Shown: positions 1 to 58,725 of the stretch, piece by piece | Numbering within the stretch: position 1 is the first letter of the stretch | Layout: each line of letters begins with the position of its first letter | Origin: an uncultured Candidatus Saccharibacteria bacterium | GTDB lineage: Bacteria > Patescibacteriota > Minisyncoccia > Minisyncoccales > CAZVLR01 | Reading direction: 5' to 3' | Length of the DNA stretch: 58,725 nucleotides | NCBI GenBank assembly: GCA_964628095.1 | Contig: CAZVLR010000004.1 | Span: forward strand, 1-58,725 | Translations under genes and position numbers: made by a program | The notes under the pieces: model-generated | Told to the model about the DNA's origin: nothing | What the model saw: only the letters and a program-made list of their open reading frames with translations | Database searches by the model: none

Positions 1-1054
1 CAAGACTGATTTCCGGCCAAAAGGGCAAGGACAGAATTTCTTGAACGGCTAATTCGGTTTTGGGCAAATCCCCTTTTTTATAGCCCAGTTTTTTATAGCC
101 TGACTGCAAATGCACGGGAATGGGATAATGAATCATGGTGTTAATGCCGGCTTTTAATAAATACGCCTGAAGTTTTTCCCGGTTTTTTGCCTTAATAACA
201 TAAACGTAAAAAACGTCTTTTTGCCCAGGTTTCTTAATAGGCAAAGCAATAGACAGGCCTTTTAACAATTTTTTGTAATTCTTGGCCGCCTTTTGGCGCA
301 GCTTTATCCAATCTGGCAAATATTTCATTTTAATCCCCAAGATCGTCCCTTGCAGCGCCTCCATGCGGAGGTTAAGGCCGAATTCCGAATGGTGATATTT
401 TTTCTCTGAACCGTGGTCGCGCAATATTTTCATTTTTTCGGCCAATTTTTGATTGTTTGTTACCACCGCCCCTGCCTCTCCCATAGCACCCAAAACTTTG
501 GTCGGATAAAAACTAAAACAACCAATATCGCCAAAAGACCCGGCCTTCTTTCCAAAAAACTCGGCGCCGTGCGCTTGGGCACAATCTTCCACCACGAACA
601 ATTTATGTTTTTTGGCGATCCTTAAAATCTTGTCCATTTCGCAGGTTTTTCCAAAAAGATGCACGGGTAAAATTACTTTGGTTCTTTTATTAATTTTGGC
701 TTCGATTTTAGCCGGATCCATATTAAAAGTTTTTGAATCAATATCGACAAATACCGGTTTTAATCCCAAAAACATAACCGCTTCAATGGTCGCCACAAAA
801 GTGTTGGCTACGGTAATAACTTCGTCTCCTTTTTTTAAATCCAGCGCCATTAAAGCCAGAATTAAAGCCGAGGTGCCATTATTCACGCCCAAAGCGTATT
901 TTGCACCGCAAAACTTGGCAAAGTCCCGCTCAAAGCTTTCAGTTTTGGGGCCTAAAATATAAAGTCCGGAATCTAAAACCGCTCGGGTTTCTTTCTCGAT
1001 TTCTTTTTTTATCGTTCGGTATTGTTTTTTAAAATCAACAAAGGGAACCTTCAT
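1..1054 (-). CDS. DegT/DnrJ/EryC1/StrS PLP-dependent sugar aminotransferase (WlbC/WbpE-like); runs off the left edge of the window
   Basis: Absent from the ORF track; translated by hand from ATG at 1054: MKVPFVDFKKQY...GLYILGPKTESFERDFAKFCGAKYALGVNNGTSAL...VHLFGK...EDCAQAHG...FSFYPTKVLG...LSLPFWPEIS; no stop before position 1. Confidence 0.9.
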   Translation of the reverse strand, partial: MKVPFVDFKKQYRTIKKEIEKETRAVLDSGLYILGPKTESFERDFAKFCGAKYALGVNNGTSALILALMALDLKKGDEVITVANTFVATIEAVMFLGLKPVFVDIDSKTFNMDPAKIEAKINKRTKVILPVHLFGKTCEMDKILRIAKKHKLFVVEDCAQAHGAEFFGKKAGSFGDIGCFSFYPTKVLGAMGEAGAVVTNNQKLAEKMKILRDHGSEKKYHHSEFGLNLRMEALQGTILGIKMKYLPDWIKLRQKAAKNYKKLLKGLSIALPIKKPGQKDVFYVYVIKAKNREKLQAYLLKAGINTMIHYPIPVHLQSGYKKLGYKKGDLPKTELAVQEILSLPFWPEISL

Positions 1055-1057
1055 AAA

Positions 1058-1543
1058 TTATTGTTTTTCCTTTAAAACCTTGGCCGGATTGCCAGCTACT
1101 ACAAAACCCGGCTTTACGTCTTCTAAAACCACGCTCGCCGCCCCCACCAAAGCCTTCTCTCCGATTACCACGCCGCACATTATCGTTGCCCCGCTGCCAA
1201 TGGAAGCGTCTTTTTTAACTGTGATTTTTACCACCTGCCAATCTTTTTCGGTTAACAGCTCCCCGGATTCGGTTGCCGATTTGGGATATTTGTCGTTGAT
1301 AAAATTAACGTTGTGCCCGACAAAAACATTATCTTCAATAGTTACGCCTTCGCAAATAAAGGTATGGCTGGAAATCTTGCAGTTTTTTCCGATTTTCACG
1401 CCTTTTTGGATTTCCACAAAAGCACCGATCTTGGTATTGTCGCCGATTTCGCAGCCGTACAAATTAACAAAGGGCCCGGCAATTTCCACATTCTTTCCAA
1501 GTTTTACGTCTTCTTTTATAATCTGAAAATCTTTTGGATTCAT
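1058..1543 (-). CDS. Hexapeptide-repeat sugar N-acetyltransferase (WlbB/WbpD-like)
   Basis: LbH repeats, SHTFICEGVTIEDNVFVGHNVNFINDKYP, VAGNPAK; lies between oxidoreductase and aminotransferase. Confidence 0.88.
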   Translation of the reverse strand: MNPKDFQIIKEDVKLGKNVEIAGPFVNLYGCEIGDNTKIGAFVEIQKGVKIGKNCKISSHTFICEGVTIEDNVFVGHNVNFINDKYPKSATESGELLTEKDWQVVKITVKKDASIGSGATIMCGVVIGEKALVGAASVVLEDVKPGFVVAGNPAKVLKEKQ

Positions 1544-1554
1544 ATTTTTAAATT

Positions 1555-2577
1555 TTATGAAATTAATATTTCCCGGCCTTTTTCTTTTACGGATTCGCTG
1601 ATCGCTTCTAAAAGTTTGGCAACCCTTAACCCGGCCTCGCCATTGCTAAGCGGCTGCTTTCTTAAATTTACGCAATCAACAAAATGCTGGGCAGCTTTTT
1701 TCAAAGTTTCGGTCTGATCGATTTTAGGAATTACAATATCTCCGCTCCGGTATAAGGGCGCAAAGGGCGTCACCTGCGAAGGGTTAACATCGATGCCCTT
1801 ATCGTAAATTCTTATTTTTTCATCAGATTCAACATCGTTGTATAAAACCATTTTCTTGCTGGCGCCAATAATGGTTTTTCTGATTTTTAAAGGCGACAGC
1901 CAGCTCACCCTGACAAAGCTGATAAAATCGTTCTCGTGCCTGATATTAATAGAGGCAGTCTCGCTTTGATTTTGGCTAATATGATTAAAGCTTAAAGCTG
2001 AAACGGCCAAAGGCTTTTGGGAAAACAAATAATCAATGATCGACAAATCATGGACGGCCAGATCCGAAATCACATTAGCGTCGGACCTAATTAATCCCAA
2101 ATTAATCCTTTCAGAATCATAGTAATAAAGCTTGCCTAATTCATCCTTATCAAGCAAATCTTTGATTTTTTGCACCGCGCCCGAATAAATAAAGGTGTGA
2201 TCCACCATTAAAATCCGCCCTTTTTCTTTTGCCAAATCTATCAATTCTTTAGCTTCTTTGGAATTCTCCACCATGGGCTTTTCAATTAAAACATCCTTTT
2301 GGGCCAAAAGCGCGGCTTTGGCGATTTTAAAATGGGTCGAAAGCGGCGTAGCAATACAAACAGCTTTAGTTTCCGGATCGTCTAGCACTTCCTGATAATC
2401 AGTGGCTAATTTTGCAGCCGGATATATTCGGTTCAAATGCGCTAATTTTTCGTGGTTTTGATCACAAATGTATGAAATTTCAACCTCGGGTAACTGGAAA
2501 AAATTACGCGCCAAATTCGGGCCCCAATAGCCATAACCAATAAACGCTATTTTAATCTTTGAATTTTGATTTTCCAT
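1555..2577 (-). CDS. Gfo/Idh/MocA NAD-dependent oxidoreductase (WlbA/WbpB-like)
   Basis: IGYGYWG Rossmann motif, IATP..THF, EKP, DLAVHDLS. Confidence 0.88.
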   Translation of the reverse strand: MENQNSKIKIAFIGYGYWGPNLARNFFQLPEVEISYICDQNHEKLAHLNRIYPAAKLATDYQEVLDDPETKAVCIATPLSTHFKIAKAALLAQKDVLIEKPMVENSKEAKELIDLAKEKGRILMVDHTFIYSGAVQKIKDLLDKDELGKLYYYDSERINLGLIRSDANVISDLAVHDLSIIDYLFSQKPLAVSALSFNHISQNQSETASINIRHENDFISFVRVSWLSPLKIRKTIIGASKKMVLYNDVESDEKIRIYDKGIDVNPSQVTPFAPLYRSGDIVIPKIDQTETLKKAAQHFVDCVNLRKQPLSNGEAGLRVAKLLEAISESVKEKGREILIS

Positions 2578-2581
2578 AAAA

Positions 2582-3661
2582 TTAATTGTTAAAACCTATA
2601 ATTTTAAATATTTCATTAAACCTTTTTTCATAAGTATGGTCTTTCATCGTTCTTTCGTACCCGGCTCTGGCAATTATTTCCCTTTCCTGTTCGTGATTTA
2701 AATAATACTTTATCTTTTTGACCAAATCCTTAAAATTTTTGAAAATAACCAGTTCTTTACCGTTTTGGTAATAATCTTTAAAATTATCGGCGTCGTCGGT
2801 TAAAAGAAAACCGCCGCAACCCAAAACTTCAAAAGACCGGCAATGAATCTGGGGCCTAAGCGAACCCAAAAAAGATTTAAAGTTATCGGGCCAGTTTTTA
2901 GGATTATTAATTTTTAGCTTTCTCTCGCCTCTTTCGCCCCGATGCTTTAAAAAAATCGATCCGAATTTTTTTAAAAGAGAGCCTGAGCTCATATTAAAAT
3001 TAAGGTTTATCTTACTTTGCGAAAAAACTTTGGGCATATCCTCTTGGGCTAAAACGCCCGAAGGCCAACCATAGCCCCAACATTGAACGTTAATTCCCGC
3101 TTCTTTTAATTTTTTAACCATTCTCCCTCTTACGCTGTGGGGTTGGCCGATAAAAGTAACGTCGTAAATTTTGGGCAGATCCTGTTTTTTATAATAAAAA
3201 TGGTTGCAGCCATATTGGGAGTGAATCACGTTTTTATAGCCGATTTTTTGGTATTTTTTAAAAGACATGGAATCAGCCGTTACCACCCAGTGAAAATATG
3301 GGGCGATTTTTTTGGAAATAGCGTCGAACATCCAACTGTCGTCGCTCACCCACCACAAAGTCTTAGCATTCACTTTTTCAGCCATGTTTTTCATTTCCCT
3401 TAAGGTGCTTTGGGCCAGCTCCCCCTCCAAAAAGAAAACAAGCTGGGGTTTTTCTTCCGAAATTATCTTAAAAAGCTTTTCTTTTACTATCTTTTGGTTC
3501 TCGCCCAAAGAAATTAAAGCTTCGTCTACGCCAAAAAAGATTACCTGGTTACCGGCATTATTCATTTTCAAAAGAGCATCATAAAAATTATGGTAGCCAT
3601 AATTCGGCCCCCGCTCGGGCTCGCCCCTTTTGTATCTGTTGCTGATAAAAAGTATCTTCAT
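2582..3661 (-). CDS. CgeB-like glycosyltransferase (Glyco_trans_1_2)
   Basis: YDVTFIG, SKINLN, RSFEVLGCGGFLLTD, IARAGYERTMKDHTY..R. Confidence 0.85.
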   Translation of the reverse strand: MKILFISNRYKRGEPERGPNYGYHNFYDALLKMNNAGNQVIFFGVDEALISLGENQKIVKEKLFKIISEEKPQLVFFLEGELAQSTLREMKNMAEKVNAKTLWWVSDDSWMFDAISKKIAPYFHWVVTADSMSFKKYQKIGYKNVIHSQYGCNHFYYKKQDLPKIYDVTFIGQPHSVRGRMVKKLKEAGINVQCWGYGWPSGVLAQEDMPKVFSQSKINLNFNMSSGSLLKKFGSIFLKHRGERGERKLKINNPKNWPDNFKSFLGSLRPQIHCRSFEVLGCGGFLLTDDADNFKDYYQNGKELVIFKNFKDLVKKIKYYLNHEQEREIIARAGYERTMKDHTYEKRFNEIFKIIGFNN

Positions 3662-3666
3662 ATATG

Positions 3667-4770
3667 TTAATCCTTGAAAAACTCTTTTATGGCCTCACAA
3701 ATAGCTATTATCTCTTCGTCTTTTAAAAAAGAAGAAGAAGGTAGCCATAAACCGCGCTCGGAAATATCTTGTGAAACTTTAAAATCTCCTTTCACCCAAG
3801 AATAAGGCGGCTGCGTGTGAATGGCCGGATAAAAGGGCCTCGTGCCAATTCCCTGCTCTTTTAAAAATTTAGCTAATTCATCTCTTTTGTCCTGCGCAAC
3901 CAAAATATCAATAAACCAAGGAGCAGTATCCTGCAAATCGGTTTTAATAAATTCTATTTCTTTAACGTTTTTTAATAAATCCCGGTAAATCTTATAAATT
4001 TCTTTTTTCCGTTCAACCCGCCAAGCTAATTTCTTCATTTGTTCAATGCCGATTACCGCCTGCAGATCGGTGAACTTAAAATTCAAGCCCATAACCTCGT
4101 GATAATCGATACCGGCTTGAGCCCGGCCAAAATCTTTTATTCTGAGCATTTTTTGATAAAAAGCCTCGCTGTCGGTTACCAAAGCTCCGCCCTGGCCGGT
4201 AGTGATGATTTTGGGCGAACTAAAAGAAAAACTTCCAATATCACCAAAGGTACCCAAATGTTTGCCTTTGTATCTTGAACCCAAGGCCTGGGCCGCGTCT
4301 TCGATTAAAAATAAATTGTGCTCTTTGGCTAAATCAACGAATTTTTCCACTTCCGGGCAACGGCCGTTAAGAGCAACTAACATAATGACTTTGGTTTTTT
4401 TGCCAATGGCAGCTTTTGTTTTTTCCAAATCAAGGCACAAATTTTCCTTATTAATATCGACAAAAACCGGCTTGGCTCCGGCCAACACAATGGCATTGGC
4501 TGAAGCGATCATGGTAAAATCTGGTACAATAACTTCGTCTTCTTGTTTTAAATCCAACGCCAGCAAAGCCGTTATCAAGCTAACGGTTCCATTGCTTACA
4601 ACCAAAGCGTATTTTGAGCCAACATAATCAGCGATCATTTTTTCGAATTCCCTGGTCTTTTTAAACTCGGTCAGCCAGGCGCCCGAATCCATGTATTCGG
4701 CCACGGCCTTTTTTTCTTCTTCTCCGATCCAAGGCTCAATCTGATTTATTTTTTTAATTAAGTTGTTCAT
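3667..4770 (-). CDS. DegT-family aminotransferase (perosamine synthetase-like)
   Basis: VSNGTVSL, EDAAQALGS, SFSFSSPKIITTGQGG, LWLPSS. Confidence 0.9.
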   Translation of the reverse strand: MNNLIKKINQIEPWIGEEEKKAVAEYMDSGAWLTEFKKTREFEKMIADYVGSKYALVVSNGTVSLITALLALDLKQEDEVIVPDFTMIASANAIVLAGAKPVFVDINKENLCLDLEKTKAAIGKKTKVIMLVALNGRCPEVEKFVDLAKEHNLFLIEDAAQALGSRYKGKHLGTFGDIGSFSFSSPKIITTGQGGALVTDSEAFYQKMLRIKDFGRAQAGIDYHEVMGLNFKFTDLQAVIGIEQMKKLAWRVERKKEIYKIYRDLLKNVKEIEFIKTDLQDTAPWFIDILVAQDKRDELAKFLKEQGIGTRPFYPAIHTQPPYSWVKGDFKVSQDISERGLWLPSSSFLKDEEIIAICEAIKEFFKD

Positions 4771-5363
4771 TTTTGTGCTTTTACATTAAGACTAATTAAA
4801 ATCCCCTTGTCTTTTTGCATATGGGGAATATAGGCCTGTGAAAAATCATCGTAATCTTTATGGATGGTTTTTTGCCAATCGTAACGACTGACGTTTTTAA
4901 AGCCGGCTTCCTCCAAAACTCTTTTTAAAGATTTGAAGTCGTAAACGGTTTTGTGGTAAATAAATTTTTTACCCTTCTTGGTTTTTATTTCAATCCGGCC
5001 GTAAAGCGGCCCCAGCAGCCCCCGATGGTCCAGGTTTTTCTTGTATTTTAAATAAACCCTAACCATAGCCTCAAAATCGGGCACGGCCAGAAAAAGAAAC
5101 CCGCCCGGCTTTAAAACGCGCCGCCACTCCCTTAAAACTTGCCGGGCTTCCTGGCGATCAAAATATTCAAAGGCATGGCAGACGTAAATTAAATCAACCG
5201 AATTATTACCAAACATAGGCAGGCTGGAAATTTCGTGCTGGTAATCAATATGGGAAAAACTGTCTAAATCAATATGAATAAAGCCTGGAATATGTTTTTT
5301 CCCGCAACCCAAATGCAGCTTTATCTCTTTATTTTTTAATTGTCCGCTTTTTTTATTTTTCAT
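4767..5363 (-). CDS. Class I SAM-dependent methyltransferase-like protein (glycan modification)
   Basis: KLHLGCG motif I, HAFEY, EWRRVLKPGG; start moved to ATG 5363, which overlaps the upstream stop. Confidence 0.78.
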   Translation of the reverse strand: MKNKKSGQLKNKEIKLHLGCGKKHIPGFIHIDLDSFSHIDYQHEISSLPMFGNNSVDLIYVCHAFEYFDRQEARQVLREWRRVLKPGGFLFLAVPDFEAMVRVYLKYKKNLDHRGLLGPLYGRIEIKTKKGKKFIYHKTVYDFKSLKRVLEEAGFKNVSRYDWQKTIHKDYDDFSQAYIPHMQKDKGILISLNVKAQK

Positions 5364-5778
5364 AGAATTTTCTTTTATCTTTTTCAACGCCCGCGTAAGG
5401 GCCGTTTTTTACTTCAAAAACCTGGGTATTATCTTCTAAAATTTCAAAGTCGTGGCCGCCGGCCAAAAAAACTATAATATCGTCCTCGGTTAAAATAATG
5501 TTCTCCATCAAATTATCCTGCTCGTCATAAATCCCCGACTTTATCTTTCCGCTTTTTAAATAAACTGCTTCCTGGGTTCTTTGGGCCGCCCTTTCAAAAA
5601 TTAAGTGGTTGTGCCCCTTTATCTTCTGCCCTTTTTGGTATTTCCAGGTGCCCAATTGAATAAAGTCTTCTTCTTTATTATAAAAATTCAATCCTTCGGG
5701 ATAATCGCCCGACCTTAAAATAATCGCCAATAAATCCCCTTCCTTGCTATAAATTTTCTCTGTTTTTGTACCATTCAT
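5353..5778 (-). CDS. Cupin-fold protein (WbuC-like, putative sugar isomerase/epimerase)
   Basis: H-x-H..(E)..GGH cupin metal ligands, EVKNGPY; located in glycan operon. Confidence 0.6.
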   Translation of the reverse strand: MNGTKTEKIYSKEGDLLAIILRSGDYPEGLNFYNKEEDFIQLGTWKYQKGQKIKGHNHLIFERAAQRTQEAVYLKSGKIKSGIYDEQDNLMENIILTEDDIIVFLAGGHDFEILEDNTQVFEVKNGPYAGVEKDKRKFYEK

Positions 5779-6724
5779 AAGTTTTTTTTAAGCCCTCCCC
5801 CAATGAAGTTTGGGCAGAAAAACCGGTTAATTGTTTAATCTTGGTTAAATCCGGACACCTTCTTTTAACCGAACCCTTTGGCGCCTCATGGATTTCCATA
5901 TTCTTGGGATGAAAGCCAAATAAATCAAACATTTTTTTGGCTAAATCCAGCATAGAAATTTCTTCGCTGTTTCCAATATGAACAATTTCTCCGTTAGTCT
6001 TTTCCGATTCCATAACCAGCTGTGTGGCCCTTACCGTATCGTCGATATAACAAAAAGACCGGGTGGCATCGGCGCCAAAAATTTTAAAGGGATCTTCCTG
6101 TTTAATAATTCTGGCCAAAAATTCTGGTATCACGTGCTCGTTTCCCATGCGCGGGCCGTAACTGTTGTGATAACGCACAATGCTCATGGGGAAATTATAA
6201 GCCCGGCTCCAGTTCACAAAAAGCAACTCGCCGATAATCTTGCCGCCGCCGTAAGACCACCTGGGATTTAAAACGTCGTCGACGCATAGAGGCACGTTTT
6301 CGGGTGTGGGCAAAGGACCACCGGTTAAACTAATATAAGAGGCATAGCCCTCGTTGGAAGAAGTAAATAAAATCTTGCCTCTTTTCTGTTCTTTAAACCA
6401 TTCCAAAATATTCAACACGCCTTGTACTCCCACCTTTAAAACTTCCTGGGGCTTTTCGTAAAAGTTTTTGGTGCCGTTAACGGCGGCCAAATGATAAACG
6501 TAATCGTAGCCCGAACCTAAGCGATTAAACTGCGAAAAGTCGGTAATGTCTAATTCGACAAATTTAACGTTGGGCTGCTCCAGGAGCGCTTTTACCTCTT
6601 TATCCATTTTGCCGCGGGACAAATTATCGGCAATCACCACCTCCTGTCCTTGTTCTGATAAGGATTTGGCTAAAAAATATCCGACCGTACCGCAGCCGCC
6701 TGTAATTAAAACTTTTTTGTTCAT
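5747..6724 (-). CDS. NAD-dependent nucleotide-sugar epimerase/dehydratase (extended SDR)
   Basis: ITGGCGTVG, HLAA, YGGGK (YxxxK), RYHNSYGPR. Confidence 0.9.
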   Translation of the reverse strand: MNKKVLITGGCGTVGYFLAKSLSEQGQEVVIADNLSRGKMDKEVKALLEQPNVKFVELDITDFSQFNRLGSGYDYVYHLAAVNGTKNFYEKPQEVLKVGVQGVLNILEWFKEQKRGKILFTSSNEGYASYISLTGGPLPTPENVPLCVDDVLNPRWSYGGGKIIGELLFVNWSRAYNFPMSIVRYHNSYGPRMGNEHVIPEFLARIIKQEDPFKIFGADATRSFCYIDDTVRATQLVMESEKTNGEIVHIGNSEEISMLDLAKKMFDLFGFHPKNMEIHEAPKGSVKRRCPDLTKIKQLTGFSAQTSLGEGLKKTYEWYKNRENL

Positions 6725-8049
6725 ATTTTTAAATTATCTCCTATTCTAAATATTTTAATATTTTCTTCTTTTAAAACTTCTAAATTTTTTAAGTTATGCC
6801 AGCAATCAACAATAAGCAAAGGGCGGCCGGCCTCCTTTAAAACCTTTGCGGCATCAATCTCGATCAGGTCGACATGATTGGTTAAAAATATGGCTACGTT
6901 CACACCCTTTACGCTTTGCCACAAATTTTTTGAAACTTTATTGCCGGCAAAATATTTGGTTAAAGGATCGTAAAAAGTAAAACTCGCCCCTTTAAGCTTA
7001 TTTTTCAGCTCTTGGTAAACATCCAATGCTGGAGAATTTCTGATATCGTCGGTGGCCGGTTTACCTTTAAAGGCTACGCCCAACAAAACGATTTTTGGGT
7101 TTTTAATTTTGTTCTTTTTAATAAATTTTAGCGCTTCAAAAGCAACCCTTAAGTTGGCCGATTTATTCCTTTCAATTGATGCATTAATAACAGAAGTGCC
7201 AACCTTGTTTTGATGCGCAAAATATTTTAATATCTGCGGATCTTTTGACAGGCAGGGACCGCCCGCACCCAGGCCTGGCAAAAACAGATTGGTTCTGGGA
7301 TAGGTATAATTTACGGCTTTAGCCAGCTCATAGCTGTCAATTCCCGTTTTTTCACAGATATTGCCGATCTCGTTTCCAAAAGCAATATTGGTAGCGCGGT
7401 AAACATTATCGACACACTTGCACATTTCCGCTATTTCTAAAGAAGAAACCTTAAGCACTTTGCCGCCCAGAATTTTGATTATTTTTGCGCCTCTTTCCAA
7501 ACTTTCTTTGCTAATCCCCCCTACGATTTTGGGCAAATTATAAAGCTCGTATAGGGCTCGGCCTTCAACCGTTCTTTCTGGGCAAAAAACCACATAAAAA
7601 TCTTTGCCGGCTTTCATTTTTGATTTTTTCTCCAGTTTCTCGGCAAGTTTACGGGTTAATCCCGGCATTACCGTGGATTTGAACATAATAAGCTGGCCTG
7701 GTAAAAGCTCGCCCCCGATCATATCAACCACGTTATCCAAATAGCTAAAATCGGGCTGGTTGTTATTTTTTAAAGGTGTGCCGACCGTTACTAAAATTGT
7801 TTGGCATTCCTTTACGGCTTTTTTGTAATCGCTGGTAAACTCTATGTTTTTTCTATAGCGGGCCAAAGCATCATTAACTCCGGGTTCGTAAATATCGGTT
7901 TTATAAGTTTTTTTCAATTTCTGTATTTTTTTCTTATCCACGTCAATCCCCAACATTTGGCAGCCGCGGCTGGCAAAAGCAGCGATTAGAGGCAAGCCAA
8001 TATAACCCATGCCCATGATTCCGATTTTTTCTTTTTTATTTTTTTTCAT
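6721..8049 (-). CDS. Nucleotide-sugar dehydrogenase (UDP-GlcNAc/UDP-ManNAc dehydrogenase, WbpA/WecC-like)
   Basis: GMGYIGLP, KSTV.PG, PER..EG, PGLGAGGPCLSKD, GVAFK..TDDIRNSP. Confidence 0.9.
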   Translation of the reverse strand: MKKNKKEKIGIMGMGYIGLPLIAAFASRGCQMLGIDVDKKKIQKLKKTYKTDIYEPGVNDALARYRKNIEFTSDYKKAVKECQTILVTVGTPLKNNNQPDFSYLDNVVDMIGGELLPGQLIMFKSTVMPGLTRKLAEKLEKKSKMKAGKDFYVVFCPERTVEGRALYELYNLPKIVGGISKESLERGAKIIKILGGKVLKVSSLEIAEMCKCVDNVYRATNIAFGNEIGNICEKTGIDSYELAKAVNYTYPRTNLFLPGLGAGGPCLSKDPQILKYFAHQNKVGTSVINASIERNKSANLRVAFEALKFIKKNKIKNPKIVLLGVAFKGKPATDDIRNSPALDVYQELKNKLKGASFTFYDPLTKYFAGNKVSKNLWQSVKGVNVAIFLTNHVDLIEIDAAKVLKEAGRPLLIVDCWHNLKNLEVLKEENIKIFRIGDNLKI

Positions 8050-9502
8050 AATTTAATTTTAATAAGGGTTTTAATACAAACAGAGTGGCAAAATAAATAA
8101 GGACTGAAAGAGCAATCAAAAGAATAATATGAACCTTTAAGATCAAAGGGTTAATGATTAAAAAATACATTACGCCGCTGGAAATGGCCGAGGCCAAAAA
8201 ACTGAATAAAATATTAAAGTTAAATGGTTTTACCGTGGTAAATTTTATCAACAAATAAATTAGCAAAAAAAGAATTACAATATTTGCCGCTAAACTCGAC
8301 CAGGCGGCCCCGTAAAGGCTGAATTTTGGAATTAAAATTAGGTTTAGTAAAACATTTATAACTGCTCCGACCAACACCGCCCAAAAAAGCTTTTTTTGCT
8401 GGTGAGCGGCAATTAAGGCCTGGCGCGAGGTATCGTAAAGGAAAACCACCCCCACCATCAAAATTAAAATCTGGAAAGCCAAAGCTGAGGGCGCGTAAAC
8501 TTGGCCATAAAAGAAATCTATAATCTGGGGCGCCAAAACCACGCCGCCCAAAACCAAAGGCAAAGCGAACACAACCATGGTTTTGGTTTCAAAGTCCCAA
8601 ACCCTCTGGAAGTTTTCCTTTTCCTTGTAAAGCTTGCTTAAAACCGGGAAAAAGCTCTGGGAAAGCAGAACCATGGGCATTAAGGTTAATTTGCTGATTT
8701 TAACGGCGGCATTATACCAGCCGTTAGCGCTCATCTGGCCCAAGTAGCCCATAATTACCGAATCGATTTGGTTATAGGTAGTAGTTACCAAGCCCACCAA
8801 AGCCATGGGCCAGGACAAAGAAAACATTTTGCGCCAGATCTTTTTGTCAAAGCTTAAAGTTAAACGATGTATTTTAAAATGAAAGAACAGGATAACAGCT
8901 AATAACAGGAAAAAGGCTTCGGCCAGATAAGCATAGCTTAAATTAACCAAAGAGGGAAAATTGAAAATAACGAAGAAAACGAAAACAACCGAGAGCACAG
9001 CGTCCAAAATTCTGGCGGCCGATTCGTATTGCATCTGTTGCCGGGCCCTGAAAAAAGCATGGAAAATATCAATGGGCACGCCGAATAAATTATAAAGGGC
9101 TAAAATCCAGATCGCCTTTCTGACAATGGGGTCGGGCGTAAGAAAAAAGGAGCTGATAACCAGCAAAAACGTTCCGCCCAGGCCCAATAAGATTTTTAAA
9201 GAAAGAAAGTCAGAATACTCTTTTTCCTTTTCTTTATCTTGAGATAATTCCCGGGTGACAATCTCAGGCGATACAAAGCCGGGCAAAATGCTGAATAAAT
9301 ACATTACCGAAATGGCAAAATTAAACTTTCCGTATTCGGCCGCTCCTAAAATACGGGCCACGTAAATGAACAAAATAAAAATTAAAACCTTGTTAACCAC
9401 TTCAGCCAAACCCAGCCAAAGGCTGTTTTTAAAAATCGTCTGGCCAGTGCTTTGGTTTTGGAATAAAAATGTTTTAATGTCTTTAAAATTCTTGATTTTC
9501 AT
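8036..9502 (-). CDS. Wzx-type polysaccharide flippase
   Basis: Many TM segments, ARILGAAEYGKF, GWYNAA, LNLILIPKFSLYGAAW; start moved to ATG 9502 to remove the overlap. Confidence 0.88.
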   Translation of the reverse strand: MKIKNFKDIKTFLFQNQSTGQTIFKNSLWLGLAEVVNKVLIFILFIYVARILGAAEYGKFNFAISVMYLFSILPGFVSPEIVTRELSQDKEKEKEYSDFLSLKILLGLGGTFLLVISSFFLTPDPIVRKAIWILALYNLFGVPIDIFHAFFRARQQMQYESAARILDAVLSVVFVFFVIFNFPSLVNLSYAYLAEAFFLLLAVILFFHFKIHRLTLSFDKKIWRKMFSLSWPMALVGLVTTTYNQIDSVIMGYLGQMSANGWYNAAVKISKLTLMPMVLLSQSFFPVLSKLYKEKENFQRVWDFETKTMVVFALPLVLGGVVLAPQIIDFFYGQVYAPSALAFQILILMVGVVFLYDTSRQALIAAHQQKKLFWAVLVGAVINVLLNLILIPKFSLYGAAWSSLAANIVILFLLIYLLIKFTTVKPFNFNILFSFLASAISSGVMYFLIINPLILKVHIILLIALSVLIYFATLFVLKPLLKLNYEKK

Positions 9503-9506
9503 AAAA

Positions 9507-10877
9507 TTATGCAGGCATTGCCAAAGGCGGATTATTCTTTTCAAATTCTGCTACTTTTAACTTCATTTTTGATGAAACTTCTTTTTCCTGATTAAAAACA
9601 TTATTTTTTTCTCCCGGATCCTTTTCCAAATTATATAACTCTTCAACCCGGCGAATCTTATCAAAAATGTATTTCCAAGGACCATCTTGGCAAGCAATGT
9701 TATAACGACCGAATCTTTTTTTAACCTGCTCTGCATTCATCTCGCTCGTGCCAAAATGGGAAGAAGCCTGAAAATAAAGAGGATGGGTGGGAGATAAAAA
9801 CAAATCCCCGCCTTTAAAAGACTTGGGCTTTTCTATTTCCAAAAAGTTCAAAATCGTAGGTGCTAAATCTATTAAGGAAACCGGGTAATCGATAATTTTA
9901 TGATTTTCCCCAGGCAACTTTATTAAAAGCGGCACTTTAACGTTTTCCTGGTAAAGCCGGCAGCTAAAGTGCGATACCCCGCCCCGCTCGAAAAATTCCT
10001 CCCCGTGATCAGAAGTTAAAATAATTAAAGAATCCTGGTAGAGGTTCTCTTTTTTTAAAAAATTAATAAAGCTGCCGAATTCCTGGTCAAAACACTCCAC
10101 GCCCTGTTCATATAAATCAATAGTTTTTGAAAAATATTTTCCAAAAAACTTTCTTAATTTACCCTTTTTAGGATAGTCATTCAAATAATTAACATAGCTG
10201 CCGGCCACCGCTTCGTCAAAATCGCAAAAGTTATTGGCCTCGTAACTGGCCTTGGAAATATACGGACCGTGCACATCCATGTAATGAACCCAAAGGAAAA
10301 AGGGGTTTGAATCGTTTTTTACCGAAAGAATAAACTCTTTGGCGGTTTTGTTAATCTGGCTGGCTTTTACTTTTAAACCAGTTTGTAAAATACCTTCCTT
10401 GTCTTTAGCGTATTTTATCTTAAAGAAAGTTTGAGGCGAAAACGTAAGTAAGAAATTCTTAAAAATTTCTTTTGAAAAATCTTTTACGGGGCTTTTTTGC
10501 GCTAATTTACCGGTTGCCAGAACATTATCTTCAAAGTAATCCCAGCCCTGGTTATAGCCAAAAAGCCCGGAAAGAAAAGGATTGGCATGAAAAGCGGCGG
10601 TATTGTAGCCGGCCCCCTTTAAAACTTCGCTTAAAAGAAATCGCGGCTTTTCTATTTTATGCGGCCCCTGATAATCCAAAGGATAGGTGGAAGTTAAAAC
10701 ACTCGGGAAAACATAGGGCGTGGAAGGACCCGTAGAAAAAGCATTGGTAAAAACTGCGCTTTCTAAAGAAAATTTATCCATGTTCGGGCTAATTTTTTTC
10801 TCACAACCCAAAAACCCCAGGCGGTCGGCCCTTAATGAATCGATTGTTATTAAAATGATATTAGAATACTTTTTCAC
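9507..10877 (-). CDS. Sulfatase-fold (alkaline phosphatase superfamily) protein, non-formylglycine Thr type, paralog A
   Basis: NIILITIDSLRAD, HYMDVH, TSDHGEEF, ELYNL..DPGE; nucleophile region GPSTPYVFPS; GTG start; no signal peptide. Confidence 0.85.
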   Translation of the reverse strand: MKKYSNIILITIDSLRADRLGFLGCEKKISPNMDKFSLESAVFTNAFSTGPSTPYVFPSVLTSTYPLDYQGPHKIEKPRFLLSEVLKGAGYNTAAFHANPFLSGLFGYNQGWDYFEDNVLATGKLAQKSPVKDFSKEIFKNFLLTFSPQTFFKIKYAKDKEGILQTGLKVKASQINKTAKEFILSVKNDSNPFFLWVHYMDVHGPYISKASYEANNFCDFDEAVAGSYVNYLNDYPKKGKLRKFFGKYFSKTIDLYEQGVECFDQEFGSFINFLKKENLYQDSLIILTSDHGEEFFERGGVSHFSCRLYQENVKVPLLIKLPGENHKIIDYPVSLIDLAPTILNFLEIEKPKSFKGGDLFLSPTHPLYFQASSHFGTSEMNAEQVKKRFGRYNIACQDGPWKYIFDKIRRVEELYNLEKDPGEKNNVFNQEKEVSSKMKLKVAEFEKNNPPLAMPA

Positions 10878-12294
10878 CTTTTTTTAAAAGCGCCAAGGGC
10901 GGATTTGTTTTTTCAAATTCCTTGACTCTTTCTCTCATTTCAAATAATGTTTTCTCATTTTTAAAAGCAAGATTGGCCCTTTCTCCCGGATCCTTTTTAA
11001 GATCGTAGAGCTCTTCTTTTTCGTTTCCGTGGTTAATAATATATTTCCAGTTTTCTGACTGGCAGGCAGCCCGGCATTCGGTAAACTTTTCTACCTCTAC
11101 CCATTTTTCAATTTTATCTTCTCCCGCCCAGCCGGACTGATGAAAAATTATCTCCCGATCATAATTAAAAAGATTTTTACCTTTAAATGCGCCGGGTACA
11201 TTAACGCCCGATAATTCGCAAAGCGTAGAGGGTAAATCGATTAAAGATACTTTTTTTGTAATTTTTTGGGGCGATTTTCCAGGAATTTTGATTAATAGAG
11301 GCACCTTCAACAATTCATTGTAAAGTTTATCGGTAATGTGGTCTGTGCCTTCGTGCTCTAAAAATTCCTCCCCGTGGTCGGCCGTTAAGCAGATAATGGA
11401 ATTATTATAAAGATCGTTCTTTTTTAAAAATTCCAGCAATTCTTTTATTTTTACATCCAGTTTTTCTACGGCCTGATCGTAAAGATTAATGCTGTATTTA
11501 AGGTGCTTTCTGGCGAATTTTTTAAAAATGAAATTTGAGGAAGCATAATAATCGGAGGCGAAAACTGGCAAAACAATGGCTAAAAAATCTAAAAAGGAAA
11601 CGTTTTTCTCCTCGGGAAAATCGTTATAACGGTGTACATCCATGTAATGAACCCAAAGAAAAAAGGGCGCCTGCTGGATTTTCATGGAAAAAATGCAGTC
11701 TCTGATGGTTTTATCAAAAGAAGCGGGGCTAATTGCCGATTTGTCGCTCTTGGAAACTTTTTTTGAGGCTTTGATTTTATACTTTAAATAAAGAGTCCAA
11801 AAGAAGAAAATCGGAATGGAGTTAAAGGTTATTTTAATAAAAGCGTTAATCAGGGACTGGCGGAAAGAAAAAGCAACGCCTTTTCTTTTGCTGATAATCC
11901 CTTTTTCAGGAGAAAAAATTATGTTTTTGGGAGGATTAAATAACTCTTCAAAAAAATCCCAGCCCTGGTCATAACCAAAAAAACTGGAGAGGTAGGCACT
12001 GGAATGAAAGGCCGCAGTGCTATATCCCTGCTCTTTTAAAACCTGGCTTATCATCACTCTCGGTTTTCCAATTTGTCTCGGCCCCATATAATCCAAGGGA
12101 TAAGTAGAAGTTAAAATTGACGGGAAAGAATAGGGAGTACCGGGCCCGGTGGCAAAAGCATTGGTAAAAACCGCTGATTCTTGGACCAATTTGTCAATAT
12201 TCGGACTAATATTTTTCTCATAACCCATAAAGCCCAAGCGGTCAGCCCGCAAGGCGTCGATGGTGATTAAAATGATATTTGGTTTGTTCTTCAT
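10861..12294 (-). CDS. Sulfatase-fold protein, non-formylglycine Thr type, paralog B
   Basis: PNIILITIDALRAD, HYMDVH, TADHGEEF, ELYDL..DPGE; nucleophile region GPGTPYSFPS. Confidence 0.85.
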   Translation of the reverse strand: MKNKPNIILITIDALRADRLGFMGYEKNISPNIDKLVQESAVFTNAFATGPGTPYSFPSILTSTYPLDYMGPRQIGKPRVMISQVLKEQGYSTAAFHSSAYLSSFFGYDQGWDFFEELFNPPKNIIFSPEKGIISKRKGVAFSFRQSLINAFIKITFNSIPIFFFWTLYLKYKIKASKKVSKSDKSAISPASFDKTIRDCIFSMKIQQAPFFLWVHYMDVHRYNDFPEEKNVSFLDFLAIVLPVFASDYYASSNFIFKKFARKHLKYSINLYDQAVEKLDVKIKELLEFLKKNDLYNNSIICLTADHGEEFLEHEGTDHITDKLYNELLKVPLLIKIPGKSPQKITKKVSLIDLPSTLCELSGVNVPGAFKGKNLFNYDREIIFHQSGWAGEDKIEKWVEVEKFTECRAACQSENWKYIINHGNEKEELYDLKKDPGERANLAFKNEKTLFEMRERVKEFEKTNPPLALLKKGEKVF

Positions 12295-13460
12295 AAAATA
12301 TTGCCAACGGCAATAATTTTTCCCTTATTTTTTAAAACGATCTTTCCCAAAATTGTTTTGCCGCTTGAATCAAAAACAACCGGCTTTTCCAAAAAAATAT
12401 TGTAGTTAGTTTTTGTTCCTTCTTTGGCTGATTCTAAATCCTGCAAAATACCTGAAACCTGGGCCGTACCGCATTCTAAAATTAAGTCGGCTTTTGAAGG
12501 TTTTTCAATCCAAAAAATCTCACCGGCCAATTTGTTGCTGGTTAAAAACTGCCCTGGTTCTAAAACGCCGACTGATCCCCGAAAAACCGGTAAGGAGTTT
12601 AAAACAACCAAGCCAATATTCTGCCCGGCTTCGGCTTTTTTAATCTCTCCCTCGGAATCGCGGATTTCCTGAATTTTTAATTTTTGGTTTTGGGGTAAAA
12701 AAATTATTTCCTGGCCAATATTTACTTGGCCAGTTTGCACCTGGCCCACCAAAACTTCCTGGCCGGCTTCCTCGTATTTATCCTGAATTAAAAAGCTAAA
12801 AGGCAGCTTTGAAAAATCTTCGAGTCCGGCAATTTCTCTCTCTAAATACTCCATTATTGTCGGCCCCGTATACCAAGATGTCTGGCTGGATTTTTCAACA
12901 ACGTTATCGCCGCCTCGGGCTGAAATCGGAAAAAACTGTATCTTTTCTAAATTATAGCCAATCTCCTTTAAAATCTGTTCTATCTGGCCCTTCATTTCTT
13001 CAAAGGCAGATTGTTTAAATTCAATAGAATCCATTTTATTAATTGCCACGCCCAGCTGCAAAATGCCCAATAATTTGGCAATTTCCAAATGCTGCCGGGT
13101 TTGCTCTTCAATGCCCTCCTGAATGGAAGCCAAAAGTATGGCGCCCTTGGCATTAGACGCACCGGTTAGCATGTTAGCAATTAATTCGGCATGGCCCGGC
13201 ACGTCTATTAACTGGTAATTCCTTTCTTTACCCTTTAAAAAAGCCCGGGTGGTATCCATGGTCATTTCCCGCTCTCTTTCTTCTTTAAAGCTATCCACCA
13301 AATGCGCTAATTCAAACTGCCGACCGCAGCTTTCATCCACCTCTTTTACTTCCTGGTAGCGGCTTTCTTTTATAGACTTGGTATCCAAAACCAGCCGCCC
13401 AATTAAGGTAGATTTGCCGTGGTCTTTATGGCCGATTAAAACAATGGGTATTTCTTGCAT
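12291..13460 (-). CDS. cysN: Sulfate adenylyltransferase GTPase subunit (no APS-kinase fusion)
   Basis: GHKDHGKSTLIGRL, EERE..MTMD, DVPGH, QTRQH, INKMD, ISA..GDNVV..S..WY.GPT; next to cysD. Confidence 0.82.
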   Translation of the reverse strand: MQEIPIVLIGHKDHGKSTLIGRLVLDTKSIKESRYQEVKEVDESCGRQFELAHLVDSFKEEREREMTMDTTRAFLKGKERNYQLIDVPGHAELIANMLTGASNAKGAILLASIQEGIEEQTRQHLEIAKLLGILQLGVAINKMDSIEFKQSAFEEMKGQIEQILKEIGYNLEKIQFFPISARGGDNVVEKSSQTSWYTGPTIMEYLEREIAGLEDFSKLPFSFLIQDKYEEAGQEVLVGQVQTGQVNIGQEIIFLPQNQKLKIQEIRDSEGEIKKAEAGQNIGLVVLNSLPVFRGSVGVLEPGQFLTSNKLAGEIFWIEKPSKADLILECGTAQVSGILQDLESAKEGTKTNYNIFLEKPVVFDSSGKTILGKIVLKNKGKIIAVGNIL

Positions 13461-13498
13461 GAGCTTTAATAAAAGGCAAATTAAGAATTAAATATATT

Positions 13499-14269
13499 TT
13501 ATGTGTAACCAAGGTCTCTCAACCTTTTCATTATTTCTTCTCGCACTACGCCTCTCCCTGCTCGTTCGTGCGCGTTCGGATCGGGATTTTTTTCCGTACA
13601 AACCACGCAACCCAAGGAAGTATAACCTCTGGCATAAAGCGGGTTGCATTCAATATTGTACTTTTTAACGTAATCTAGAATATCTTTTTTCCTCCAGAAT
13701 AAAAGAGGGTGAACCCTAAGATGATCTGGATTTTTTCTGGGCGAGAAGAAAACTTCTTTGGCCCGCTCTTCGTGCTCCACACCCCGCAAGCCCACAAAAA
13801 AGGCTTCAAAGCCAAAATCTCCGATCGCTTTCATCATCGGAGCTATTTTGTGATAGCCGCAGCAAATAGCGGTAAAATCCGCTGTTTTTAAGCCGTATTT
13901 ATCTATCAACTTTTCCAATTTGTCTTCCTCGGCTTTAACAGTGTGGAAGTTTTTTATATTCCATTCCTTCACCACTTTGTTGATGAACTCGTAGGTTTCT
14001 GGAAATTCGTGCTGGGTATCGACAAAAACAATCGGCGTGTTCTCGGGCAAAAAAGGCAAAGCCAAATGCATTAAAACCAAACTGTCGGTACCGCCGCTAA
14101 ACCCCAAACCGATTTTAGGGTATTTAGCCAAGGCTTCTTTTATGATTTCTTGCGATTTGGCTACTTTTTCCTCCAAAGGAAGGTCTAATAAAGCCCGCGC
14201 TTCGGGAATCATTAGCTCTTCGCAATTTTTTGTCCTTTGTTCGGTAAAATCTATTTTTTGATTTTCCAT
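13499..14269 (-). CDS. PAPS/APS reductase-family PP-loop protein with CC...CxxC motif, lacking C-terminal ECGLH (CysH/CysD hybrid)
   Basis: FSGGTDS, CC at aa 136-137, YTSLGCVVCT (CxxC at aa 221-224), ERAGR, ends MKRLRDLGYT. Confidence 0.78.
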   Translation of the reverse strand: MENQKIDFTEQRTKNCEELMIPEARALLDLPLEEKVAKSQEIIKEALAKYPKIGLGFSGGTDSLVLMHLALPFLPENTPIVFVDTQHEFPETYEFINKVVKEWNIKNFHTVKAEEDKLEKLIDKYGLKTADFTAICCGYHKIAPMMKAIGDFGFEAFFVGLRGVEHEERAKEVFFSPRKNPDHLRVHPLLFWRKKDILDYVKKYNIECNPLYARGYTSLGCVVCTEKNPDPNAHERAGRGVVREEIMKRLRDLGYT

Positions 14270-14314
14270 AATTTTAATTAATTTATTAATGTTTTATTCG
14301 ACCTTTTAAATTGC

Positions 14315-15097
14315 TTACATATATCCTAATTCTCTTAATCTCTGCATTACGTATTCTTTTTCTTTATCCAACTCCCGGCCGCTTCTTTCCCCCACCTGGC
14401 TGATTTTCAATTCTTCGATAATCTTATCGATATTGTCGGCATTAGATTCGACCGGATGGGTAACTTCTTTGTAACCCAAACTCCGGAATCTTTTGCCGTC
14501 TTTGGCTAAATATAAAGGGTTAAAAGGAAGGTTTTTTTCCTTGGTATACTCCCAAATATTCAGCTCGGTCCAGTGAAGCAAGGGGTGGATGCGCACGTGC
14601 GAAGCGTCGTCAAACTCTGAAACGTAACTGAAGATTTCTGGCGGCTGATTCTCAAAATTCCATTTAAAATCCTTGTTTCGAGGCGAAAAATATCTTTCCT
14701 TGGCCCGAATGCCGTGCTCGTCTCTTCTTATAGAAACAATCAAAGCGTCAAAACCTTTTTCATCAAGCATTTTTTTCAAAGCCTCGGCCTTATTCAACCC
14801 TTCGGTGGTGCCAGAAATGCTGTCGGCTTCAGGATTAACTTTACCGACTAAAAGATTCAAGTTCCAATCTTTAGCGAGCTTATCTCTAAAAGCATACGTT
14901 TCATCAAAATCGTGGCCGCTGTCCAGATTAATCACCGGGAAGGGAATTTTCCCAAAAAAAGCCCTCTGGCACAAGTAAAGCATGCAGGTGGAGTCTTTCC
15001 CCATAGACCATAATACCGCCGGGTTTTTGAACTTAGCCCTTACCTCTCTTAAAATATATATGCTTTTTTGCTCTAGTTGTTGAAGATTAAAATCCAT
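14315..15097 (-). CDS. cysD: Sulfate adenylyltransferase subunit 2
   Basis: LEQKSIYILRE, LWSMGKDS, RRDE..RAKERYFSPR, RIHPLLHWTE..IWEY, RFRSLG, ERSGR..M..LRELGYM. Confidence 0.88.
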   Translation of the reverse strand: MDFNLQQLEQKSIYILREVRAKFKNPAVLWSMGKDSTCMLYLCQRAFFGKIPFPVINLDSGHDFDETYAFRDKLAKDWNLNLLVGKVNPEADSISGTTEGLNKAEALKKMLDEKGFDALIVSIRRDEHGIRAKERYFSPRNKDFKWNFENQPPEIFSYVSEFDDASHVRIHPLLHWTELNIWEYTKEKNLPFNPLYLAKDGKRFRSLGYKEVTHPVESNADNIDKIIEELKISQVGERSGRELDKEKEYVMQRLRELGYM

Positions 15098-15109
15098 ATT
15101 TTTAATTAT

Positions 15110-15856
15110 TTACTTTGTTTGATATTTTAAAATTAAATCCAGGCCTTTTTTATTTTTAAAATATTTCTTTAAAATTTTGGCGTTGGGCACAATGCAGTGG
15201 CCGCCAATGCCGCCCCTGGGAGAAAAAAGCACGGGCCTAACCACCTGGGGCATGCCTAATTTGGCATAGCCTTCGTTGTAGGTTTTGTTAAAATCGCGAA
15301 CGGCAGCTTCAAAATTAACCCCGAATTTTTTGCACATTTCTGCCATTTCAGCGTGCCAAGCAATACAAACACCGTAATAAGAAGTATCCAGTAACTTTCC
15401 CAGTTCAGTAGTTGAAGACGGATAAAAAACCTTAGTCTTAATACCTAAGCTTTCAAGGTGCGATTGGGCCGCCTTACCTGCTTCCTGACTGTCGGCGCCA
15501 ATATATTTCACAAAGGTTTTAACGCCCTCGTATAAATAAGGATGGATACCCCTAATCGGGCTGTGCACCACATTGATTCTTTTTGAAATCGCTTTAGCAA
15601 TTTTTTTAGTGGTGCCCGGAATAATTGTAGAATGAATAATAACCAATTCCGGATTTGTAGATTTTATTTCCTTTAAAGCGGTTGATATAAATTTGTCGTT
15701 CCAAGGAATGCAAACATGCAGAATTTGAACGCCTGAAAAATCGTCTTTTCTTTTTAAGTCTTTTATTAAGGGTTTTTTATAAAATTTGGCGATGGCCTGC
15801 CCCACTTCCCCAAAGCCCAGAATTCCCACTTTTTTTTGCGCTTTATTATTTTTCAT
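15110..15856 (-). CDS. Short UDP-glucose/GDP-mannose dehydrogenase-family protein (N-terminal and central domains only)
   Basis: GILGFGEVG, IIHST..PGTT, HSPIRG, ELGKLLDT, GIGGHCI; start moved to ATG 15856. Confidence 0.7.
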   Translation of the reverse strand: MKNNKAQKKVGILGFGEVGQAIAKFYKKPLIKDLKRKDDFSGVQILHVCIPWNDKFISTALKEIKSTNPELVIIHSTIIPGTTKKIAKAISKRINVVHSPIRGIHPYLYEGVKTFVKYIGADSQEAGKAAQSHLESLGIKTKVFYPSSTTELGKLLDTSYYGVCIAWHAEMAEMCKKFGVNFEAAVRDFNKTYNEGYAKLGMPQVVRPVLFSPRGGIGGHCIVPNAKILKKYFKNKKGLDLILKYQTK

Positions 15857-15860
15857 ATTT

Positions 15861-16574
15861 TTATTGCCATTTTTTAATCGCCCTTGAATAACGTTCAAAA
15901 GTCCCGCAATCAGACCAGGAACCTTCAAATTTAAAACCGGCCAGCTTTTTTTCTTTAGCTAAATTGGGGAAAATCTCTTTTTCCACCATGCAGAATTTAG
16001 GCCCTTGGTGGTAATCAAAAATACCGGGGTTAAAAAGATACAGCCCGGAATTAATGTATTTTGAAGGCGGGTTTTCCGGCTTTTCCAAAAACTCCTTAAT
16101 CAGGCCCCGCTCGCACAAAACCACGCCGTAATCAGAAGGATTGGATACTGAAACCAATGCTAAGGTGCCCAAAACTGGCTTTTCTTTATGAAAAGAAGCC
16201 ATTTGTTTTAGGTTTATCTTCTTTAGCTCGTCGCCATTAGTTAAGAAAAAGGGACTCTGGCCCAGCCATTTTTTAAGATAAAACAGGCCGCCAAAAGTGC
16301 CCAAAGGCTCCTTTTCTTCAAAAAAAGTAAGCCGGGGATTGTTTTTAGGATAATATCTTTTCTGCCACCAAATAAATTCGTCCTTAAATTCGCTGCTTAC
16401 CAAAACCGCAATGTCTTTTATGCCCTGCTGGCAAAAAAGATCCACCAAATAGTTGATGATCGGCTTTCTTTTAACGGGCAGCAAGGGTTTGGGTATTTCG
16501 TAGGTAATGGGATACAGTCGTGTACCCTTGCCCCCGGCTAATATTACCGCTTTGTATTTGGAAAGATTTTGCAT
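15861..16574 (-). CDS. NDP-sugar pyrophosphorylase (mannose-1-phosphate guanylyltransferase-like nucleotidyltransferase)
   Basis: ILAGGKGTRLYPIT...PKPLL, EPLGTFG, NGD, FLEKP, INSGLY, WSDCG. Confidence 0.88.
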   Translation of the reverse strand: MQNLSKYKAVILAGGKGTRLYPITYEIPKPLLPVKRKPIINYLVDLFCQQGIKDIAVLVSSEFKDEFIWWQKRYYPKNNPRLTFFEEKEPLGTFGGLFYLKKWLGQSPFFLTNGDELKKINLKQMASFHKEKPVLGTLALVSVSNPSDYGVVLCERGLIKEFLEKPENPPSKYINSGLYLFNPGIFDYHQGPKFCMVEKEIFPNLAKEKKLAGFKFEGSWSDCGTFERYSRAIKKWQ

Positions 16575-16619
16575 AAATTAAAAAATATGGCAAAACTTTG
16601 AGAAATAAAAAGAAACCAC

Positions 16620-16865
16620 TTACCAATTTTCAATGGTTTCTCTGGTTTTGTCTTTTAACTTTTTATAGACGCCGTAAACCTTGCTTTCCACCTGAGGCGA
16701 AACCAAATTCAAAATTTCGCTCCCCCAAATCCGGTACTGGCCGCCCACTTTATAGGCTTTTAAAATGCCGCCTTTTAGCATTCTTTTAATAGTGCTCTCG
16801 CTGATTTTTAAAAAATCGCGCGCTTCTTCGGTAGTATAAATTTCGTTGGGCTTAATTTCCGCCAT
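16620..16865 (-). CDS. Small HTH_17 (excisionase/BldC-like) DNA-binding protein heading the glycan operon
   Basis: YTTEEARDFLKISESTIKRMLKGGILKAYKVGGQYRI is a typical MerR/Xis-like winged HTH. Confidence 0.85.
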   Translation of the reverse strand: MAEIKPNEIYTTEEARDFLKISESTIKRMLKGGILKAYKVGGQYRIWGSEILNLVSPQVESKVYGVYKKLKDKTRETIENW

Positions 16866-17001
16866 AAGATTTAAAAACTTTTTAGTTGATTATTAAAAAT
16901 CAATCCCCTCAAAAAAGAGAGGAAAGAATGTTTTTTATTGATTGTTTTACGAACTTTTGGCCTTTTTAATATTGAAAAATCCTCTTACTCTAGCTATTTT
17001 A

Positions 17002-17030
17002 AGTATAAGCTAACCATCAAAGGGTGTCAA
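17002..17030 (-). promoter_or_regulatory. Sigma70 promoter of the HTH/glycan operon
   Basis: TTGACA(17030-17025)-17 nt-TATACT(17007-17002). Confidence 0.8.
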
Positions 17031-17050
17031 TAGGTGTCAAAGAGTATCTT

Positions 17051-17059
17051 TGTGGATAA
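17051..17059. promoter_or_regulatory. Perfect DnaA-box sequence
   Basis: TGTGGATAA is the reverse complement of TTATCCACA; a 1-mismatch box TTTTCCACA lies at 17082-17090. Confidence 0.4.
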
Positions 17060-17069
17060 CTTTAAAGCT

Positions 17070-17094
17070 AAAAACGGGCTGTTTTCCACAGCCC
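17070..17094 (-). terminator. Intrinsic terminator after the peptidase gene
   Basis: Minus strand GGGCTG-TGGAAAA-CAGCCC-GTTTTT. Confidence 0.6.
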
Positions 17095-17126
17095 TTAAGA
17101 TTAAAAGGGTTATTATTAAGAACTCT

Positions 17127-18836
17127 TTAACCGCCCAAAGATAAAAGCTGATTGATTTTATTGCGGGTCGAAGATCCTACGTTCCCCGTTCCCTTGGTAT
17201 AGCCCAAAGGAGCTAAAATATCAGCTGCGTATTTTTCCTGGAATTTAATTACCGCCGCCTTGGTCAGGCTTAAAAAGTTGCCGCTGATAGTGCCCGCCGG
17301 ATAAACACCCTGCGCTTTTAAAAACTGCTGCAAACAGCGCACCTGGCTGCTGTTTTTCATGCCGTAATAAAGGTTGCTGTCGATTTTTTGGCAGGAAATA
17401 TTGGAGCCGGTATTGCTTCCCTGTTGGGCCAGCAAGGTCGCAATCTGCAGCTGCAGTCGGGCGATTTCCTGCTGAAGGGTAGCAATTTGCGCCAGATATT
17501 TTGACTCCTCGCTGGTGCTGCTATTTGAGGCAACCACTGAAATGGTCAAAATGTATTGGTAATAAGGTTCCTGCTCTAAAAAATTAGCGGTTTTGCTGCT
17601 CAAAGAAGGAATAATAATCAAAGAATTGTATTTTGAGCCAAAGTCGGGCAACAAAACCAGGCCGTACTGCGAAGTGCTTAATTCTAAAAACTTTATTGTT
17701 AAATTACCCTTGATGTCTTCGACCAAATAAGGGGCTTTGAATTTTAAGTTTTGATCGCCGGTAAACTCAAGCTTTAAAGTGCCCTTGCCACCAATGATTT
17801 TTAGCCAGTTGCCGGCCCAATTCTTAGTATAGTTGGAAGAGCTTAAAATGCTTTCCCCCAAAAAAGGCAAAACGTTAAGCTGGGGTACCACTTTTATCGT
17901 TTTTAAGTTTGCGTTCAAATAGCAATATCTTAAACCCAATCTGCAGTCGTTTACATAAAGAGCCAAGGTCCAATTGGCAAAAACCTGGGAAAGATCGTCG
18001 CTAAAACCGTTTTTTTTAAGAGCCTCATTAAGAGAAACAACGCCGATTTTTGGCGATTTCATGGAATCGGAAAATATTTTCAAGCCGTATTGGTCCAAAA
18101 TATACTGGGAAAATAAATTAACCGAGGCGTAATCAATGTTGTTATTCTGCCATTCCACCAAAGAATCGCTCGGTTGCTGGGCAAAGGTTTTTACCCGGCG
18201 CTGCAGATTCGAGCTTTCAAAATTAGCGTCGTAGCCCAAAATCGTAGGCGCGATTTCAGCTCGGGCCTCGCTTAGCCACGTATCTTCAGCCGCGTTGTTA
18301 ATTTTATCTTTCTGGTTAAAGGTTATTAAGTGCACCAATTCGTGCGCCAAATAGCTTTTGGCCAGAGGCGAATCAAGGTATTTAACATTAAAATAAATCA
18401 TTTCCCGCTCGTTGGAACTAGGCACTTGGGCTTTTGGATATTCGTCGCTCTGATTGAAATATCCGGCGCTGTCTGGCTTTATTTGGGTTAATAAAACCGT
18501 AAGCTTATTATCTTTATCAATGCCCGGCTTCCATTCCGATCCAAAAGCTTCCGTTAATTTAGGATAAATTACGTTATCGAATTCCTGCGATAAAGCTGTC
18601 AGATTATCGTAAAGCGTTTTCTTTTGTTCTGAAGTCAGGCTTTGGTAGTAAACGTCTTCTATATAAAAATAGGCGTTGTTGCTCCCCTGTAAAAAAGTGG
18701 CGGAAATTTTGTCTCTCCCTGAATAATCAAAAGACGGATCAATATTAAAATTAATTTCGGTGGCTAATGCAAAAAGCGGGCAAGATAGCGAGAATAAAAA
18801 ACCCAGCAGAAATATTTTCCAATTATTTCTTTTCAT
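17127..18836 (-). CDS. Secreted HExxH zinc metallopeptidase-like protein (M30-like) with C-terminal peptidoglycan-binding domain
   Basis: Signal peptide, AGYF, SNEREMIY, LAHELVHLI, WLSEA; coiled coil, then VRCLQQFL..G.F..LTKAAVIKFQEKY..GTGNVG..TR.KIN. Confidence 0.75.
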   Translation of the reverse strand: MKRNNWKIFLLGFLFSLSCPLFALATEINFNIDPSFDYSGRDKISATFLQGSNNAYFYIEDVYYQSLTSEQKKTLYDNLTALSQEFDNVIYPKLTEAFGSEWKPGIDKDNKLTVLLTQIKPDSAGYFNQSDEYPKAQVPSSNEREMIYFNVKYLDSPLAKSYLAHELVHLITFNQKDKINNAAEDTWLSEARAEIAPTILGYDANFESSNLQRRVKTFAQQPSDSLVEWQNNNIDYASVNLFSQYILDQYGLKIFSDSMKSPKIGVVSLNEALKKNGFSDDLSQVFANWTLALYVNDCRLGLRYCYLNANLKTIKVVPQLNVLPFLGESILSSSNYTKNWAGNWLKIIGGKGTLKLEFTGDQNLKFKAPYLVEDIKGNLTIKFLELSTSQYGLVLLPDFGSKYNSLIIIPSLSSKTANFLEQEPYYQYILTISVVASNSSTSEESKYLAQIATLQQEIARLQLQIATLLAQQGSNTGSNISCQKIDSNLYYGMKNSSQVRCLQQFLKAQGVYPAGTISGNFLSLTKAAVIKFQEKYAADILAPLGYTKGTGNVGSSTRNKINQLLSLGG

Positions 18837-18878
18837 AATCTTCTCTAATCTTACAATTAATTTTAATTTATTTCAAAC

Positions 18879-18904
18879 AAAAACCCCGGTTTTTCAACCG
18901 GGGC
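18879..18904 (-). terminator. Intrinsic terminator after the large surface protein gene
   Basis: Minus strand CCCCGGTT-GAAA-AACCGGGG-TTTTTG; a second hairpin GTCCC/GGGAC at 18911-18929. Confidence 0.8.
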
Positions 18905-18943
18905 AATTGCGTCCCCACAAGGCTGGGACAAACTGAGTTTTGA

Positions 18944-21900
18944 CTAGTAGGTTAGCGTGTTTCCAGTAACCGGGATACCAAGCACCTTCTGATTGGCATT
19001 GTATGAAGCGGTTAAATTGGAAGAATCGTTCCAATAGAAGTCGCCGTTTTCAATGCTCACCGTTAAGGTTTCGTTCTTGGAGCTACTTTCGTTCATGCTG
19101 CTAGTATTAGCATACAGAGCGTAAGTTACGGTTGTTCCGCCCGGTACCGTAGTGCCAGAAACTGGATAGATTCCGACATATGCGGTTGTAGCAGAAGACG
19201 TAGCGCTGGCCCAAGAAATGCTGGTGCCAATAACCGTGCTCAAATCTGTAGTTTTGTACAGATTAAAGGCTTTATCAGTCATGGCTGAAGAAGCGTTGCC
19301 AGACAATGTGAATCTGATTGCGTTGATATCAAGGTCGTAAACGCCTTTGTTCTCAACGTCGAATCTGAAGACCTCCTTGCTGGTTCCCACCACTCCGTTG
19401 CCCGAAGGCGAACCCGAGTTTAGAGAAACTTTAGGATAAGTCGTGTAGATCCACATAGTGTTGCCCGCTTTTTCGGCATCCATGGTAATACTGCCCACAC
19501 CTATGTCAGAAGCCGAGCTGCCGCCTTGAGCCGTGATGTAATCGATATCAGTGGCCGTGGTGGAGCCGATGCTAAATGACAGGGTGCTGCCGCTAAGCGC
19601 GTTCGGGTAGCCAGAAATGTCAGCTGACAAGGTTAAGGTTAAACCGCTGGTCTTGGAAACATTTAATTCATTTCCAGACGAGAAGTTATATACGGCCTGG
19701 CCTCCGCTCAAAGCAGTTTCTGCTACTTTGGTGGAACCATTCCATAAACCAACTTTGCCAGAAACAACGTTCTGGTCTGCACCAGTACGCGTAACAACGT
19801 TTTCAGTCAATCCGTACCTTAAACCGGCAAATAGCGTGTCAGCCGCATTGCTGGCATCGCCACCTCCCAAGTATGGATTCGGGTAATCCCGAATATCAAT
19901 GGAGTAAGGTGTGGTGGCTGAAGCGTAAAGCGTAACTGCACCAGCAGTGGTGGTCGCGCTGTAAGCCACTAAACCGTCGGCTGTGCCAGAGGCATAGCAG
20001 GTGGTCGTAGCTGAGTTAAACGAACTGATAAACCTGTCGGTCGGACTGGCTGCTGCTGGGTACGAGAAGTTAAAGAGACAAGTTTGCGTGGCTGCGCCGG
20101 CAATAGAGTAATTGATAGCCCATTGTCTGCCCGCTATACCAGAAGTTGCCAATTGGTAAATCCTGGCTGCCGCAATCGAAATGGTAGCGGAAGTTGCCGA
20201 ACCATGGTGCGCGTCAAACACTAACTTGGAAATCTTAATGTCTTCGTTGACTGCCGTGAATCTCCATTTGCCCATTAACATGGTGTTGTTGTATGGGGTC
20301 ATGGCGGAAATCGGTGTGTCAGCGGCTAAAGCTACAACTAAGGTGCCAGCTGCACCAAGGAACATAGGCTGTCCGCCTACGCCGCCTGTTTCAATGGCAA
20401 TAGTAGCTGCATTACCCGACTGCACTCCGGAACCGGCAATATCAACCGCGGTAACGGTGGTGGTAGCCACGCCAAAATAGAAGGCGTTGGCATTCCCCGA
20501 GGTCGTGGTTGATTTGTTCACGTCAACTTTCACGCTGATAACTTTAGTGGTGCCCTTGGGAACAACTAATCCTAAACCGGTAAAGTCGGCGTAATAGAAT
20601 TTATCGCCGGCGGTAAAGGTTGGGACAGTGACACCCACTTGGGCGGAACCATCGTAAAGTTTGGCATTGCTTACATAAGAAGCAATGGTGTCTGGCAATA
20701 AACCGCCAGAAGTATATGGATCAGAGAAAGTTGAAGTAGCGGTGCCAGCGGTCGAAGTGGCGGTGGAAGTAGAATCGGCTGCGATTCTAATTCTGGTCAC
20801 CGTAATATCTTCGGTTGGACTGGCGGTTAATAACAATTGAAGCACTTCTACTCCAGCCGCATTCTTAATATAAGTTTGCGTGGAAGGAGTGGTAGCGGCT
20901 TTAACTGTTAAGGTCGCAGTTCCCTTGGTCATGGTGTTACCTTTTACACTCGCCCAGTTAGAGGCGGTTGGTATAATGGTGGTCGAAGAAGATCCGCCTT
21001 TGGCAGTAACATCTGATTTTTTCTGCACATAGGCGATCAACTGCGAAGCATCAGAACCAATGGGTACGTCGGCCACAACTTTTAAGTTCTTGGTGGTGTT
21101 TTTGGGAACAGTTATGTTAAGCGAAAATTCAGCATAGCCAGAAGAAACTGTAGTGTCAGTCTGCAGCAAGGTGTCGCCATCGTACAGCTTAACATTGTTA
21201 ATGTCAGCTGAATCCGCAGCGGTCGTCGCTGTGGTATTGGTGGCAAAGTAAACGTTAAATTGTGAAACGCTTACATCCTCGCCGGTTGACGTTAAGGCAA
21301 AAGTGGCAAAATTAACGTTCTGGGTTCCCAGAGCATAGTTTGCCGCGGCTGCCGTATTCGGGCTAACCGACACGGTTAAGGTACCTAATCCCAGAATTTC
21401 GTGTGTCAATTCGGTAGACGGTACCTGAGTGGTCACGCCCGCGTTAATATCTGTCTGCTGAAGATCGTTCCTTGAGCTCTTGCCATCGGCCCAAATCTGA
21501 GTGGTTGGATTGTCAATTTCAAATCCTAATAACCCAGTGCCAGTGGCTGCGCCGGAAGGAATGTCGGCTTTGACGAGAATCGTCTTGTAAGAGGATTTTT
21601 CAACGTCAAAAAGGCCGGTGGAATCATATCCGGTGGTGTGTGAGCCAAAGTTTATATAACCTGAAACCATGGACGCTGCCGCAATCGTGTTTCCGTTGGT
21701 ATCCTTTAATCTGAGGCCGGTGGCCGCATCATAAAGGGTAATATTGGAAACTCCGGAATCTGCTAAAGCAGTGCCAGTGGCGCTATGAAGCTTAACTTGG
21801 GTAACTCTAACAGCCTCGTTTGCGCCGGCAGTGAATTTGAAGGCAATAATGTCGTTTTGCGATGTGCCACGGGCGTATTGTGTTGCCGAAGGACTATAAG

Positions 21901-23296
21901 TAGTGTCTTTGGTAACGGTGAACGAGCCCATGTTAATATCGACATTGCCCACTCTCTGCGGCCAGGTGTCATTAGTGGTGTTGTAATTTACGGTGTTTCC
22001 GTAAGCAACTACCGTACCGCCGCTGTTGCTGCCGTAAGCAGTCACATCGGTTTTCTCGGTAATTTCAAAGTTAATTTTGCGGGTCTGAATGCTGGTTCCG
22101 GCGCCAACATCAACATACACGGTCAAATCCTTTGAGGTTCCGGCTGTTAATTCCAAGGGCGCGGCCGATAAATCAAAAGTGGCGGCGCTGTTGGCTAAAG
22201 AAGCAACCGTGGAACCCAATTGGGTCGACTGGTAAAAAAGTTTAATGTTGAAAACATCGGCATCAGCGGAAGAACCGACTTCGTTAACTTTTACGGATGT
22301 TATTTTCAAGGCTTCTGTTGAAGAAGCGGTTAAGGTGAATTTGGCAACTGCCTGTTCGGTAGCACCGGCAATAACCGTTGCTGAAGAGGAAGCGGCCTGT
22401 ACGTTAAGAGCGCCCACCGAAATGCCCGCAATAGTCATTGCTGAGCTTGAAATCGGGAACACTCCTGATAAAGCAACGCTTGAGCTGATTGCGCTGGCCG
22501 AGCTGATCTCGAATTTTGGCGTATCACCAACAGTTGCGTTAGCAGACATGCTGGATTTTAACGTCAAAGTTTTACAAGAATTCACTGGAATTACCCAGTT
22601 CATCGAGCCAAAAGTTGCATTGTGATCGGTGGAATTAATAGCCTGGGTTGAACCAATTTGTGTGGTTCCCTCATATAATTTGAGGTCGGAAATATCCGTA
22701 TCTTGGGCTGTACCAACTCTCGTGAAAATAATTTGAGAAATGGTGTTGCCCGCAGCTGCAGCACAGAAATTGATTTTTGCAAAAACAACGTCTTGCGCAC
22801 CCTTGGCTATGGTACTGTTAGCAGGCGTATTCGCTGCTAAAGTTACTGTATTGTTGCCACCAACTGGTCCTGGGGTTGTTCCACCGCCAGAAATAATACT
22901 GTTTAATTTTGCTCTGGTGTAGGGGCCAACCGTACCCAAACTGCCCGTACCGTATTTGGCCTGAAATAATTTCACCGCGGCTTTGGTCATTGAACCAAAA
23001 TAGCCTGTGCCTTGCATTGTTGAGCCAACTTCTTGGTTCAAGATTTTCTGAAGGCATATCACGTCGTTACCCCTTGACCCAACGGTCAAGAAGCGGGTGA
23101 AAGTAATTCCAGTACATGCGGCCGGTACGTTTCCAGTACTAGTTGCTCCTGTCTGCAATTGCGATAGCAATGCAGTTAATGAAGCGATCTGAGCTTGCAG
23201 CTCTTCAATGGTTACGCCCTGAGCAATGCCCGGGGTCATTGTCGCCATCATCATCAAACCAGCTATGGTAGCTATAATCTTTTTTGCTGTATTCAT
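18944..23296 (-). CDS. Large secreted S-layer-like surface protein with N-terminal PG-binding domain and repeated beta-sandwich modules
   Basis: Signal peptide, IEELQAQIASL coiled coil, PG-binding motif, recurrent I.NxKLYDG.TQ.G and L.V..D repeats, Thr/Ala/Ser-rich. Confidence 0.72.
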   Translation of the reverse strand: MNTAKKIIATIAGLMMMATMTPGIAQGVTIEELQAQIASLTALLSQLQTGATSTGNVPAACTGITFTRFLTVGSRGNDVICLQKILNQEVGSTMQGTGYFGSMTKAAVKLFQAKYGTGSLGTVGPYTRAKLNSIISGGGTTPGPVGGNNTVTLAANTPANSTIAKGAQDVVFAKINFCAAAAGNTISQIIFTRVGTAQDTDISDLKLYEGTTQIGSTQAINSTDHNATFGSMNWVIPVNSCKTLTLKSSMSANATVGDTPKFEISSASAISSSVALSGVFPISSSAMTIAGISVGALNVQAASSSATVIAGATEQAVAKFTLTASSTEALKITSVKVNEVGSSADADVFNIKLFYQSTQLGSTVASLANSAATFDLSAAPLELTAGTSKDLTVYVDVGAGTSIQTRKINFEITEKTDVTAYGSNSGGTVVAYGNTVNYNTTNDTWPQRVGNVDINMGSFTVTKDTTYSPSATQYARGTSQNDIIAFKFTAGANEAVRVTQVKLHSATGTALADSGVSNITLYDAATGLRLKDTNGNTIAAASMVSGYINFGSHTTGYDSTGLFDVEKSSYKTILVKADIPSGAATGTGLLGFEIDNPTTQIWADGKSSRNDLQQTDINAGVTTQVPSTELTHEILGLGTLTVSVSPNTAAAANYALGTQNVNFATFALTSTGEDVSVSQFNVYFATNTTATTAADSADINNVKLYDGDTLLQTDTTVSSGYAEFSLNITVPKNTTKNLKVVADVPIGSDASQLIAYVQKKSDVTAKGGSSSTTIIPTASNWASVKGNTMTKGTATLTVKAATTPSTQTYIKNAAGVEVLQLLLTASPTEDITVTRIRIAADSTSTATSTAGTATSTFSDPYTSGGLLPDTIASYVSNAKLYDGSAQVGVTVPTFTAGDKFYYADFTGLGLVVPKGTTKVISVKVDVNKSTTTSGNANAFYFGVATTTVTAVDIAGSGVQSGNAATIAIETGGVGGQPMFLGAAGTLVVALAADTPISAMTPYNNTMLMGKWRFTAVNEDIKISKLVFDAHHGSATSATISIAAARIYQLATSGIAGRQWAINYSIAGAATQTCLFNFSYPAAASPTDRFISSFNSATTTCYASGTADGLVAYSATTTAGAVTLYASATTPYSIDIRDYPNPYLGGGDASNAADTLFAGLRYGLTENVVTRTGADQNVVSGKVGLWNGSTKVAETALSGGQAVYNFSSGNELNVSKTSGLTLTLSADISGYPNALSGSTLSFSIGSTTATDIDYITAQGGSSASDIGVGSITMDAEKAGNTMWIYTTYPKVSLNSGSPSGNGVVGTSKEVFRFDVENKGVYDLDINAIRFTLSGNASSAMTDKAFNLYKTTDLSTVIGTSISWASATSSATTAYVGIYPVSGTTVPGGTTVTYALYANTSSMNESSSKNETLTVSIENGDFYWNDSSNLTASYNANQKVLGIPVTGNTLTY

Positions 23297-23337
23297 TATG
23301 TTTTTCTGTAATAATTAATTTATATTGTTTTTCCTCT

Positions 23338-23415
23338 GTCGCGTCGACCATTTATAATCCCGACTATTTGGGACGGCTCGCGACTTTACGTAATATTTAG
23401 TCACGAGCCTGCGAC
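23338..23415 (-). promoter_or_regulatory. Structured 5' leader (three-way junction) of the S-layer-like gene
   Basis: 11-bp stem 23375-23385/23399-23409 (one U-G pair on the minus strand), TCCC/GGGA stem, closing GTCGC/GCGAC. Confidence 0.5.
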
Positions 23416-23489
23416 TTTCCATTGTTAAAATAATAAAAAATCTCTCACTTTGTGTGAATCAATACCCGCCCTACTAGGTGTTATAACTA

Positions 23490-23518
23490 AGGTTATCATA
23501 TTCGGATAAATATCTCAA
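23490..23518 (-). promoter_or_regulatory. Putative sigma70 promoter of the S-layer-like gene
   Basis: TTGAGA-17 nt-TAACCT with TG extension. Confidence 0.45.
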
Positions 23519-23558
23519 CTCAATAAAATAATTTGGGAAGCTTTCCCCTTTTAATTAA

Positions 23559-24314
23559 TTATTTTTTATCTTCCTCTTCTTTATTGTTAATCTTTAAAAC
23601 CTGCTCCAAAGCCGCGTTGTAATCACCGCTATTAAAAGCCTGTTCAGCCAGGGTTAAAAAGCCGGCCTGCTCCTCGTTTAAAGTCCGCTTTTTAAGGTCT
23701 TGAATCAGCCAATTGGTCACGATTTTAATCGGGCTTTCCTCGCCGTTTACTTCTTCTAAACCGGCAATGCCGTATACTTTAACCAGCTTATCCTTGTTTT
23801 CCTCTAATTTCTGGGCTTGTTCGGCCAGTTTTTTAACCACAGCCGGATCAGAAGTGGTCGCTACTATCTTGGCAATGCTTTTGGCGGCTTTTGAAGCGCT
23901 TTCCTGGTACTCTTGCAGGGCCGGAGCAATCTTTTTAACTTGGTTGGTCTGGGCAATCTGGGTTAATTCATCCAGTCTTTTATTGGCAGTTACCAGCTGG
24001 GCTTCCGGTTTTTTATCGGCTGAAACCAGCACATCTCTGCTCTTTTCAGCGATTCTTTTAACCGGATAAAGCACATCGCCCGGTAAAGAGCTTTGGGCCG
24101 CAGCTACTAAGCCGACTGCCACAAAACAAAAAGTGGCAAGAGCTAAGGCCGGTTTTACGAACAAAGCTCTGAAAATAGATAAGATTGAAGGCGATTCCGG
24201 TTCAAATTCCAAGCCCTTATTCATAATCTGAGATTTAGCCAAAAACGCCCAGTCTTGGCTGGGTTTAATTTGCTTCAATTCCTTAATCTTGGCAATGAGT
24301 TCTTTATCGTTCAT
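23559..24314 (-). CDS. DUF5667 membrane protein, putative anti-sigma factor
   Basis: Single TM, then SLPGDVLYPVKR..E and KRLDEL; directly downstream of the ECF sigma. Confidence 0.72.
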   Translation of the reverse strand: MNDKELIAKIKELKQIKPSQDWAFLAKSQIMNKGLEFEPESPSILSIFRALFVKPALALATFCFVAVGLVAAAQSSLPGDVLYPVKRIAEKSRDVLVSADKKPEAQLVTANKRLDELTQIAQTNQVKKIAPALQEYQESASKAAKSIAKIVATTSDPAVVKKLAEQAQKLEENKDKLVKVYGIAGLEEVNGEESPIKIVTNWLIQDLKKRTLNEEQAGFLTLAEQAFNSGDYNAALEQVLKINNKEEEDKK

Positions 24315-24322
24315 ACTATTAT

Positions 24323-24348
24323 GACGTAAAAACAGGGGTTTTATTACA
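24323..24348 (-). promoter_or_regulatory. ECF-sigma-type promoter of the DUF5667 gene
   Basis: TGTAAT-16 nt-CGTC, 8 nt before the ATG; resembles SigX/SigW-type consensus. Confidence 0.55.
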
Positions 24349-24859
24349 CTTCTTTTGACTCTATTTTAAGCTGGTCGCGCAAAGCATTTAAGGCGCGGTG
24401 GAGTAGAACACGGGTTGCCTCTTCTGATCTGTCTAACATTAAAGAAACCTCTTTAATGGGTAGATCATCTAAATAATGCCAAATAATAACATTTTGATAG
24501 TCTTCTTTCAAGTTTACCAAAGATACCTTAATTTGCTCAACATCCAGGTTTAAAGCTGCTTTTTGGCCGACATCTTCCCTAGGGTCGATAATCGGGGTGT
24601 CTTCGGCTGAAAAAACCTGGTTTTTCCCCTTTTCCCGGTAATGGTCAATAACTAAATTGCGGGCGATTTGGTATAAGAAAGCATTGATGTTTTCGATTCT
24701 TTCCTGGTTTTGCCGGTATTTTTCCCAGCAGCGCAGAAAGGTTTCCGAGGTTAAATCCTGGGCCACATCTTGAGAATTTACTTTCAAAAAAATAAAGCGA
24801 TAGATTTTATCTATGTGCTTGTCAAAAATATGGCTGAATTGCTTTCTTAATTTATCCAT
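24344..24859 (-). CDS. ECF RNA polymerase sigma factor
   Basis: IYRFI..AQDLTSETF..AFLYQIARNLVIDHYR (region 2); region 4 LDRSEEATRVLLHRAL. Confidence 0.92.
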   Translation of the reverse strand: MDKLRKQFSHIFDKHIDKIYRFIFLKVNSQDVAQDLTSETFLRCWEKYRQNQERIENINAFLYQIARNLVIDHYREKGKNQVFSAEDTPIIDPREDVGQKAALNLDVEQIKVSLVNLKEDYQNVIIWHYLDDLPIKEVSLMLDRSEEATRVLLHRALNALRDQLKIESKEV

Positions 24860-24875
24860 AAAATCAATAGATAAT

Positions 24876-24894
24876 GATAGGACATTGTCCTATC
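24876..24894. promoter_or_regulatory. Perfect palindromic operator upstream of the ECF sigma
   Basis: GATAGGACA-T-TGTCCTATC; extra half-site TGTCCTAC at 24912-24919. Confidence 0.55.
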
Positions 24895-24915
24895 CTACCT
24901 ATATATATGTATGTC

Positions 24916-25542
24916 CTACCCCTTTAATTGGTAAAAGGTGGTGTTTCTTTCACCAATCCGCTCAACTAACCCCCTCTTTAACAGGTTTTCAAAATCTCGC
25001 CTTAAAGTTCTTTTGGTTACCTCAGGAAAGATCTTCTTAAACTCCCAAACCTGGGCCCGACCCTTTTCTTTTAGGGTTGATAATATTCTTTCGTGGCGGT
25101 TGGGCTGGTTAACAGTAAAAACAGCAGTAGTTGCCTCTGTGGAAAAGTTGTTAATATCTTTATCAATCGGCCTTATTGTTTCTTTCTTGTTTGGAATTAA
25201 AATCTGAATATTTTCCATTCTTTCTGTTTTTTCAAATAAGCTTTTTGTTAGGTTCGGCTCGCCATCCATTTCTTGATTTAGTAAATTATATCCTTTTTTC
25301 AATTCCTGGATCTTTTCCATTTTTACCCATTTTTGCAGGGCTGCCATATCCAAAAAACAGCCTAAAATATCCAGCTTTGCCTCAATTCTGGAAAAATCAG
25401 CATCTCTCTGTCCGGCAATAAAAATAGCCAGAATATCATCAGCCACTTCCCTGGTTTTATAACGCAAAGGCTCTTTCCTGGGAAAAAGCAAAGTGGTTTG
25501 GTAAAGCTTATTGGTAAGTTCAAATAAAAAATTTCGATCCAT
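24916..25542 (-). CDS. Four-helix-bundle N-terminal domain fused to a DeoR-type winged HTH
   Basis: LY..T..FP.KEPLRYK.RE.A.DIL N-terminus; C-terminus RHERIL..FPEVTKRTLRRDFENLLKRGLVERIG. Confidence 0.7.
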   Translation of the reverse strand: MDRNFLFELTNKLYQTTLLFPRKEPLRYKTREVADDILAIFIAGQRDADFSRIEAKLDILGCFLDMAALQKWVKMEKIQELKKGYNLLNQEMDGEPNLTKSLFEKTERMENIQILIPNKKETIRPIDKDINNFSTEATTAVFTVNQPNRHERILSTLKEKGRAQVWEFKKIFPEVTKRTLRRDFENLLKRGLVERIGERNTTFYQLKG

Positions 25543-25591
25543 AGGGATATTTTAACAATATATCAAAAACAACTCTTTTTTTCAAGAGAAT

Positions 25592-25624
25592 AAAAAAAGA
25601 GCGACTTAAGAGCCGCCCCTTTTT
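25592..25624 (-). terminator. Intrinsic terminator after the DUF5684 gene
   Basis: Minus strand GGGGCGGCT-CTTA-AGTCGCTCT-TTTTTT with G-U pairs. Confidence 0.7.
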
Positions 25625-25636
25625 CATTAAATTAAC

Positions 25637-25975
25637 TTAGACGGTGTTTTGAGGTTTATTATCAGAAAAAGCCATCACCCCTATAATATAAAAACCCACC
25701 AGGGGAATAATTATTAAAATGCCGTAATATTCCGGAAGATTTAGCTTTTTAGCAATTGCCATCCATAAAAGGACCGCAATAATTATATTAACAAGCGGAA
25801 TTAAAAGAAGTAGTATCCAATAAATCGGCTTATTCGCGATTACGCACATTAAATATATATTTAAAATCGGAATCCAGGCATACCAATTATTGGGCGTGTT
25901 TGTTTTTTTAGCTATAGTCTGCAGAGCATAAGCCATATAAATATATATGCCTATATAAAAAATGGTTAAATACAT
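25637..25975 (-). CDS. DUF5684-like small membrane protein
   Basis: IAKKT..NNWYAWIPILNIY..IA.KP.YWILLLLIPLVN pattern. Confidence 0.72.
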   Translation of the reverse strand: MYLTIFYIGIYIYMAYALQTIAKKTNTPNNWYAWIPILNIYLMCVIANKPIYWILLLLIPLVNIIIAVLLWMAIAKKLNLPEYYGILIIIPLVGFYIIGVMAFSDNKPQNTV

Positions 25976-26054
25976 AATTTTGTTGTTTGTTTAATTCTCG
26001 ACCTTTCTCCTTTTTATATTATAAAACAAATGGATTAAAGAGTATAATAAAAAG

Positions 26055-29000
26055 CTATTCGAATTTTAAATCCGGGCTGGCGTAAAATTTCAAATCCCTG
26101 CCCTGGCAAAAAATGAAAGCATAACCGCTAACGGGCTCGTTAGTTTTTTTACTCAAATTTATAGGATATAAATTCCATAAAGGATTAATGCGGTTAATAT
26201 CTGCTGTGCTGGTAGCCAAAGTCTGCAACTCCCGCCAGGAACCGTTGTTTTCTAACAAATGAATCGATTGATATTCAGTTGAGGTGCTCTGCCAGATAAC
26301 GTACAGATCGGTCCCGCTGGCAAAAGATAAGGCGGGCGAAGAAATCTGCTTTCGGGGTTCGGTTTCCAGCCTTAACAAAGCGTTTAATAAATCAGAACTT
26401 TGATTATATTTTCTGTAATTAATATATGAGTAGCGGTAGGCCCGGTCCGGATCGCTCCAATAACCCACGCTAGGCCAAACAATATGAATATTATTTTCAA
26501 AATCAATCGCTATTTGAGACTGACCCTCGCTAATATCCAAATCCAAACTTTTAATGTCTCCCCATAAAGCTCCTTTTTTCTGGTAAAGAACATGAGGCGA
26601 AGATACGTTTCTGGTATTAGCCGCCCAGACAAAATGGAGATTATCTTCCCGGTCGATCGCCATTGAAAAAGAAGCAATGGAAATATGGTCCAAACCGGTT
26701 GATTCAACAGAATTCCAAGCGCCCAAGGTTTGAGAAATTAAGGATATCTGGGCAAAATTATACCAGCTGCCCTCTTTTGAATTATAAAGCACTTGGCTGT
26801 TAACCCAGGCCAGAAAAAGATTGTCTTTTGAATCGATGGCCAAATACGGAGCATATTGATGGTTGGTAGTACTGGCGGTAATGCTTTCTATTCTTGAAAA
26901 AGAAGCGCCGTCAAAAGAACTGTAATAAATCTGAAAAAATCCGACGTCGTCTCTTCCCTGCCAGGCCAGATGAATTTTATCGCTTGCATCAACGGCCAAA
27001 GCCGGATTTGCTTGGCTGGAAGTGGCGTCGGGTGTTACCGAAATTTCCAGCCAAGTTTGGCCCTTATCCTGGGATTTGGCCAGGAAAATTTTGTCTTCTT
27101 TATAATAAGTTACAAAAAGATCGCCGTTAGATGTTCTGGCAATTTTTCGGCCGTTATTGGCAGGATCATCGCTCAAGCCCGCAGCAACTAAGCTTAAAAT
27201 CGCTTCACTGCCTGAGGCCACAACAAAAAGCGTGCTGTTTGGCTTCTTAGGCGTTCCTAAAATCTCGTTATTATCAGTATCCAGTCCGTTTTTAACAACA
27301 CCGTTGTTATTAGCCCAGTTGGCCGCATCGTTACCCGAACTGGTGGCGCTGATTCTTTCCATGGAAATATAGTCGGGCGCGGCTTTGCCAAAAAACCAGC
27401 CACCAGAACAATCGATTGAATCAATAAAATTGCCTTTTTCGTCTTTCAATTCTACTAACTCTCCCCCATTGTTTAAGCCCGAACCAAAAGAACCAAACCA
27501 ATCAGCGACAACATCGCTTACGGTAAAATCATCTGTTCTTTCAATTAAATAAAAACTGTCGGCTAAAATAGTGGTGGTAGAAATTAAGGAATCAAAAGTT
27601 ATCGTACTGGAAGTGGTGGCATGGCTAAAAACCAATTGCCAGCCGTTTAAATCAACTGTATTGGTGCCGTAATTGTAAAGCTCGAACCATTCGTCCTGGG
27701 CCGAAGCTTTGGTGCCCGCCCAGGCGATTTCATTAATAGCCACGGTTTTTGGATTTTCTACAGATGGGTTTTGAGGCTCGGTCGGCTCAGAATATCCGCC
27801 GCCCGGTATTAAAGGGGCTTCGTATAAAGAAATGAAGTCAATATAATTGCTGAATTGGTAATAATTTGTTTTTCCGCTTTCCCGCACTTTCACTTTGATT
27901 AAGAAAGAACCGTCAATATATTTATACTGCTCTGGTATTCTTAATTTAATTAGCCCGCCCTCAAGCCCGGTGCCGGAAAAGAATTCTGGCAAATAATAGA
28001 AAGACGATTGCCATTTACCCTCCTTTTCGTTGTAGATTTCCGAAAATATATTCTTTTCTCCGTAATCCTCAATGGTAATTTTTACGTCGTACGTAGCATC
28101 CTTTACGCAGCGCACAAAAAGGGTAACTTCCACTTCTTGGTCGGTTTCTTGGATGTTGGGATACCAAATATCCACCAAGGGCCCGGCCTCGCAATTATTG
28201 TTTAAAGTATTATTTTGCGGTTCCGGATTAGTTGAACTCGCCTGGCTCTGCTGACTGGTTGAAGTTGAAGCGGTTGAGGTGGCGGTTTTGGGCGTTTCTG
28301 TTTTTGATTCAACAATCGCGCTGTTTTCCTGCCGGGGCGTGCCCCAGGGCAAAAGGCTGGTCTGCCAGCCCAAATTAACCTTTCTTTCCATGGTTTTTTT
28401 ATTATAATCGTCGCCCGCGGGCCAGCCGTTATAAGTCCACTCGGCCTGGTCTTGCAGCTGGCAGTTATTATCAAAAAGATAAATGCCTTCAAAAATATTA
28501 TCGATGATTCCCAGGTAGATTTTATCGGCTTTTTCCATGGGCACGGTATCGTCGTCGGTTCTTTCTAAAAGATAAAAGCCCTTGGCCGGTATTTTATCGT
28601 TTTCATCAAAAGCCACCTGAATTTGGTGGGTTTTATCGAATAATTCCCAGCCGGCCAAGTTGATTTCGCCATTAGAAACGTTTTTCAGCTCAATCCAGTC
28701 GTCGTTTTGTGAATAAACCGTGCCCATCCAAGCCACTTCGTTAATAATTACTTTATTATTCTGAGGTTTTGAATTCGGGCCCCTTAAACAGATCTTTTCG
28801 GGATCAATGTCTTTGGCTAAATTATTCCCCTCTTCCTGATCTTTTTTATCTTCTTCAACAATCTCGCTCGAGCTGGCTGCCGCGCTTTCTGCTTTCATTT
28901 TTTCAATTTCTTGAAGGTATAAATCTATTCTTTCTTTAATGTCATCGATTGATTCCTGGATTAATCCGGCCTCGCCAACGTTTTCGGGCCCGCCCTGCCC

Positions 29001-30113
29001 GCTGTTTTGATTGTTTTTTTGCTCTTCTTTTGGGGGCTCTTCATTATTGCTCTCGGAAAAAACCTGGTTGTCAGGCGGAGAAAGAACTAAAGGTGAAAGG
29101 TTGGAAAAAAACAGCGATTGGCCAATTTGCGCCTGGAATAAATTGTACTGGGTAATTTTTAATTTAAGGTTGCTTAAAAGCTTGGAAAGCCGGGCGGGCG
29201 CCAGCATTACCCCTTCTTTGGCATCAGATATTTTCTCCCCGCTTTGCTTGAAAAAAAGCTCGACTTCCTTCAGTTTATTTTTTAAAGGGCTCTCCACATT
29301 CTTTTGCCAAAAACTTAACGGCTTTAAGCCTAAATCAGGCACAGTTTCGGGAAAGTCGATCTTAATCTTGGGCTGACCAACTATTATATAATTCTCCGCC
29401 TCGCCTTCGATATCAACAGTAAAAGGAGGTAAGTCTTTTTCTAATTCATAATAACTACCCCAGGCCAAACCAATACTGCTGGAATTCTCAGGTGGCTCAA
29501 TAGGGCTTGTCGAATAAAACCTGATTAAAAACTTACCTTTGTTTTCAACTGTTTGTTGATAAATTAAAACGTATTGTAAGATTGCTTCTTTTTTCTCGCC
29601 TTTTTGCGTTTTGTATTCAAAAATCATCGCGCCCGAACTTACTTTTATCTGGTTTTGAAACAGCCATTCTTTACCTTTTTCCACCGCCAGTTTTACCGAT
29701 TCTTTCTCTAAACGATCAAAGGATTCGCTAAAATCTTCTGCCAAAAAAATCTGGGCTATTTCAATCGCTTTTTTAATAGCTTTTGAACTAATGTCAATTG
29801 GCAGATCGGATAAAAGATAATTAACAACTTGTTTTCTTACCGCTTTTCTCAAAATTAAAGGCACGGCCCTCTCTTGGGGCGTGGCGCTGGACGAAGTTTC
29901 CAAATTAACCCATTCGTTGGTTAATTTTGTGATCAAAGAACCTATTAAATTCTCTGCTTCTTTTGTTTGTAAAAATAAGTAATTATCTATTTCTTCGGGT
30001 TTTATATCGTAAAAACTTTGGCTAAAACAGCTTTCTAATCCAACCCCAAAAACCGCTATTAAAACCAGCGGTAAAACAATAAAAAATTGCTTGTAATTTA
30101 AGGAAAAAAACAT
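26055..30113 (-). CDS. Large exported protein with two lamin-tail domains and a C-terminal BNR/beta-propeller-like region
   Basis: VIINEVAWMG..DWIELKN..GTP and VAINEIAWAG..EWFELYN..GTP; SQDKGQTW and P.LA.D..D.IHL.W repeats. Confidence 0.75.
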   Translation of the reverse strand: MFFSLNYKQFFIVLPLVLIAVFGVGLESCFSQSFYDIKPEEIDNYLFLQTKEAENLIGSLITKLTNEWVNLETSSSATPQERAVPLILRKAVRKQVVNYLLSDLPIDISSKAIKKAIEIAQIFLAEDFSESFDRLEKESVKLAVEKGKEWLFQNQIKVSSGAMIFEYKTQKGEKKEAILQYVLIYQQTVENKGKFLIRFYSTSPIEPPENSSSIGLAWGSYYELEKDLPPFTVDIEGEAENYIIVGQPKIKIDFPETVPDLGLKPLSFWQKNVESPLKNKLKEVELFFKQSGEKISDAKEGVMLAPARLSKLLSNLKLKITQYNLFQAQIGQSLFFSNLSPLVLSPPDNQVFSESNNEEPPKEEQKNNQNSGQGGPENVGEAGLIQESIDDIKERIDLYLQEIEKMKAESAAASSSEIVEEDKKDQEEGNNLAKDIDPEKICLRGPNSKPQNNKVIINEVAWMGTVYSQNDDWIELKNVSNGEINLAGWELFDKTHQIQVAFDENDKIPAKGFYLLERTDDDTVPMEKADKIYLGIIDNIFEGIYLFDNNCQLQDQAEWTYNGWPAGDDYNKKTMERKVNLGWQTSLLPWGTPRQENSAIVESKTETPKTATSTASTSTSQQSQASSTNPEPQNNTLNNNCEAGPLVDIWYPNIQETDQEVEVTLFVRCVKDATYDVKITIEDYGEKNIFSEIYNEKEGKWQSSFYYLPEFFSGTGLEGGLIKLRIPEQYKYIDGSFLIKVKVRESGKTNYYQFSNYIDFISLYEAPLIPGGGYSEPTEPQNPSVENPKTVAINEIAWAGTKASAQDEWFELYNYGTNTVDLNGWQLVFSHATTSSTITFDSLISTTTILADSFYLIERTDDFTVSDVVADWFGSFGSGLNNGGELVELKDEKGNFIDSIDCSGGWFFGKAAPDYISMERISATSSGNDAANWANNNGVVKNGLDTDNNEILGTPKKPNSTLFVVASGSEAILSLVAAGLSDDPANNGRKIARTSNGDLFVTYYKEDKIFLAKSQDKGQTWLEISVTPDATSSQANPALAVDASDKIHLAWQGRDDVGFFQIYYSSFDGASFSRIESITASTTNHQYAPYLAIDSKDNLFLAWVNSQVLYNSKEGSWYNFAQISLISQTLGAWNSVESTGLDHISIASFSMAIDREDNLHFVWAANTRNVSSPHVLYQKKGALWGDIKSLDLDISEGQSQIAIDFENNIHIVWPSVGYWSDPDRAYRYSYINYRKYNQSSDLLNALLRLETEPRKQISSPALSFASGTDLYVIWQSTSTEYQSIHLLENNGSWRELQTLATSTADINRINPLWNLYPINLSKKTNEPVSGYAFIFCQGRDLKFYASPDLKFE

Positions 30114-30146
30114 CTAAGAAAAACCTGTTATTTAGCTTTTAAAGAA

Positions 30147-30740
30147 CTACCGAATTGACACACTTTCTAAAAATTTATTGAAAACTTGATCACAATTTTC
30201 TTTATCGTTTGGCCCCCAAAAAAGATAAAAAGAATACACTTTGTTTCCGTACGGCAGATATGCGCCTGTTTGGGATCCATATTTCTCTGTTTCAAGATTG
30301 TTTTTTATAGCAGTTAAGTTCTTAATATTTATATCAACAAAATTATCTATTTTTGCTCCTAAAAAATAGTGGTTGTATAAAACCTCATCCCTTATTTCGT
30401 TAAGGGTAGCTTTTTTATATATCACATTAGTTTGAATCAAACATCCTAATTGAATAGGTAAAACAACTTTTTCTTCTTTTAATTCAATTGTCGCGTCTGA
30501 AGAATTTAAAGAAACCAGCCCTTCTCCTATATTCATTTTTTTAACCTCCCAGCCCTCGGGCGCTTTAATAGTAAGCCCCGCCTTTTTATTTTCTATTATT
30601 TTCCCCTCGCTGGTCTCCTTAATCACAAAATCGTCAACGCTGCCCCTTATCTGGCGGTGATTCCACCAATAAAAAAATCCTCCGACCGCGAGGATTAAAA
30701 GCAGAATAACAATAATAGAAATAACAATCTTCTTTGTCAT
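30147..30740 (-). CDS. Membrane-anchored hypothetical protein (PsbP-like fold possible)
   Basis: N-terminal TM, ENKKAGLTIKAPEGW, C-terminal FNKFLESV. Confidence 0.6.
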   Translation of the reverse strand: MTKKIVISIIVILLLILAVGGFFYWWNHRQIRGSVDDFVIKETSEGKIIENKKAGLTIKAPEGWEVKKMNIGEGLVSLNSSDATIELKEEKVVLPIQLGCLIQTNVIYKKATLNEIRDEVLYNHYFLGAKIDNFVDINIKNLTAIKNNLETEKYGSQTGAYLPYGNKVYSFYLFWGPNDKENCDQVFNKFLESVSIR

Positions 30741-30806
30741 GTTTTATTATTCTACAAAGTTTGAAGAATAAAACAAATCTATCTGTGGAAAACTCAAATA
30801 AGCAGT

Positions 30807-31133
30807 TTATTTATTCGCCGCGTAGTTAAAAGCGTAAAAATAATTATTCCATTGCTCGGCGGTAGAATGGTAGACATTATCAAACGCAAAAAAATCGGCT
30901 AAAATCTCCCTAACCCGGCAAAGCTCCCGTAATCGAGACTTATTCTTTGGATCTTCTATGGTTAAATCCAAAAGCTCTAAAGCGCGCTCAAAAGCCTGGC
31001 GGCCGTATTCGCTGTTTCCCTTTTTGTTCCAGTTTATAGTTCTTCCCACTTCGCTGCCAATATTGGCCATTTGCTCAAAAAAAGAAAACTCCCGCCACCT
31101 GCCCGCGGCCAATTCTTTGTGTTGATAGCTCAT
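30807..31133 (-). CDS. Conserved helical hypothetical protein translationally coupled to the DUF5674 gene
   Basis: GRW..FSFFEQMANIGSEVGR..FERALELLDLT; ATGA overlap. Confidence 0.7.
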   Translation of the reverse strand: MSYQHKELAAGRWREFSFFEQMANIGSEVGRTINWNKKGNSEYGRQAFERALELLDLTIEDPKNKSRLRELCRVREILADFFAFDNVYHSTAEQWNNYFYAFNYAANK

Positions 31134-31471
31134 TTTTCAACTAACTTATTAACTGTCTTAATAATTTTGGCCCTAATTTCTGGGTCATCAACTCCCTGGC
31201 TACGGTTATTCTGCGTTGGCCGAAGATTAATTACAGAATCAAATTCAATAAAATTATCTCCGGGTATTTCCGGATAAATATTAATCCCCCAAAGATTCTG
31301 CTGTTTTGAGCCGTTTTCCAATAAAAGCGCGTTTTCATCGGCATGTAGTTCGCCGCCAATCGCCATTATTTCTTGCTCAATATCAACCACAGCTTTGACC
31401 AAATTTCCAAACATTTCTTGCGCTAATTCCTTTAATTCTTCAATATTAACTTTGTCTTTTACTATTTTCAT
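31130..31471 (-). CDS. DUF5674-like protein
   Basis: LVKAVVDIE..IMAIGGELHAD E..LLENGS.Q.NLWGINIYP..IEFDS.INLRP; start moved to ATG 31471. Confidence 0.75.
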   Translation of the reverse strand: MKIVKDKVNIEELKELAQEMFGNLVKAVVDIEQEIMAIGGELHADENALLLENGSKQQNLWGINIYPEIPGDNFIEFDSVINLRPTQNNRSQGVDDPEIRAKIIKTVNKLVEK

Positions 31472-31527
31472 GCTTTTTAATTCTAACATAAACCCCCCAT
31501 ATTGTGGAGGTATCGAAAAACCATCTA

Positions 31528-31555
31528 TTGACAAAAGGCATAAATATGATATAAT
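31528..31555 (+). promoter_or_regulatory. Consensus sigma70 promoter of the orphan ORF
   Basis: TTGACA-16 nt-TATAAT with TG extension; SD GGGAGG at 31596-31601. Confidence 0.75.
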
Positions 31556-31609
31556 ATAAGCATAGTTAAGCACATTTACACTAACCTTTTAATGCGGGAG
31601 GGCTAAAAA

Positions 31610-32095
31610 ATGGCCAAAATAGAACCGATCAGAAGAATCTTGAATGAACTGGGGTATCAGGGCAAAGTATTGCAGATTGTTGTTGAAAAAACAAACAAAT
31701 ATGCGGCCCTGGTCTTGGAAAGAAACGACCACATTAATACCGTTGTTGTCAATTTAAGCAACAAAGTAAGCATGTGCCTGCTTTCTGTGAGCAAAAAAGA
31801 TGCTTATAAGGACCCGAAAAACTTTCTAAAAGTAAGGATTAAATGTCTTTTGGCGCAAAGGTATGGCAAAACAGTTAAAATTTCATACCAAGACAAGTAT
31901 GAAGCCAATGAGTACGAGCTTAAACTTGAACGCCCAATAGACATTATTAAAAGCTGGCACGGCGGCACAACTAACAAATTCCGAGACGATCCATACCATA
32001 TTTATTCTACCCATTTAATGACTAGAAAAACTTATGGTAATTGGAAAAGTGCTTCAGAATTTGACGACATCTGTGGACCGCCAGACGAAGATTAA
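31610..32095 (+). CDS. Hypothetical basic protein (orphan-like)
   Basis: 161-aa ORF with its own promoter, SD and terminator; no recognisable family. Confidence 0.7.
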   Translation: MAKIEPIRRILNELGYQGKVLQIVVEKTNKYAALVLERNDHINTVVVNLSNKVSMCLLSVSKKDAYKDPKNFLKVRIKCLLAQRYGKTVKISYQDKYEANEYELKLERPIDIIKSWHGGTTNKFRDDPYHIYSTHLMTRKTYGNWKSASEFDDICGPPDED

Positions 32096-32171
32096 TTAGA
32101 ATTAAATTGATTAACTTGCTAAATTAATAGTTCTTAAACTTTAATGCCTCCCCCTTTTAAATTAAAGGGCG

Positions 32172-32209
32172 AGCCTCACTATAAATGTATTTGTGGGGCT
32201 TTTTATTTT
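32172..32209 (+). terminator. Intrinsic terminator
   Basis: AGCCTCAC...GTGGGGCT followed by TTTTATTTT. Confidence 0.6.
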
Positions 32210-32296
32210 CATTATTTAATGTTGTTTCTAAAAAAAGATTTTCTAACTTCGTCTGCCCTTTGAAAAATCGGGTGTTTTGCGTTAAAATAACAAGTC

Positions 32297-33595
32297 ATGC
32301 AAAAGATCAGGTTTATCAAAAAGCACCGCCTTTCCAGCCTGCCCAAAAGCCCGGGCATTTACCTTTTCTTTAATAAAGAGAGGGCGGTTTTGTACATTGG
32401 CAAGGCGACCAATATTAAAGACCGGGTAAAAAGCCACTTTTTGCAGCCCACCTTTCGGGACAGCCTATTTGTCGACCGAGTATCGCGCATCGGCTACGTT
32501 AAAACCGATTCGGAAATTGAGGCTTTGTTATTGGAAGCTAAACAAATTAAAAGGCATCAGCCCAAATACAACGTTATGTGGCGGGACGACAAAAACTACT
32601 TTTTCGTGGCCATTACTAAAGAAAAGTTCCCCCGTATTTTCATTACCCACCAGACCAAAGACAAAAAAACCGAGTACATCGGCCCATTTGTGGACGGCCA
32701 AGCCCTAAAACAAACCTTAAAGATTTTAAGAAAGGTTTTCCCCTATCGCTCTTGCATTAGCTTGCCTTCAAAGCCCTGCCTTTGGCACCAGCTAAAAAGA
32801 TGCCCGGCGCCCTGCTTAACCAGAAAGAAAATCTCAAAGGAAATACCGACTTTGGAAAAATCCTTAAAAAAAGAGCTTATTAAAAACTCTAAAAATATTG
32901 CCAAGGTATTAAAAGGGGGCAAAACCCAGGTTTTAAAAAGCTTGAAACTGGAAATGGAAAGCTTTTCCAAGAACCATGAATTTGAAAAAGCGGCCAAAAG
33001 AAGAGACCAAATTAGGGTTTTAGAACGAATTCTGGCCCACGCCAGAGTCTTTGAAACGCCTAATCCACAACAAAACCTCTGGCAGAAAACCGAAACAATG
33101 GTTAAATCCTTAGTTAATGTAAAAACCAATATTTCCCGGATTGAGGCCTACGATGTTTCCAACATCCAGGGAAAATTAGCCACCGGCTCCCTGGTAACCT
33201 TTATTAACGGCCAGCCCGACAAAAGCTTTTACCGCAAGTTTAAGATAAAGATCGCCGGAAAACCCAACGATATTGCCATGCTAAAAGAGGTTTTAACCCG
33301 CCGGTTTTTACATTCAGAATGGCCCTTCCCCGATTTAATACTGATTGATGGGGGCAAGGCCCAGCTTAATATCGCCATAGCCGTGGCCAAGCAGCATAAA
33401 ATAAAAGCCAAAGTAACCGCCTTGGCTAAAGCCAATAACGAGCTGTTTATTGAAAACAACAAAAGCCCGGTTTTGCTAAAAAACCAGCCCCGGGAAATAT
33501 TTAACCTGTTCTTGCAGTTAAGAGACGAAGCCCACCGCTTTGCCATTATTTACCATAAAAAGCTGCGAAAGGTTGACTTGCTCGGCCAAAACTGA
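32297..33595 (+). CDS. uvrC: Excinuclease ABC subunit C (compact, no C-terminal HhH)
   Basis: GIY-YIG (PGIYLF..LYIGKA), EALLLE..IK..QPKYN, UVR coil, RIEAYDVSN, PDLILIDGGKAQL, RDEAHRFA. Confidence 0.88.
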   Translation: MQKIRFIKKHRLSSLPKSPGIYLFFNKERAVLYIGKATNIKDRVKSHFLQPTFRDSLFVDRVSRIGYVKTDSEIEALLLEAKQIKRHQPKYNVMWRDDKNYFFVAITKEKFPRIFITHQTKDKKTEYIGPFVDGQALKQTLKILRKVFPYRSCISLPSKPCLWHQLKRCPAPCLTRKKISKEIPTLEKSLKKELIKNSKNIAKVLKGGKTQVLKSLKLEMESFSKNHEFEKAAKRRDQIRVLERILAHARVFETPNPQQNLWQKTETMVKSLVNVKTNISRIEAYDVSNIQGKLATGSLVTFINGQPDKSFYRKFKIKIAGKPNDIAMLKEVLTRRFLHSEWPFPDLILIDGGKAQLNIAIAVAKQHKIKAKVTALAKANNELFIENNKSPVLLKNQPREIFNLFLQLRDEAHRFAIIYHKKLRKVDLLGQN

Positions 33596-33608
33596 TAATA
33601 TAGGCGTA

Positions 33609-34010
33609 GTGTTGTGGAATTTATTCCTTCAAATGGTCTCAGGAGTATTAGGCCTGTGGCTGTCTCAAAACTATATTGCAGGCGTAAGCTTTTTTGGGCC
33701 TTTATTTATCATCCCCAAAGCCCAAGTACAGCTGGGCAGTATTTTAAACACCTTGCTTTTTGCGGGCGTAATTCTCGGATCGCTTAACTACTTTGTAAAG
33801 CCCTTGCTAAAAACTATTACCCTGCCACTAAGAATTATCACCTTGAACCTTTTTACCTTGGCCGTTATGATGTTTCTGGTTTGGGCGCTTGATTACTTTC
33901 TGCCGGCTTTGAAAATTAACGGATTAAAACCTTTGTTTTTTACCGCCATTCTGGTCTGGGCGATTAATTTCATTTTAACCACCTGGCTGCCAGATAAGCC
34001 TAAATTTTAA
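33609..34010 (+). CDS. 4-TMS phage-holin-family (YvlD-like) membrane protein
   Basis: LN.FVKPLL..ITLPL.IITL.LF motif; GTG start supported by TTGACT-17-TAATAT promoter. Confidence 0.75.
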   Translation: MLWNLFLQMVSGVLGLWLSQNYIAGVSFFGPLFIIPKAQVQLGSILNTLLFAGVILGSLNYFVKPLLKTITLPLRIITLNLFTLAVMMFLVWALDYFLPALKINGLKPLFFTAILVWAINFILTTWLPDKPKF

Positions 34011-34027
34011 TAAACCATCTTAAAAAA

Positions 34028-34246
34028 ATGACTAACATTCTTACTATCATACAAATAATCGTTGCCGTAGTTTTAATGGTGCTAATTCTCCTCCAACAGC
34101 GAGGCGAGGCTTTAGGCTCGGCTTTTGGCGGTTCGGGCTCGTCTTTTTACGGCAGCCGCCGGGGCGCCCAACAAAAGATTTTCTGGGCCACCATTGTGCT
34201 AGGCGCGGTTTTTATTATTTTAGCCCTTCTAAATTTAGTTATTTAA
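34028..34246 (+). CDS. secG: Preprotein translocase subunit SecG
   Basis: LILLQQRG..LGSAFGG..RRG, two TM segments. Confidence 0.93.
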   Translation: MTNILTIIQIIVAVVLMVLILLQQRGEALGSAFGGSGSSFYGSRRGAQQKIFWATIVLGAVFIILALLNLVI

Positions 34247-34247
34247 A

Positions 34248-36266
34248 ATGAACTCTAATATCATCCGGGATTTTTTATCGTTGTTTAAAATCCAGAAATG
34301 GCCCTTAAAAAACCAGTGGAAACGGTTTTTCAGGGTTTTAAATAAAAAAGAAAAAATTGCTTTCTTTTGCTTTTTGACGGCTTTTTTAGTTGGCCTCTTT
34401 TCGCTGGGCAACGCGGTTTACAAGGGCAATACCAAAGAAATACCGGCCCAGGGCGGTAAAATTACCGAAGGCCTGGTAGGCCAGCCCCAATTCATCAACC
34501 CTATTTACTCCCAGTCTTCTGATGTCGACCGCGACTTAGTAGAACTGGTTTTTTCGGGCTTAATGAAATATGACAGCCAGGGAAAAGTAGTGCCGGATTT
34601 AGCTCAAAGTTACGAAGTAAAGGAAAACGGCAAGATTTACGAAGTAAGGCTGAAAGAAAATCTTTTTTGGTCGGACGGCTCCCCTTTAACCGCCGACGAC
34701 GTAGTTTTTACCATAAACGTTATCCAAAACTCTGATTACAAAAGCCCGTCGCGCGCCAGCTGGCTGGGCGTAGATGTGGAAAAAGTTTCCGATTTAACCG
34801 TCCGTTTTGTGCTAAAAAACGCCTACGCGCCCTTTTTGGAAAGCTTAACCCAAAAAATCATCCCGCAAAAAATCTGGAAAGACGTACCCGCTGAAAGCTT
34901 TACTTTCGCGCCTTATAACTTAAACCCTGTGGGCTCGGGCCCTTATAAAGTAAAGGGTTTAAAAACCGAAAAGAAAACAGGTAGGGTTGTTTCCCTGGAT
35001 TTGGTGCGAAACCCGCGCTACAACGGCGAACACCTAGCCTATATCTCTGAAATCTCTTTCCACTTTTACGACACCGAAGAGGAATTGATTAAAAATTACA
35101 AAAACGGATCGGTGCAAAACATCTCGCCCACCGCCCCTGAAAATATTAATAAATTAACCAAGTCGGGCCGCCTTTATACCTTCTTCCTGCCCAGATATTT
35201 TGCGCTTTTTTTTAACCCGTCTAACGCCAAGGTTTTAGAAAACCAGAGCATTAGGCAGGCTTTAAATTACGCCACCGATAAAGAAGAAATAGTTTCCGGT
35301 ATTTTTGCCAGCTACGCCTTAATTTCCAACTCGCCCTTAAACGACAGCTTTTACGGCCTGCAAGAACCCACTAAGAATTATGCTTTTGACGAGCAAAAGG
35401 CCCAGGATTTGCTGGACAAGGCCGGCTACATAAAACAGGAAAACGGCCTGAGAGTAAAAACCGTAAACAAAACTCCGGCTTTCCAGTTTAAATCAGACTT
35501 AAAAGAGGGCTCTAAAGGAAAAGAGGTAACCGAACTCCAAAAATGCCTAGCCAAAGACACCTCTGTTTATCCCGAAGGCAAGATTACCGGCTCTTTTGGC
35601 GCTCAAACCAAGCAGGCGGTAATCCGCTTTCAGGAAAAATACCACGAAGATATTTTGGACCCCCAGGGCTTTAAAGAGGGCACCGGTTTGGTTTCCAAGG
35701 CCACCCGGGACAAATTGAACGAAACCTGCTTTCCTTCGGGCCAGGATTCCTCGGCTTTAAAATTCACCCTTTCTACGGTAAACCAGCCCGGAATGCTGGC
35801 AGTGGCTAATAAAATAAAAGAACAGTGGCTAAAAATCGGCATTGAATTGGAAATTAAAACTTACAATATTTCCGAATTGGAGCAGCAGATTATTAAGCCC
35901 CGGGATTACCAAATTCTGCTTTTTGGCGAAGTGCTCACCGCCATACCCGACCCCTTTCCTTTTTGGCATTCAATCCAAAAGGAAGACCCAGGTTTGAATT
36001 TAGCGCTTTATGAAAATAAAAAAAGTGATAAACTATTAGAAGAAGCCCGGCAGCTGCTGGACGACCAAGCCAGGAATAAAAAACTGGAAGAATTCCAAAA
36101 TATTCTAATTGAAGACGCACCCGTAGTGTTTCTTTACAGCCCGGACTACCTCTATTTAACCGATAAAAACATTAAAGGCGTTGACGTAAAAATGATTACC
36201 GAGCCCTCTAAAAGATTTTCCCAGATAGAAAACTGGTATCTTAAAACCAAAAGGGTTTTTAAATAA
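34248..36266 (+). CDS. ABC peptide substrate-binding protein (family 5, OppA-like) with inserted PG-binding domain
   Basis: VPDLAQSY, WSDGSPLTADDVVFT, PVGSGPY, RQALNYATDK, PDPFPFWHS; PG-binding insert about 35481-35730. Confidence 0.85.
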   Translation: MNSNIIRDFLSLFKIQKWPLKNQWKRFFRVLNKKEKIAFFCFLTAFLVGLFSLGNAVYKGNTKEIPAQGGKITEGLVGQPQFINPIYSQSSDVDRDLVELVFSGLMKYDSQGKVVPDLAQSYEVKENGKIYEVRLKENLFWSDGSPLTADDVVFTINVIQNSDYKSPSRASWLGVDVEKVSDLTVRFVLKNAYAPFLESLTQKIIPQKIWKDVPAESFTFAPYNLNPVGSGPYKVKGLKTEKKTGRVVSLDLVRNPRYNGEHLAYISEISFHFYDTEEELIKNYKNGSVQNISPTAPENINKLTKSGRLYTFFLPRYFALFFNPSNAKVLENQSIRQALNYATDKEEIVSGIFASYALISNSPLNDSFYGLQEPTKNYAFDEQKAQDLLDKAGYIKQENGLRVKTVNKTPAFQFKSDLKEGSKGKEVTELQKCLAKDTSVYPEGKITGSFGAQTKQAVIRFQEKYHEDILDPQGFKEGTGLVSKATRDKLNETCFPSGQDSSALKFTLSTVNQPGMLAVANKIKEQWLKIGIELEIKTYNISELEQQIIKPRDYQILLFGEVLTAIPDPFPFWHSIQKEDPGLNLALYENKKSDKLLEEARQLLDDQARNKKLEEFQNILIEDAPVVFLYSPDYLYLTDKNIKGVDVKMITEPSKRFSQIENWYLKTKRVFK

Positions 36267-37234
36267 TGAAAGATTTAATTTTAAACTTTCCAAAACAGAT
36301 AAGCCTCGGCTTAAAAGCGGCCAAAGATGTAAAAACCGAGGGCAATTTTAAGGCGGTTTTAATTTGCGCCATGGGCGGTTCGGCCCTGCCCGGCGATATT
36401 TTGGAGTTGTATTTCCAGCACGAAAAAGTCAAAGCGCCTTTGTTCGTTAACCGCGATTACAACCTGCCCCACCGTGCTAATAAAAACCATTTGGTAGTCT
36501 GCATTTCTTATTCAGGCGACGCCGAAGAAACTTTAAGCTGCTACCTGCAGGCTTTAAAATTAAAGCTTCCCTTGGTCGCTATTACCTCGGGCGGGCAACT
36601 GGGGAAATTGTGCGATAAAAACAGCACGCCCTGGGTGCAGATACCGGCCGGCCTGCCCCCGCGCATGGCGCTGGGATATATGGCTTCGGCCCTTTTTCAA
36701 ATCTTAAATAACTGCAAAATAACCTCGGCTGATTTGGAAAAATTGGAGAATTTGGAAAAAAGCCTTGATGTCAAAAACCTGGAGCTAGCGGGTAAAAATT
36801 TAGCCAAGAAAATTAAAAGCGAGATTCCGCTAATTTACGCTTCCTGGCAGAATAAGTCCCTGGCCCGAATTTGGAAAATCTTGTTTAATGAAAATTCAAA
36901 AATCCCGGCCTATTACAACTGCTTTCCCGAGCTAAACCACAATGAAATATCTTTTTTGGAAAGCCCCTTGACCAAATTCCAAATATTCCTTTTAAAAGAA
37001 ATTAATGAATCCCAAAAAATTGAAAAAAGAATGGAATTGACCGAAAAAATCGCAAAGCGGCAGGGCGCCGGCTTTGAAACAATTACTTTGGAAGGCAAAA
37101 ATATCTTTGAAAAAATATTCTCAAATATTATATTAGCTTATTGGACAAGCTACTATACCGCTCTTTTTTTAGAAAAAGATCCGATTGAGACCAAGTTGCA
37201 GGACGAAGTGAAAAATGAAATGCAGAAAAACTAA
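36266..37234 (+). CDS. Bifunctional phosphoglucose/phosphomannose isomerase (SIS family)
   Basis: AMGGSALPG, ISYSG..EET, ITSGG.L, PPRMA, NENSK, FPELNHNE. Confidence 0.88.
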   Translation: MKDLILNFPKQISLGLKAAKDVKTEGNFKAVLICAMGGSALPGDILELYFQHEKVKAPLFVNRDYNLPHRANKNHLVVCISYSGDAEETLSCYLQALKLKLPLVAITSGGQLGKLCDKNSTPWVQIPAGLPPRMALGYMASALFQILNNCKITSADLEKLENLEKSLDVKNLELAGKNLAKKIKSEIPLIYASWQNKSLARIWKILFNENSKIPAYYNCFPELNHNEISFLESPLTKFQIFLLKEINESQKIEKRMELTEKIAKRQGAGFETITLEGKNIFEKIFSNIILAYWTSYYTALFLEKDPIETKLQDEVKNEMQKN

Positions 37235-37320
37235 GCCCAGGTGGTGAAACTGGCAAACACGCTAGCTTCAGGAGCTAGTGCCGAATAGGCTTGGGAGTTC
37301 AAATCTCCCCCTGGGCACCA
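37235..37320 (+). tRNA. tRNA-Leu(CAG)
   Basis: Acceptor GCCCAGG/CCTGGGC-A-CCA, anticodon arm CTAGC-TTCAGGA-GCTAG, long variable arm, T-loop GTTCAAAT. Confidence 0.96.
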
Positions 37321-37398
37321 AATATTTAAGTTTTTCTCTCGCTGAACTATTTCAGCATAGTTTAAGCTTTAAATATATTAATTAATTAAAAATAATTT

Positions 37399-39075
37399 AT
37401 GATAACAAAAGAAAAAAATCTTAGGATTATTCCTTTGGGCGGCCTGGGCGAAGTGGGCCGCAATATGATGCTGCTAGAATACAACAGCAAAATTTTGATT
37501 GTAGATATGGGTTTTCGCATGCCCGAAGAAGACATGCCGGGAATCGACTACATTATCCCCAATACTTCGTATTTAAACGGAAGAGAACGAAACATTGTCG
37601 GGGTGGTTTTTACTCACGGCCATTACGACCACATTGGCGCTGTGCCCTATTTAATCGGAAAACTCGGCCGGCTGCCCATGTTCGCTTCGGGCTTAACCCA
37701 GGCCATTATCTTAAAGCGCCAGGAGGATTTCACCCACTTGCAAAAGCTCGACCTGGAAAAGATAAAAGACGGATCAAAAATTAATCTGCCGCCTTTTAGA
37801 GTTGAGTTTTTCCGGCAGAACCACAATATTTCGGACAACTGCGGCTTAATTATTAAAACGCCCGTGGGCAATATTGTGCATACTTCCGATTTTAAATTCG
37901 ATTCCAACCCGGTAAACGACTTACCCACCGATTACAACCGGTTAAAAACCATCGGCAAAGAAGGCGTGCTGCTTTTAATGTCAGATTCCACCGGGGCCGA
38001 AGAAGAAGGCCACTCGCTTTCAGAAAAAGAAATCTTTGAAAACTTGGAACACATTTTCCAAAATGCTAAGGGCCGGATTATTGCTGCGACTTTCGGATCT
38101 TTAATCAACCGCATTCAGCAATTAATAACTTTGGCGGAAAAATACGGCAGAAGGGTGGCCGTGGACGGCTATTCCATGAGAACCAACGTGGAAATATGCA
38201 AAGCTTTGGGCCATATTAAAACCAAAAAGGGCACATTAATCTCTACCCGAGAATTAGACCGCTATCCCGATTCCAAGGTCGCGCTTTTGTGCACGGGCGC
38301 CCAGGGCGAGGGCCAGGCGGTTTTAATGCGCATTGCCACTAAAGAACATCCTTACGTTCGCTTAAAAAAAGGCGACTCGGTAATCTTTTCCTCCTCGGTG
38401 ATTCCGGGGAACGAAAGAACTGTGCAGATTATGAAAGACGAAATTCTGCGCCAGAAAACCCATGTTTATCATTATAAAATGATGGATATTCACGCGGGCG
38501 GCCATGCCCAACAGGAGGAATTGGATTTAATGATCAAAATGATGAAACCCAAGTTCTTCATGCCTATCCACGGCCAGTATTCAATGTTGGTGGCGCATTC
38601 AGAAGTCGCCCAGAAAGCCGGCATGAAAGAAGAAGACATTATTGTGGCCGAGAACGGACAGATTATAAACATCAACGAAAAGAGAGTTCTGGTGGAAAAG
38701 GAAAAAACCCCCTCCAACTATATTATGGTAGACGGTTTGGGCGTGGGAGACGTGGGCGAGGTAGTATTGCGAGACCGCCAAATGCTGGCAAAAGACGGCA
38801 TGTTTGTAATTGTAGCGGTGGTGGACAAGCAAACCGGCAAGATAAAAGGCTCGCCCGATATTATTTCGCGCGGCTTTGTTTATCTGCGGGAAAGCCAGGA
38901 CTTATTAAAACAAACCCGAAAGAAAGTGATTGAAATTGTGGACAAGGCCGCGGGCACGGGCGGAGCGGTTAACTGGACATATATTAAAGACGAAATCCGA
39001 AACAAAATCGGCAGTTTCTTTTATACCAAAACACAAAGAAGACCGATGATTTTACCCGTGGTTATTGAAGTTTAA
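37399..39075 (+). CDS. rnj: Ribonuclease J
   Basis: PLGGLGEVGRNM, THGHYDHIG, DFKFD, TGAQGE, H..GH, RRPMILP. Confidence 0.95.
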   Translation: MITKEKNLRIIPLGGLGEVGRNMMLLEYNSKILIVDMGFRMPEEDMPGIDYIIPNTSYLNGRERNIVGVVFTHGHYDHIGAVPYLIGKLGRLPMFASGLTQAIILKRQEDFTHLQKLDLEKIKDGSKINLPPFRVEFFRQNHNISDNCGLIIKTPVGNIVHTSDFKFDSNPVNDLPTDYNRLKTIGKEGVLLLMSDSTGAEEEGHSLSEKEIFENLEHIFQNAKGRIIAATFGSLINRIQQLITLAEKYGRRVAVDGYSMRTNVEICKALGHIKTKKGTLISTRELDRYPDSKVALLCTGAQGEGQAVLMRIATKEHPYVRLKKGDSVIFSSSVIPGNERTVQIMKDEILRQKTHVYHYKMMDIHAGGHAQQEELDLMIKMMKPKFFMPIHGQYSMLVAHSEVAQKAGMKEEDIIVAENGQIININEKRVLVEKEKTPSNYIMVDGLGVGDVGEVVLRDRQMLAKDGMFVIVAVVDKQTGKIKGSPDIISRGFVYLRESQDLLKQTRKKVIEIVDKAAGTGGAVNWTYIKDEIRNKIGSFFYTKTQRRPMILPVVIEV

Positions 39076-39101
39076 TTTAAAAAAAGCCATAATCTAATAA
39101 T

Positions 39102-40079
39102 ATGCGCATCTTTTCGGGCGTTCAGCCTACCGGCGTAATCCATATTGGAAATTATTTGGGAGCCATTAAACAATGGCCCGAGCTTCAGGAAAAAAATGAG
39201 TGCATTTTCTGCGTGGTTGACTGGCACGCCATTACCGTTCCTTACGAGCCCAAATACCTCCAGGATTACATTTATGAAAAGGTAATCGCTTACTTGGCCT
39301 CGGGCATTAACCCAGAAAAATCCATTATCTTTATCCAGTCTCATGTCAAAGAACATGCGGAATTAATGTGGCTGTTAAACACCGTAACTCCTTTGGGCGA
39401 TTTAGGACGCATGACCCAATACAAGGAAAAATCTAAAAAGTTTAAAAACAACTTAAACGCCGGCCTTTACAACTACCCTGTTCTAATGGCGGCTGATATT
39501 CTTCTTTACCAAACGGATTTGGTGCCTGTGGGCCAAGACCAGCAGCAGCACGTGGAATTAGCGCGCACTTTGGCCCGGAAATTCAACCAGAAATTCGGCG
39601 AGACTTTTAAAGTTCCTGAAGCGAAACTCCCCAAAGCCGGGGCGAAAATTATGAGCCTGCAGGAGCCGGCAAAGAAAATGTCCAAAAGCGACAGCCCGGA
39701 AAGCTATATCGCCCTATTTGACGAACCGGAAGTTATTAAGAAAAAAATAATGGCGGCCGTAACCGACACGGGGAAAGCCGTAAAATATAACCCTGAAACC
39801 AAGCCCGGCATTTCCAACCTTTTAACCATCTATTCCCTCTTTTCTGAACAACCCATAAAAGAGGTGGAAACTAAGTTTAAAAACAAGGGCTACGCTGACT
39901 TTAAAAAACAGCTGGCTAACCTTTTAATAGAAAAAACCGAAGTGTTCCGCAAAAAGCAAAGAGAGCTGGCCACTAGAGAAGTTTACATTAATGAGCTCTT
40001 GGGCCGGGGCCAAAAAAGAGCCGAGGTTATTGCCCGCTCTACCATGGAAGAAATCCGGAAAAAAATGGGATTGTCTTAA
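39102..40079 (+). CDS. trpS: Tryptophan--tRNA ligase
   Basis: SGVQPTG..HIGN, YPVLMAADILLY, PVGQDQ.QH, KMSKS. Confidence 0.97.
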   Translation: MRIFSGVQPTGVIHIGNYLGAIKQWPELQEKNECIFCVVDWHAITVPYEPKYLQDYIYEKVIAYLASGINPEKSIIFIQSHVKEHAELMWLLNTVTPLGDLGRMTQYKEKSKKFKNNLNAGLYNYPVLMAADILLYQTDLVPVGQDQQQHVELARTLARKFNQKFGETFKVPEAKLPKAGAKIMSLQEPAKKMSKSDSPESYIALFDEPEVIKKKIMAAVTDTGKAVKYNPETKPGISNLLTIYSLFSEQPIKEVETKFKNKGYADFKKQLANLLIEKTEVFRKKQRELATREVYINELLGRGQKRAEVIARSTMEEIRKKMGLS

Positions 40080-40100
40080 TTTAAATTATTATTGAAATAA

Positions 40101-40126
40101 AAAACCCCGCCAAATAGCGGGGTTTT
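40101..40126. terminator. Bidirectional intrinsic terminator between convergent trpS and pmm/pgm
   Basis: AAAACCCCGC-CAAATA-GCGGGGTTTT. Confidence 0.85.
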
Positions 40127-40143
40127 AAGTTAAAAATTTAATT

Positions 40144-41487
40144 TTAGATTTTAATAATTCTTGTCAGCTCTTCTTTTTTCTCTTCCAAAAGCTCTTTGGT
40201 TTTAGCTTCCAAGCTCAGCCTTAGCTTGGGCTCGGTTTGGGAGGGCCTGACTAAAAACCACCAGTCGTCAAAATCCACTCTTAAGCCATCGATTTTTAAC
40301 ATCTTTCCGTTTTGATATTCTTTTTCTAAAGAATTAATGATAACTTCTTTATTGTTTGTTTCAAAGTTTATCTCGCCCGAAGTATAATATTTTCTAAAGG
40401 GCAGAATTAATTCCGAAAAGGGCTTTTGCTCCTTTACTATGGCTTCCAAAATCGTAAACAGGGCAAACAACGGGGCTTCGCAGAAATAATGGTCTCTATG
40501 ATAAAAATGTCCGGCAAACTCGCCACCAAATAAAGCATTTTCCCGCCTCATGGTTTCTTTAATAAAAGAATGCCCTACCCGATTTAAAATGGGCTGGCCG
40601 TTATTTTTTAAAATAGTTTCCCTTACAATATTTGAACAACGAATATCGTAAACAATTTTTTCTCCCGGGTTTTCTTTTAAAATTCTCTCGGCTAAAAAAG
40701 CTGAGGTTAAATCACCCCCTACAGCCTGCGCTTTTTCATCAATAAAGAAAATCCTGTCGCCATCTCCATCAAAAGCCACGCCCAAGTCTGATTTTTTAGC
40801 TAAAATTTCTTCTTTTAAAAATTTTAGGTTATCTTCGGTTAGAGGATCGGGGTTGTGATTGGGAAAAGCACCGTCAAGCTTTAAAAATAAAGGGTTAATT
40901 TCCGCCCCCAAGCTTTTTTTTAAATCCGGAACAATAATTCCGGCTACCGCATTGGCTGTATCAATGGTTATTTTTAATTTTTTAAAGCTTTTAAAATTAA
41001 AATTTTTAAAATTGAACTTGATATAATCTGATAAAGCATTCTTTTTTGAGATCTTTCCCTTTTTTGCTTCTTTAAAATCATTCTTTAAAGCAATTTCTTT
41101 TATCTCTAACAAGCCCGAGTTCTCGCCAATAGGAACGGCACCCGGCCCAACGAATTTAAACCCATTATACTGCCCCGGATTGTGGGAAGCGGTAATATTA
41201 ATACCGCCATCGTATCCGTAAAAACCGCAGGCAAAATAAAGCAAGGGAGTGGTAGACAGGCCAATATCAACAACATTGGCGCCCGAATCTATAATCCCTC
41301 TTGCTAAGGATTCAAAAAGAACATCTGAAGAAATCCGGTTATCCCGACCCACTACAATATTAGCCCCGGGTTTTTGCAAAAACTCAACCAAAGAAAGGCC
41401 GATTAAATAAGCGGCTTCCTCATTCACTTCTTCTGGATACACTCCCCTTACGTCGTAAGCGTGGAAAATACTTGGTTTGATTTTCAT
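40144..41487 (-). CDS. Phosphomannomutase/phosphoglucomutase
   Basis: AYDVRG, ITASHNP, FDGDGDR, GGEFAGH, RPSQTEP; start moved to ATG 41487. Confidence 0.93.
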   Translation of the reverse strand: MKIKPSIFHAYDVRGVYPEEVNEEAAYLIGLSLVEFLQKPGANIVVGRDNRISSDVLFESLARGIIDSGANVVDIGLSTTPLLYFACGFYGYDGGINITASHNPGQYNGFKFVGPGAVPIGENSGLLEIKEIALKNDFKEAKKGKISKKNALSDYIKFNFKNFNFKSFKKLKITIDTANAVAGIIVPDLKKSLGAEINPLFLKLDGAFPNHNPDPLTEDNLKFLKEEILAKKSDLGVAFDGDGDRIFFIDEKAQAVGGDLTSAFLAERILKENPGEKIVYDIRCSNIVRETILKNNGQPILNRVGHSFIKETMRRENALFGGEFAGHFYHRDHYFCEAPLFALFTILEAIVKEQKPFSELILPFRKYYTSGEINFETNNKEVIINSLEKEYQNGKMLKIDGLRVDFDDWWFLVRPSQTEPKLRLSLEAKTKELLEEKKEELTRIIKI

Positions 41488-41511
41488 GTTTTTATATTGT
41501 ATCATATTTGT

Positions 41512-42564
41512 ATGTCTTTTTCAGTAGGTATTGTCGGACTGCCCAACGTAGGCAAGTCAACTCTTTTTAAGGCTTTAACCCGGGCGAAGGTGGATATTAG
41601 CAACTATCCTTTTTGCACGATTGAGCCAAACGTGGGCATTGTAAAAGTGCCCGATTTGCGCTTGGAAAAATTAGCCAAAGTATCAAACTCAGCCAAAATA
41701 ATCCCGGCGATTGTAAGGTTTGTCGATATTGCCGGCATTGTTAAGGGAGCTTCCGAAGGCGAAGGCTTGGGCAATAAATTTTTGGCCAACATTAGAGAAG
41801 TAGACGCCATTGTCCAGGTAGTTAGATGCTTTGAAAACGCCAACATTATTCACGTACACCAAAAAGTGGATCCGGAATACGATATGGAAATAATTAACTC
41901 TGAACTGGTTTTGGCTGATTTAGAAACCGTTCAAAAAGTTATTAACCGCCTGGAAAAGGAAAATAAAAGCAATAAAAAGGGGCTGGCCGAGCAGTTGGAA
42001 GTAGCTAAAAAAATACAAAATAAATTAGCCGAGGGAAGGCTGGCTAACGAAACAGAGTTTAATTTAAAAGACGAAAATACCCAGATTATCTTAAGAGAGC
42101 TGCAGCTTTTAACTTTAAAGCCCTTTTTGTACGTGTACAACGTGTCCGACGCTTCAGCCCCGTTAAAAAAAGAGCTTGAAAGCAAAAGCCACGTAAAGCT
42201 CGACATTAAAATCGAAGAGGAATTAACAGATATGACCCCGGAAAACGCAAAAGAGCTGGGCATTAAATCAAGCCTTGACCAATTAATCGTAAAAGCCTAT
42301 GAAATTCTGGGCTTAATCACCTTTTTAACTACGGGCGAGGATGAAACCCGCGCCTGGACTATAAAAAAAGGCTCAACCGCGCCTATTGCCGGCATGGCTA
42401 TTCATACCGACTTTAAGGAAAAATTCGTGCGGGCCGAAGTGATTAAATGGGATAAATTATTGGAAATCGGCTCTTGGTCAAAGGCCCGGGAAACAGGCTT
42501 GCTGCGTACTGAAGGAAAGGATTATATTGTCCAAGACGGCGACGTAATCGAGTTTAAGATTTAA
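41512..42564 (+). CDS. ychF: Redox-regulated ATPase YchF (Obg family)
   Basis: [46 protein letters not shown]; start at ATG 41512. Confidence 0.96.
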
Positions 42565-42609
42565 CGGCTTGCTACTCCAAAGGATTTTGGATAAAATAAA
42601 GTAATAACT

Positions 42610-43617
42610 ATGGTAAAACAAAAACCCGTAAAAATAGAAAAAAAAGAGCTCGATAACGCGATTGAAGAAATCAAGCAAAAATTCGGCGAAGGGGCCATTA
42701 TGAAATTAAAAGACGTCCATGCGGTTGATATTGATGTAATCCCCACCGGCTCCATTTCCATTGATGTGGCTTTGGGCGTGGGCGGCATTCCCCGGGGACG
42801 AATTATTGAAATTTTCGGCCAGGAAAGTTCGGGCAAAACAACCTTGGCCCTGCATATTTTAGCCCAAGCCCAGAAAAAAGGCGGCGTCGGCGCTTTTGTC
42901 GATGCCGAACATGCGCTCGACCCGGATTACGCTAAAAAAATCGGTGTGAATATTGAAGATTTATTAATCTCCCAGCCCGATTCGGGCGAACAGGCTTTAC
43001 AAATTGTGGAAACCTTGGTCCGTTCGGGCGAAATCGATGTAATTGTAATAGATTCGGTAGCGGCCTTAACCCCGAGAGCGGAAATTGAGGGAGAAATGGG
43101 TGAATTTCAAATCGGACTCCAGGCCAGATTAATGTCTTCGGCCCTAAGAAAGCTTTCGGCTATTGTGGCCAAAACCAAAACCATTGTCATTTTTTTGAAC
43201 CAAATTAGATTGAAGATTGGCGTAATGTACGGCGACCCGCAAACAACGCCAGGAGGCTTAGCTTTAAAATTCTATTCCTCGGTCCGCATTGAATTAAAAA
43301 GAATCGCCCAAATAAAGCACGGCGATGAGATTATTGGCAACCGAGTTCGGGCCAAAATAGTTAAAAACAAGGTAGCCGCGCCCTTTAAAACCACCGAGTT
43401 TGATATTTATTATAACGAAGGCATTTCCGCCATTGCCGATGTAATTAATACGGCGATTAAGGAGAATATCATTAAAAAAGCGGGCAGCTGGCTGCAATAC
43501 GAAAACGAAAAATTAGGCCAGGGCATGGAAGCCAGTAAATCCTTTTTAAAAGAAAATCCCGCAATAACTAATAAAATTATTGAGGAAATAAAAAAAGGAC
43601 TAGCTAAACCTGAATAA
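42610..43617 (+). CDS. recA: Recombinase RecA
   Basis: [46 protein letters not shown]. Confidence 0.98.
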
Positions 43618-43640
43618 GTTTTAATTAGTCCTGAGTAAAT

Positions 43641-43838
43641 TTACTTTTCGGTAAAGGGAAGCAGCCCTAAATGGCGGGCTCTTTTTATTGCATTTGATAA
43701 TTTTCTCTGATGTTTGGAACAAACACCGGTTCTTTTTTTGGCCCTGATTTTAGCAAGGCCTGAAATAAATTTTCTCAACACTTCAATGTCTTTGTAGTCA
43801 ATCTCTTTAATATTTCTTTGGCAAAAATAACAATTCAT
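43641..43838 (-). CDS. rpsR: 30S ribosomal protein S18 (Zn-binding C+ type)
   Basis: CYFC..IDYKD..L.KF..C.KHQR..AIKRAR..LLPF. Confidence 0.95.
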   Translation of the reverse strand: MNCYFCQRNIKEIDYKDIEVLRKFISGLAKIRAKKRTGVCSKHQRKLSNAIKRARHLGLLPFTEK

Positions 43839-43872
43839 AAATTGCTTTTAAATTTAAGTAATGTGTTAATTA

Positions 43873-44765
<893 letters not shown>

Positions 44766-44770
44766 GTTTT

Positions 44771-46993
44771 TTAAATATTATCTTTTTCCGCTTCCTCCTC
44801 GGACGCCTCTTCTTCCAGTTCTACGGGCGCCAGATCCTCTTTTATAGTATTTTCTACCTTCTCTGTCAAATAAACCTCGCGAGGCTTAGCTCCTTCACCC
44901 GGCCCCACCACGCCTTTTTCTTCTAAAATATCAATCATTCTTGCGGCCCGGGCATAACCGATTCTTAATCTTCTTTGTAATAAAGAGGCCGAAGCCTTTC
45001 TTGATTCAATTACCACTCTTTTGGCTTCTTCATATAATGGGTCGTCTCCCCCATTAAAACCACCTTCATACCCTTCGCTTGGCACTTCCAGGCTTCTTTC
45101 TAGCTCTTCGGCTAAATGATTGACCACGGGCTGGCCATTCAAAGCTTTATATCTTAAGTTTTCAGTATTAATAAAGCCAACCACCTTTTTAACTTCCTTT
45201 TCAGAAACGTAAGAAGCCTGAACGCGCCGGGGCTTGCCCAATTCAGAAGACAAATAAAGCATGTCGCCCGCACCCAGCAGTTTTTCAGCGCCGGCCATAT
45301 CCAGCACGGTTCTAGAATCCACTTGGGAGGCCACTTGAAAAGCCACCCTTGAAGTGATGTTAGCTTTAATTAAGCCGGTAATAACTTCGACCGAAGGCCG
45401 CTGGGTAGCCAAAACCAAATGAATGCCGACAGCCCTAGCCATTTGCGCTAAACGCACTACCGCCGCTTCCACGTCGCGACCTTTGGAAGCCATTAAATCA
45501 GCCAATTCATCAACAATAACTACAATGTAAGGCATTAAATCGCTTTTTTCCTGCACCTGGGCGTTGTAACCGGCAATGTCCCGTTTCCGGGCCGCCGACA
45601 GCACGCCAAATCTCCGCTCCATTTCTCCAATGGCCCAGCGCAAGGCATTTACGGTTCGACTAGCGTCAAAAATAACTGGCGATAAAAGATGGGGCAAATC
45701 GTTGTAAACCGGAAACTCCACTCTTTTAGGATCCACTAGAATAAACCTCAAAATCTCAGGCGAATTTTTATACAACAAAGACATAATTAAGTTGTTCAAA
45801 AAAATAGTTTTGCCCGCGCCCGTAGAACCGGCCACTAACATGTGGGGCATTTTGGCAATGTCAGTATAAAAAGGAACACCCGCCACGTCCCGGCCCAATA
45901 CAATGGCCAGGGGCGAATGATGCTTTTGAAATCCTTCGTGCTCGATTAAATTCTTTAACCGCACCTCGGCCCTGATTTTATTGGGCACTTCAATGCCCAC
46001 CAAAGACTTTCCGGGAATGGGCGCTTCAATACGAATCGGGTGGGCGGCCAAAGCCAAGGCCAAATCGTTGGAAAGCGTGGTAATCTTGGACAATTTAATT
46101 CCTTCGGCTGGCTTTAAGCTGTACTGGGTAACCGTAGGGCCAATATTAATTTCCGACATTTCAACTGGAATATCAAAATTCTGAAGCGTCTTTTTAATAA
46201 CAGCGGCGCTGTTCCTGGTATCACCCGCTGAAGGCCCGCCGCGGTCTGGCTCTAAAAGATCCAGGGGCGGAAACTTGTAATCAATTTCGGCTCTTTTTAA
46301 AACAGCCGACGTGGGCAATGCTTTGCCTTTTTCTGTTTTAACCGGGGCCGGAGCCGTTTCAGAGGTTTTTATGCTTGGCTCGATTTCTTTCACTTTAAAA
46401 CGAGGCGCAAAAATCTTTTTAATAAAAGACGGTTGAGCATCTTCTAATGTCTGATTCTCTTCCTCCATTAACAACTCTTCTTTGGTTTTGGGCGGCTGTT
46501 TTAAAAGAAGCCAGAAAATGATAAAGCCGATGAAAAATATCGCCAGATAAATAATCTTGGGCACCAAAGTTCCAAAAAGCTTGCTCAAAGGAGTGTTAAT
46601 AATATATCCTAACCACCCGCCCCTTTGCATGCCAGGGTGCATACTTTCTAGGCCTGAAGAAATGGAAATGATAAAAATAGCAACCGCCAGTAAAACCGAG
46701 TAGAAAAATTTTTTGTACTTGGTACTGAAAAAAACCGTGCCGCCAAACAAAAGAATTATCGGCACCGCAAAAGTGGTGTTGCCGATTAAAGCAAAGAGTC
46801 CTTCGATAATTTTCTGCCCGGCCGGACCGGCTTTCTCAAAAAAGGCGAGGGTGACAATAACCGCCACAACAATCAAGGCGATACCCCAAATCCATTTTTG
46901 GAGCTCTTCGGGCAGCACCAAACGGCTTTTTTTTTCTTTTTTCTCCTGATGGTTCTTTTTGCCGTTTTTGTTGTTCTTGTTGTTTTTGGCCAT
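44771..46993 (-). CDS. ftsK: DNA translocase FtsK/SpoIIIE
   Basis: N-terminal TMs, IRIEAPIPGK, PHMLVAGSTGAGKT, DELADLM, ATQRPS, gamma domain LQRRLRIGYARAAR. Confidence 0.96.
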   Translation of the reverse strand: MAKNNKNNKNGKKNHQEKKEKKSRLVLPEELQKWIWGIALIVVAVIVTLAFFEKAGPAGQKIIEGLFALIGNTTFAVPIILLFGGTVFFSTKYKKFFYSVLLAVAIFIISISSGLESMHPGMQRGGWLGYIINTPLSKLFGTLVPKIIYLAIFFIGFIIFWLLLKQPPKTKEELLMEEENQTLEDAQPSFIKKIFAPRFKVKEIEPSIKTSETAPAPVKTEKGKALPTSAVLKRAEIDYKFPPLDLLEPDRGGPSAGDTRNSAAVIKKTLQNFDIPVEMSEINIGPTVTQYSLKPAEGIKLSKITTLSNDLALALAAHPIRIEAPIPGKSLVGIEVPNKIRAEVRLKNLIEHEGFQKHHSPLAIVLGRDVAGVPFYTDIAKMPHMLVAGSTGAGKTIFLNNLIMSLLYKNSPEILRFILVDPKRVEFPVYNDLPHLLSPVIFDASRTVNALRWAIGEMERRFGVLSAARKRDIAGYNAQVQEKSDLMPYIVVIVDELADLMASKGRDVEAAVVRLAQMARAVGIHLVLATQRPSVEVITGLIKANITSRVAFQVASQVDSRTVLDMAGAEKLLGAGDMLYLSSELGKPRRVQASYVSEKEVKKVVGFINTENLRYKALNGQPVVNHLAEELERSLEVPSEGYEGGFNGGDDPLYEEAKRVVIESRKASASLLQRRLRIGYARAARMIDILEEKGVVGPGEGAKPREVYLTEKVENTIKEDLAPVELEEEASEEEAEKDNI

Positions 46994-47035
46994 TCTTTTG
47001 AGCTTTGTCTCCTTTGTTTAATTATAGCACCTTGC

Positions 47036-50000
47036 CTATTGTTTCTTAAAACCAGTGCCCGCCGGAATAAGTTTTCCAATAATAACGTTTTCTTTTAAGC
47101 CCTTTAACTTGTCTTCCCGACCTTCCAAGCTGGCTTTAATTAAAACTCTCGAAGTCTCTTGAAAGGAAGCGGCTGAAAGGAAAGAGTCGGTAGTTAGAGC
47201 AACATGAGAAATGCCCAATAGAATTGCCACGCCCTTGGCCGGCTGCTTGCCTTCTTTTTTCAAAATGGCGTTTTCTTCCAAAAACCTGGCCCGGGAAATA
47301 ATTTCGCCCACGGTAAAGTGGCTGTCGCCCGTTTCTTTCACCCTTAACCTGGAAAACATTTGGCGCACAATCACTTCAATATGCTTGTCGTGAATTAAGG
47401 CGCCCTGAGAAACGTAAATGCGCTGGATTTCAGAAGTAATGTAGCGCTGAACTTTGTCCAGTTCCATTAATTTGTAAAGCTCTTTTAATTCCAAGCTGCC
47501 CTCGCACAGCTGCTGGCCCCTGGAAACCTCATCTCCCACCTTGACCCAGAGAGCCATTTTGGGCGGAATTTCATACTCCGCCAGATCGGTTTTCTCGCCC
47601 GTCACTTTTGATTTTTTCTTCTCGCCCCATGTTTTTATTCGAATTATCCGATCTGAAGTAATTTCCAATATTTTTCCGTTAACATGCGAAATCACCGCGC
47701 GGCCGCCCGGTTCTCTGGCCTCAAACACTTCCTGAACCCGGGGCAAGCCCATGGTAATATCGCCTCCACCCGCCACGCCGCCTGCATGAAAGGTTCTTAG
47801 AGTCAGCTGCGTGCCCGGTTCGCCAATGGCTTGCGCCGCCACAATGCCTACAGCATCGCCCAGCTTTACCAAGCGGCTGAAACCCAAATCCCAACCATAG
47901 CATTTCTGGCAAACACCCCTTAAAGCTTTGCAGCTCAAGGGCGAACGCGCCCTGATTTTTTCCAAACCGGCTTCAACTATTTTTTCCGCTTTTTTCCAGT
48001 CGATAATTTCGCCCGCTTTAACAATAATCTTGGAATCCTTGTCCCTGATATTGTCCAGCACCATGCGGCCGATGATTTTGTGCATGAAATTCTGGCCGAT
48101 CTCCTCGGCGTCAGAACGTAAAATTTCCATACCCTTGTCATCTTTGCAATCCTCTTCAAAAACCACCACTTCGTGCGCCACATCCACCAATCTCCGGGTT
48201 AAATACCCGGCCGTAGAAGTCCTCAAGGCCGTATCTACCGTACCTTTTCTGGCGCCGTGATTGGAAATAAAATACTCCAAGATATCAAACCCCTCCTTAA
48301 AAGAGCTGATCACAGGCAGCTCGATAGTTCGACCCATAGGATTGATTACCAAGCCTTTCATGCCGGCCATCTGTACGGGCTGGGACCAAGAGCCCCGGGC
48401 GCCCGCATCAATAAAAGAGAAAACTGAACCGAATTCGGGCAGATTTTTGGGCACCAAAACCTCGATTTCCGATTTGGCCTTGGTCCAAATTTCAATGATA
48501 TGACTAGTTTTTTCTTCTTTTGACAGCAATCCTTTTTTATAATAATCATCTATCACCGCCACTTCTTTTTCGGCGGCTTCGACAATTTTTGGTTTTTCCG
48601 GCGGCACCGTTAAATCGTCCATGCCCCAGGAAAGCCCGGAAAGCGTGGAATATTCAAAGCCCAATTCTTTAATTTTATCCAAAATCTCGGCTGCTTCCTC
48701 AATAGAATGTTTTTCAATTATTTCACGGGTAATTCTTTCTAAGTCCTTTACCCGAACTTCTGAATTATGATAGGGAAAATCCGAAGGCAGAACATTGTTG
48801 AAAATTAAACGGCCCAGGCTGGTTTCAATAAAAACATCTTTTGTTTTATCTTCGCTTTTTTGAACAATCTTTTTGTTAAGAATATCTTTTTTAACTTTTA
48901 TCCTGGCTTTTAAATCAATCTCGTCAAATTCCAAAGCTAAAAGCGCTTCTTCAAAAGAGCCGAAAATCCGGCCCTCGCCCTTTACCCCCGGCCTGATTTT
49001 AGTCAGCCAGTAGCAGCCCAAGCTAATATCCTGGTAAAGAGTTACCACCGGGGTGCCAATGGCCGGCTTTAAAAGATTCAGTGAAGACAGCATTATTTCC
49101 TTGCTTTCCAATTGGGCTTCTTCGGATAAGGGCAAATGAACGGCCATCTGGTCGCCGTCAAAGTCGGCGTTAAAAGCTTTGCAAACCATGGGATGCAATC
49201 TTATCGCCTCGCCTTCGGTTAAAACAGGCTGAAAGGCCTGAATACCCAAGCGGTGCAAAGTCGGCGCCCGGTTAAGCAAAACGAATTTGCCCCGAACTAC
49301 TTCTTCTAGAATCGCCCAGACCTCGTCAGTTTCATCTTCAATTAATCTTGAAGCGCCCCGCACGTTATAAGCCATCTCTCTTTCTAAAATTTTATTAATC
49401 ACAAAAGGTTTAAAAAGCTCCAGCGCCATTCGTTTGGGCAGGCCGCACTGATGCAGCTTCAATTCCGGCCCCACGATAATTACCGATCTCCCTGAATAAT
49501 CGACTCTTTTGCCCAAAAGGTTTTGGCGGAATCTGCCCTGTTTTCCTTTTAAAATATCGGCTAAAGATTTTAAGAGCCTCTTGCCGCCGGTGGTCGCCTG
49601 GGTCATCGTACCCTTTCTCATGCCGTTATCAATTAAAGCATCCACTGCCTCTTGAAGCATTCTTTTTTCGTTTCGCACAATTACTTCGGGCGCGTTAATT
49701 TCCAATAAATATTTTAAGCGGTTGTTGCGGTTAATCACCCGTCGGTAAAGATCGTTCAAATCAGAAGAAGCGTAGCGGCCGCCGTCTAGCTGCACCATCG
49801 GCCTAAGATCGGGGGGTAAAACCGGCAGCACGCTCAAGAACATCCATTCGGGCCTGATACTGGATTTTTCCATGCCCTGAAACAGCTTTAACCTTCTCAA
49901 AACCTTTTTCCGGTTTTGCGGCGTAGTTTCCTCCAAATCTTGTTTTTGTTTTGTAATTTCTTTTTTAAGCTCTATTTTCTCAAAAAGCTTGCGCAGCACT

Positions 50001-50668
50001 TCCGCCCCGGTACCGGCTTCAAAAATCTCTCCGTACCTTAACGCTAAATTATGATAATCGACTTCGGACAATATTTTCATTTCTTTTAATCCCGATATTT
50101 CATCCTTTACCCGGTCCCTAGTCTGCTTTAATTCGTCCAAAGCTTTATTTAAATTTTTCTTGGTGCCCTCTTTAGCTTTATTAGTTTTTACTTTCTGGTT
50201 GTATTCTTTATCAATATCATCCAATATTTTCTTTTTAAGTTCATCGTTCACCTTGGTAATGATATAGGCGGCAAAATAGATTACCCGCTCCAATTGCTGC
50301 ATGGGCAAATCCAAAACCATGCCCATACGAGAGGGCACGCCTCTTAAAAACCAAATGTGCGAAACCGGTGAGGCCAATTTAATATGGCCCATGCGCTCTC
50401 TCCGTACTTGAGCCTTGGTAACTTCCACACCGCATCGGTCGCAAATAATGCCCTTATAACGGATTCTCTTGTACTTTCCGCAATAGCATTCGTAATCCTT
50501 TTCCGGGCCGAAAATCCGCTCGTCAAAAAGCCCGTCTTTTTCGGCTCTTTGGGTACGGTAGTTAATAGTTTCGGGCTTGGTTACCTCCCCCTTGGACCAA
50601 CTTAAAATATTCTCGGGCGAGGCGATTTTTATCCTGATTGAATCTAGATCTTCAACGCGAATAGTCAT
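47036..50668 (-). CDS. rpoC: RNA polymerase beta' subunit
   Basis: KPETINYRT, Zn finger, NADFDGDQMAVH, GEPGTQLT. Confidence 0.99.
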   Translation of the reverse strand: MTIRVEDLDSIRIKIASPENILSWSKGEVTKPETINYRTQRAEKDGLFDERIFGPEKDYECYCGKYKRIRYKGIICDRCGVEVTKAQVRRERMGHIKLASPVSHIWFLRGVPSRMGMVLDLPMQQLERVIYFAAYIITKVNDELKKKILDDIDKEYNQKVKTNKAKEGTKKNLNKALDELKQTRDRVKDEISGLKEMKILSEVDYHNLALRYGEIFEAGTGAEVLRKLFEKIELKKEITKQKQDLEETTPQNRKKVLRRLKLFQGMEKSSIRPEWMFLSVLPVLPPDLRPMVQLDGGRYASSDLNDLYRRVINRNNRLKYLLEINAPEVIVRNEKRMLQEAVDALIDNGMRKGTMTQATTGGKRLLKSLADILKGKQGRFRQNLLGKRVDYSGRSVIIVGPELKLHQCGLPKRMALELFKPFVINKILEREMAYNVRGASRLIEDETDEVWAILEEVVRGKFVLLNRAPTLHRLGIQAFQPVLTEGEAIRLHPMVCKAFNADFDGDQMAVHLPLSEEAQLESKEIMLSSLNLLKPAIGTPVVTLYQDISLGCYWLTKIRPGVKGEGRIFGSFEEALLALEFDEIDLKARIKVKKDILNKKIVQKSEDKTKDVFIETSLGRLIFNNVLPSDFPYHNSEVRVKDLERITREIIEKHSIEEAAEILDKIKELGFEYSTLSGLSWGMDDLTVPPEKPKIVEAAEKEVAVIDDYYKKGLLSKEEKTSHIIEIWTKAKSEIEVLVPKNLPEFGSVFSFIDAGARGSWSQPVQMAGMKGLVINPMGRTIELPVISSFKEGFDILEYFISNHGARKGTVDTALRTSTAGYLTRRLVDVAHEVVVFEEDCKDDKGMEILRSDAEEIGQNFMHKIIGRMVLDNIRDKDSKIIVKAGEIIDWKKAEKIVEAGLEKIRARSPLSCKALRGVCQKCYGWDLGFSRLVKLGDAVGIVAAQAIGEPGTQLTLRTFHAGGVAGGGDITMGLPRVQEVFEAREPGGRAVISHVNGKILEITSDRIIRIKTWGEKKKSKVTGEKTDLAEYEIPPKMALWVKVGDEVSRGQQLCEGSLELKELYKLMELDKVQRYITSEIQRIYVSQGALIHDKHIEVIVRQMFSRLRVKETGDSHFTVGEIISRARFLEENAILKKEGKQPAKGVAILLGISHVALTTDSFLSAASFQETSRVLIKASLEGREDKLKGLKENVIIGKLIPAGTGFKKQ

Positions 50669-50674
50669 AATTTT

Positions 50675-53600
50675 TTAATTATTTTTCTCTTTATCTTTTT
50701 CTTCTTTTAATTTTTCCTTCACTTCAATATTCATGCCCAAAGATTTCAATTCAGCCATTAAAAGGTTAAAAGAAGCAGGAACATTGGGCGACTTAATCTT
50801 CTCGCCTTTTAAAATCGCTTCGTAGGTGGCAGCCCGGCCAGAAACATCGTCTGATTTTATGGTTAAAATTTCCTGCAAAGTATAAGCGGCGCCGTAACCC
50901 TCCAAAGCCCACACTTCCATTTCGCCAAATCTCTGCCCGCCAAACTGGGCCTTGCCCCCTAAAGGCTGCTGAGTAATTAAGGAATAAGGGCCGATCGAGC
51001 GCATATGGATTTTATCTTCCACCATGTGGATCAGCTTCATCATATATATGTAGCCGACTGTCACCCTGTCTTTGAAAGGCTGTCCGGTTCGGCCGTCAAA
51101 AAGCTTAATCTTGCCGTCTTCGGGCAAACCAGCTTCTTTTAATTCTTTTTTAATGTCTTCTTCTTTAGCGCCGGCCAAAGACGGAGTAATTGCCAAAAAG
51201 CCCTGCTTCTTGGCCGCCCAGCCCAAATGAGTTTCCAAAATCTGGCCCAGATTCATACGGGAAACCACGCTTAAGGGGTTTAAAACAATATCCACGGGCG
51301 TACCATCAGCCAAAAAAGGCATTTCTTCCTCGGGCAAAACCCGAGAAACCACGCCTTTATTGCCGTGCCGCCCGGCTAACTTGTCGCCAGCCTGAACCCG
51401 CCTGATCGAAGCCACTTCCACCTGAATTCTTTTTATCACACCCGGCTCCAGTTTGTGCCCCAGCTCGCGGGAAAAAATCTTAATACCCACAACCCGGCCC
51501 CGTTTTCCGTGCTCCATATGAAGCGAAGTATCTTTTACATCGCGGGCTTTTTCGCCAAAAATTGCGCGCAGCAATCTTTCTTCAGCCGTTAAATCGGTTT
51601 CGCCCTTGGGTGAAATCTTGCCCACTAAAATATCGTTGGGCCCGACTTCCGCGCCAATGCGCACTACCCCTTCTTCGTCCAAATCCTTAAGCTTTTCTTC
51701 AGAAACATTGGGAATATCGTAAGTAGTAAGCTCCGGGCCAAGCTTTGTTTCCCGTACGTCGCAAGTAAAATCTTCCAAGTGAATAGAGGTAAACACATCG
51801 TCTTTTACCAGTTTTTCAGAAATAACAATCGCATCTTCAAAATTATGCCCCCGCCAAGGCACAAAAGCAACCAGAATATTTCGGCCCAAAGCCAATCTCC
51901 CTTTTTCAATCGCGCCGCCGTCGGCCAAGATATCGCCTTTTTTAACTTTCTGGCCTTTTTTAATAATCGGCTTTTGGTGAAAACAGGTATATTGGTTCGT
52001 GCGAATAAAAGTTTTCAAATCGTGCCTTTTTAATTTTCCTTTGGTAGTTCTAACTTCAATATGTTTGGCGTCAACGCTGGTTACTAAGCCGTCGTCATCA
52101 GAAATTATTTCCTGCCCCGAATCGCGTGCCACCCTTTCTTCCATGCCAGTGCCCACCAAGGGCGATTGGGGGAAAATCAAAGGCGTCACCTGCCGCTGCA
52201 TGTTAGAGCCCATTAAGGCTCTGTTGGCATCGTCGTTTTGCAAAAAAGGAATTAAGGAAGTGCCCACGGAAATTGACTGCTGGGGCGAAACATCGATGTA
52301 ATCAATCTTTTTTTTATCGATCAGGCCCGGCTCACTTTTTATCCTGGCATCCACCATATCTGCCACAATATTATTTCTTTCATCAATTTGAACGCCCGCA
52401 TGGGCAATATTATACTTTTCTTCCTCGTGCGCGTTAAGATAATGAATTTCAGAAGTTATCTTTCCGTTGTTAACCTTAAAATACGGGGTTTCGATAAAGC
52501 CGTACTGGTTCACCCTGGCAAAAGAAGCCAAATGGGAAACCAAACCCACGTTCGGGCCTTCAGGCGTTTGAATGGGACAAATCCGGCCATAGTGCGAAGG
52601 CTGCACGTCTCTAACTTCAAAGCCGGCCCTTTCCCGGGTTAAACCTCCCGGCCCTGTAGCTGAAAGCCGTCTTTTATGCTCCAATTCGGCCAGCGGATTT
52701 TCATTATCCATAAACTGGGCAATTTGCGAAGAAGTAAAAAATTCTTTTACCACCGCCATCACCGGCCGCGGATTGATCAATTGCAAAGGCGTTACCGTAT
52801 AAATATCTAAAGTCGACATGCGGTCTTTAATAATCCGCTCCATGCGGGCAATACCGATTCTTACTCTGTTTTGCATTAATTCGTTTAAAGTACGCACTCT
52901 TCGATTGCCCAAGTGGTCAATTTGATCGGGTTTCGCATCCGGATCGTTGTTCAATCGAATAATCTCACGAAGAGTATCAACAATGTCCTCAGGCTTTAAT
53001 ACTCTTTCTTTTACGGTAATTTCCTCGTTTTTGTTCTTGCGCTGGGGAAACCTCTGCCACATGCGCCACCTGCCCACTTTTGACAAATCGTACCTTTCGA
53101 AATTGAAAAAGATGTTCTCAATAAATTCCTTGGCCGTTTCAGCGGTTACTAACTCATCCGGCCTTAAGATTTTGTAAATCTCAATTAGGGCCTCGCCCTG
53201 GTTTTGGGCTTTATCGCGCTTTAGAGTTTCTTCAATGTATTTTGTTTCGCCCTTATCAACGTCCTGAAACAATTCTTTAATGCTTTTTTCGTTATCAATG
53301 CCAAAAGCCCGCAATAAAGTAGTTGCGGCTAATTTTCTCTTGCGGTCAATTTTAACCACCAAAGAACCGGAAGATTCGGTTTCAAACTCTAGCCAAGCAC
53401 CCCGGTTGGGAATAACCTTGGCGCCAAAATAGTTCTGGCGCGCCCACTGCTGAGCGGTAAAAAACACGCCGGGTGAACGGATCAGTTGGCAGATCACCAC
53501 CCGCTCCACGCCATTCATTACAAAAGTACCCCGTTCGGTCATTAAAGGAAAATCGCAGAGAAAAACTTCTTGCTCTTTAATTTCTTTGGTTTTTAAATTA

Positions 53601-53878
53601 ACCAGCTTGGTTTTTACCCTCAAAGGCGCTTCGTAAGAATCGTTATTTAATTTAGCCTCCAAGTCATTTTTGTATTTGGGCTCGTCCAGTTTATAATCCA
53701 AAAACCAAAGCTCCATTTCTTTCTTGGTATAATCCCTGATTGGAGAAATTTCGGCAAAAAGTTCTCTTAAATCCTTTTCCCAAAAACGATCCCAGCTGTC
53801 CTTTTGAATGGCAAGCAAATAGGGCAAGGGTAAAGAGATTTTTGATTTAGCAAAATTTTTTATGCGAAGTTCGGGCAT
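50675..53878 (-). CDS. rpoB: RNA polymerase beta subunit
   Basis: DHLGNRR, RICPIQTPEGPN, GDKLAGRHGNKG, GGQRFGEME; start moved to ATG 53878. Confidence 0.98.
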   Translation of the reverse strand: MPELRIKNFAKSKISLPLPYLLAIQKDSWDRFWEKDLRELFAEISPIRDYTKKEMELWFLDYKLDEPKYKNDLEAKLNNDSYEAPLRVKTKLVNLKTKEIKEQEVFLCDFPLMTERGTFVMNGVERVVICQLIRSPGVFFTAQQWARQNYFGAKVIPNRGAWLEFETESSGSLVVKIDRKRKLAATTLLRAFGIDNEKSIKELFQDVDKGETKYIEETLKRDKAQNQGEALIEIYKILRPDELVTAETAKEFIENIFFNFERYDLSKVGRWRMWQRFPQRKNKNEEITVKERVLKPEDIVDTLREIIRLNNDPDAKPDQIDHLGNRRVRTLNELMQNRVRIGIARMERIIKDRMSTLDIYTVTPLQLINPRPVMAVVKEFFTSSQIAQFMDNENPLAELEHKRRLSATGPGGLTRERAGFEVRDVQPSHYGRICPIQTPEGPNVGLVSHLASFARVNQYGFIETPYFKVNNGKITSEIHYLNAHEEEKYNIAHAGVQIDERNNIVADMVDARIKSEPGLIDKKKIDYIDVSPQQSISVGTSLIPFLQNDDANRALMGSNMQRQVTPLIFPQSPLVGTGMEERVARDSGQEIISDDDGLVTSVDAKHIEVRTTKGKLKRHDLKTFIRTNQYTCFHQKPIIKKGQKVKKGDILADGGAIEKGRLALGRNILVAFVPWRGHNFEDAIVISEKLVKDDVFTSIHLEDFTCDVRETKLGPELTTYDIPNVSEEKLKDLDEEGVVRIGAEVGPNDILVGKISPKGETDLTAEERLLRAIFGEKARDVKDTSLHMEHGKRGRVVGIKIFSRELGHKLEPGVIKRIQVEVASIRRVQAGDKLAGRHGNKGVVSRVLPEEEMPFLADGTPVDIVLNPLSVVSRMNLGQILETHLGWAAKKQGFLAITPSLAGAKEEDIKKELKEAGLPEDGKIKLFDGRTGQPFKDRVTVGYIYMMKLIHMVEDKIHMRSIGPYSLITQQPLGGKAQFGGQRFGEMEVWALEGYGAAYTLQEILTIKSDDVSGRAATYEAILKGEKIKSPNVPASFNLLMAELKSLGMNIEVKEKLKEEKDKEKNN

Positions 53879-53895
53879 AATTTTAAAATAAAATA

Positions 53896-53957
53896 AAAGG
53901 GAATTAAATAAAAAGCACAAAAAACCCTAAAAATGGGCTTTAGGGCGCTTTCCCTTT
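53896..53957 (-). promoter_or_regulatory. Attenuator-like structure in the rpoB 5' leader
   Basis: Minus strand CCCTAAA-GCCCATT-TTTAGGG-TTTTTT, enclosed by an AAAGGGAA/TTCCCTTT outer stem. Confidence 0.5.
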
Positions 53958-54049
53958 GTAAGTTTTACGTATTAAAAAAAATCAAAAAATTATAAAAATA
54001 TTAAATTCTGGTTTTCAATAAAGAAATTGCGAAATCAAAGAGCAAATCA

Positions 54050-54118
54050 ATTCTATCTTATTCTATCGTGAGTGTCAATAGGCAATTCAATTATAGCCAA
54101 AATAAGGCTTTGAGTCAA
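54050..54118 (-). promoter_or_regulatory. Tandem sigma70 promoters of rpoBC
   Basis: TTGACT(54118-54113)-17-TATAAT(54095-54090) and TTGACA(54078-54073)-17-TAGAAT(54055-54050). Confidence 0.78.
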
Positions 54119-54145
54119 CACCTGTTTGGGCTTATTCCCCTTTAT

Positions 54146-56563
54146 TTATTTTTTAACTTCAGATGGCGTTTCGGAAATGGGCGGCTGGGCCGGAACAATG
54201 CCGTCCAAGGCCGATCTCCCCGCCTTAATGTTGTCTATAACCTTTAATATCTCCTGGTTATCCGGATTTAAGCTCTGCACTTTCTCAAATTTTACAAGCG
54301 CCGCCTGCTTGTTACCCTGCTTATCATATATGATACCCAAGATATAAAGGGCGTTGGAATAATTCGGGTCGATAGTCAACAATCTCTCCAGCTCGGCTTT
54401 AGCCTTATCCAATTGGTTATTGTTGTAATAAATAACGCCCAATTGAAAAGCCAGGCCAGTATCGTTAGGCGCTGAAAGCTTGGTTTCTTCAAGTTTTGCA
54501 ATCGCCTCTTCGGTTTTGCCTTCGTTCATTTTCATCATGGCTATTTGGTATTGGGCCGGCGCATAGTCGTTTTTTAAAGACAGCGCCTTTTGAAAGTTTT
54601 CTTCGGCTTTTTTCAAATTCTCTTCCTTTGTCCCTTCTGTTTCTCCGGCATCAGCCTTTAAAAGGTAAACTTTGCCGATTTCGGTATAGACATACGGGTT
54701 TTTTGGATCCAATTCCAAAGATTTATTGTAAGATTCCAAAGCCAAAGGCGAAGAACCATTAACAGCCCCGATTAAATTTTGGTAAACAAAAGCTCGCACA
54801 TTCCAATTGGCAACGTTAGCCGGATTTAACCCTACAGCCGTGTTTATTGATCGAATAGCAGCGCTTAAGACTTCCGATGACTGCGTCTTTTTTTGTTCGT
54901 CGGTTAATTTCTGATCTTGTGTAATTAAAGCGGTTTTGGCCAGATAAACTTGGGAAATATCCCGCCAATAAATATCGGCTTTTGCGTTATATTTTACCGC
55001 TTTTTCCAAGGCGCTAATGGACTGATCAACCTGTCCCCCTTGATAAAAGGTGATGCCTTGAAGATACTTGGCATCGGCAAAATATTTTTCAATGTTGAAA
55101 AAAGACAAACCCACGCCAAAAATTAATATCAAAATCAGCAAAAAGGAAGCGGCCAGAGCCTGGGGCGAAGACGGCTCAATGGCCAAAGATTTTACTTTAG
55201 ATTTTTCAATCGCGACAAAACCGGCCAATAAAACCCAGAAGGTAAAATTCAAAACCAGGCTTGAAGGATAGAAAAAATAGCTGATAATAATGGCGCCCAG
55301 AGAGGAAAAAACCGCCAAAACCATAATCCTGTCCTTAGATTTCGTTTCATTCCCTTTTTTCTTAAAAAAGCTAAAAGCAGCCCAGAAAAACATAACCAAT
55401 AGCGCCAAGAAAGAAAGAATGCCCAAAATACCGGTGGTAATAACCCGATCCAAAATCTCAGAAGCGCCGGTAGAAAACTTGGTATTCCATAAAATCGTCT
55501 GGTTTACGCCATCGGGCTTAAATTTAGCAAAAGTATAACTGAACGTTCCTGGCCCACTACCTAAAACTGGCGTTTTCATTATGCTATCTTTTATCAGGCC
55601 CAGTTCGGCTTGTTGCGTTAAAGAAACCTCTAAAGGTAATTGCGGAGAAAAGGGCAAATTAATCTTAAAAACTGCAAAAAACAAACCCACAATCAAAAGC
55701 ACGATCGCAAAATGTAGCAAGCGATTGGGCAAGCTTTTAACGTTTAAAAGGCCCAGAACAAAAATTAAAGCCATGCTTACGATCAAAATAATCCAAGCGG
55801 TAAAAAAATTAATCAGCAGCAAGGCGGCCAGCCAGAAAACTGAAACCAGCAACAAAACAGCTTTTTTAGCCTTGTTATTGGTGGTAAAAAACAGAGAAAT
55901 AGCTAGGGGCATTAAACAAGCCAAGAAAATCGCCAAAGCGTTGGGCGAACCGAGAGTATTAAAGGAAACCGCCTTAGTAAAGTTAAAAGGCAAAAGGTAT
56001 TTACCGTACATTTGAAGCAGGCCAAGAATGCCAACAATAAACCCTGAAACTACTAGGCCAAAAAACAATTTGGCAACCCGCTTGGGCCCCAAAATAGTGT
56101 TAGAAATTAAAAAATAAAGAAGAATAAAATAAAAAAGGGTTAAAAAGCTGGCGTTAATATCCAACGGCCAGCCCCAAAAGCTGCCATAGCTCCATAAAGA
56201 AAAAATGGTCGATAAACCGTAAATTAAAAGAAGGGCTAAAACCGGAACATTTAACCAATTAAGGTTAAACTCAAAATGATGGGTTGATAAAACCCTAAAA
56301 ATCCAAAAGAGCAAGGCTAAAAAAACCAAAATGCCCAATAGCAACTGCTTACTTAAATCTAAAACACTCACTACAAAGGGTAGAAAAAACAGCGGGAAAA
56401 TAAAAACCAGCAGATAAACAGAGTAAACGCCGATTTTACCCCAAAGCTCTTTTTTTTCTTTTAAGGATTCGGTTTTTGAATCTTGTAGTTTTGAAGTTTT
56501 TTGCTTAACAGTTCTTTTTTTTGCGGTAATTTCCACCGCCTGGAGATCTTTTTCGTTTTCCAT
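54146..56563 (-). CDS. O-antigen-ligase-like polytopic membrane protein with C-terminal TPR repeats
   Basis: Many TMs, FNTLGSPNALA, PVLGSGPGTF loop, TGILG; multiple TPR motifs. Confidence 0.78.
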   Translation of the reverse strand: MENEKDLQAVEITAKKRTVKQKTSKLQDSKTESLKEKKELWGKIGVYSVYLLVFIFPLFFLPFVVSVLDLSKQLLLGILVFLALLFWIFRVLSTHHFEFNLNWLNVPVLALLLIYGLSTIFSLWSYGSFWGWPLDINASFLTLFYFILLYFLISNTILGPKRVAKLFFGLVVSGFIVGILGLLQMYGKYLLPFNFTKAVSFNTLGSPNALAIFLACLMPLAISLFFTTNNKAKKAVLLLVSVFWLAALLLINFFTAWIILIVSMALIFVLGLLNVKSLPNRLLHFAIVLLIVGLFFAVFKINLPFSPQLPLEVSLTQQAELGLIKDSIMKTPVLGSGPGTFSYTFAKFKPDGVNQTILWNTKFSTGASEILDRVITTGILGILSFLALLVMFFWAAFSFFKKKGNETKSKDRIMVLAVFSSLGAIIISYFFYPSSLVLNFTFWVLLAGFVAIEKSKVKSLAIEPSSPQALAASFLLILILIFGVGLSFFNIEKYFADAKYLQGITFYQGGQVDQSISALEKAVKYNAKADIYWRDISQVYLAKTALITQDQKLTDEQKKTQSSEVLSAAIRSINTAVGLNPANVANWNVRAFVYQNLIGAVNGSSPLALESYNKSLELDPKNPYVYTEIGKVYLLKADAGETEGTKEENLKKAEENFQKALSLKNDYAPAQYQIAMMKMNEGKTEEAIAKLEETKLSAPNDTGLAFQLGVIYYNNNQLDKAKAELERLLTIDPNYSNALYILGIIYDKQGNKQAALVKFEKVQSLNPDNQEILKVIDNIKAGRSALDGIVPAQPPISETPSEVKK

Positions 56564-56586
56564 AAGTTTTTAAATTTATTAATTGT

Positions 56587-58725
56587 TTATAAAAACACTA
56601 ATTGATCTAAAATTGGTTGCAATAAAGATTGAGGTTGTAATTCCGGCTGAGCTTCTGGCTGAATTTCCGGTTGTATTTCTGGCTGAACCTCTGGCTCGGG
56701 AAGTGGTTGAGTTTCAGTTGGAACCGGCTCTGGATTTGGATTATCCGCCACGCTTTCTTCTGGCGAAGAAGTCGCCGGATTATCTGCTGGAATTGGTTCG
56801 GGCACTGGTTCAATTGGAGTGGGTGGCGGTTCGGCCGGTTCAGGATTTATATTTTGATTATTAAAATCAACTTGGTCGCATTCGCCCCTTATTTTAACCC
56901 ACTCTCCGTTTTCTATCCAGGTACACCAAATTTCTCCTGTGGCTTTATCTACTACCTCTAATCTTTCCACCCGGGCTGTGCGCACAAAAATCTTCTCAAA
57001 TGCCCATTCCCCGGCAGTTTGTATTGAGCCGGTAAATTTTAACAAAGAGTCTTTAATTTGATCAACAAAACCAGTGTTATCGGCAGAAACATAAGAAATT
57101 ATTTCTCCGCTTTGATTTTGCAAGCTGCCGCTTTGGTTAACAGAAAGCTTTATAGCTTCAATTTCCTGCTTCAATTCCTTAATGCCGGCAATAGAAAGGG
57201 CGCTTAACCTCGCGTAATCAACCGATTTGGCGTATTGGCCGTCTTCTTCCCATTCCACCACTTCTGGCACTACTTTTCCTATTTCTTCGGCAATAAACCC
57301 GAAATCGCGGCCTTGGCCAAAGCCTGTTTTCCAATCAAAGTAAACCGGGTTTAACAGATCGATTTTTTCCATGGCATTCTGAATAGAAATTATATTTTCC
57401 TTCCAGCGCACCGAAGAATATTGCGTCCAGGCATCGGCGACCGGATCAGTTGGAGAATTCTGGCGCACTGTTAAAATGTTGCTGGTGGTGGTCGTACCAA
57501 TTGCTATATTACCGCTATTGGCGACAATAAAAGCTTCCATTGAGGTGGCCACCATAAACAATCCGTTGGTGGTACTGGTAGAAATCGCCACGCTAATACC
57601 CGCGCCCGTAAGCATCTGCGAAGCCGAGCCAGCGCCGATTACGCTGCTAGATTGAATTCTAAATCTGTTGCCATCGCTGTTATCAATGCCCATTGAATAA
57701 TAAGTAGGCCCTGACCACAAAACATATGACGGATCATAGGCAGAATTAGATGCCGGTGTGCCAATTTCCATACTGGCGTTGTGAGCTCCATCGCCCCAAA
57801 TATAAATATTGCTGGTGGCAGTGGTAGTATTAATATTAACGCTGCCCCAAGATGTTATATTAAAATTATTAGTAGTCGTGCCCACTGTAAAAAGATTAGT
57901 GTTGGTGGTGGTGGTGCCGACGGATACGCCATTAGTATTTAAATATAAAGTGGTGGTGCCGTTAATGTCAAAATCTAAAGCGCGGTTATCAGAAGCGTAG
58001 ATGCGCGAATAAGGCACAGTGGTGCTGCCAGGCGCTTCCAAGCCAAACCAGATGCCCGAACCCGTAGAGGTGCCTTGAAGACCAATCTGATAATTGTTAA
58101 CTGCCACAGTTGGTTTTTCAGCAAAAATTCCGTATTGAGCTGGATTAGTAACCGTTTCGGTGGTTACATCGTTTAATATATATAAAGCCGATGAATAATC
58201 TCTAATGGTAAAATTGCTCGAAGCACCATTACCAATCCCTTGAACCCTAGCGCCAATTACATTTTTTAAAGAAACATTTGAAAGCACAGCCATAGTTCCA
58301 AAAACATCTATCCCAACAGTTGAAAGTTGTTCGGTGCCAGAATTTGTCATCGTGCCACCATAAGTTCCGAACGTTAAGCCAGAAACTTTTGAATTGGCTC
58401 CAAATCCTTTTCCGGCATAACTCATGTATCCACTCATTCCTGAATGAGTTACCGTGCTCGAAGCTGAAGGAGTAACCATGGGGAATAGGCTTATTCCAAC
58501 AACAGAAGAGTTCGTAGTACTCGGCTGTCTTGCGCCTGAAATATTAAGCAATGTTGCATTTGTTGGCGCTGTCCCAATCCCGACACCGCCTTGTTTATTA
58601 TCAACCGCAAATATTGTGTCGGTGGTTGTTGCCACATATATGGCATAAGTTGAAGAGGCGGTCGTAGTACCAATAGATAAAGTATTGTTAATTACGGTAT
58701 TTCCCGCCTGATTAATAGTAAAAAT
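56587..58725 (-). CDS. 3' part of a large fibre/adhesin-like protein with a peptidase S74 intramolecular chaperone domain; start lies beyond the window
   Basis: Frame is open from 58725 (..GNTVINNTLSIGTTT..); repeated V/IGIGTTT motifs; SSVRWKENI..LNPVYFDWK..GFIAEE..VDYARL..IKEL. Confidence 0.82.
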   Translation of the reverse strand: MFTINQAGNTVINNTLSIGTTTASSTYAIYVATTTDTIFAVDNKQGGVGIGTAPTNATLLNISGARQPSTTNSSVVGISLFPMVTPSASSTVTHSGMSGYMSYAGKGFGANSKVSGLTFGTYGGTMTNSGTEQLSTVGIDVFGTMAVLSNVSLKNVIGARVQGIGNGASSNFTIRDYSSALYILNDVTTETVTNPAQYGIFAEKPTVAVNNYQIGLQGTSTGSGIWFGLEAPGSTTVPYSRIYASDNRALDFDINGTTTLYLNTNGVSVGTTTTNTNLFTVGTTTNNFNITSWGSVNINTTTATSNIYIWGDGAHNASMEIGTPASNSAYDPSYVLWSGPTYYSMGIDNSDGNRFRIQSSSVIGAGSASQMLTGAGISVAISTSTTNGLFMVATSMEAFIVANSGNIAIGTTTTSNILTVRQNSPTDPVADAWTQYSSVRWKENIISIQNAMEKIDLLNPVYFDWKTGFGQGRDFGFIAEEIGKVVPEVVEWEEDGQYAKSVDYARLSALSIAGIKELKQEIEAIKLSVNQSGSLQNQSGEIISYVSADNTGFVDQIKDSLLKFTGSIQTAGEWAFEKIFVRTARVERLEVVDKATGEIWCTWIENGEWVKIRGECDQVDFNNQNINPEPAEPPPTPIEPVPEPIPADNPATSSPEESVADNPNPEPVPTETQPLPEPEVQPEIQPEIQPEAQPELQPQSLLQPILDQLVFL
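56633..56692 (-). repeat. Five imperfect 12-bp tandem repeats encoding (E-x-Q-P)n
   Basis: ggttgtaattcc ggctgagcttct ggctgaatttcc ggttgtatttct ggctgaacctct = EVQPEIQPEIQPEAQPELQP. Confidence 0.8.

What the first reader, a model, noticed from the sequence alone, without database searches (positions are those of the whole stretch)
8036..15097. Candidate undescribed glycan-sulfation module: cysD, CysH-like, cysN, two Thr-type sulfatase-fold enzymes, Wzx
Seen: sulfate-activation genes sit inside a surface-polysaccharide operon. cysN overlaps sulfatase B, which overlaps sulfatase A, which abuts the flippase. The window has no APS kinase, classical PAPS-dependent sulfotransferase, sulfite reductase or cysteine synthase. 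Established: CysDN makes APS; CPR bacteria generally lack sulfate assimilation; Thr-nucleophile alkaline-phosphatase-superfamily enzymes (LtaS, EptA, NPP) act through covalent Thr intermediates and several are transferases. Inference: the two 'sulfatases' may be cytoplasmic APS-dependent sulfo-transferases that decorate the lipid-linked repeat unit before flipping. That would be a sulfotransferase-independent route to a sulfated cell surface.
Basis: partly seen in the sequence, partly recalled or inferred. Interest (0 to 1): 0.85.

Follow-up and report, generated by a model that had tools for sequence, protein, structure and literature searches.

The report
Sulfatase-fold glycan sulfation module
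A tiny groundwater bacterium carries, inside a surface-sugar gene cluster, the enzymes that activate sulfate next to two altered "sulfatases" that most likely add sulfate to the sugar instead of removing it, without the usual activated donor or the usual sulfotransferases.

Summary
On the minus strand lie cysD, an Fe-S CysH-like gene, cysN, two sulfatase-fold genes and wzx. cysN overlaps sulfB by 4 nt, sulfB overlaps sulfA by 17 nt, and wzx very probably starts 4 nt after sulfA. Both sulfatase-fold proteins carry Thr53 where true sulfatases carry the formylglycine Cys/Ser, and they lack C/S-x-P-x-R. The 96.4%-complete, 703-kb genome gave no match to APS kinase, Sat, NIR_SIR or two sulfotransferase families.

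The linkage recurs. One metagenome contig has cysD-cysN-Thr-sulfatase with the same overlap. Contig-length coincidences tie close homologues to CysN (12) or to the CysH-like protein (13), against about 0.7 by chance.

The idea is not wholly undescribed. Two sulfatase-fold proteins, Agl30 and Agl31, were shown in 2025 to be the N-glycan sulfotransferases of Halobacterium salinarum (PMC11980604). In the term searches I ran on that paper, donor, nucleophile, threonine, formylglycine and phosphosulfate do not occur, and the 5 hits for "Bacteria" concern other matters.

Best reading (0.55): these are cytoplasmic, Thr-nucleophile glycan sulfotransferases fed with APS by CysDN. Nothing is shown biochemically. 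The CysH-like protein's role is open. Orthology to Agl30/31 could not be tested directly. I class it as a new variant of a known kind.

The parts
14315..15097 (-). cysD, the small (PP-loop) subunit of sulfate adenylyltransferase; a short form of 260 aa
   Evidence: NF003587 scores 288.1 bits, cut-off 195. 1zun_A matches at E 9e-54, including the C-terminal ...GY tail. L089 holds an 80% identical copy.
13499..14269 (-). Fe-S PP-loop protein of the PAPS-reductase superfamily ('CysH-like'), a hybrid of APS reductase and CysD
   Evidence: PF01507 E 1e-44. It is below all NCBIfam cut-offs. It aligns to APS reductase 2goy, including the CC and S-x-G-C-x-x-C-T motifs, but lacks the C-terminal catalytic Cys. 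It has an intact SGGTDS PP-loop, an invariant Cys16 and a CysD-type C-terminal tail. It is 29.6% identical to the window's CysD over the full length.
12291..13460 (-). cysN-like GTPase subunit, 389 aa, without an APS-kinase domain
   Evidence: GTP_EFTU E 1.6e-41. TIGR02034 scores 231 bits, below its cut-off of 336; the EF-1alpha subfamily model scores 271, below its cut-off of 502. L089 holds a 61% identical copy directly after cysD. Its stop overlaps the sulfB start as ATGA.
10861..12294 (-). sulfB: Thr-type S1-sulfatase-fold protein, the proposed glycan sulfotransferase B
   Evidence: PF00884 E 6.4e-40 and SGSH_C E 1e-11. Thr53 sits at the formylglycine position and there is no C/S-x-P-x-R. 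It has a moderately hydrophobic insert at 147-166 (KD 1.44, below the TM range) and no signal peptide.
9507..10877 (-). sulfA: Thr-type S1-sulfatase-fold protein, the proposed glycan sulfotransferase A
   Evidence: PF00884 E 8.4e-41 and SGSH_C E 7.3e-13. It is 43% identical to sulfB. The AlphaFold2 model has pLDDT 89.8 and pTM 0.91. The best PDB folds are carbohydrate S1 sulfatases: 7oz8, E 1.2e-25, TM 0.71. It departs from the near-invariant S56 (V) and H298 (R).
8036..9544 (-). wzx, a MOP-family flippase; the probable true start is near 9499
   Evidence: Polysacc_synt E 8.2e-33 and Polysacc_synt_3 E 6.6e-24. An ATG lies 4 nt after the sulfA stop.
5747..8049 (-). Downstream sugar-nucleotide genes: NDP-sugar 6-dehydrogenase (6721-8049) and an SDR epimerase/dehydratase (5747-6724)
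   Evidence: TIGR03026 scores 354.7 bits, cut-off 189.8. The UDPG_MGDP_dh N, central and C domains and the Epimerase domain (E 3.4e-44) are present.
1..5387 (-). Rest of the glycan operon: methyltransferase, DegT aminotransferase, glycosyltransferase, GFO/IDH/MocA oxidoreductase, hexapeptide acyltransferase and a second DegT (which runs off the contig start)
   Evidence: Pfam scan. From recall, this gene set resembles the WbpA/B/D/E route to diacetamido-uronic acids.
15110..16865 (-). Upstream genes: a truncated NDP-sugar dehydrogenase-like ORF (15110-15928), a sugar-1-phosphate nucleotidyltransferase (15861-16574) and an HTH_17 protein (16620-16865)

Best explanation
This is a self-contained, PAPS-free glycan sulfation module set inside a Wzx-type surface-glycan operon of a small-genome groundwater bacterium.

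Proposed mechanism:
1. CysD and CysN make adenosine 5'-phosphosulfate (APS) from ATP and sulfate, driven by GTP hydrolysis. This step is established for the family.
2. The two tandem sulfatase-fold paralogues, SulfB and SulfA, have kept the metal site of S1 sulfatases but carry Thr53 in place of formylglycine. I infer that they take the sulfuryl group from APS, probably through a sulfo-Thr intermediate. That would parallel the phospho-Thr intermediates of LtaS, EptA and MCR-1.
3. They then place the sulfuryl group on two different hydroxyls of the lipid-linked repeat unit, or of its sugar-nucleotide precursor, on the cytoplasmic side before Wzx flips it. The acceptor is probably a uronic or diacetamido-uronic acid.
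4. The sulfatase-fold gene sits exactly where the APS-kinase domain sits in CysNC fusions. This suggests it is the consumer of APS.
5. The Fe-S CysH-like protein is most likely a second, GTPase-independent APS-forming or APS-handling PP-loop enzyme. In other genomes it appears to accompany the Thr-sulfatases on contigs where no close CysN was seen.

Shown here: gene content, order and overlaps; the Thr/Ser nucleophile and conserved ligands; no match to cysC, Sat, NIR_SIR or two sulfotransferase families in the genome; recurrence of the linkage.

Inferred: sulfotransferase activity, APS as donor, the covalent Thr intermediate, the acceptor, and the role of the CysH-like protein.

My sub-odds are: sulfotransferase function about 0.6-0.65; given that, APS as donor about 0.75; CysH-like as an APS maker or handler about 0.45.
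For: (1) Anatomy. The order is cysD, CysH-like, cysN, sulfB, sulfA, wzx, with ATGA and 17-nt overlaps.

(2) Active site. In 118 homologues, position 53 is T in 100 and S in 18. D13 is present in 115. D290, H291 and H303 are present in 118 of 118. H198 and H203 are present in 117 of 118. There is no C/S-x-P-x-R.

(3) Fold. The model has pLDDT 89.8, and its best PDB matches are carbohydrate S1 sulfatases. The profile-against-PDB search gives E 3.4e-49. The scaffold is therefore one that binds sulfate esters.

(4) Location. The catalytic domain starts at residue 5, and no 19-residue window reaches TM hydropathy. The proteins are cytoplasmic.

(5) Own genome, 96.44% complete. There is no APS kinase, Sat, Sulfotransfer_1, Sulfotransfer_3 or NIR_SIR, and the controls rang for all of these. 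The only PF00884 and PF01507 genes are the ones here, apart from one weak PF01507 match below cut-off on contig C5.

(6) Recurrence.
- L089 carries a TauE permease, cysD (80% identical), cysN (61%) and an overlapping Thr-sulfatase.
- Exact longest-contig coincidences between best-hit lists number 12 for Thr-sulfatase against CysN (shifted-length null: mean 0.68, maximum 4). They number 13 for Thr-sulfatase against CysH-like (null: mean 0.73, maximum 2).
- 21 of the 54 distinct contig lengths of 6 kb or more, among the 88 best non-self rows (36% identity or more), coincide with one of the partner lists. They are scattered over the whole clade.
- A third CysD-family clade sits beside a Thr-sulfatase subfamily in L012, L018 and L019.

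(7) Precedent. Deletion of VNG1056C (Agl30) and VNG1057C (Agl31), both sulfatase-fold proteins, removes sulfation of the DolP-linked tetrasaccharide. Their expression in Haloferax volcanii adds sulfate to its glycan (PMC11980604: abstract and sections 3, 17 (passages), 21, 23).

(8) Link to that precedent. My profile retrieves haloarchaeal Thr-type homologues. In Haloquadratum (L023), two sulfatase-fold genes and a GT2 lie within 8 kb of aglB. That L023 protein groups with the window's wider clade.

(9) Pairing. Tandem pairs and fused double domains are common, echoing the two-enzyme arrangement. 16 of 80 genome loci have two or more copies. All 8 of the 8 long representatives scanned are double sulfatase-fold fusions.
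Against: - There is no biochemical or glycan-composition evidence for this organism.
- In the wider Thr-type family the PP-loop partner is rare. It occurs in 3 of 80 genome loci and 1 of 81 metagenome loci, and CysN occurs in 0 of 80 and 1 of 81. The link therefore holds for particular clades only.
- 33 of the 54 larger contig lengths showed no coincidence. The hit lists were truncated at about 120 rows, so this is weak either way.
- CysN scores below the curated CysN cut-off, and slightly better against an EF-1alpha model.
- No sulfate importer was found. There is no SulP and no TauE by tblastn with the L089 protein.
- The CysH-like protein keeps the Fe-S cysteines of APS reductase and has an invariant Cys16. 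If it is a reductase, APS would go to sulfite rather than, or as well as, to the glycan.
- SulfA departs from two near-invariant residues, S56 to V and H298 to R.
- The module is rare in the phylum sample. The Thr-sulfatase is found in 2 of 401 genomes including this one. No close CysH-like orthologue is found in 400 others.
- The genome is 96% complete, not 100%. Three sulfotransferase HMM searches had silent controls.
Confidence: 0.55

Rival explanations
1. The two proteins are sulfotransferases, but the donor is PAPS. PAPS would be made by an unrecognised or unassembled APS kinase, or taken from the host cell, and CysDN would supply only the APS precursor.
For: All biochemically characterised carbohydrate sulfotransferases use PAPS (recalled general knowledge). 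In haloarchaea, where the precedent lies, an APS-kinase domain is present: the control rang in Haloferax volcanii. The genome is 96.44% complete, not closed.
Against: There is no PF01583 match in the genome. CysN has no fused kinase domain. L089 also shows cysD-cysN followed directly by the Thr-sulfatase, with no kinase. The sulfatase-fold gene occupies the position of the kinase domain of CysNC fusions (this comparison is recalled).
Confidence: 0.1
2. The two proteins are hydrolases: Thr-type sulfatases, phosphatases or phosphodiesterases. They might edit or trim the glycan, hydrolyse APS or nucleotide by-products, or release sulfate from imported sulfated compounds to feed CysDN.
For: The fold and the nearest solved structures are hydrolytic S1 sulfatases. 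NPP-type Thr enzymes of the same superfamily are hydrolases (recalled). The subfamily in L012, L018 and L019 sits among catabolic-looking genes: ASST-like, MttB-like, Sat-like and AprBA-like.
Against: A cytoplasmic hydrolase that is translationally coupled to the enzyme making APS would be futile. The genome has no route from sulfate or sulfite to cysteine: no NIR_SIR. The proteins have no signal peptide for scavenging outside the cell. Haloarchaeal sulfatase-fold proteins add rather than remove sulfate (PMC11980604).
Confidence: 0.12
3. The sulfatase-fold proteins transfer another group (phosphoglycerol, phosphoethanolamine or a nucleotide-derived phosphate) and are linked to CysDN only by operon membership. 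CysDN together with the CysH-like protein would make sulfite for a sulfonated sugar or another product.
For: Thr-nucleophile members of the superfamily (LtaS, EptA, MCR-1) are phosphotransferases, and the D-H-G-E...H motif resembles theirs (recalled; weak NCBIfam hits to LtaS, EptA and YejM, all far below cut-off). The CysH-like protein keeps the APS-reductase Fe-S motifs and an invariant Cys16.
Against: The N-terminal multi-TM module and the outward-facing catalytic domain that define LtaS and EptA are absent. No UDP-sulfoquinovose synthase is present: the SDR scores only 27 bits against NF041015, cut-off 575. The ATGA coupling of cysN to sulfB recurs in L089, which has no CysH-like gene. Thr-sulfatases co-locate with CysN or with CysH-like, but those two lists hardly coincide with each other: 3 coincidences against a null maximum of 3. 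That pattern fits alternative suppliers of one substrate better than a two-step reductive path.
Confidence: 0.13
4. The proteins are non-catalytic relics of sulfatases, acting as binding or scaffold proteins.
For: The formylglycine motif is lost. SulfA departs from two near-invariant positions.
Against: The metal ligands and surrounding histidines are invariant or nearly so across 118 homologues, and position 53 is always Thr or Ser. That is the pattern of an active site under selection.
Confidence: 0.03

Closest known systems
Agl30 (VNG1056C) and Agl31 (VNG1057C), the N-glycan sulfotransferases of Halobacterium salinarum (PMC11980604, mBio 2025). Also Agl7 (HVO_2046) of Haloferax volcanii, implicated in sulfation of DolP-hexose (PMC3892788).
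   Same: They are alkaline-phosphatase-superfamily, sulfatase-fold proteins whose nearest solved structures are carbohydrate sulfatases. Two paralogues are encoded side by side in a glycan-assembly cluster with a flippase. They act on the cytoplasmic side on the lipid-linked glycan before flipping. Their targets are uronic acids, and the window's operon also encodes an NDP-sugar 6-dehydrogenase.
   Different: The window's genes are bacterial, in a Wzx/Und-P type operon rather than an AglB/DolP pathway. They are physically coupled to cysD and cysN and to an Fe-S PP-loop protein, in a genome where no APS kinase was found. In the term searches I ran on the paper, donor, phosphosulfate, threonine, formylglycine and nucleophile gave 0 occurrences. 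Agl30 has a predicted N-terminal TM segment; SulfB has only a moderately hydrophobic internal insert. Sequence orthology was not tested here.
PAPS-based bacterial sulfation modules: NodP/NodQ with NodH in rhizobia, and CysDNC with Stf0 in mycobacteria (recalled).
   Same: CysD/CysN-type sulfate activation is dedicated to sulfating a surface glycoconjugate and is encoded beside the transferase.
   Different: Those systems contain an APS kinase, often fused to CysN, and a P-loop PAPS sulfotransferase. Here no match to either was found, and a sulfatase-fold gene follows cysN.
S1 formylglycine-dependent sulfatases (PF00884)
   Same: The fold, the C-terminal SGSH_C subdomain, the first Asp and the D-H metal ligands are shared.
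   Different: There is no C/S-x-P-x-R. Thr or Ser stands at the nucleophile position, His303 stands where sulfatases have the sulfate-binding Lys, a family-specific helical insert spans roughly residues 115-175, and the proteins are cytoplasmic.
LtaS, EptA and MCR-1, Thr-nucleophile phosphotransferases of the same superfamily (recalled)
   Same: They share a Thr nucleophile at the N-terminus of the equivalent helix, a D-H-G-E...H motif, and group transfer through a covalent enzyme intermediate. They serve as the mechanistic model.
   Different: Those enzymes have 5 or more N-terminal TM helices and an extracytoplasmic catalytic domain, and they use lipid donors. The matches here are far below cut-off: LtaS 39.8 bits against 970.
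Arylsulfate sulfotransferases (ASST, PF05935), the known PAPS-independent sulfotransferases
   Same: They transfer sulfuryl groups without PAPS through a covalent enzyme intermediate.
   Different: The fold is an unrelated beta-propeller, the enzymes are periplasmic, and the donors are phenolic sulfates. ASST-like genes do lie next to Thr-sulfatase plus CysD-like pairs in L012 and L019.

Membership tests
S1 formylglycine-dependent sulfatase | Sulfatase (alkaline-phosphatase-like) fold with a C-terminal subdomain | tested here: met
   PF00884 E 1e-40 and SGSH_C. Foldseek best match 7oz8, E 1.2e-25, TM 0.71.
S1 formylglycine-dependent sulfatase | C/S-x-P-x-R motif giving the formylglycine nucleophile | tested here: not met
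   T-P-Y-S/V-F stands at the aligned place. Position 53 is T in 100 and S in 18 of 118 homologues, with no Pro at +2 in register and no Arg at +4.
S1 formylglycine-dependent sulfatase | A maturation enzyme (FGE or anSME) in the genome | not tested
The question is moot given the missing motif.
Agl30/Agl31-type sulfatase-fold glycan sulfotransferases | Sulfatase-fold protein encoded in a glycan-assembly cluster with a flippase, paralogues side by side | tested here: met
   compare PMC11980604.
Agl30/Agl31-type sulfatase-fold glycan sulfotransferases | Sequence orthology to VNG1056C or VNG1057C | not testable with these tools
   Those sequences could not be fetched. Indirect evidence: my profile finds haloarchaeal Thr-type homologues at 26-31% identity, and one pair lies within 8 kb of aglB in L023. 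An STT3-family gene lay within 10 kb in 2 of the 5 haloarchaeal genomes tested.
Agl30/Agl31-type sulfatase-fold glycan sulfotransferases | Loss or gain of glycan sulfation on deletion or expression | not testable with these tools
   This needs an experiment.
LtaS/EptA/MCR-type phosphotransferases | Thr nucleophile in the metal site | tested here: met
   Thr53 together with D13, D290 and H291. Their geometry in the model was not inspected.
LtaS/EptA/MCR-type phosphotransferases | N-terminal multi-TM domain and an extracytoplasmic catalytic domain | tested here: not met
   The catalytic domain starts at residue 5. The highest KD value over 19 residues is 1.46 for SulfB and 1.34 for SulfA.
CysDN sulfate adenylyltransferase | CysD PP-loop subunit over the curated threshold | tested here: met
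   NF003587 288 bits against 195. 1zun_A at E 9e-54.
CysDN sulfate adenylyltransferase | CysN GTPase over the curated threshold | tested here: inconclusive
   TIGR02034 231 bits against 336, and NF008969 (EF-1alpha) 271 against 502. Adjacency to cysD is conserved in L089.
APS/PAPS reductase (CysH) | PAPS_reduct domain with the CC...CxxC Fe-S motif (APS-reductase type) | tested here: met
   C136, C137, C221 and C224 are invariant in 34 sequences. They align to 2goy.
APS/PAPS reductase (CysH) | C-terminal catalytic Cys (E-C-G-L-H) | tested here: not met
   The C-terminus is a CysD-type tail with no Cys. All NCBIfam CysH models are below cut-off.
PAPS-dependent sulfotransferase pathway | APS kinase and a P-loop sulfotransferase present in the genome | tested here: not met
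   PF01583, PF00685 and PF13469 gave no match while their controls rang. PF03567, PF09037 and PF17784 gave no match but their controls were silent.

The most novel reading that the evidence does not exclude
Thr-type S1-sulfatase-fold enzymes are a widespread, overlooked class of APS:alcohol sulfuryl transferases that work through a sulfo-threonine intermediate.

Together with a CysD-family PP-loop enzyme they would form a minimal sulfation system that needs neither PAPS nor APS kinase. The PP-loop partner is either CysDN or the highly conserved Fe-S 'CysH-like' protein acting as a GTPase-independent ATP sulfurylase. This system would have spread by horizontal transfer among CPR bacteria and DPANN archaea to give them sulfated surfaces.

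In anaerobes such as those of L012, L018 and L019, the same chemistry would run in reverse. It would pass sulfuryl groups from organosulfates to AMP, so that APS enters Sat or AprBA without the ATP cost of sulfate activation.
Probability: 0.2. Interest if true: 0.9.

Novelty: new variant of a known kind. Interest (0 to 1): 0.7.

Why it matters
Sulfation in biology is taught as PAPS plus P-loop sulfotransferases, with the periplasmic ASSTs as the only accepted exception.

Haloarchaeal genetics (2025) showed that sulfatase-fold proteins can add sulfate. In the parts of that paper I read and the term searches I ran, nothing addresses the donor, the nucleophile or the reach of the family.

This locus supplies a concrete, testable answer:
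- the sulfatase-fold genes are fused into one translational unit with the APS-making enzyme;
- the genome shows no way to make PAPS;
- the catalytic position holds Thr.

If this is borne out, it would define a second general route to sulfated glycans. It would explain why minimal episymbionts keep cysDN without sulfur assimilation. It would offer PAPS-free sulfation enzymes for biocatalysis. It would also reassign a large block of 'sulfatase' annotations: 34,966 cluster representatives match the profile at E 1e-30 or better, although that number includes true sulfatases.

Tried and rejected
- **Complex prediction, SulfA with the CysH-like protein.** The verdict was 'no answer' (score 0.00). 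It is evidence neither for nor against binding.
- **RNA evidence.** No RNA holder was listed. The 8 runs are groundwater or soil DNA from 3 studies.
- **Laying contigs of X5, X7 and X8.** Near-identical pieces of the module appear in X5, but nothing bears on function.
- **Genome contigs and metagenome-contig scans.** Only L089 is a close relative, so I could not make a direct census of neighbourhoods for the close clade. I used longest-contig coincidences instead. These are indirect and rest on lists truncated at about 120 rows.
- **Phylum samples.** The module was not found in relatives, so there are no orthologous loci from kin.
- **Rosetta-stone fusions.** The long representatives are double sulfatase-fold proteins. 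None of the 10 scanned is fused to CysC, CysD, CysN or a glycosyltransferase.
- **UDP-sulfoquinovose route.** Rejected: the SDR at 5747-6724 scores 27 bits against NF041015, cut-off 575.
- **TM anchoring of SulfB.** Rejected as unproven: the highest KD value is 1.46.
- **TauE and SulP sulfate carriers in the own genome.** Not found.
- **Agl7 family assignment.** The passages of PMC3892788 and PMC5867893 that I saw do not name its fold, and a three-term search found nothing.
- **Literature searches for 'APS-dependent sulfotransferase', 'APS as sulfate donor', 'APS as sulfuryl donor' and 'sulfatase-like sulfotransferase'.** There were 0 occurrences in the held library. Subscription journals are not covered.
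- **Supplements.** Supplementary files of the papers are closed. Those of PMC11980604 may hold sequence alignments that bear on orthology.

Full report
**Observation**

The minus strand of window 8036-15097 carries six genes:
- cysD (15097..14315, 260 aa)
- a PAPS-reductase-family gene (14269..13499, 256 aa)
- a cysN-like GTPase gene (13460..12291, 389 aa)
- two sulfatase-fold genes, sulfB (12294..10861, 477 aa) and sulfA (10877..9507, 456 aa)
- wzx (9544..8036)

Pfam and NCBIfam confirm each assignment. CysD passes its curated threshold (NF003587, 288 against 195 bits) and matches the solved CysD 1zun_A at E 9e-54. CysN is below the curated CysN threshold (231 against 336 bits) and has no APS-kinase domain. 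Both sulfatase-fold proteins match PF00884 at about 1e-40 and carry the SGSH_C subdomain.

I read the junctions directly. cysN and sulfB share ATGA. sulfB and sulfA overlap by 17 nt. An ATG consistent with homologues starts wzx 4 nt after the sulfA stop.

The surrounding genes are a sugar-1-phosphate nucleotidyltransferase, an NDP-sugar 6-dehydrogenase, an SDR epimerase/dehydratase, a methyltransferase, two DegT aminotransferases, a glycosyltransferase, a GFO/IDH/MocA oxidoreductase and a hexapeptide acyltransferase. This is a surface-glycan operon. From recall, the set resembles the route to diacetamido-uronic acids. The rest of the window is housekeeping: rpoB, rpoC, recA, ssb, ftsK and others.

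**The 'Thr-type' claim**

In a profile-to-PDB alignment, the Thr of G-T-P-Y-S-F aligns with the Ser of the S-T-P-A-R formylglycine motif of sulfatase 7oz8. His303 aligns with the sulfate-binding Lys.

Across 118 homologues:
- Position 53 is T in 100 and S in 18.
- D13 is present in 115.
- D290, H291 and H303 are present in 118.
- H198 and H203 are present in 117.

The active site is therefore under selection, but the formylglycine chemistry is gone.

The AlphaFold2 model of SulfA is confident (pLDDT 89.8, pTM 0.91). Its best solved neighbours are carbohydrate S1 sulfatases (7oz8, E 1.2e-25, TM 0.71). The catalytic domain begins at residue 5, and no segment reaches transmembrane hydropathy, so both proteins are cytoplasmic. 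SulfB has a moderately hydrophobic stretch inside a family-specific helical insert.

**The rest of the genome**

The assembly is 703,227 bases in 18 contigs, 96.44% complete with 0.28% contamination.

- No match, with controls that rang: APS kinase, Sulfotransfer_1, Sulfotransfer_3, NIR_SIR, Sat-type ATP sulfurylase and the SulP carrier.
- No match, but silent controls, so nothing can be concluded: Sulfotransfer_2, Stf0 and Sulfotransfer_4.
- The two sulfatase-fold genes are the only PF00884 genes in the genome. The two PP-loop genes are the only PF01507 genes, apart from one weak match below cut-off.
- Cysteine synthase was not searched genome-wide.

**Is the linkage conserved?**

The one close locus, L089, is clear. 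It carries a small RHH-like ORF, a TauE permease (PF01925), cysD (80% identical), cysN (61%) and a Thr-sulfatase starting in the ATGA overlap with cysN, followed by a methyltransferase. It has no CysH-like gene.

For the many close homologues that exist only in assemblies I could not fetch, I compared the 'longest contig' lengths given in the three homologue tables.
- Thr-sulfatase and CysN lists share 12 exact lengths. A null from shifted lengths has mean 0.68 and maximum 4.
- Thr-sulfatase and CysH-like lists share 13. The null has mean 0.73 and maximum 2.
- CysN and CysH-like lists share only 3. The null has mean 0.96 and maximum 3.
- Among the 88 best non-self Thr-sulfatase rows (36% identity or more), 21 of the 54 distinct contig lengths of 6 kb or more coincide with one of the partner lists. 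They are scattered over the whole clade.

This is indirect and rests on truncated lists. It says that the close clade of Thr-sulfatases habitually sits on the same contig as either CysN or the CysH-like protein.

A third variant appears in a separate subfamily. In L012, L018 and L019, from a Dehalococcoidia, a Desulfatiglandales and a Pirellulales genome, a stand-alone CysD-like gene lies beside or near the Thr-sulfatase.

Against generality:
- Among all distant homologues, only 3 of 80 genome loci and 1 of 81 metagenome loci have a PP-loop neighbour.
- The module was found in 2 of 401 sampled genomes of the phylum, this one included.

**The CysH-like protein**

It is not a plain CysH.
- It aligns with the Fe-S APS reductase 2goy through the CC and S-x-G-C-x-x-C-T motifs, but it ends without the catalytic E-C-G-L-H cysteine.
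- It keeps a canonical SGGTDS PP-loop, which is degenerate in the aligned 2goy sequence. It ends in the same ...R-L-R-x-L-G-Y tail as CysD.
- It is 29.6% identical to the window's CysD over its whole length.
- In 34 family members the PP-loop, four Fe-S cysteines, an N-terminal Cys16 and the tail are invariant.
- Listed homologues are 66-91% identical, and their source names include Nealsonbacteria, Nanoarchaeota, Pacearchaeota and Micrarchaeales. Either constraint is very strong or transfer between CPR and DPANN is recent.

Thr-sulfatases co-locate with CysN or with this protein, while those two lists hardly coincide with each other. For that reason I favour (at about 0.45) an APS-forming or APS-handling role that can stand in for CysDN. 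A reductase role using Cys16 remains possible (about 0.25).

**What is known**

A full-text search led to Zaretsky et al., mBio 2025 (PMC11980604). I read the abstract, sections 3, 21 and 23, and passages of section 17.

VNG1056C (Agl30, membrane fraction) and VNG1057C (Agl31, soluble) are alkaline-phosphatase-superfamily proteins whose nearest structures are carbohydrate sulfatases. Deleting them removes sulfate from the third and fourth sugars (IdoA and GlcA) of the DolP-linked tetrasaccharide. Expressing them in Haloferax volcanii sulfates its glycan. A follow-up paper places them before the flippase Agl29 (PMC12624080, passages). Agl7 was earlier tied to sulfation of DolP-hexose (PMC3892788, passages).

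In the mBio paper the words phosphosulfate, donor, threonine, formylglycine and nucleophile do not occur. So 'sulfatase-fold proteins can be glycan sulfotransferases' is in print for haloarchaea. I did not find the mechanism, the donor or bacterial relatives in it.

I could not fetch the Halobacterium sequences, so orthology is untested. Indirectly:
- My profile retrieves haloarchaeal homologues that all carry Thr at the aligned position.
- In Haloquadratum (L023), two sulfatase-fold genes and a GT2 lie within 8 kb of aglB.
- An STT3-family gene lay within 10 kb in 2 of the 5 haloarchaeal genomes tested.
- In a FastTree tree, the L023 protein groups with the wider clade that holds the window's proteins, while most other haloarchaeal homologues lie further away (no support values were examined).

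**Mechanism proposed**

CysDN makes APS. SulfB and SulfA take its sulfuryl group on Thr53 and pass it to two positions of the cytoplasmic, lipid-linked repeat unit or its nucleotide-sugar precursor. Wzx then flips the sulfated unit.

The placement of a sulfatase-fold gene in the slot that APS kinase occupies in CysNC fusions (recalled), together with the lack of any kinase, makes APS the parsimonious donor.

Tandem pairs occur in 16 of 80 distant genome loci. Fused double-domain proteins are also found: 12 of the best 150 representatives are 900 aa or longer, and all 8 of the 8 that I scanned hold two sulfatase-fold domains. This suggests the two paralogues work as a pair.

**Weak points**
- There is no activity data.
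- No sulfate importer was identified.
- CysN is below its curated threshold.
- The role of the CysH-like protein is open.
- SulfA departs from two near-invariant residues.
- The genome is incomplete, and the comparative support rests largely on an indirect statistic.

**Verdict**

What is new is the bacterial, CysDN-coupled, kinase-free form and what it implies about donor and nucleophile. I rate it a new variant of a known kind, interest 0.70, with confidence 0.55 in the stated mechanism.

Noticed in passing
L012:1074-6842; L018:9995-14357; L019:3271-9363: A separate Thr-sulfatase subfamily lies beside or near a stand-alone CysD-like gene (274-280 aa; PP-loop, CysD tail, no Fe-S cysteines). 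Around it are ASST-like genes (PF05935/PF14269), an MttB-like methyltransferase with a corrinoid-protein-like ORF, and ORFs that look by eye like Sat, AprB and AprA. This could be a catabolic route that moves sulfuryl groups from organosulfates into APS.
   Followed up: partly
L089:70-1137: Upstream of cysD lies a 70-aa RHH-like ORF whose last residues mimic the CysD/CysH-like C-terminal tail (...R-L-R-S-L-G-Y-F), followed by a TauE-family permease (PF01925, E 1.8e-26). No such tail exists elsewhere in the window's genome apart from CysD and the CysH-like protein.
   Followed up: partly
window 13499-14269 and homologues P0245-P0364: The CysH-like protein is 66-91% identical to proteins whose source names include CPR (Nealsonbacteria) and DPANN (Nanoarchaeota, Pacearchaeota, Micrarchaeales). 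No close orthologue (best 43%) was found in 400 sampled genomes of the window's own phylum. The pattern suggests transfer between domains.
   Followed up: partly
window 15110-15928: A 272-aa ORF matches only the central part of NDP-sugar dehydrogenases (TIGR03026, 58.8 bits against a cut-off of 189.8). It may be a truncated or decayed paralogue of the dehydrogenase at 6721-8049.
   Followed up: no
window 6724 and 14275 (read-laying table 5c, runs X7 and X8): Contigs of two coded runs join position 14275 to 6724 with six other letters between. This could be a relative in which cysD is followed directly by the epimerase gene, without the CysH-like-to-dehydrogenase block. It could also be an unrelated organism matched at 80% likeness.
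   Followed up: no
P0374, P0381, P0394, P0403, P0438, P0455, P0463, P0480: These proteins of 906-1450 aa hold two Thr-sulfatase-fold domains in one chain. Two of them (P0403, P0463) have N-terminal regions of 330-500 residues with no Pfam match.
   Followed up: partly
window 9507-10877: SulfA has Val at position 56 (Ser in 113 of 118 homologues) and Arg at position 298 (His in 115 of 118). SulfB keeps the consensus at both. The two paralogues may differ in activity.
   Followed up: no
window 17127-30113 and 56587-58635: Very large predicted surface proteins lie next to an ECF-type sigma factor and a DUF5667 protein. They are of 1450 and 569 aa with PG_binding_1 domains, and of 1352 aa with a Lamin Tail Domain. 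A further 682-aa protein carries a Peptidase_S74 (endosialidase chaperone) domain.
   Followed up: no
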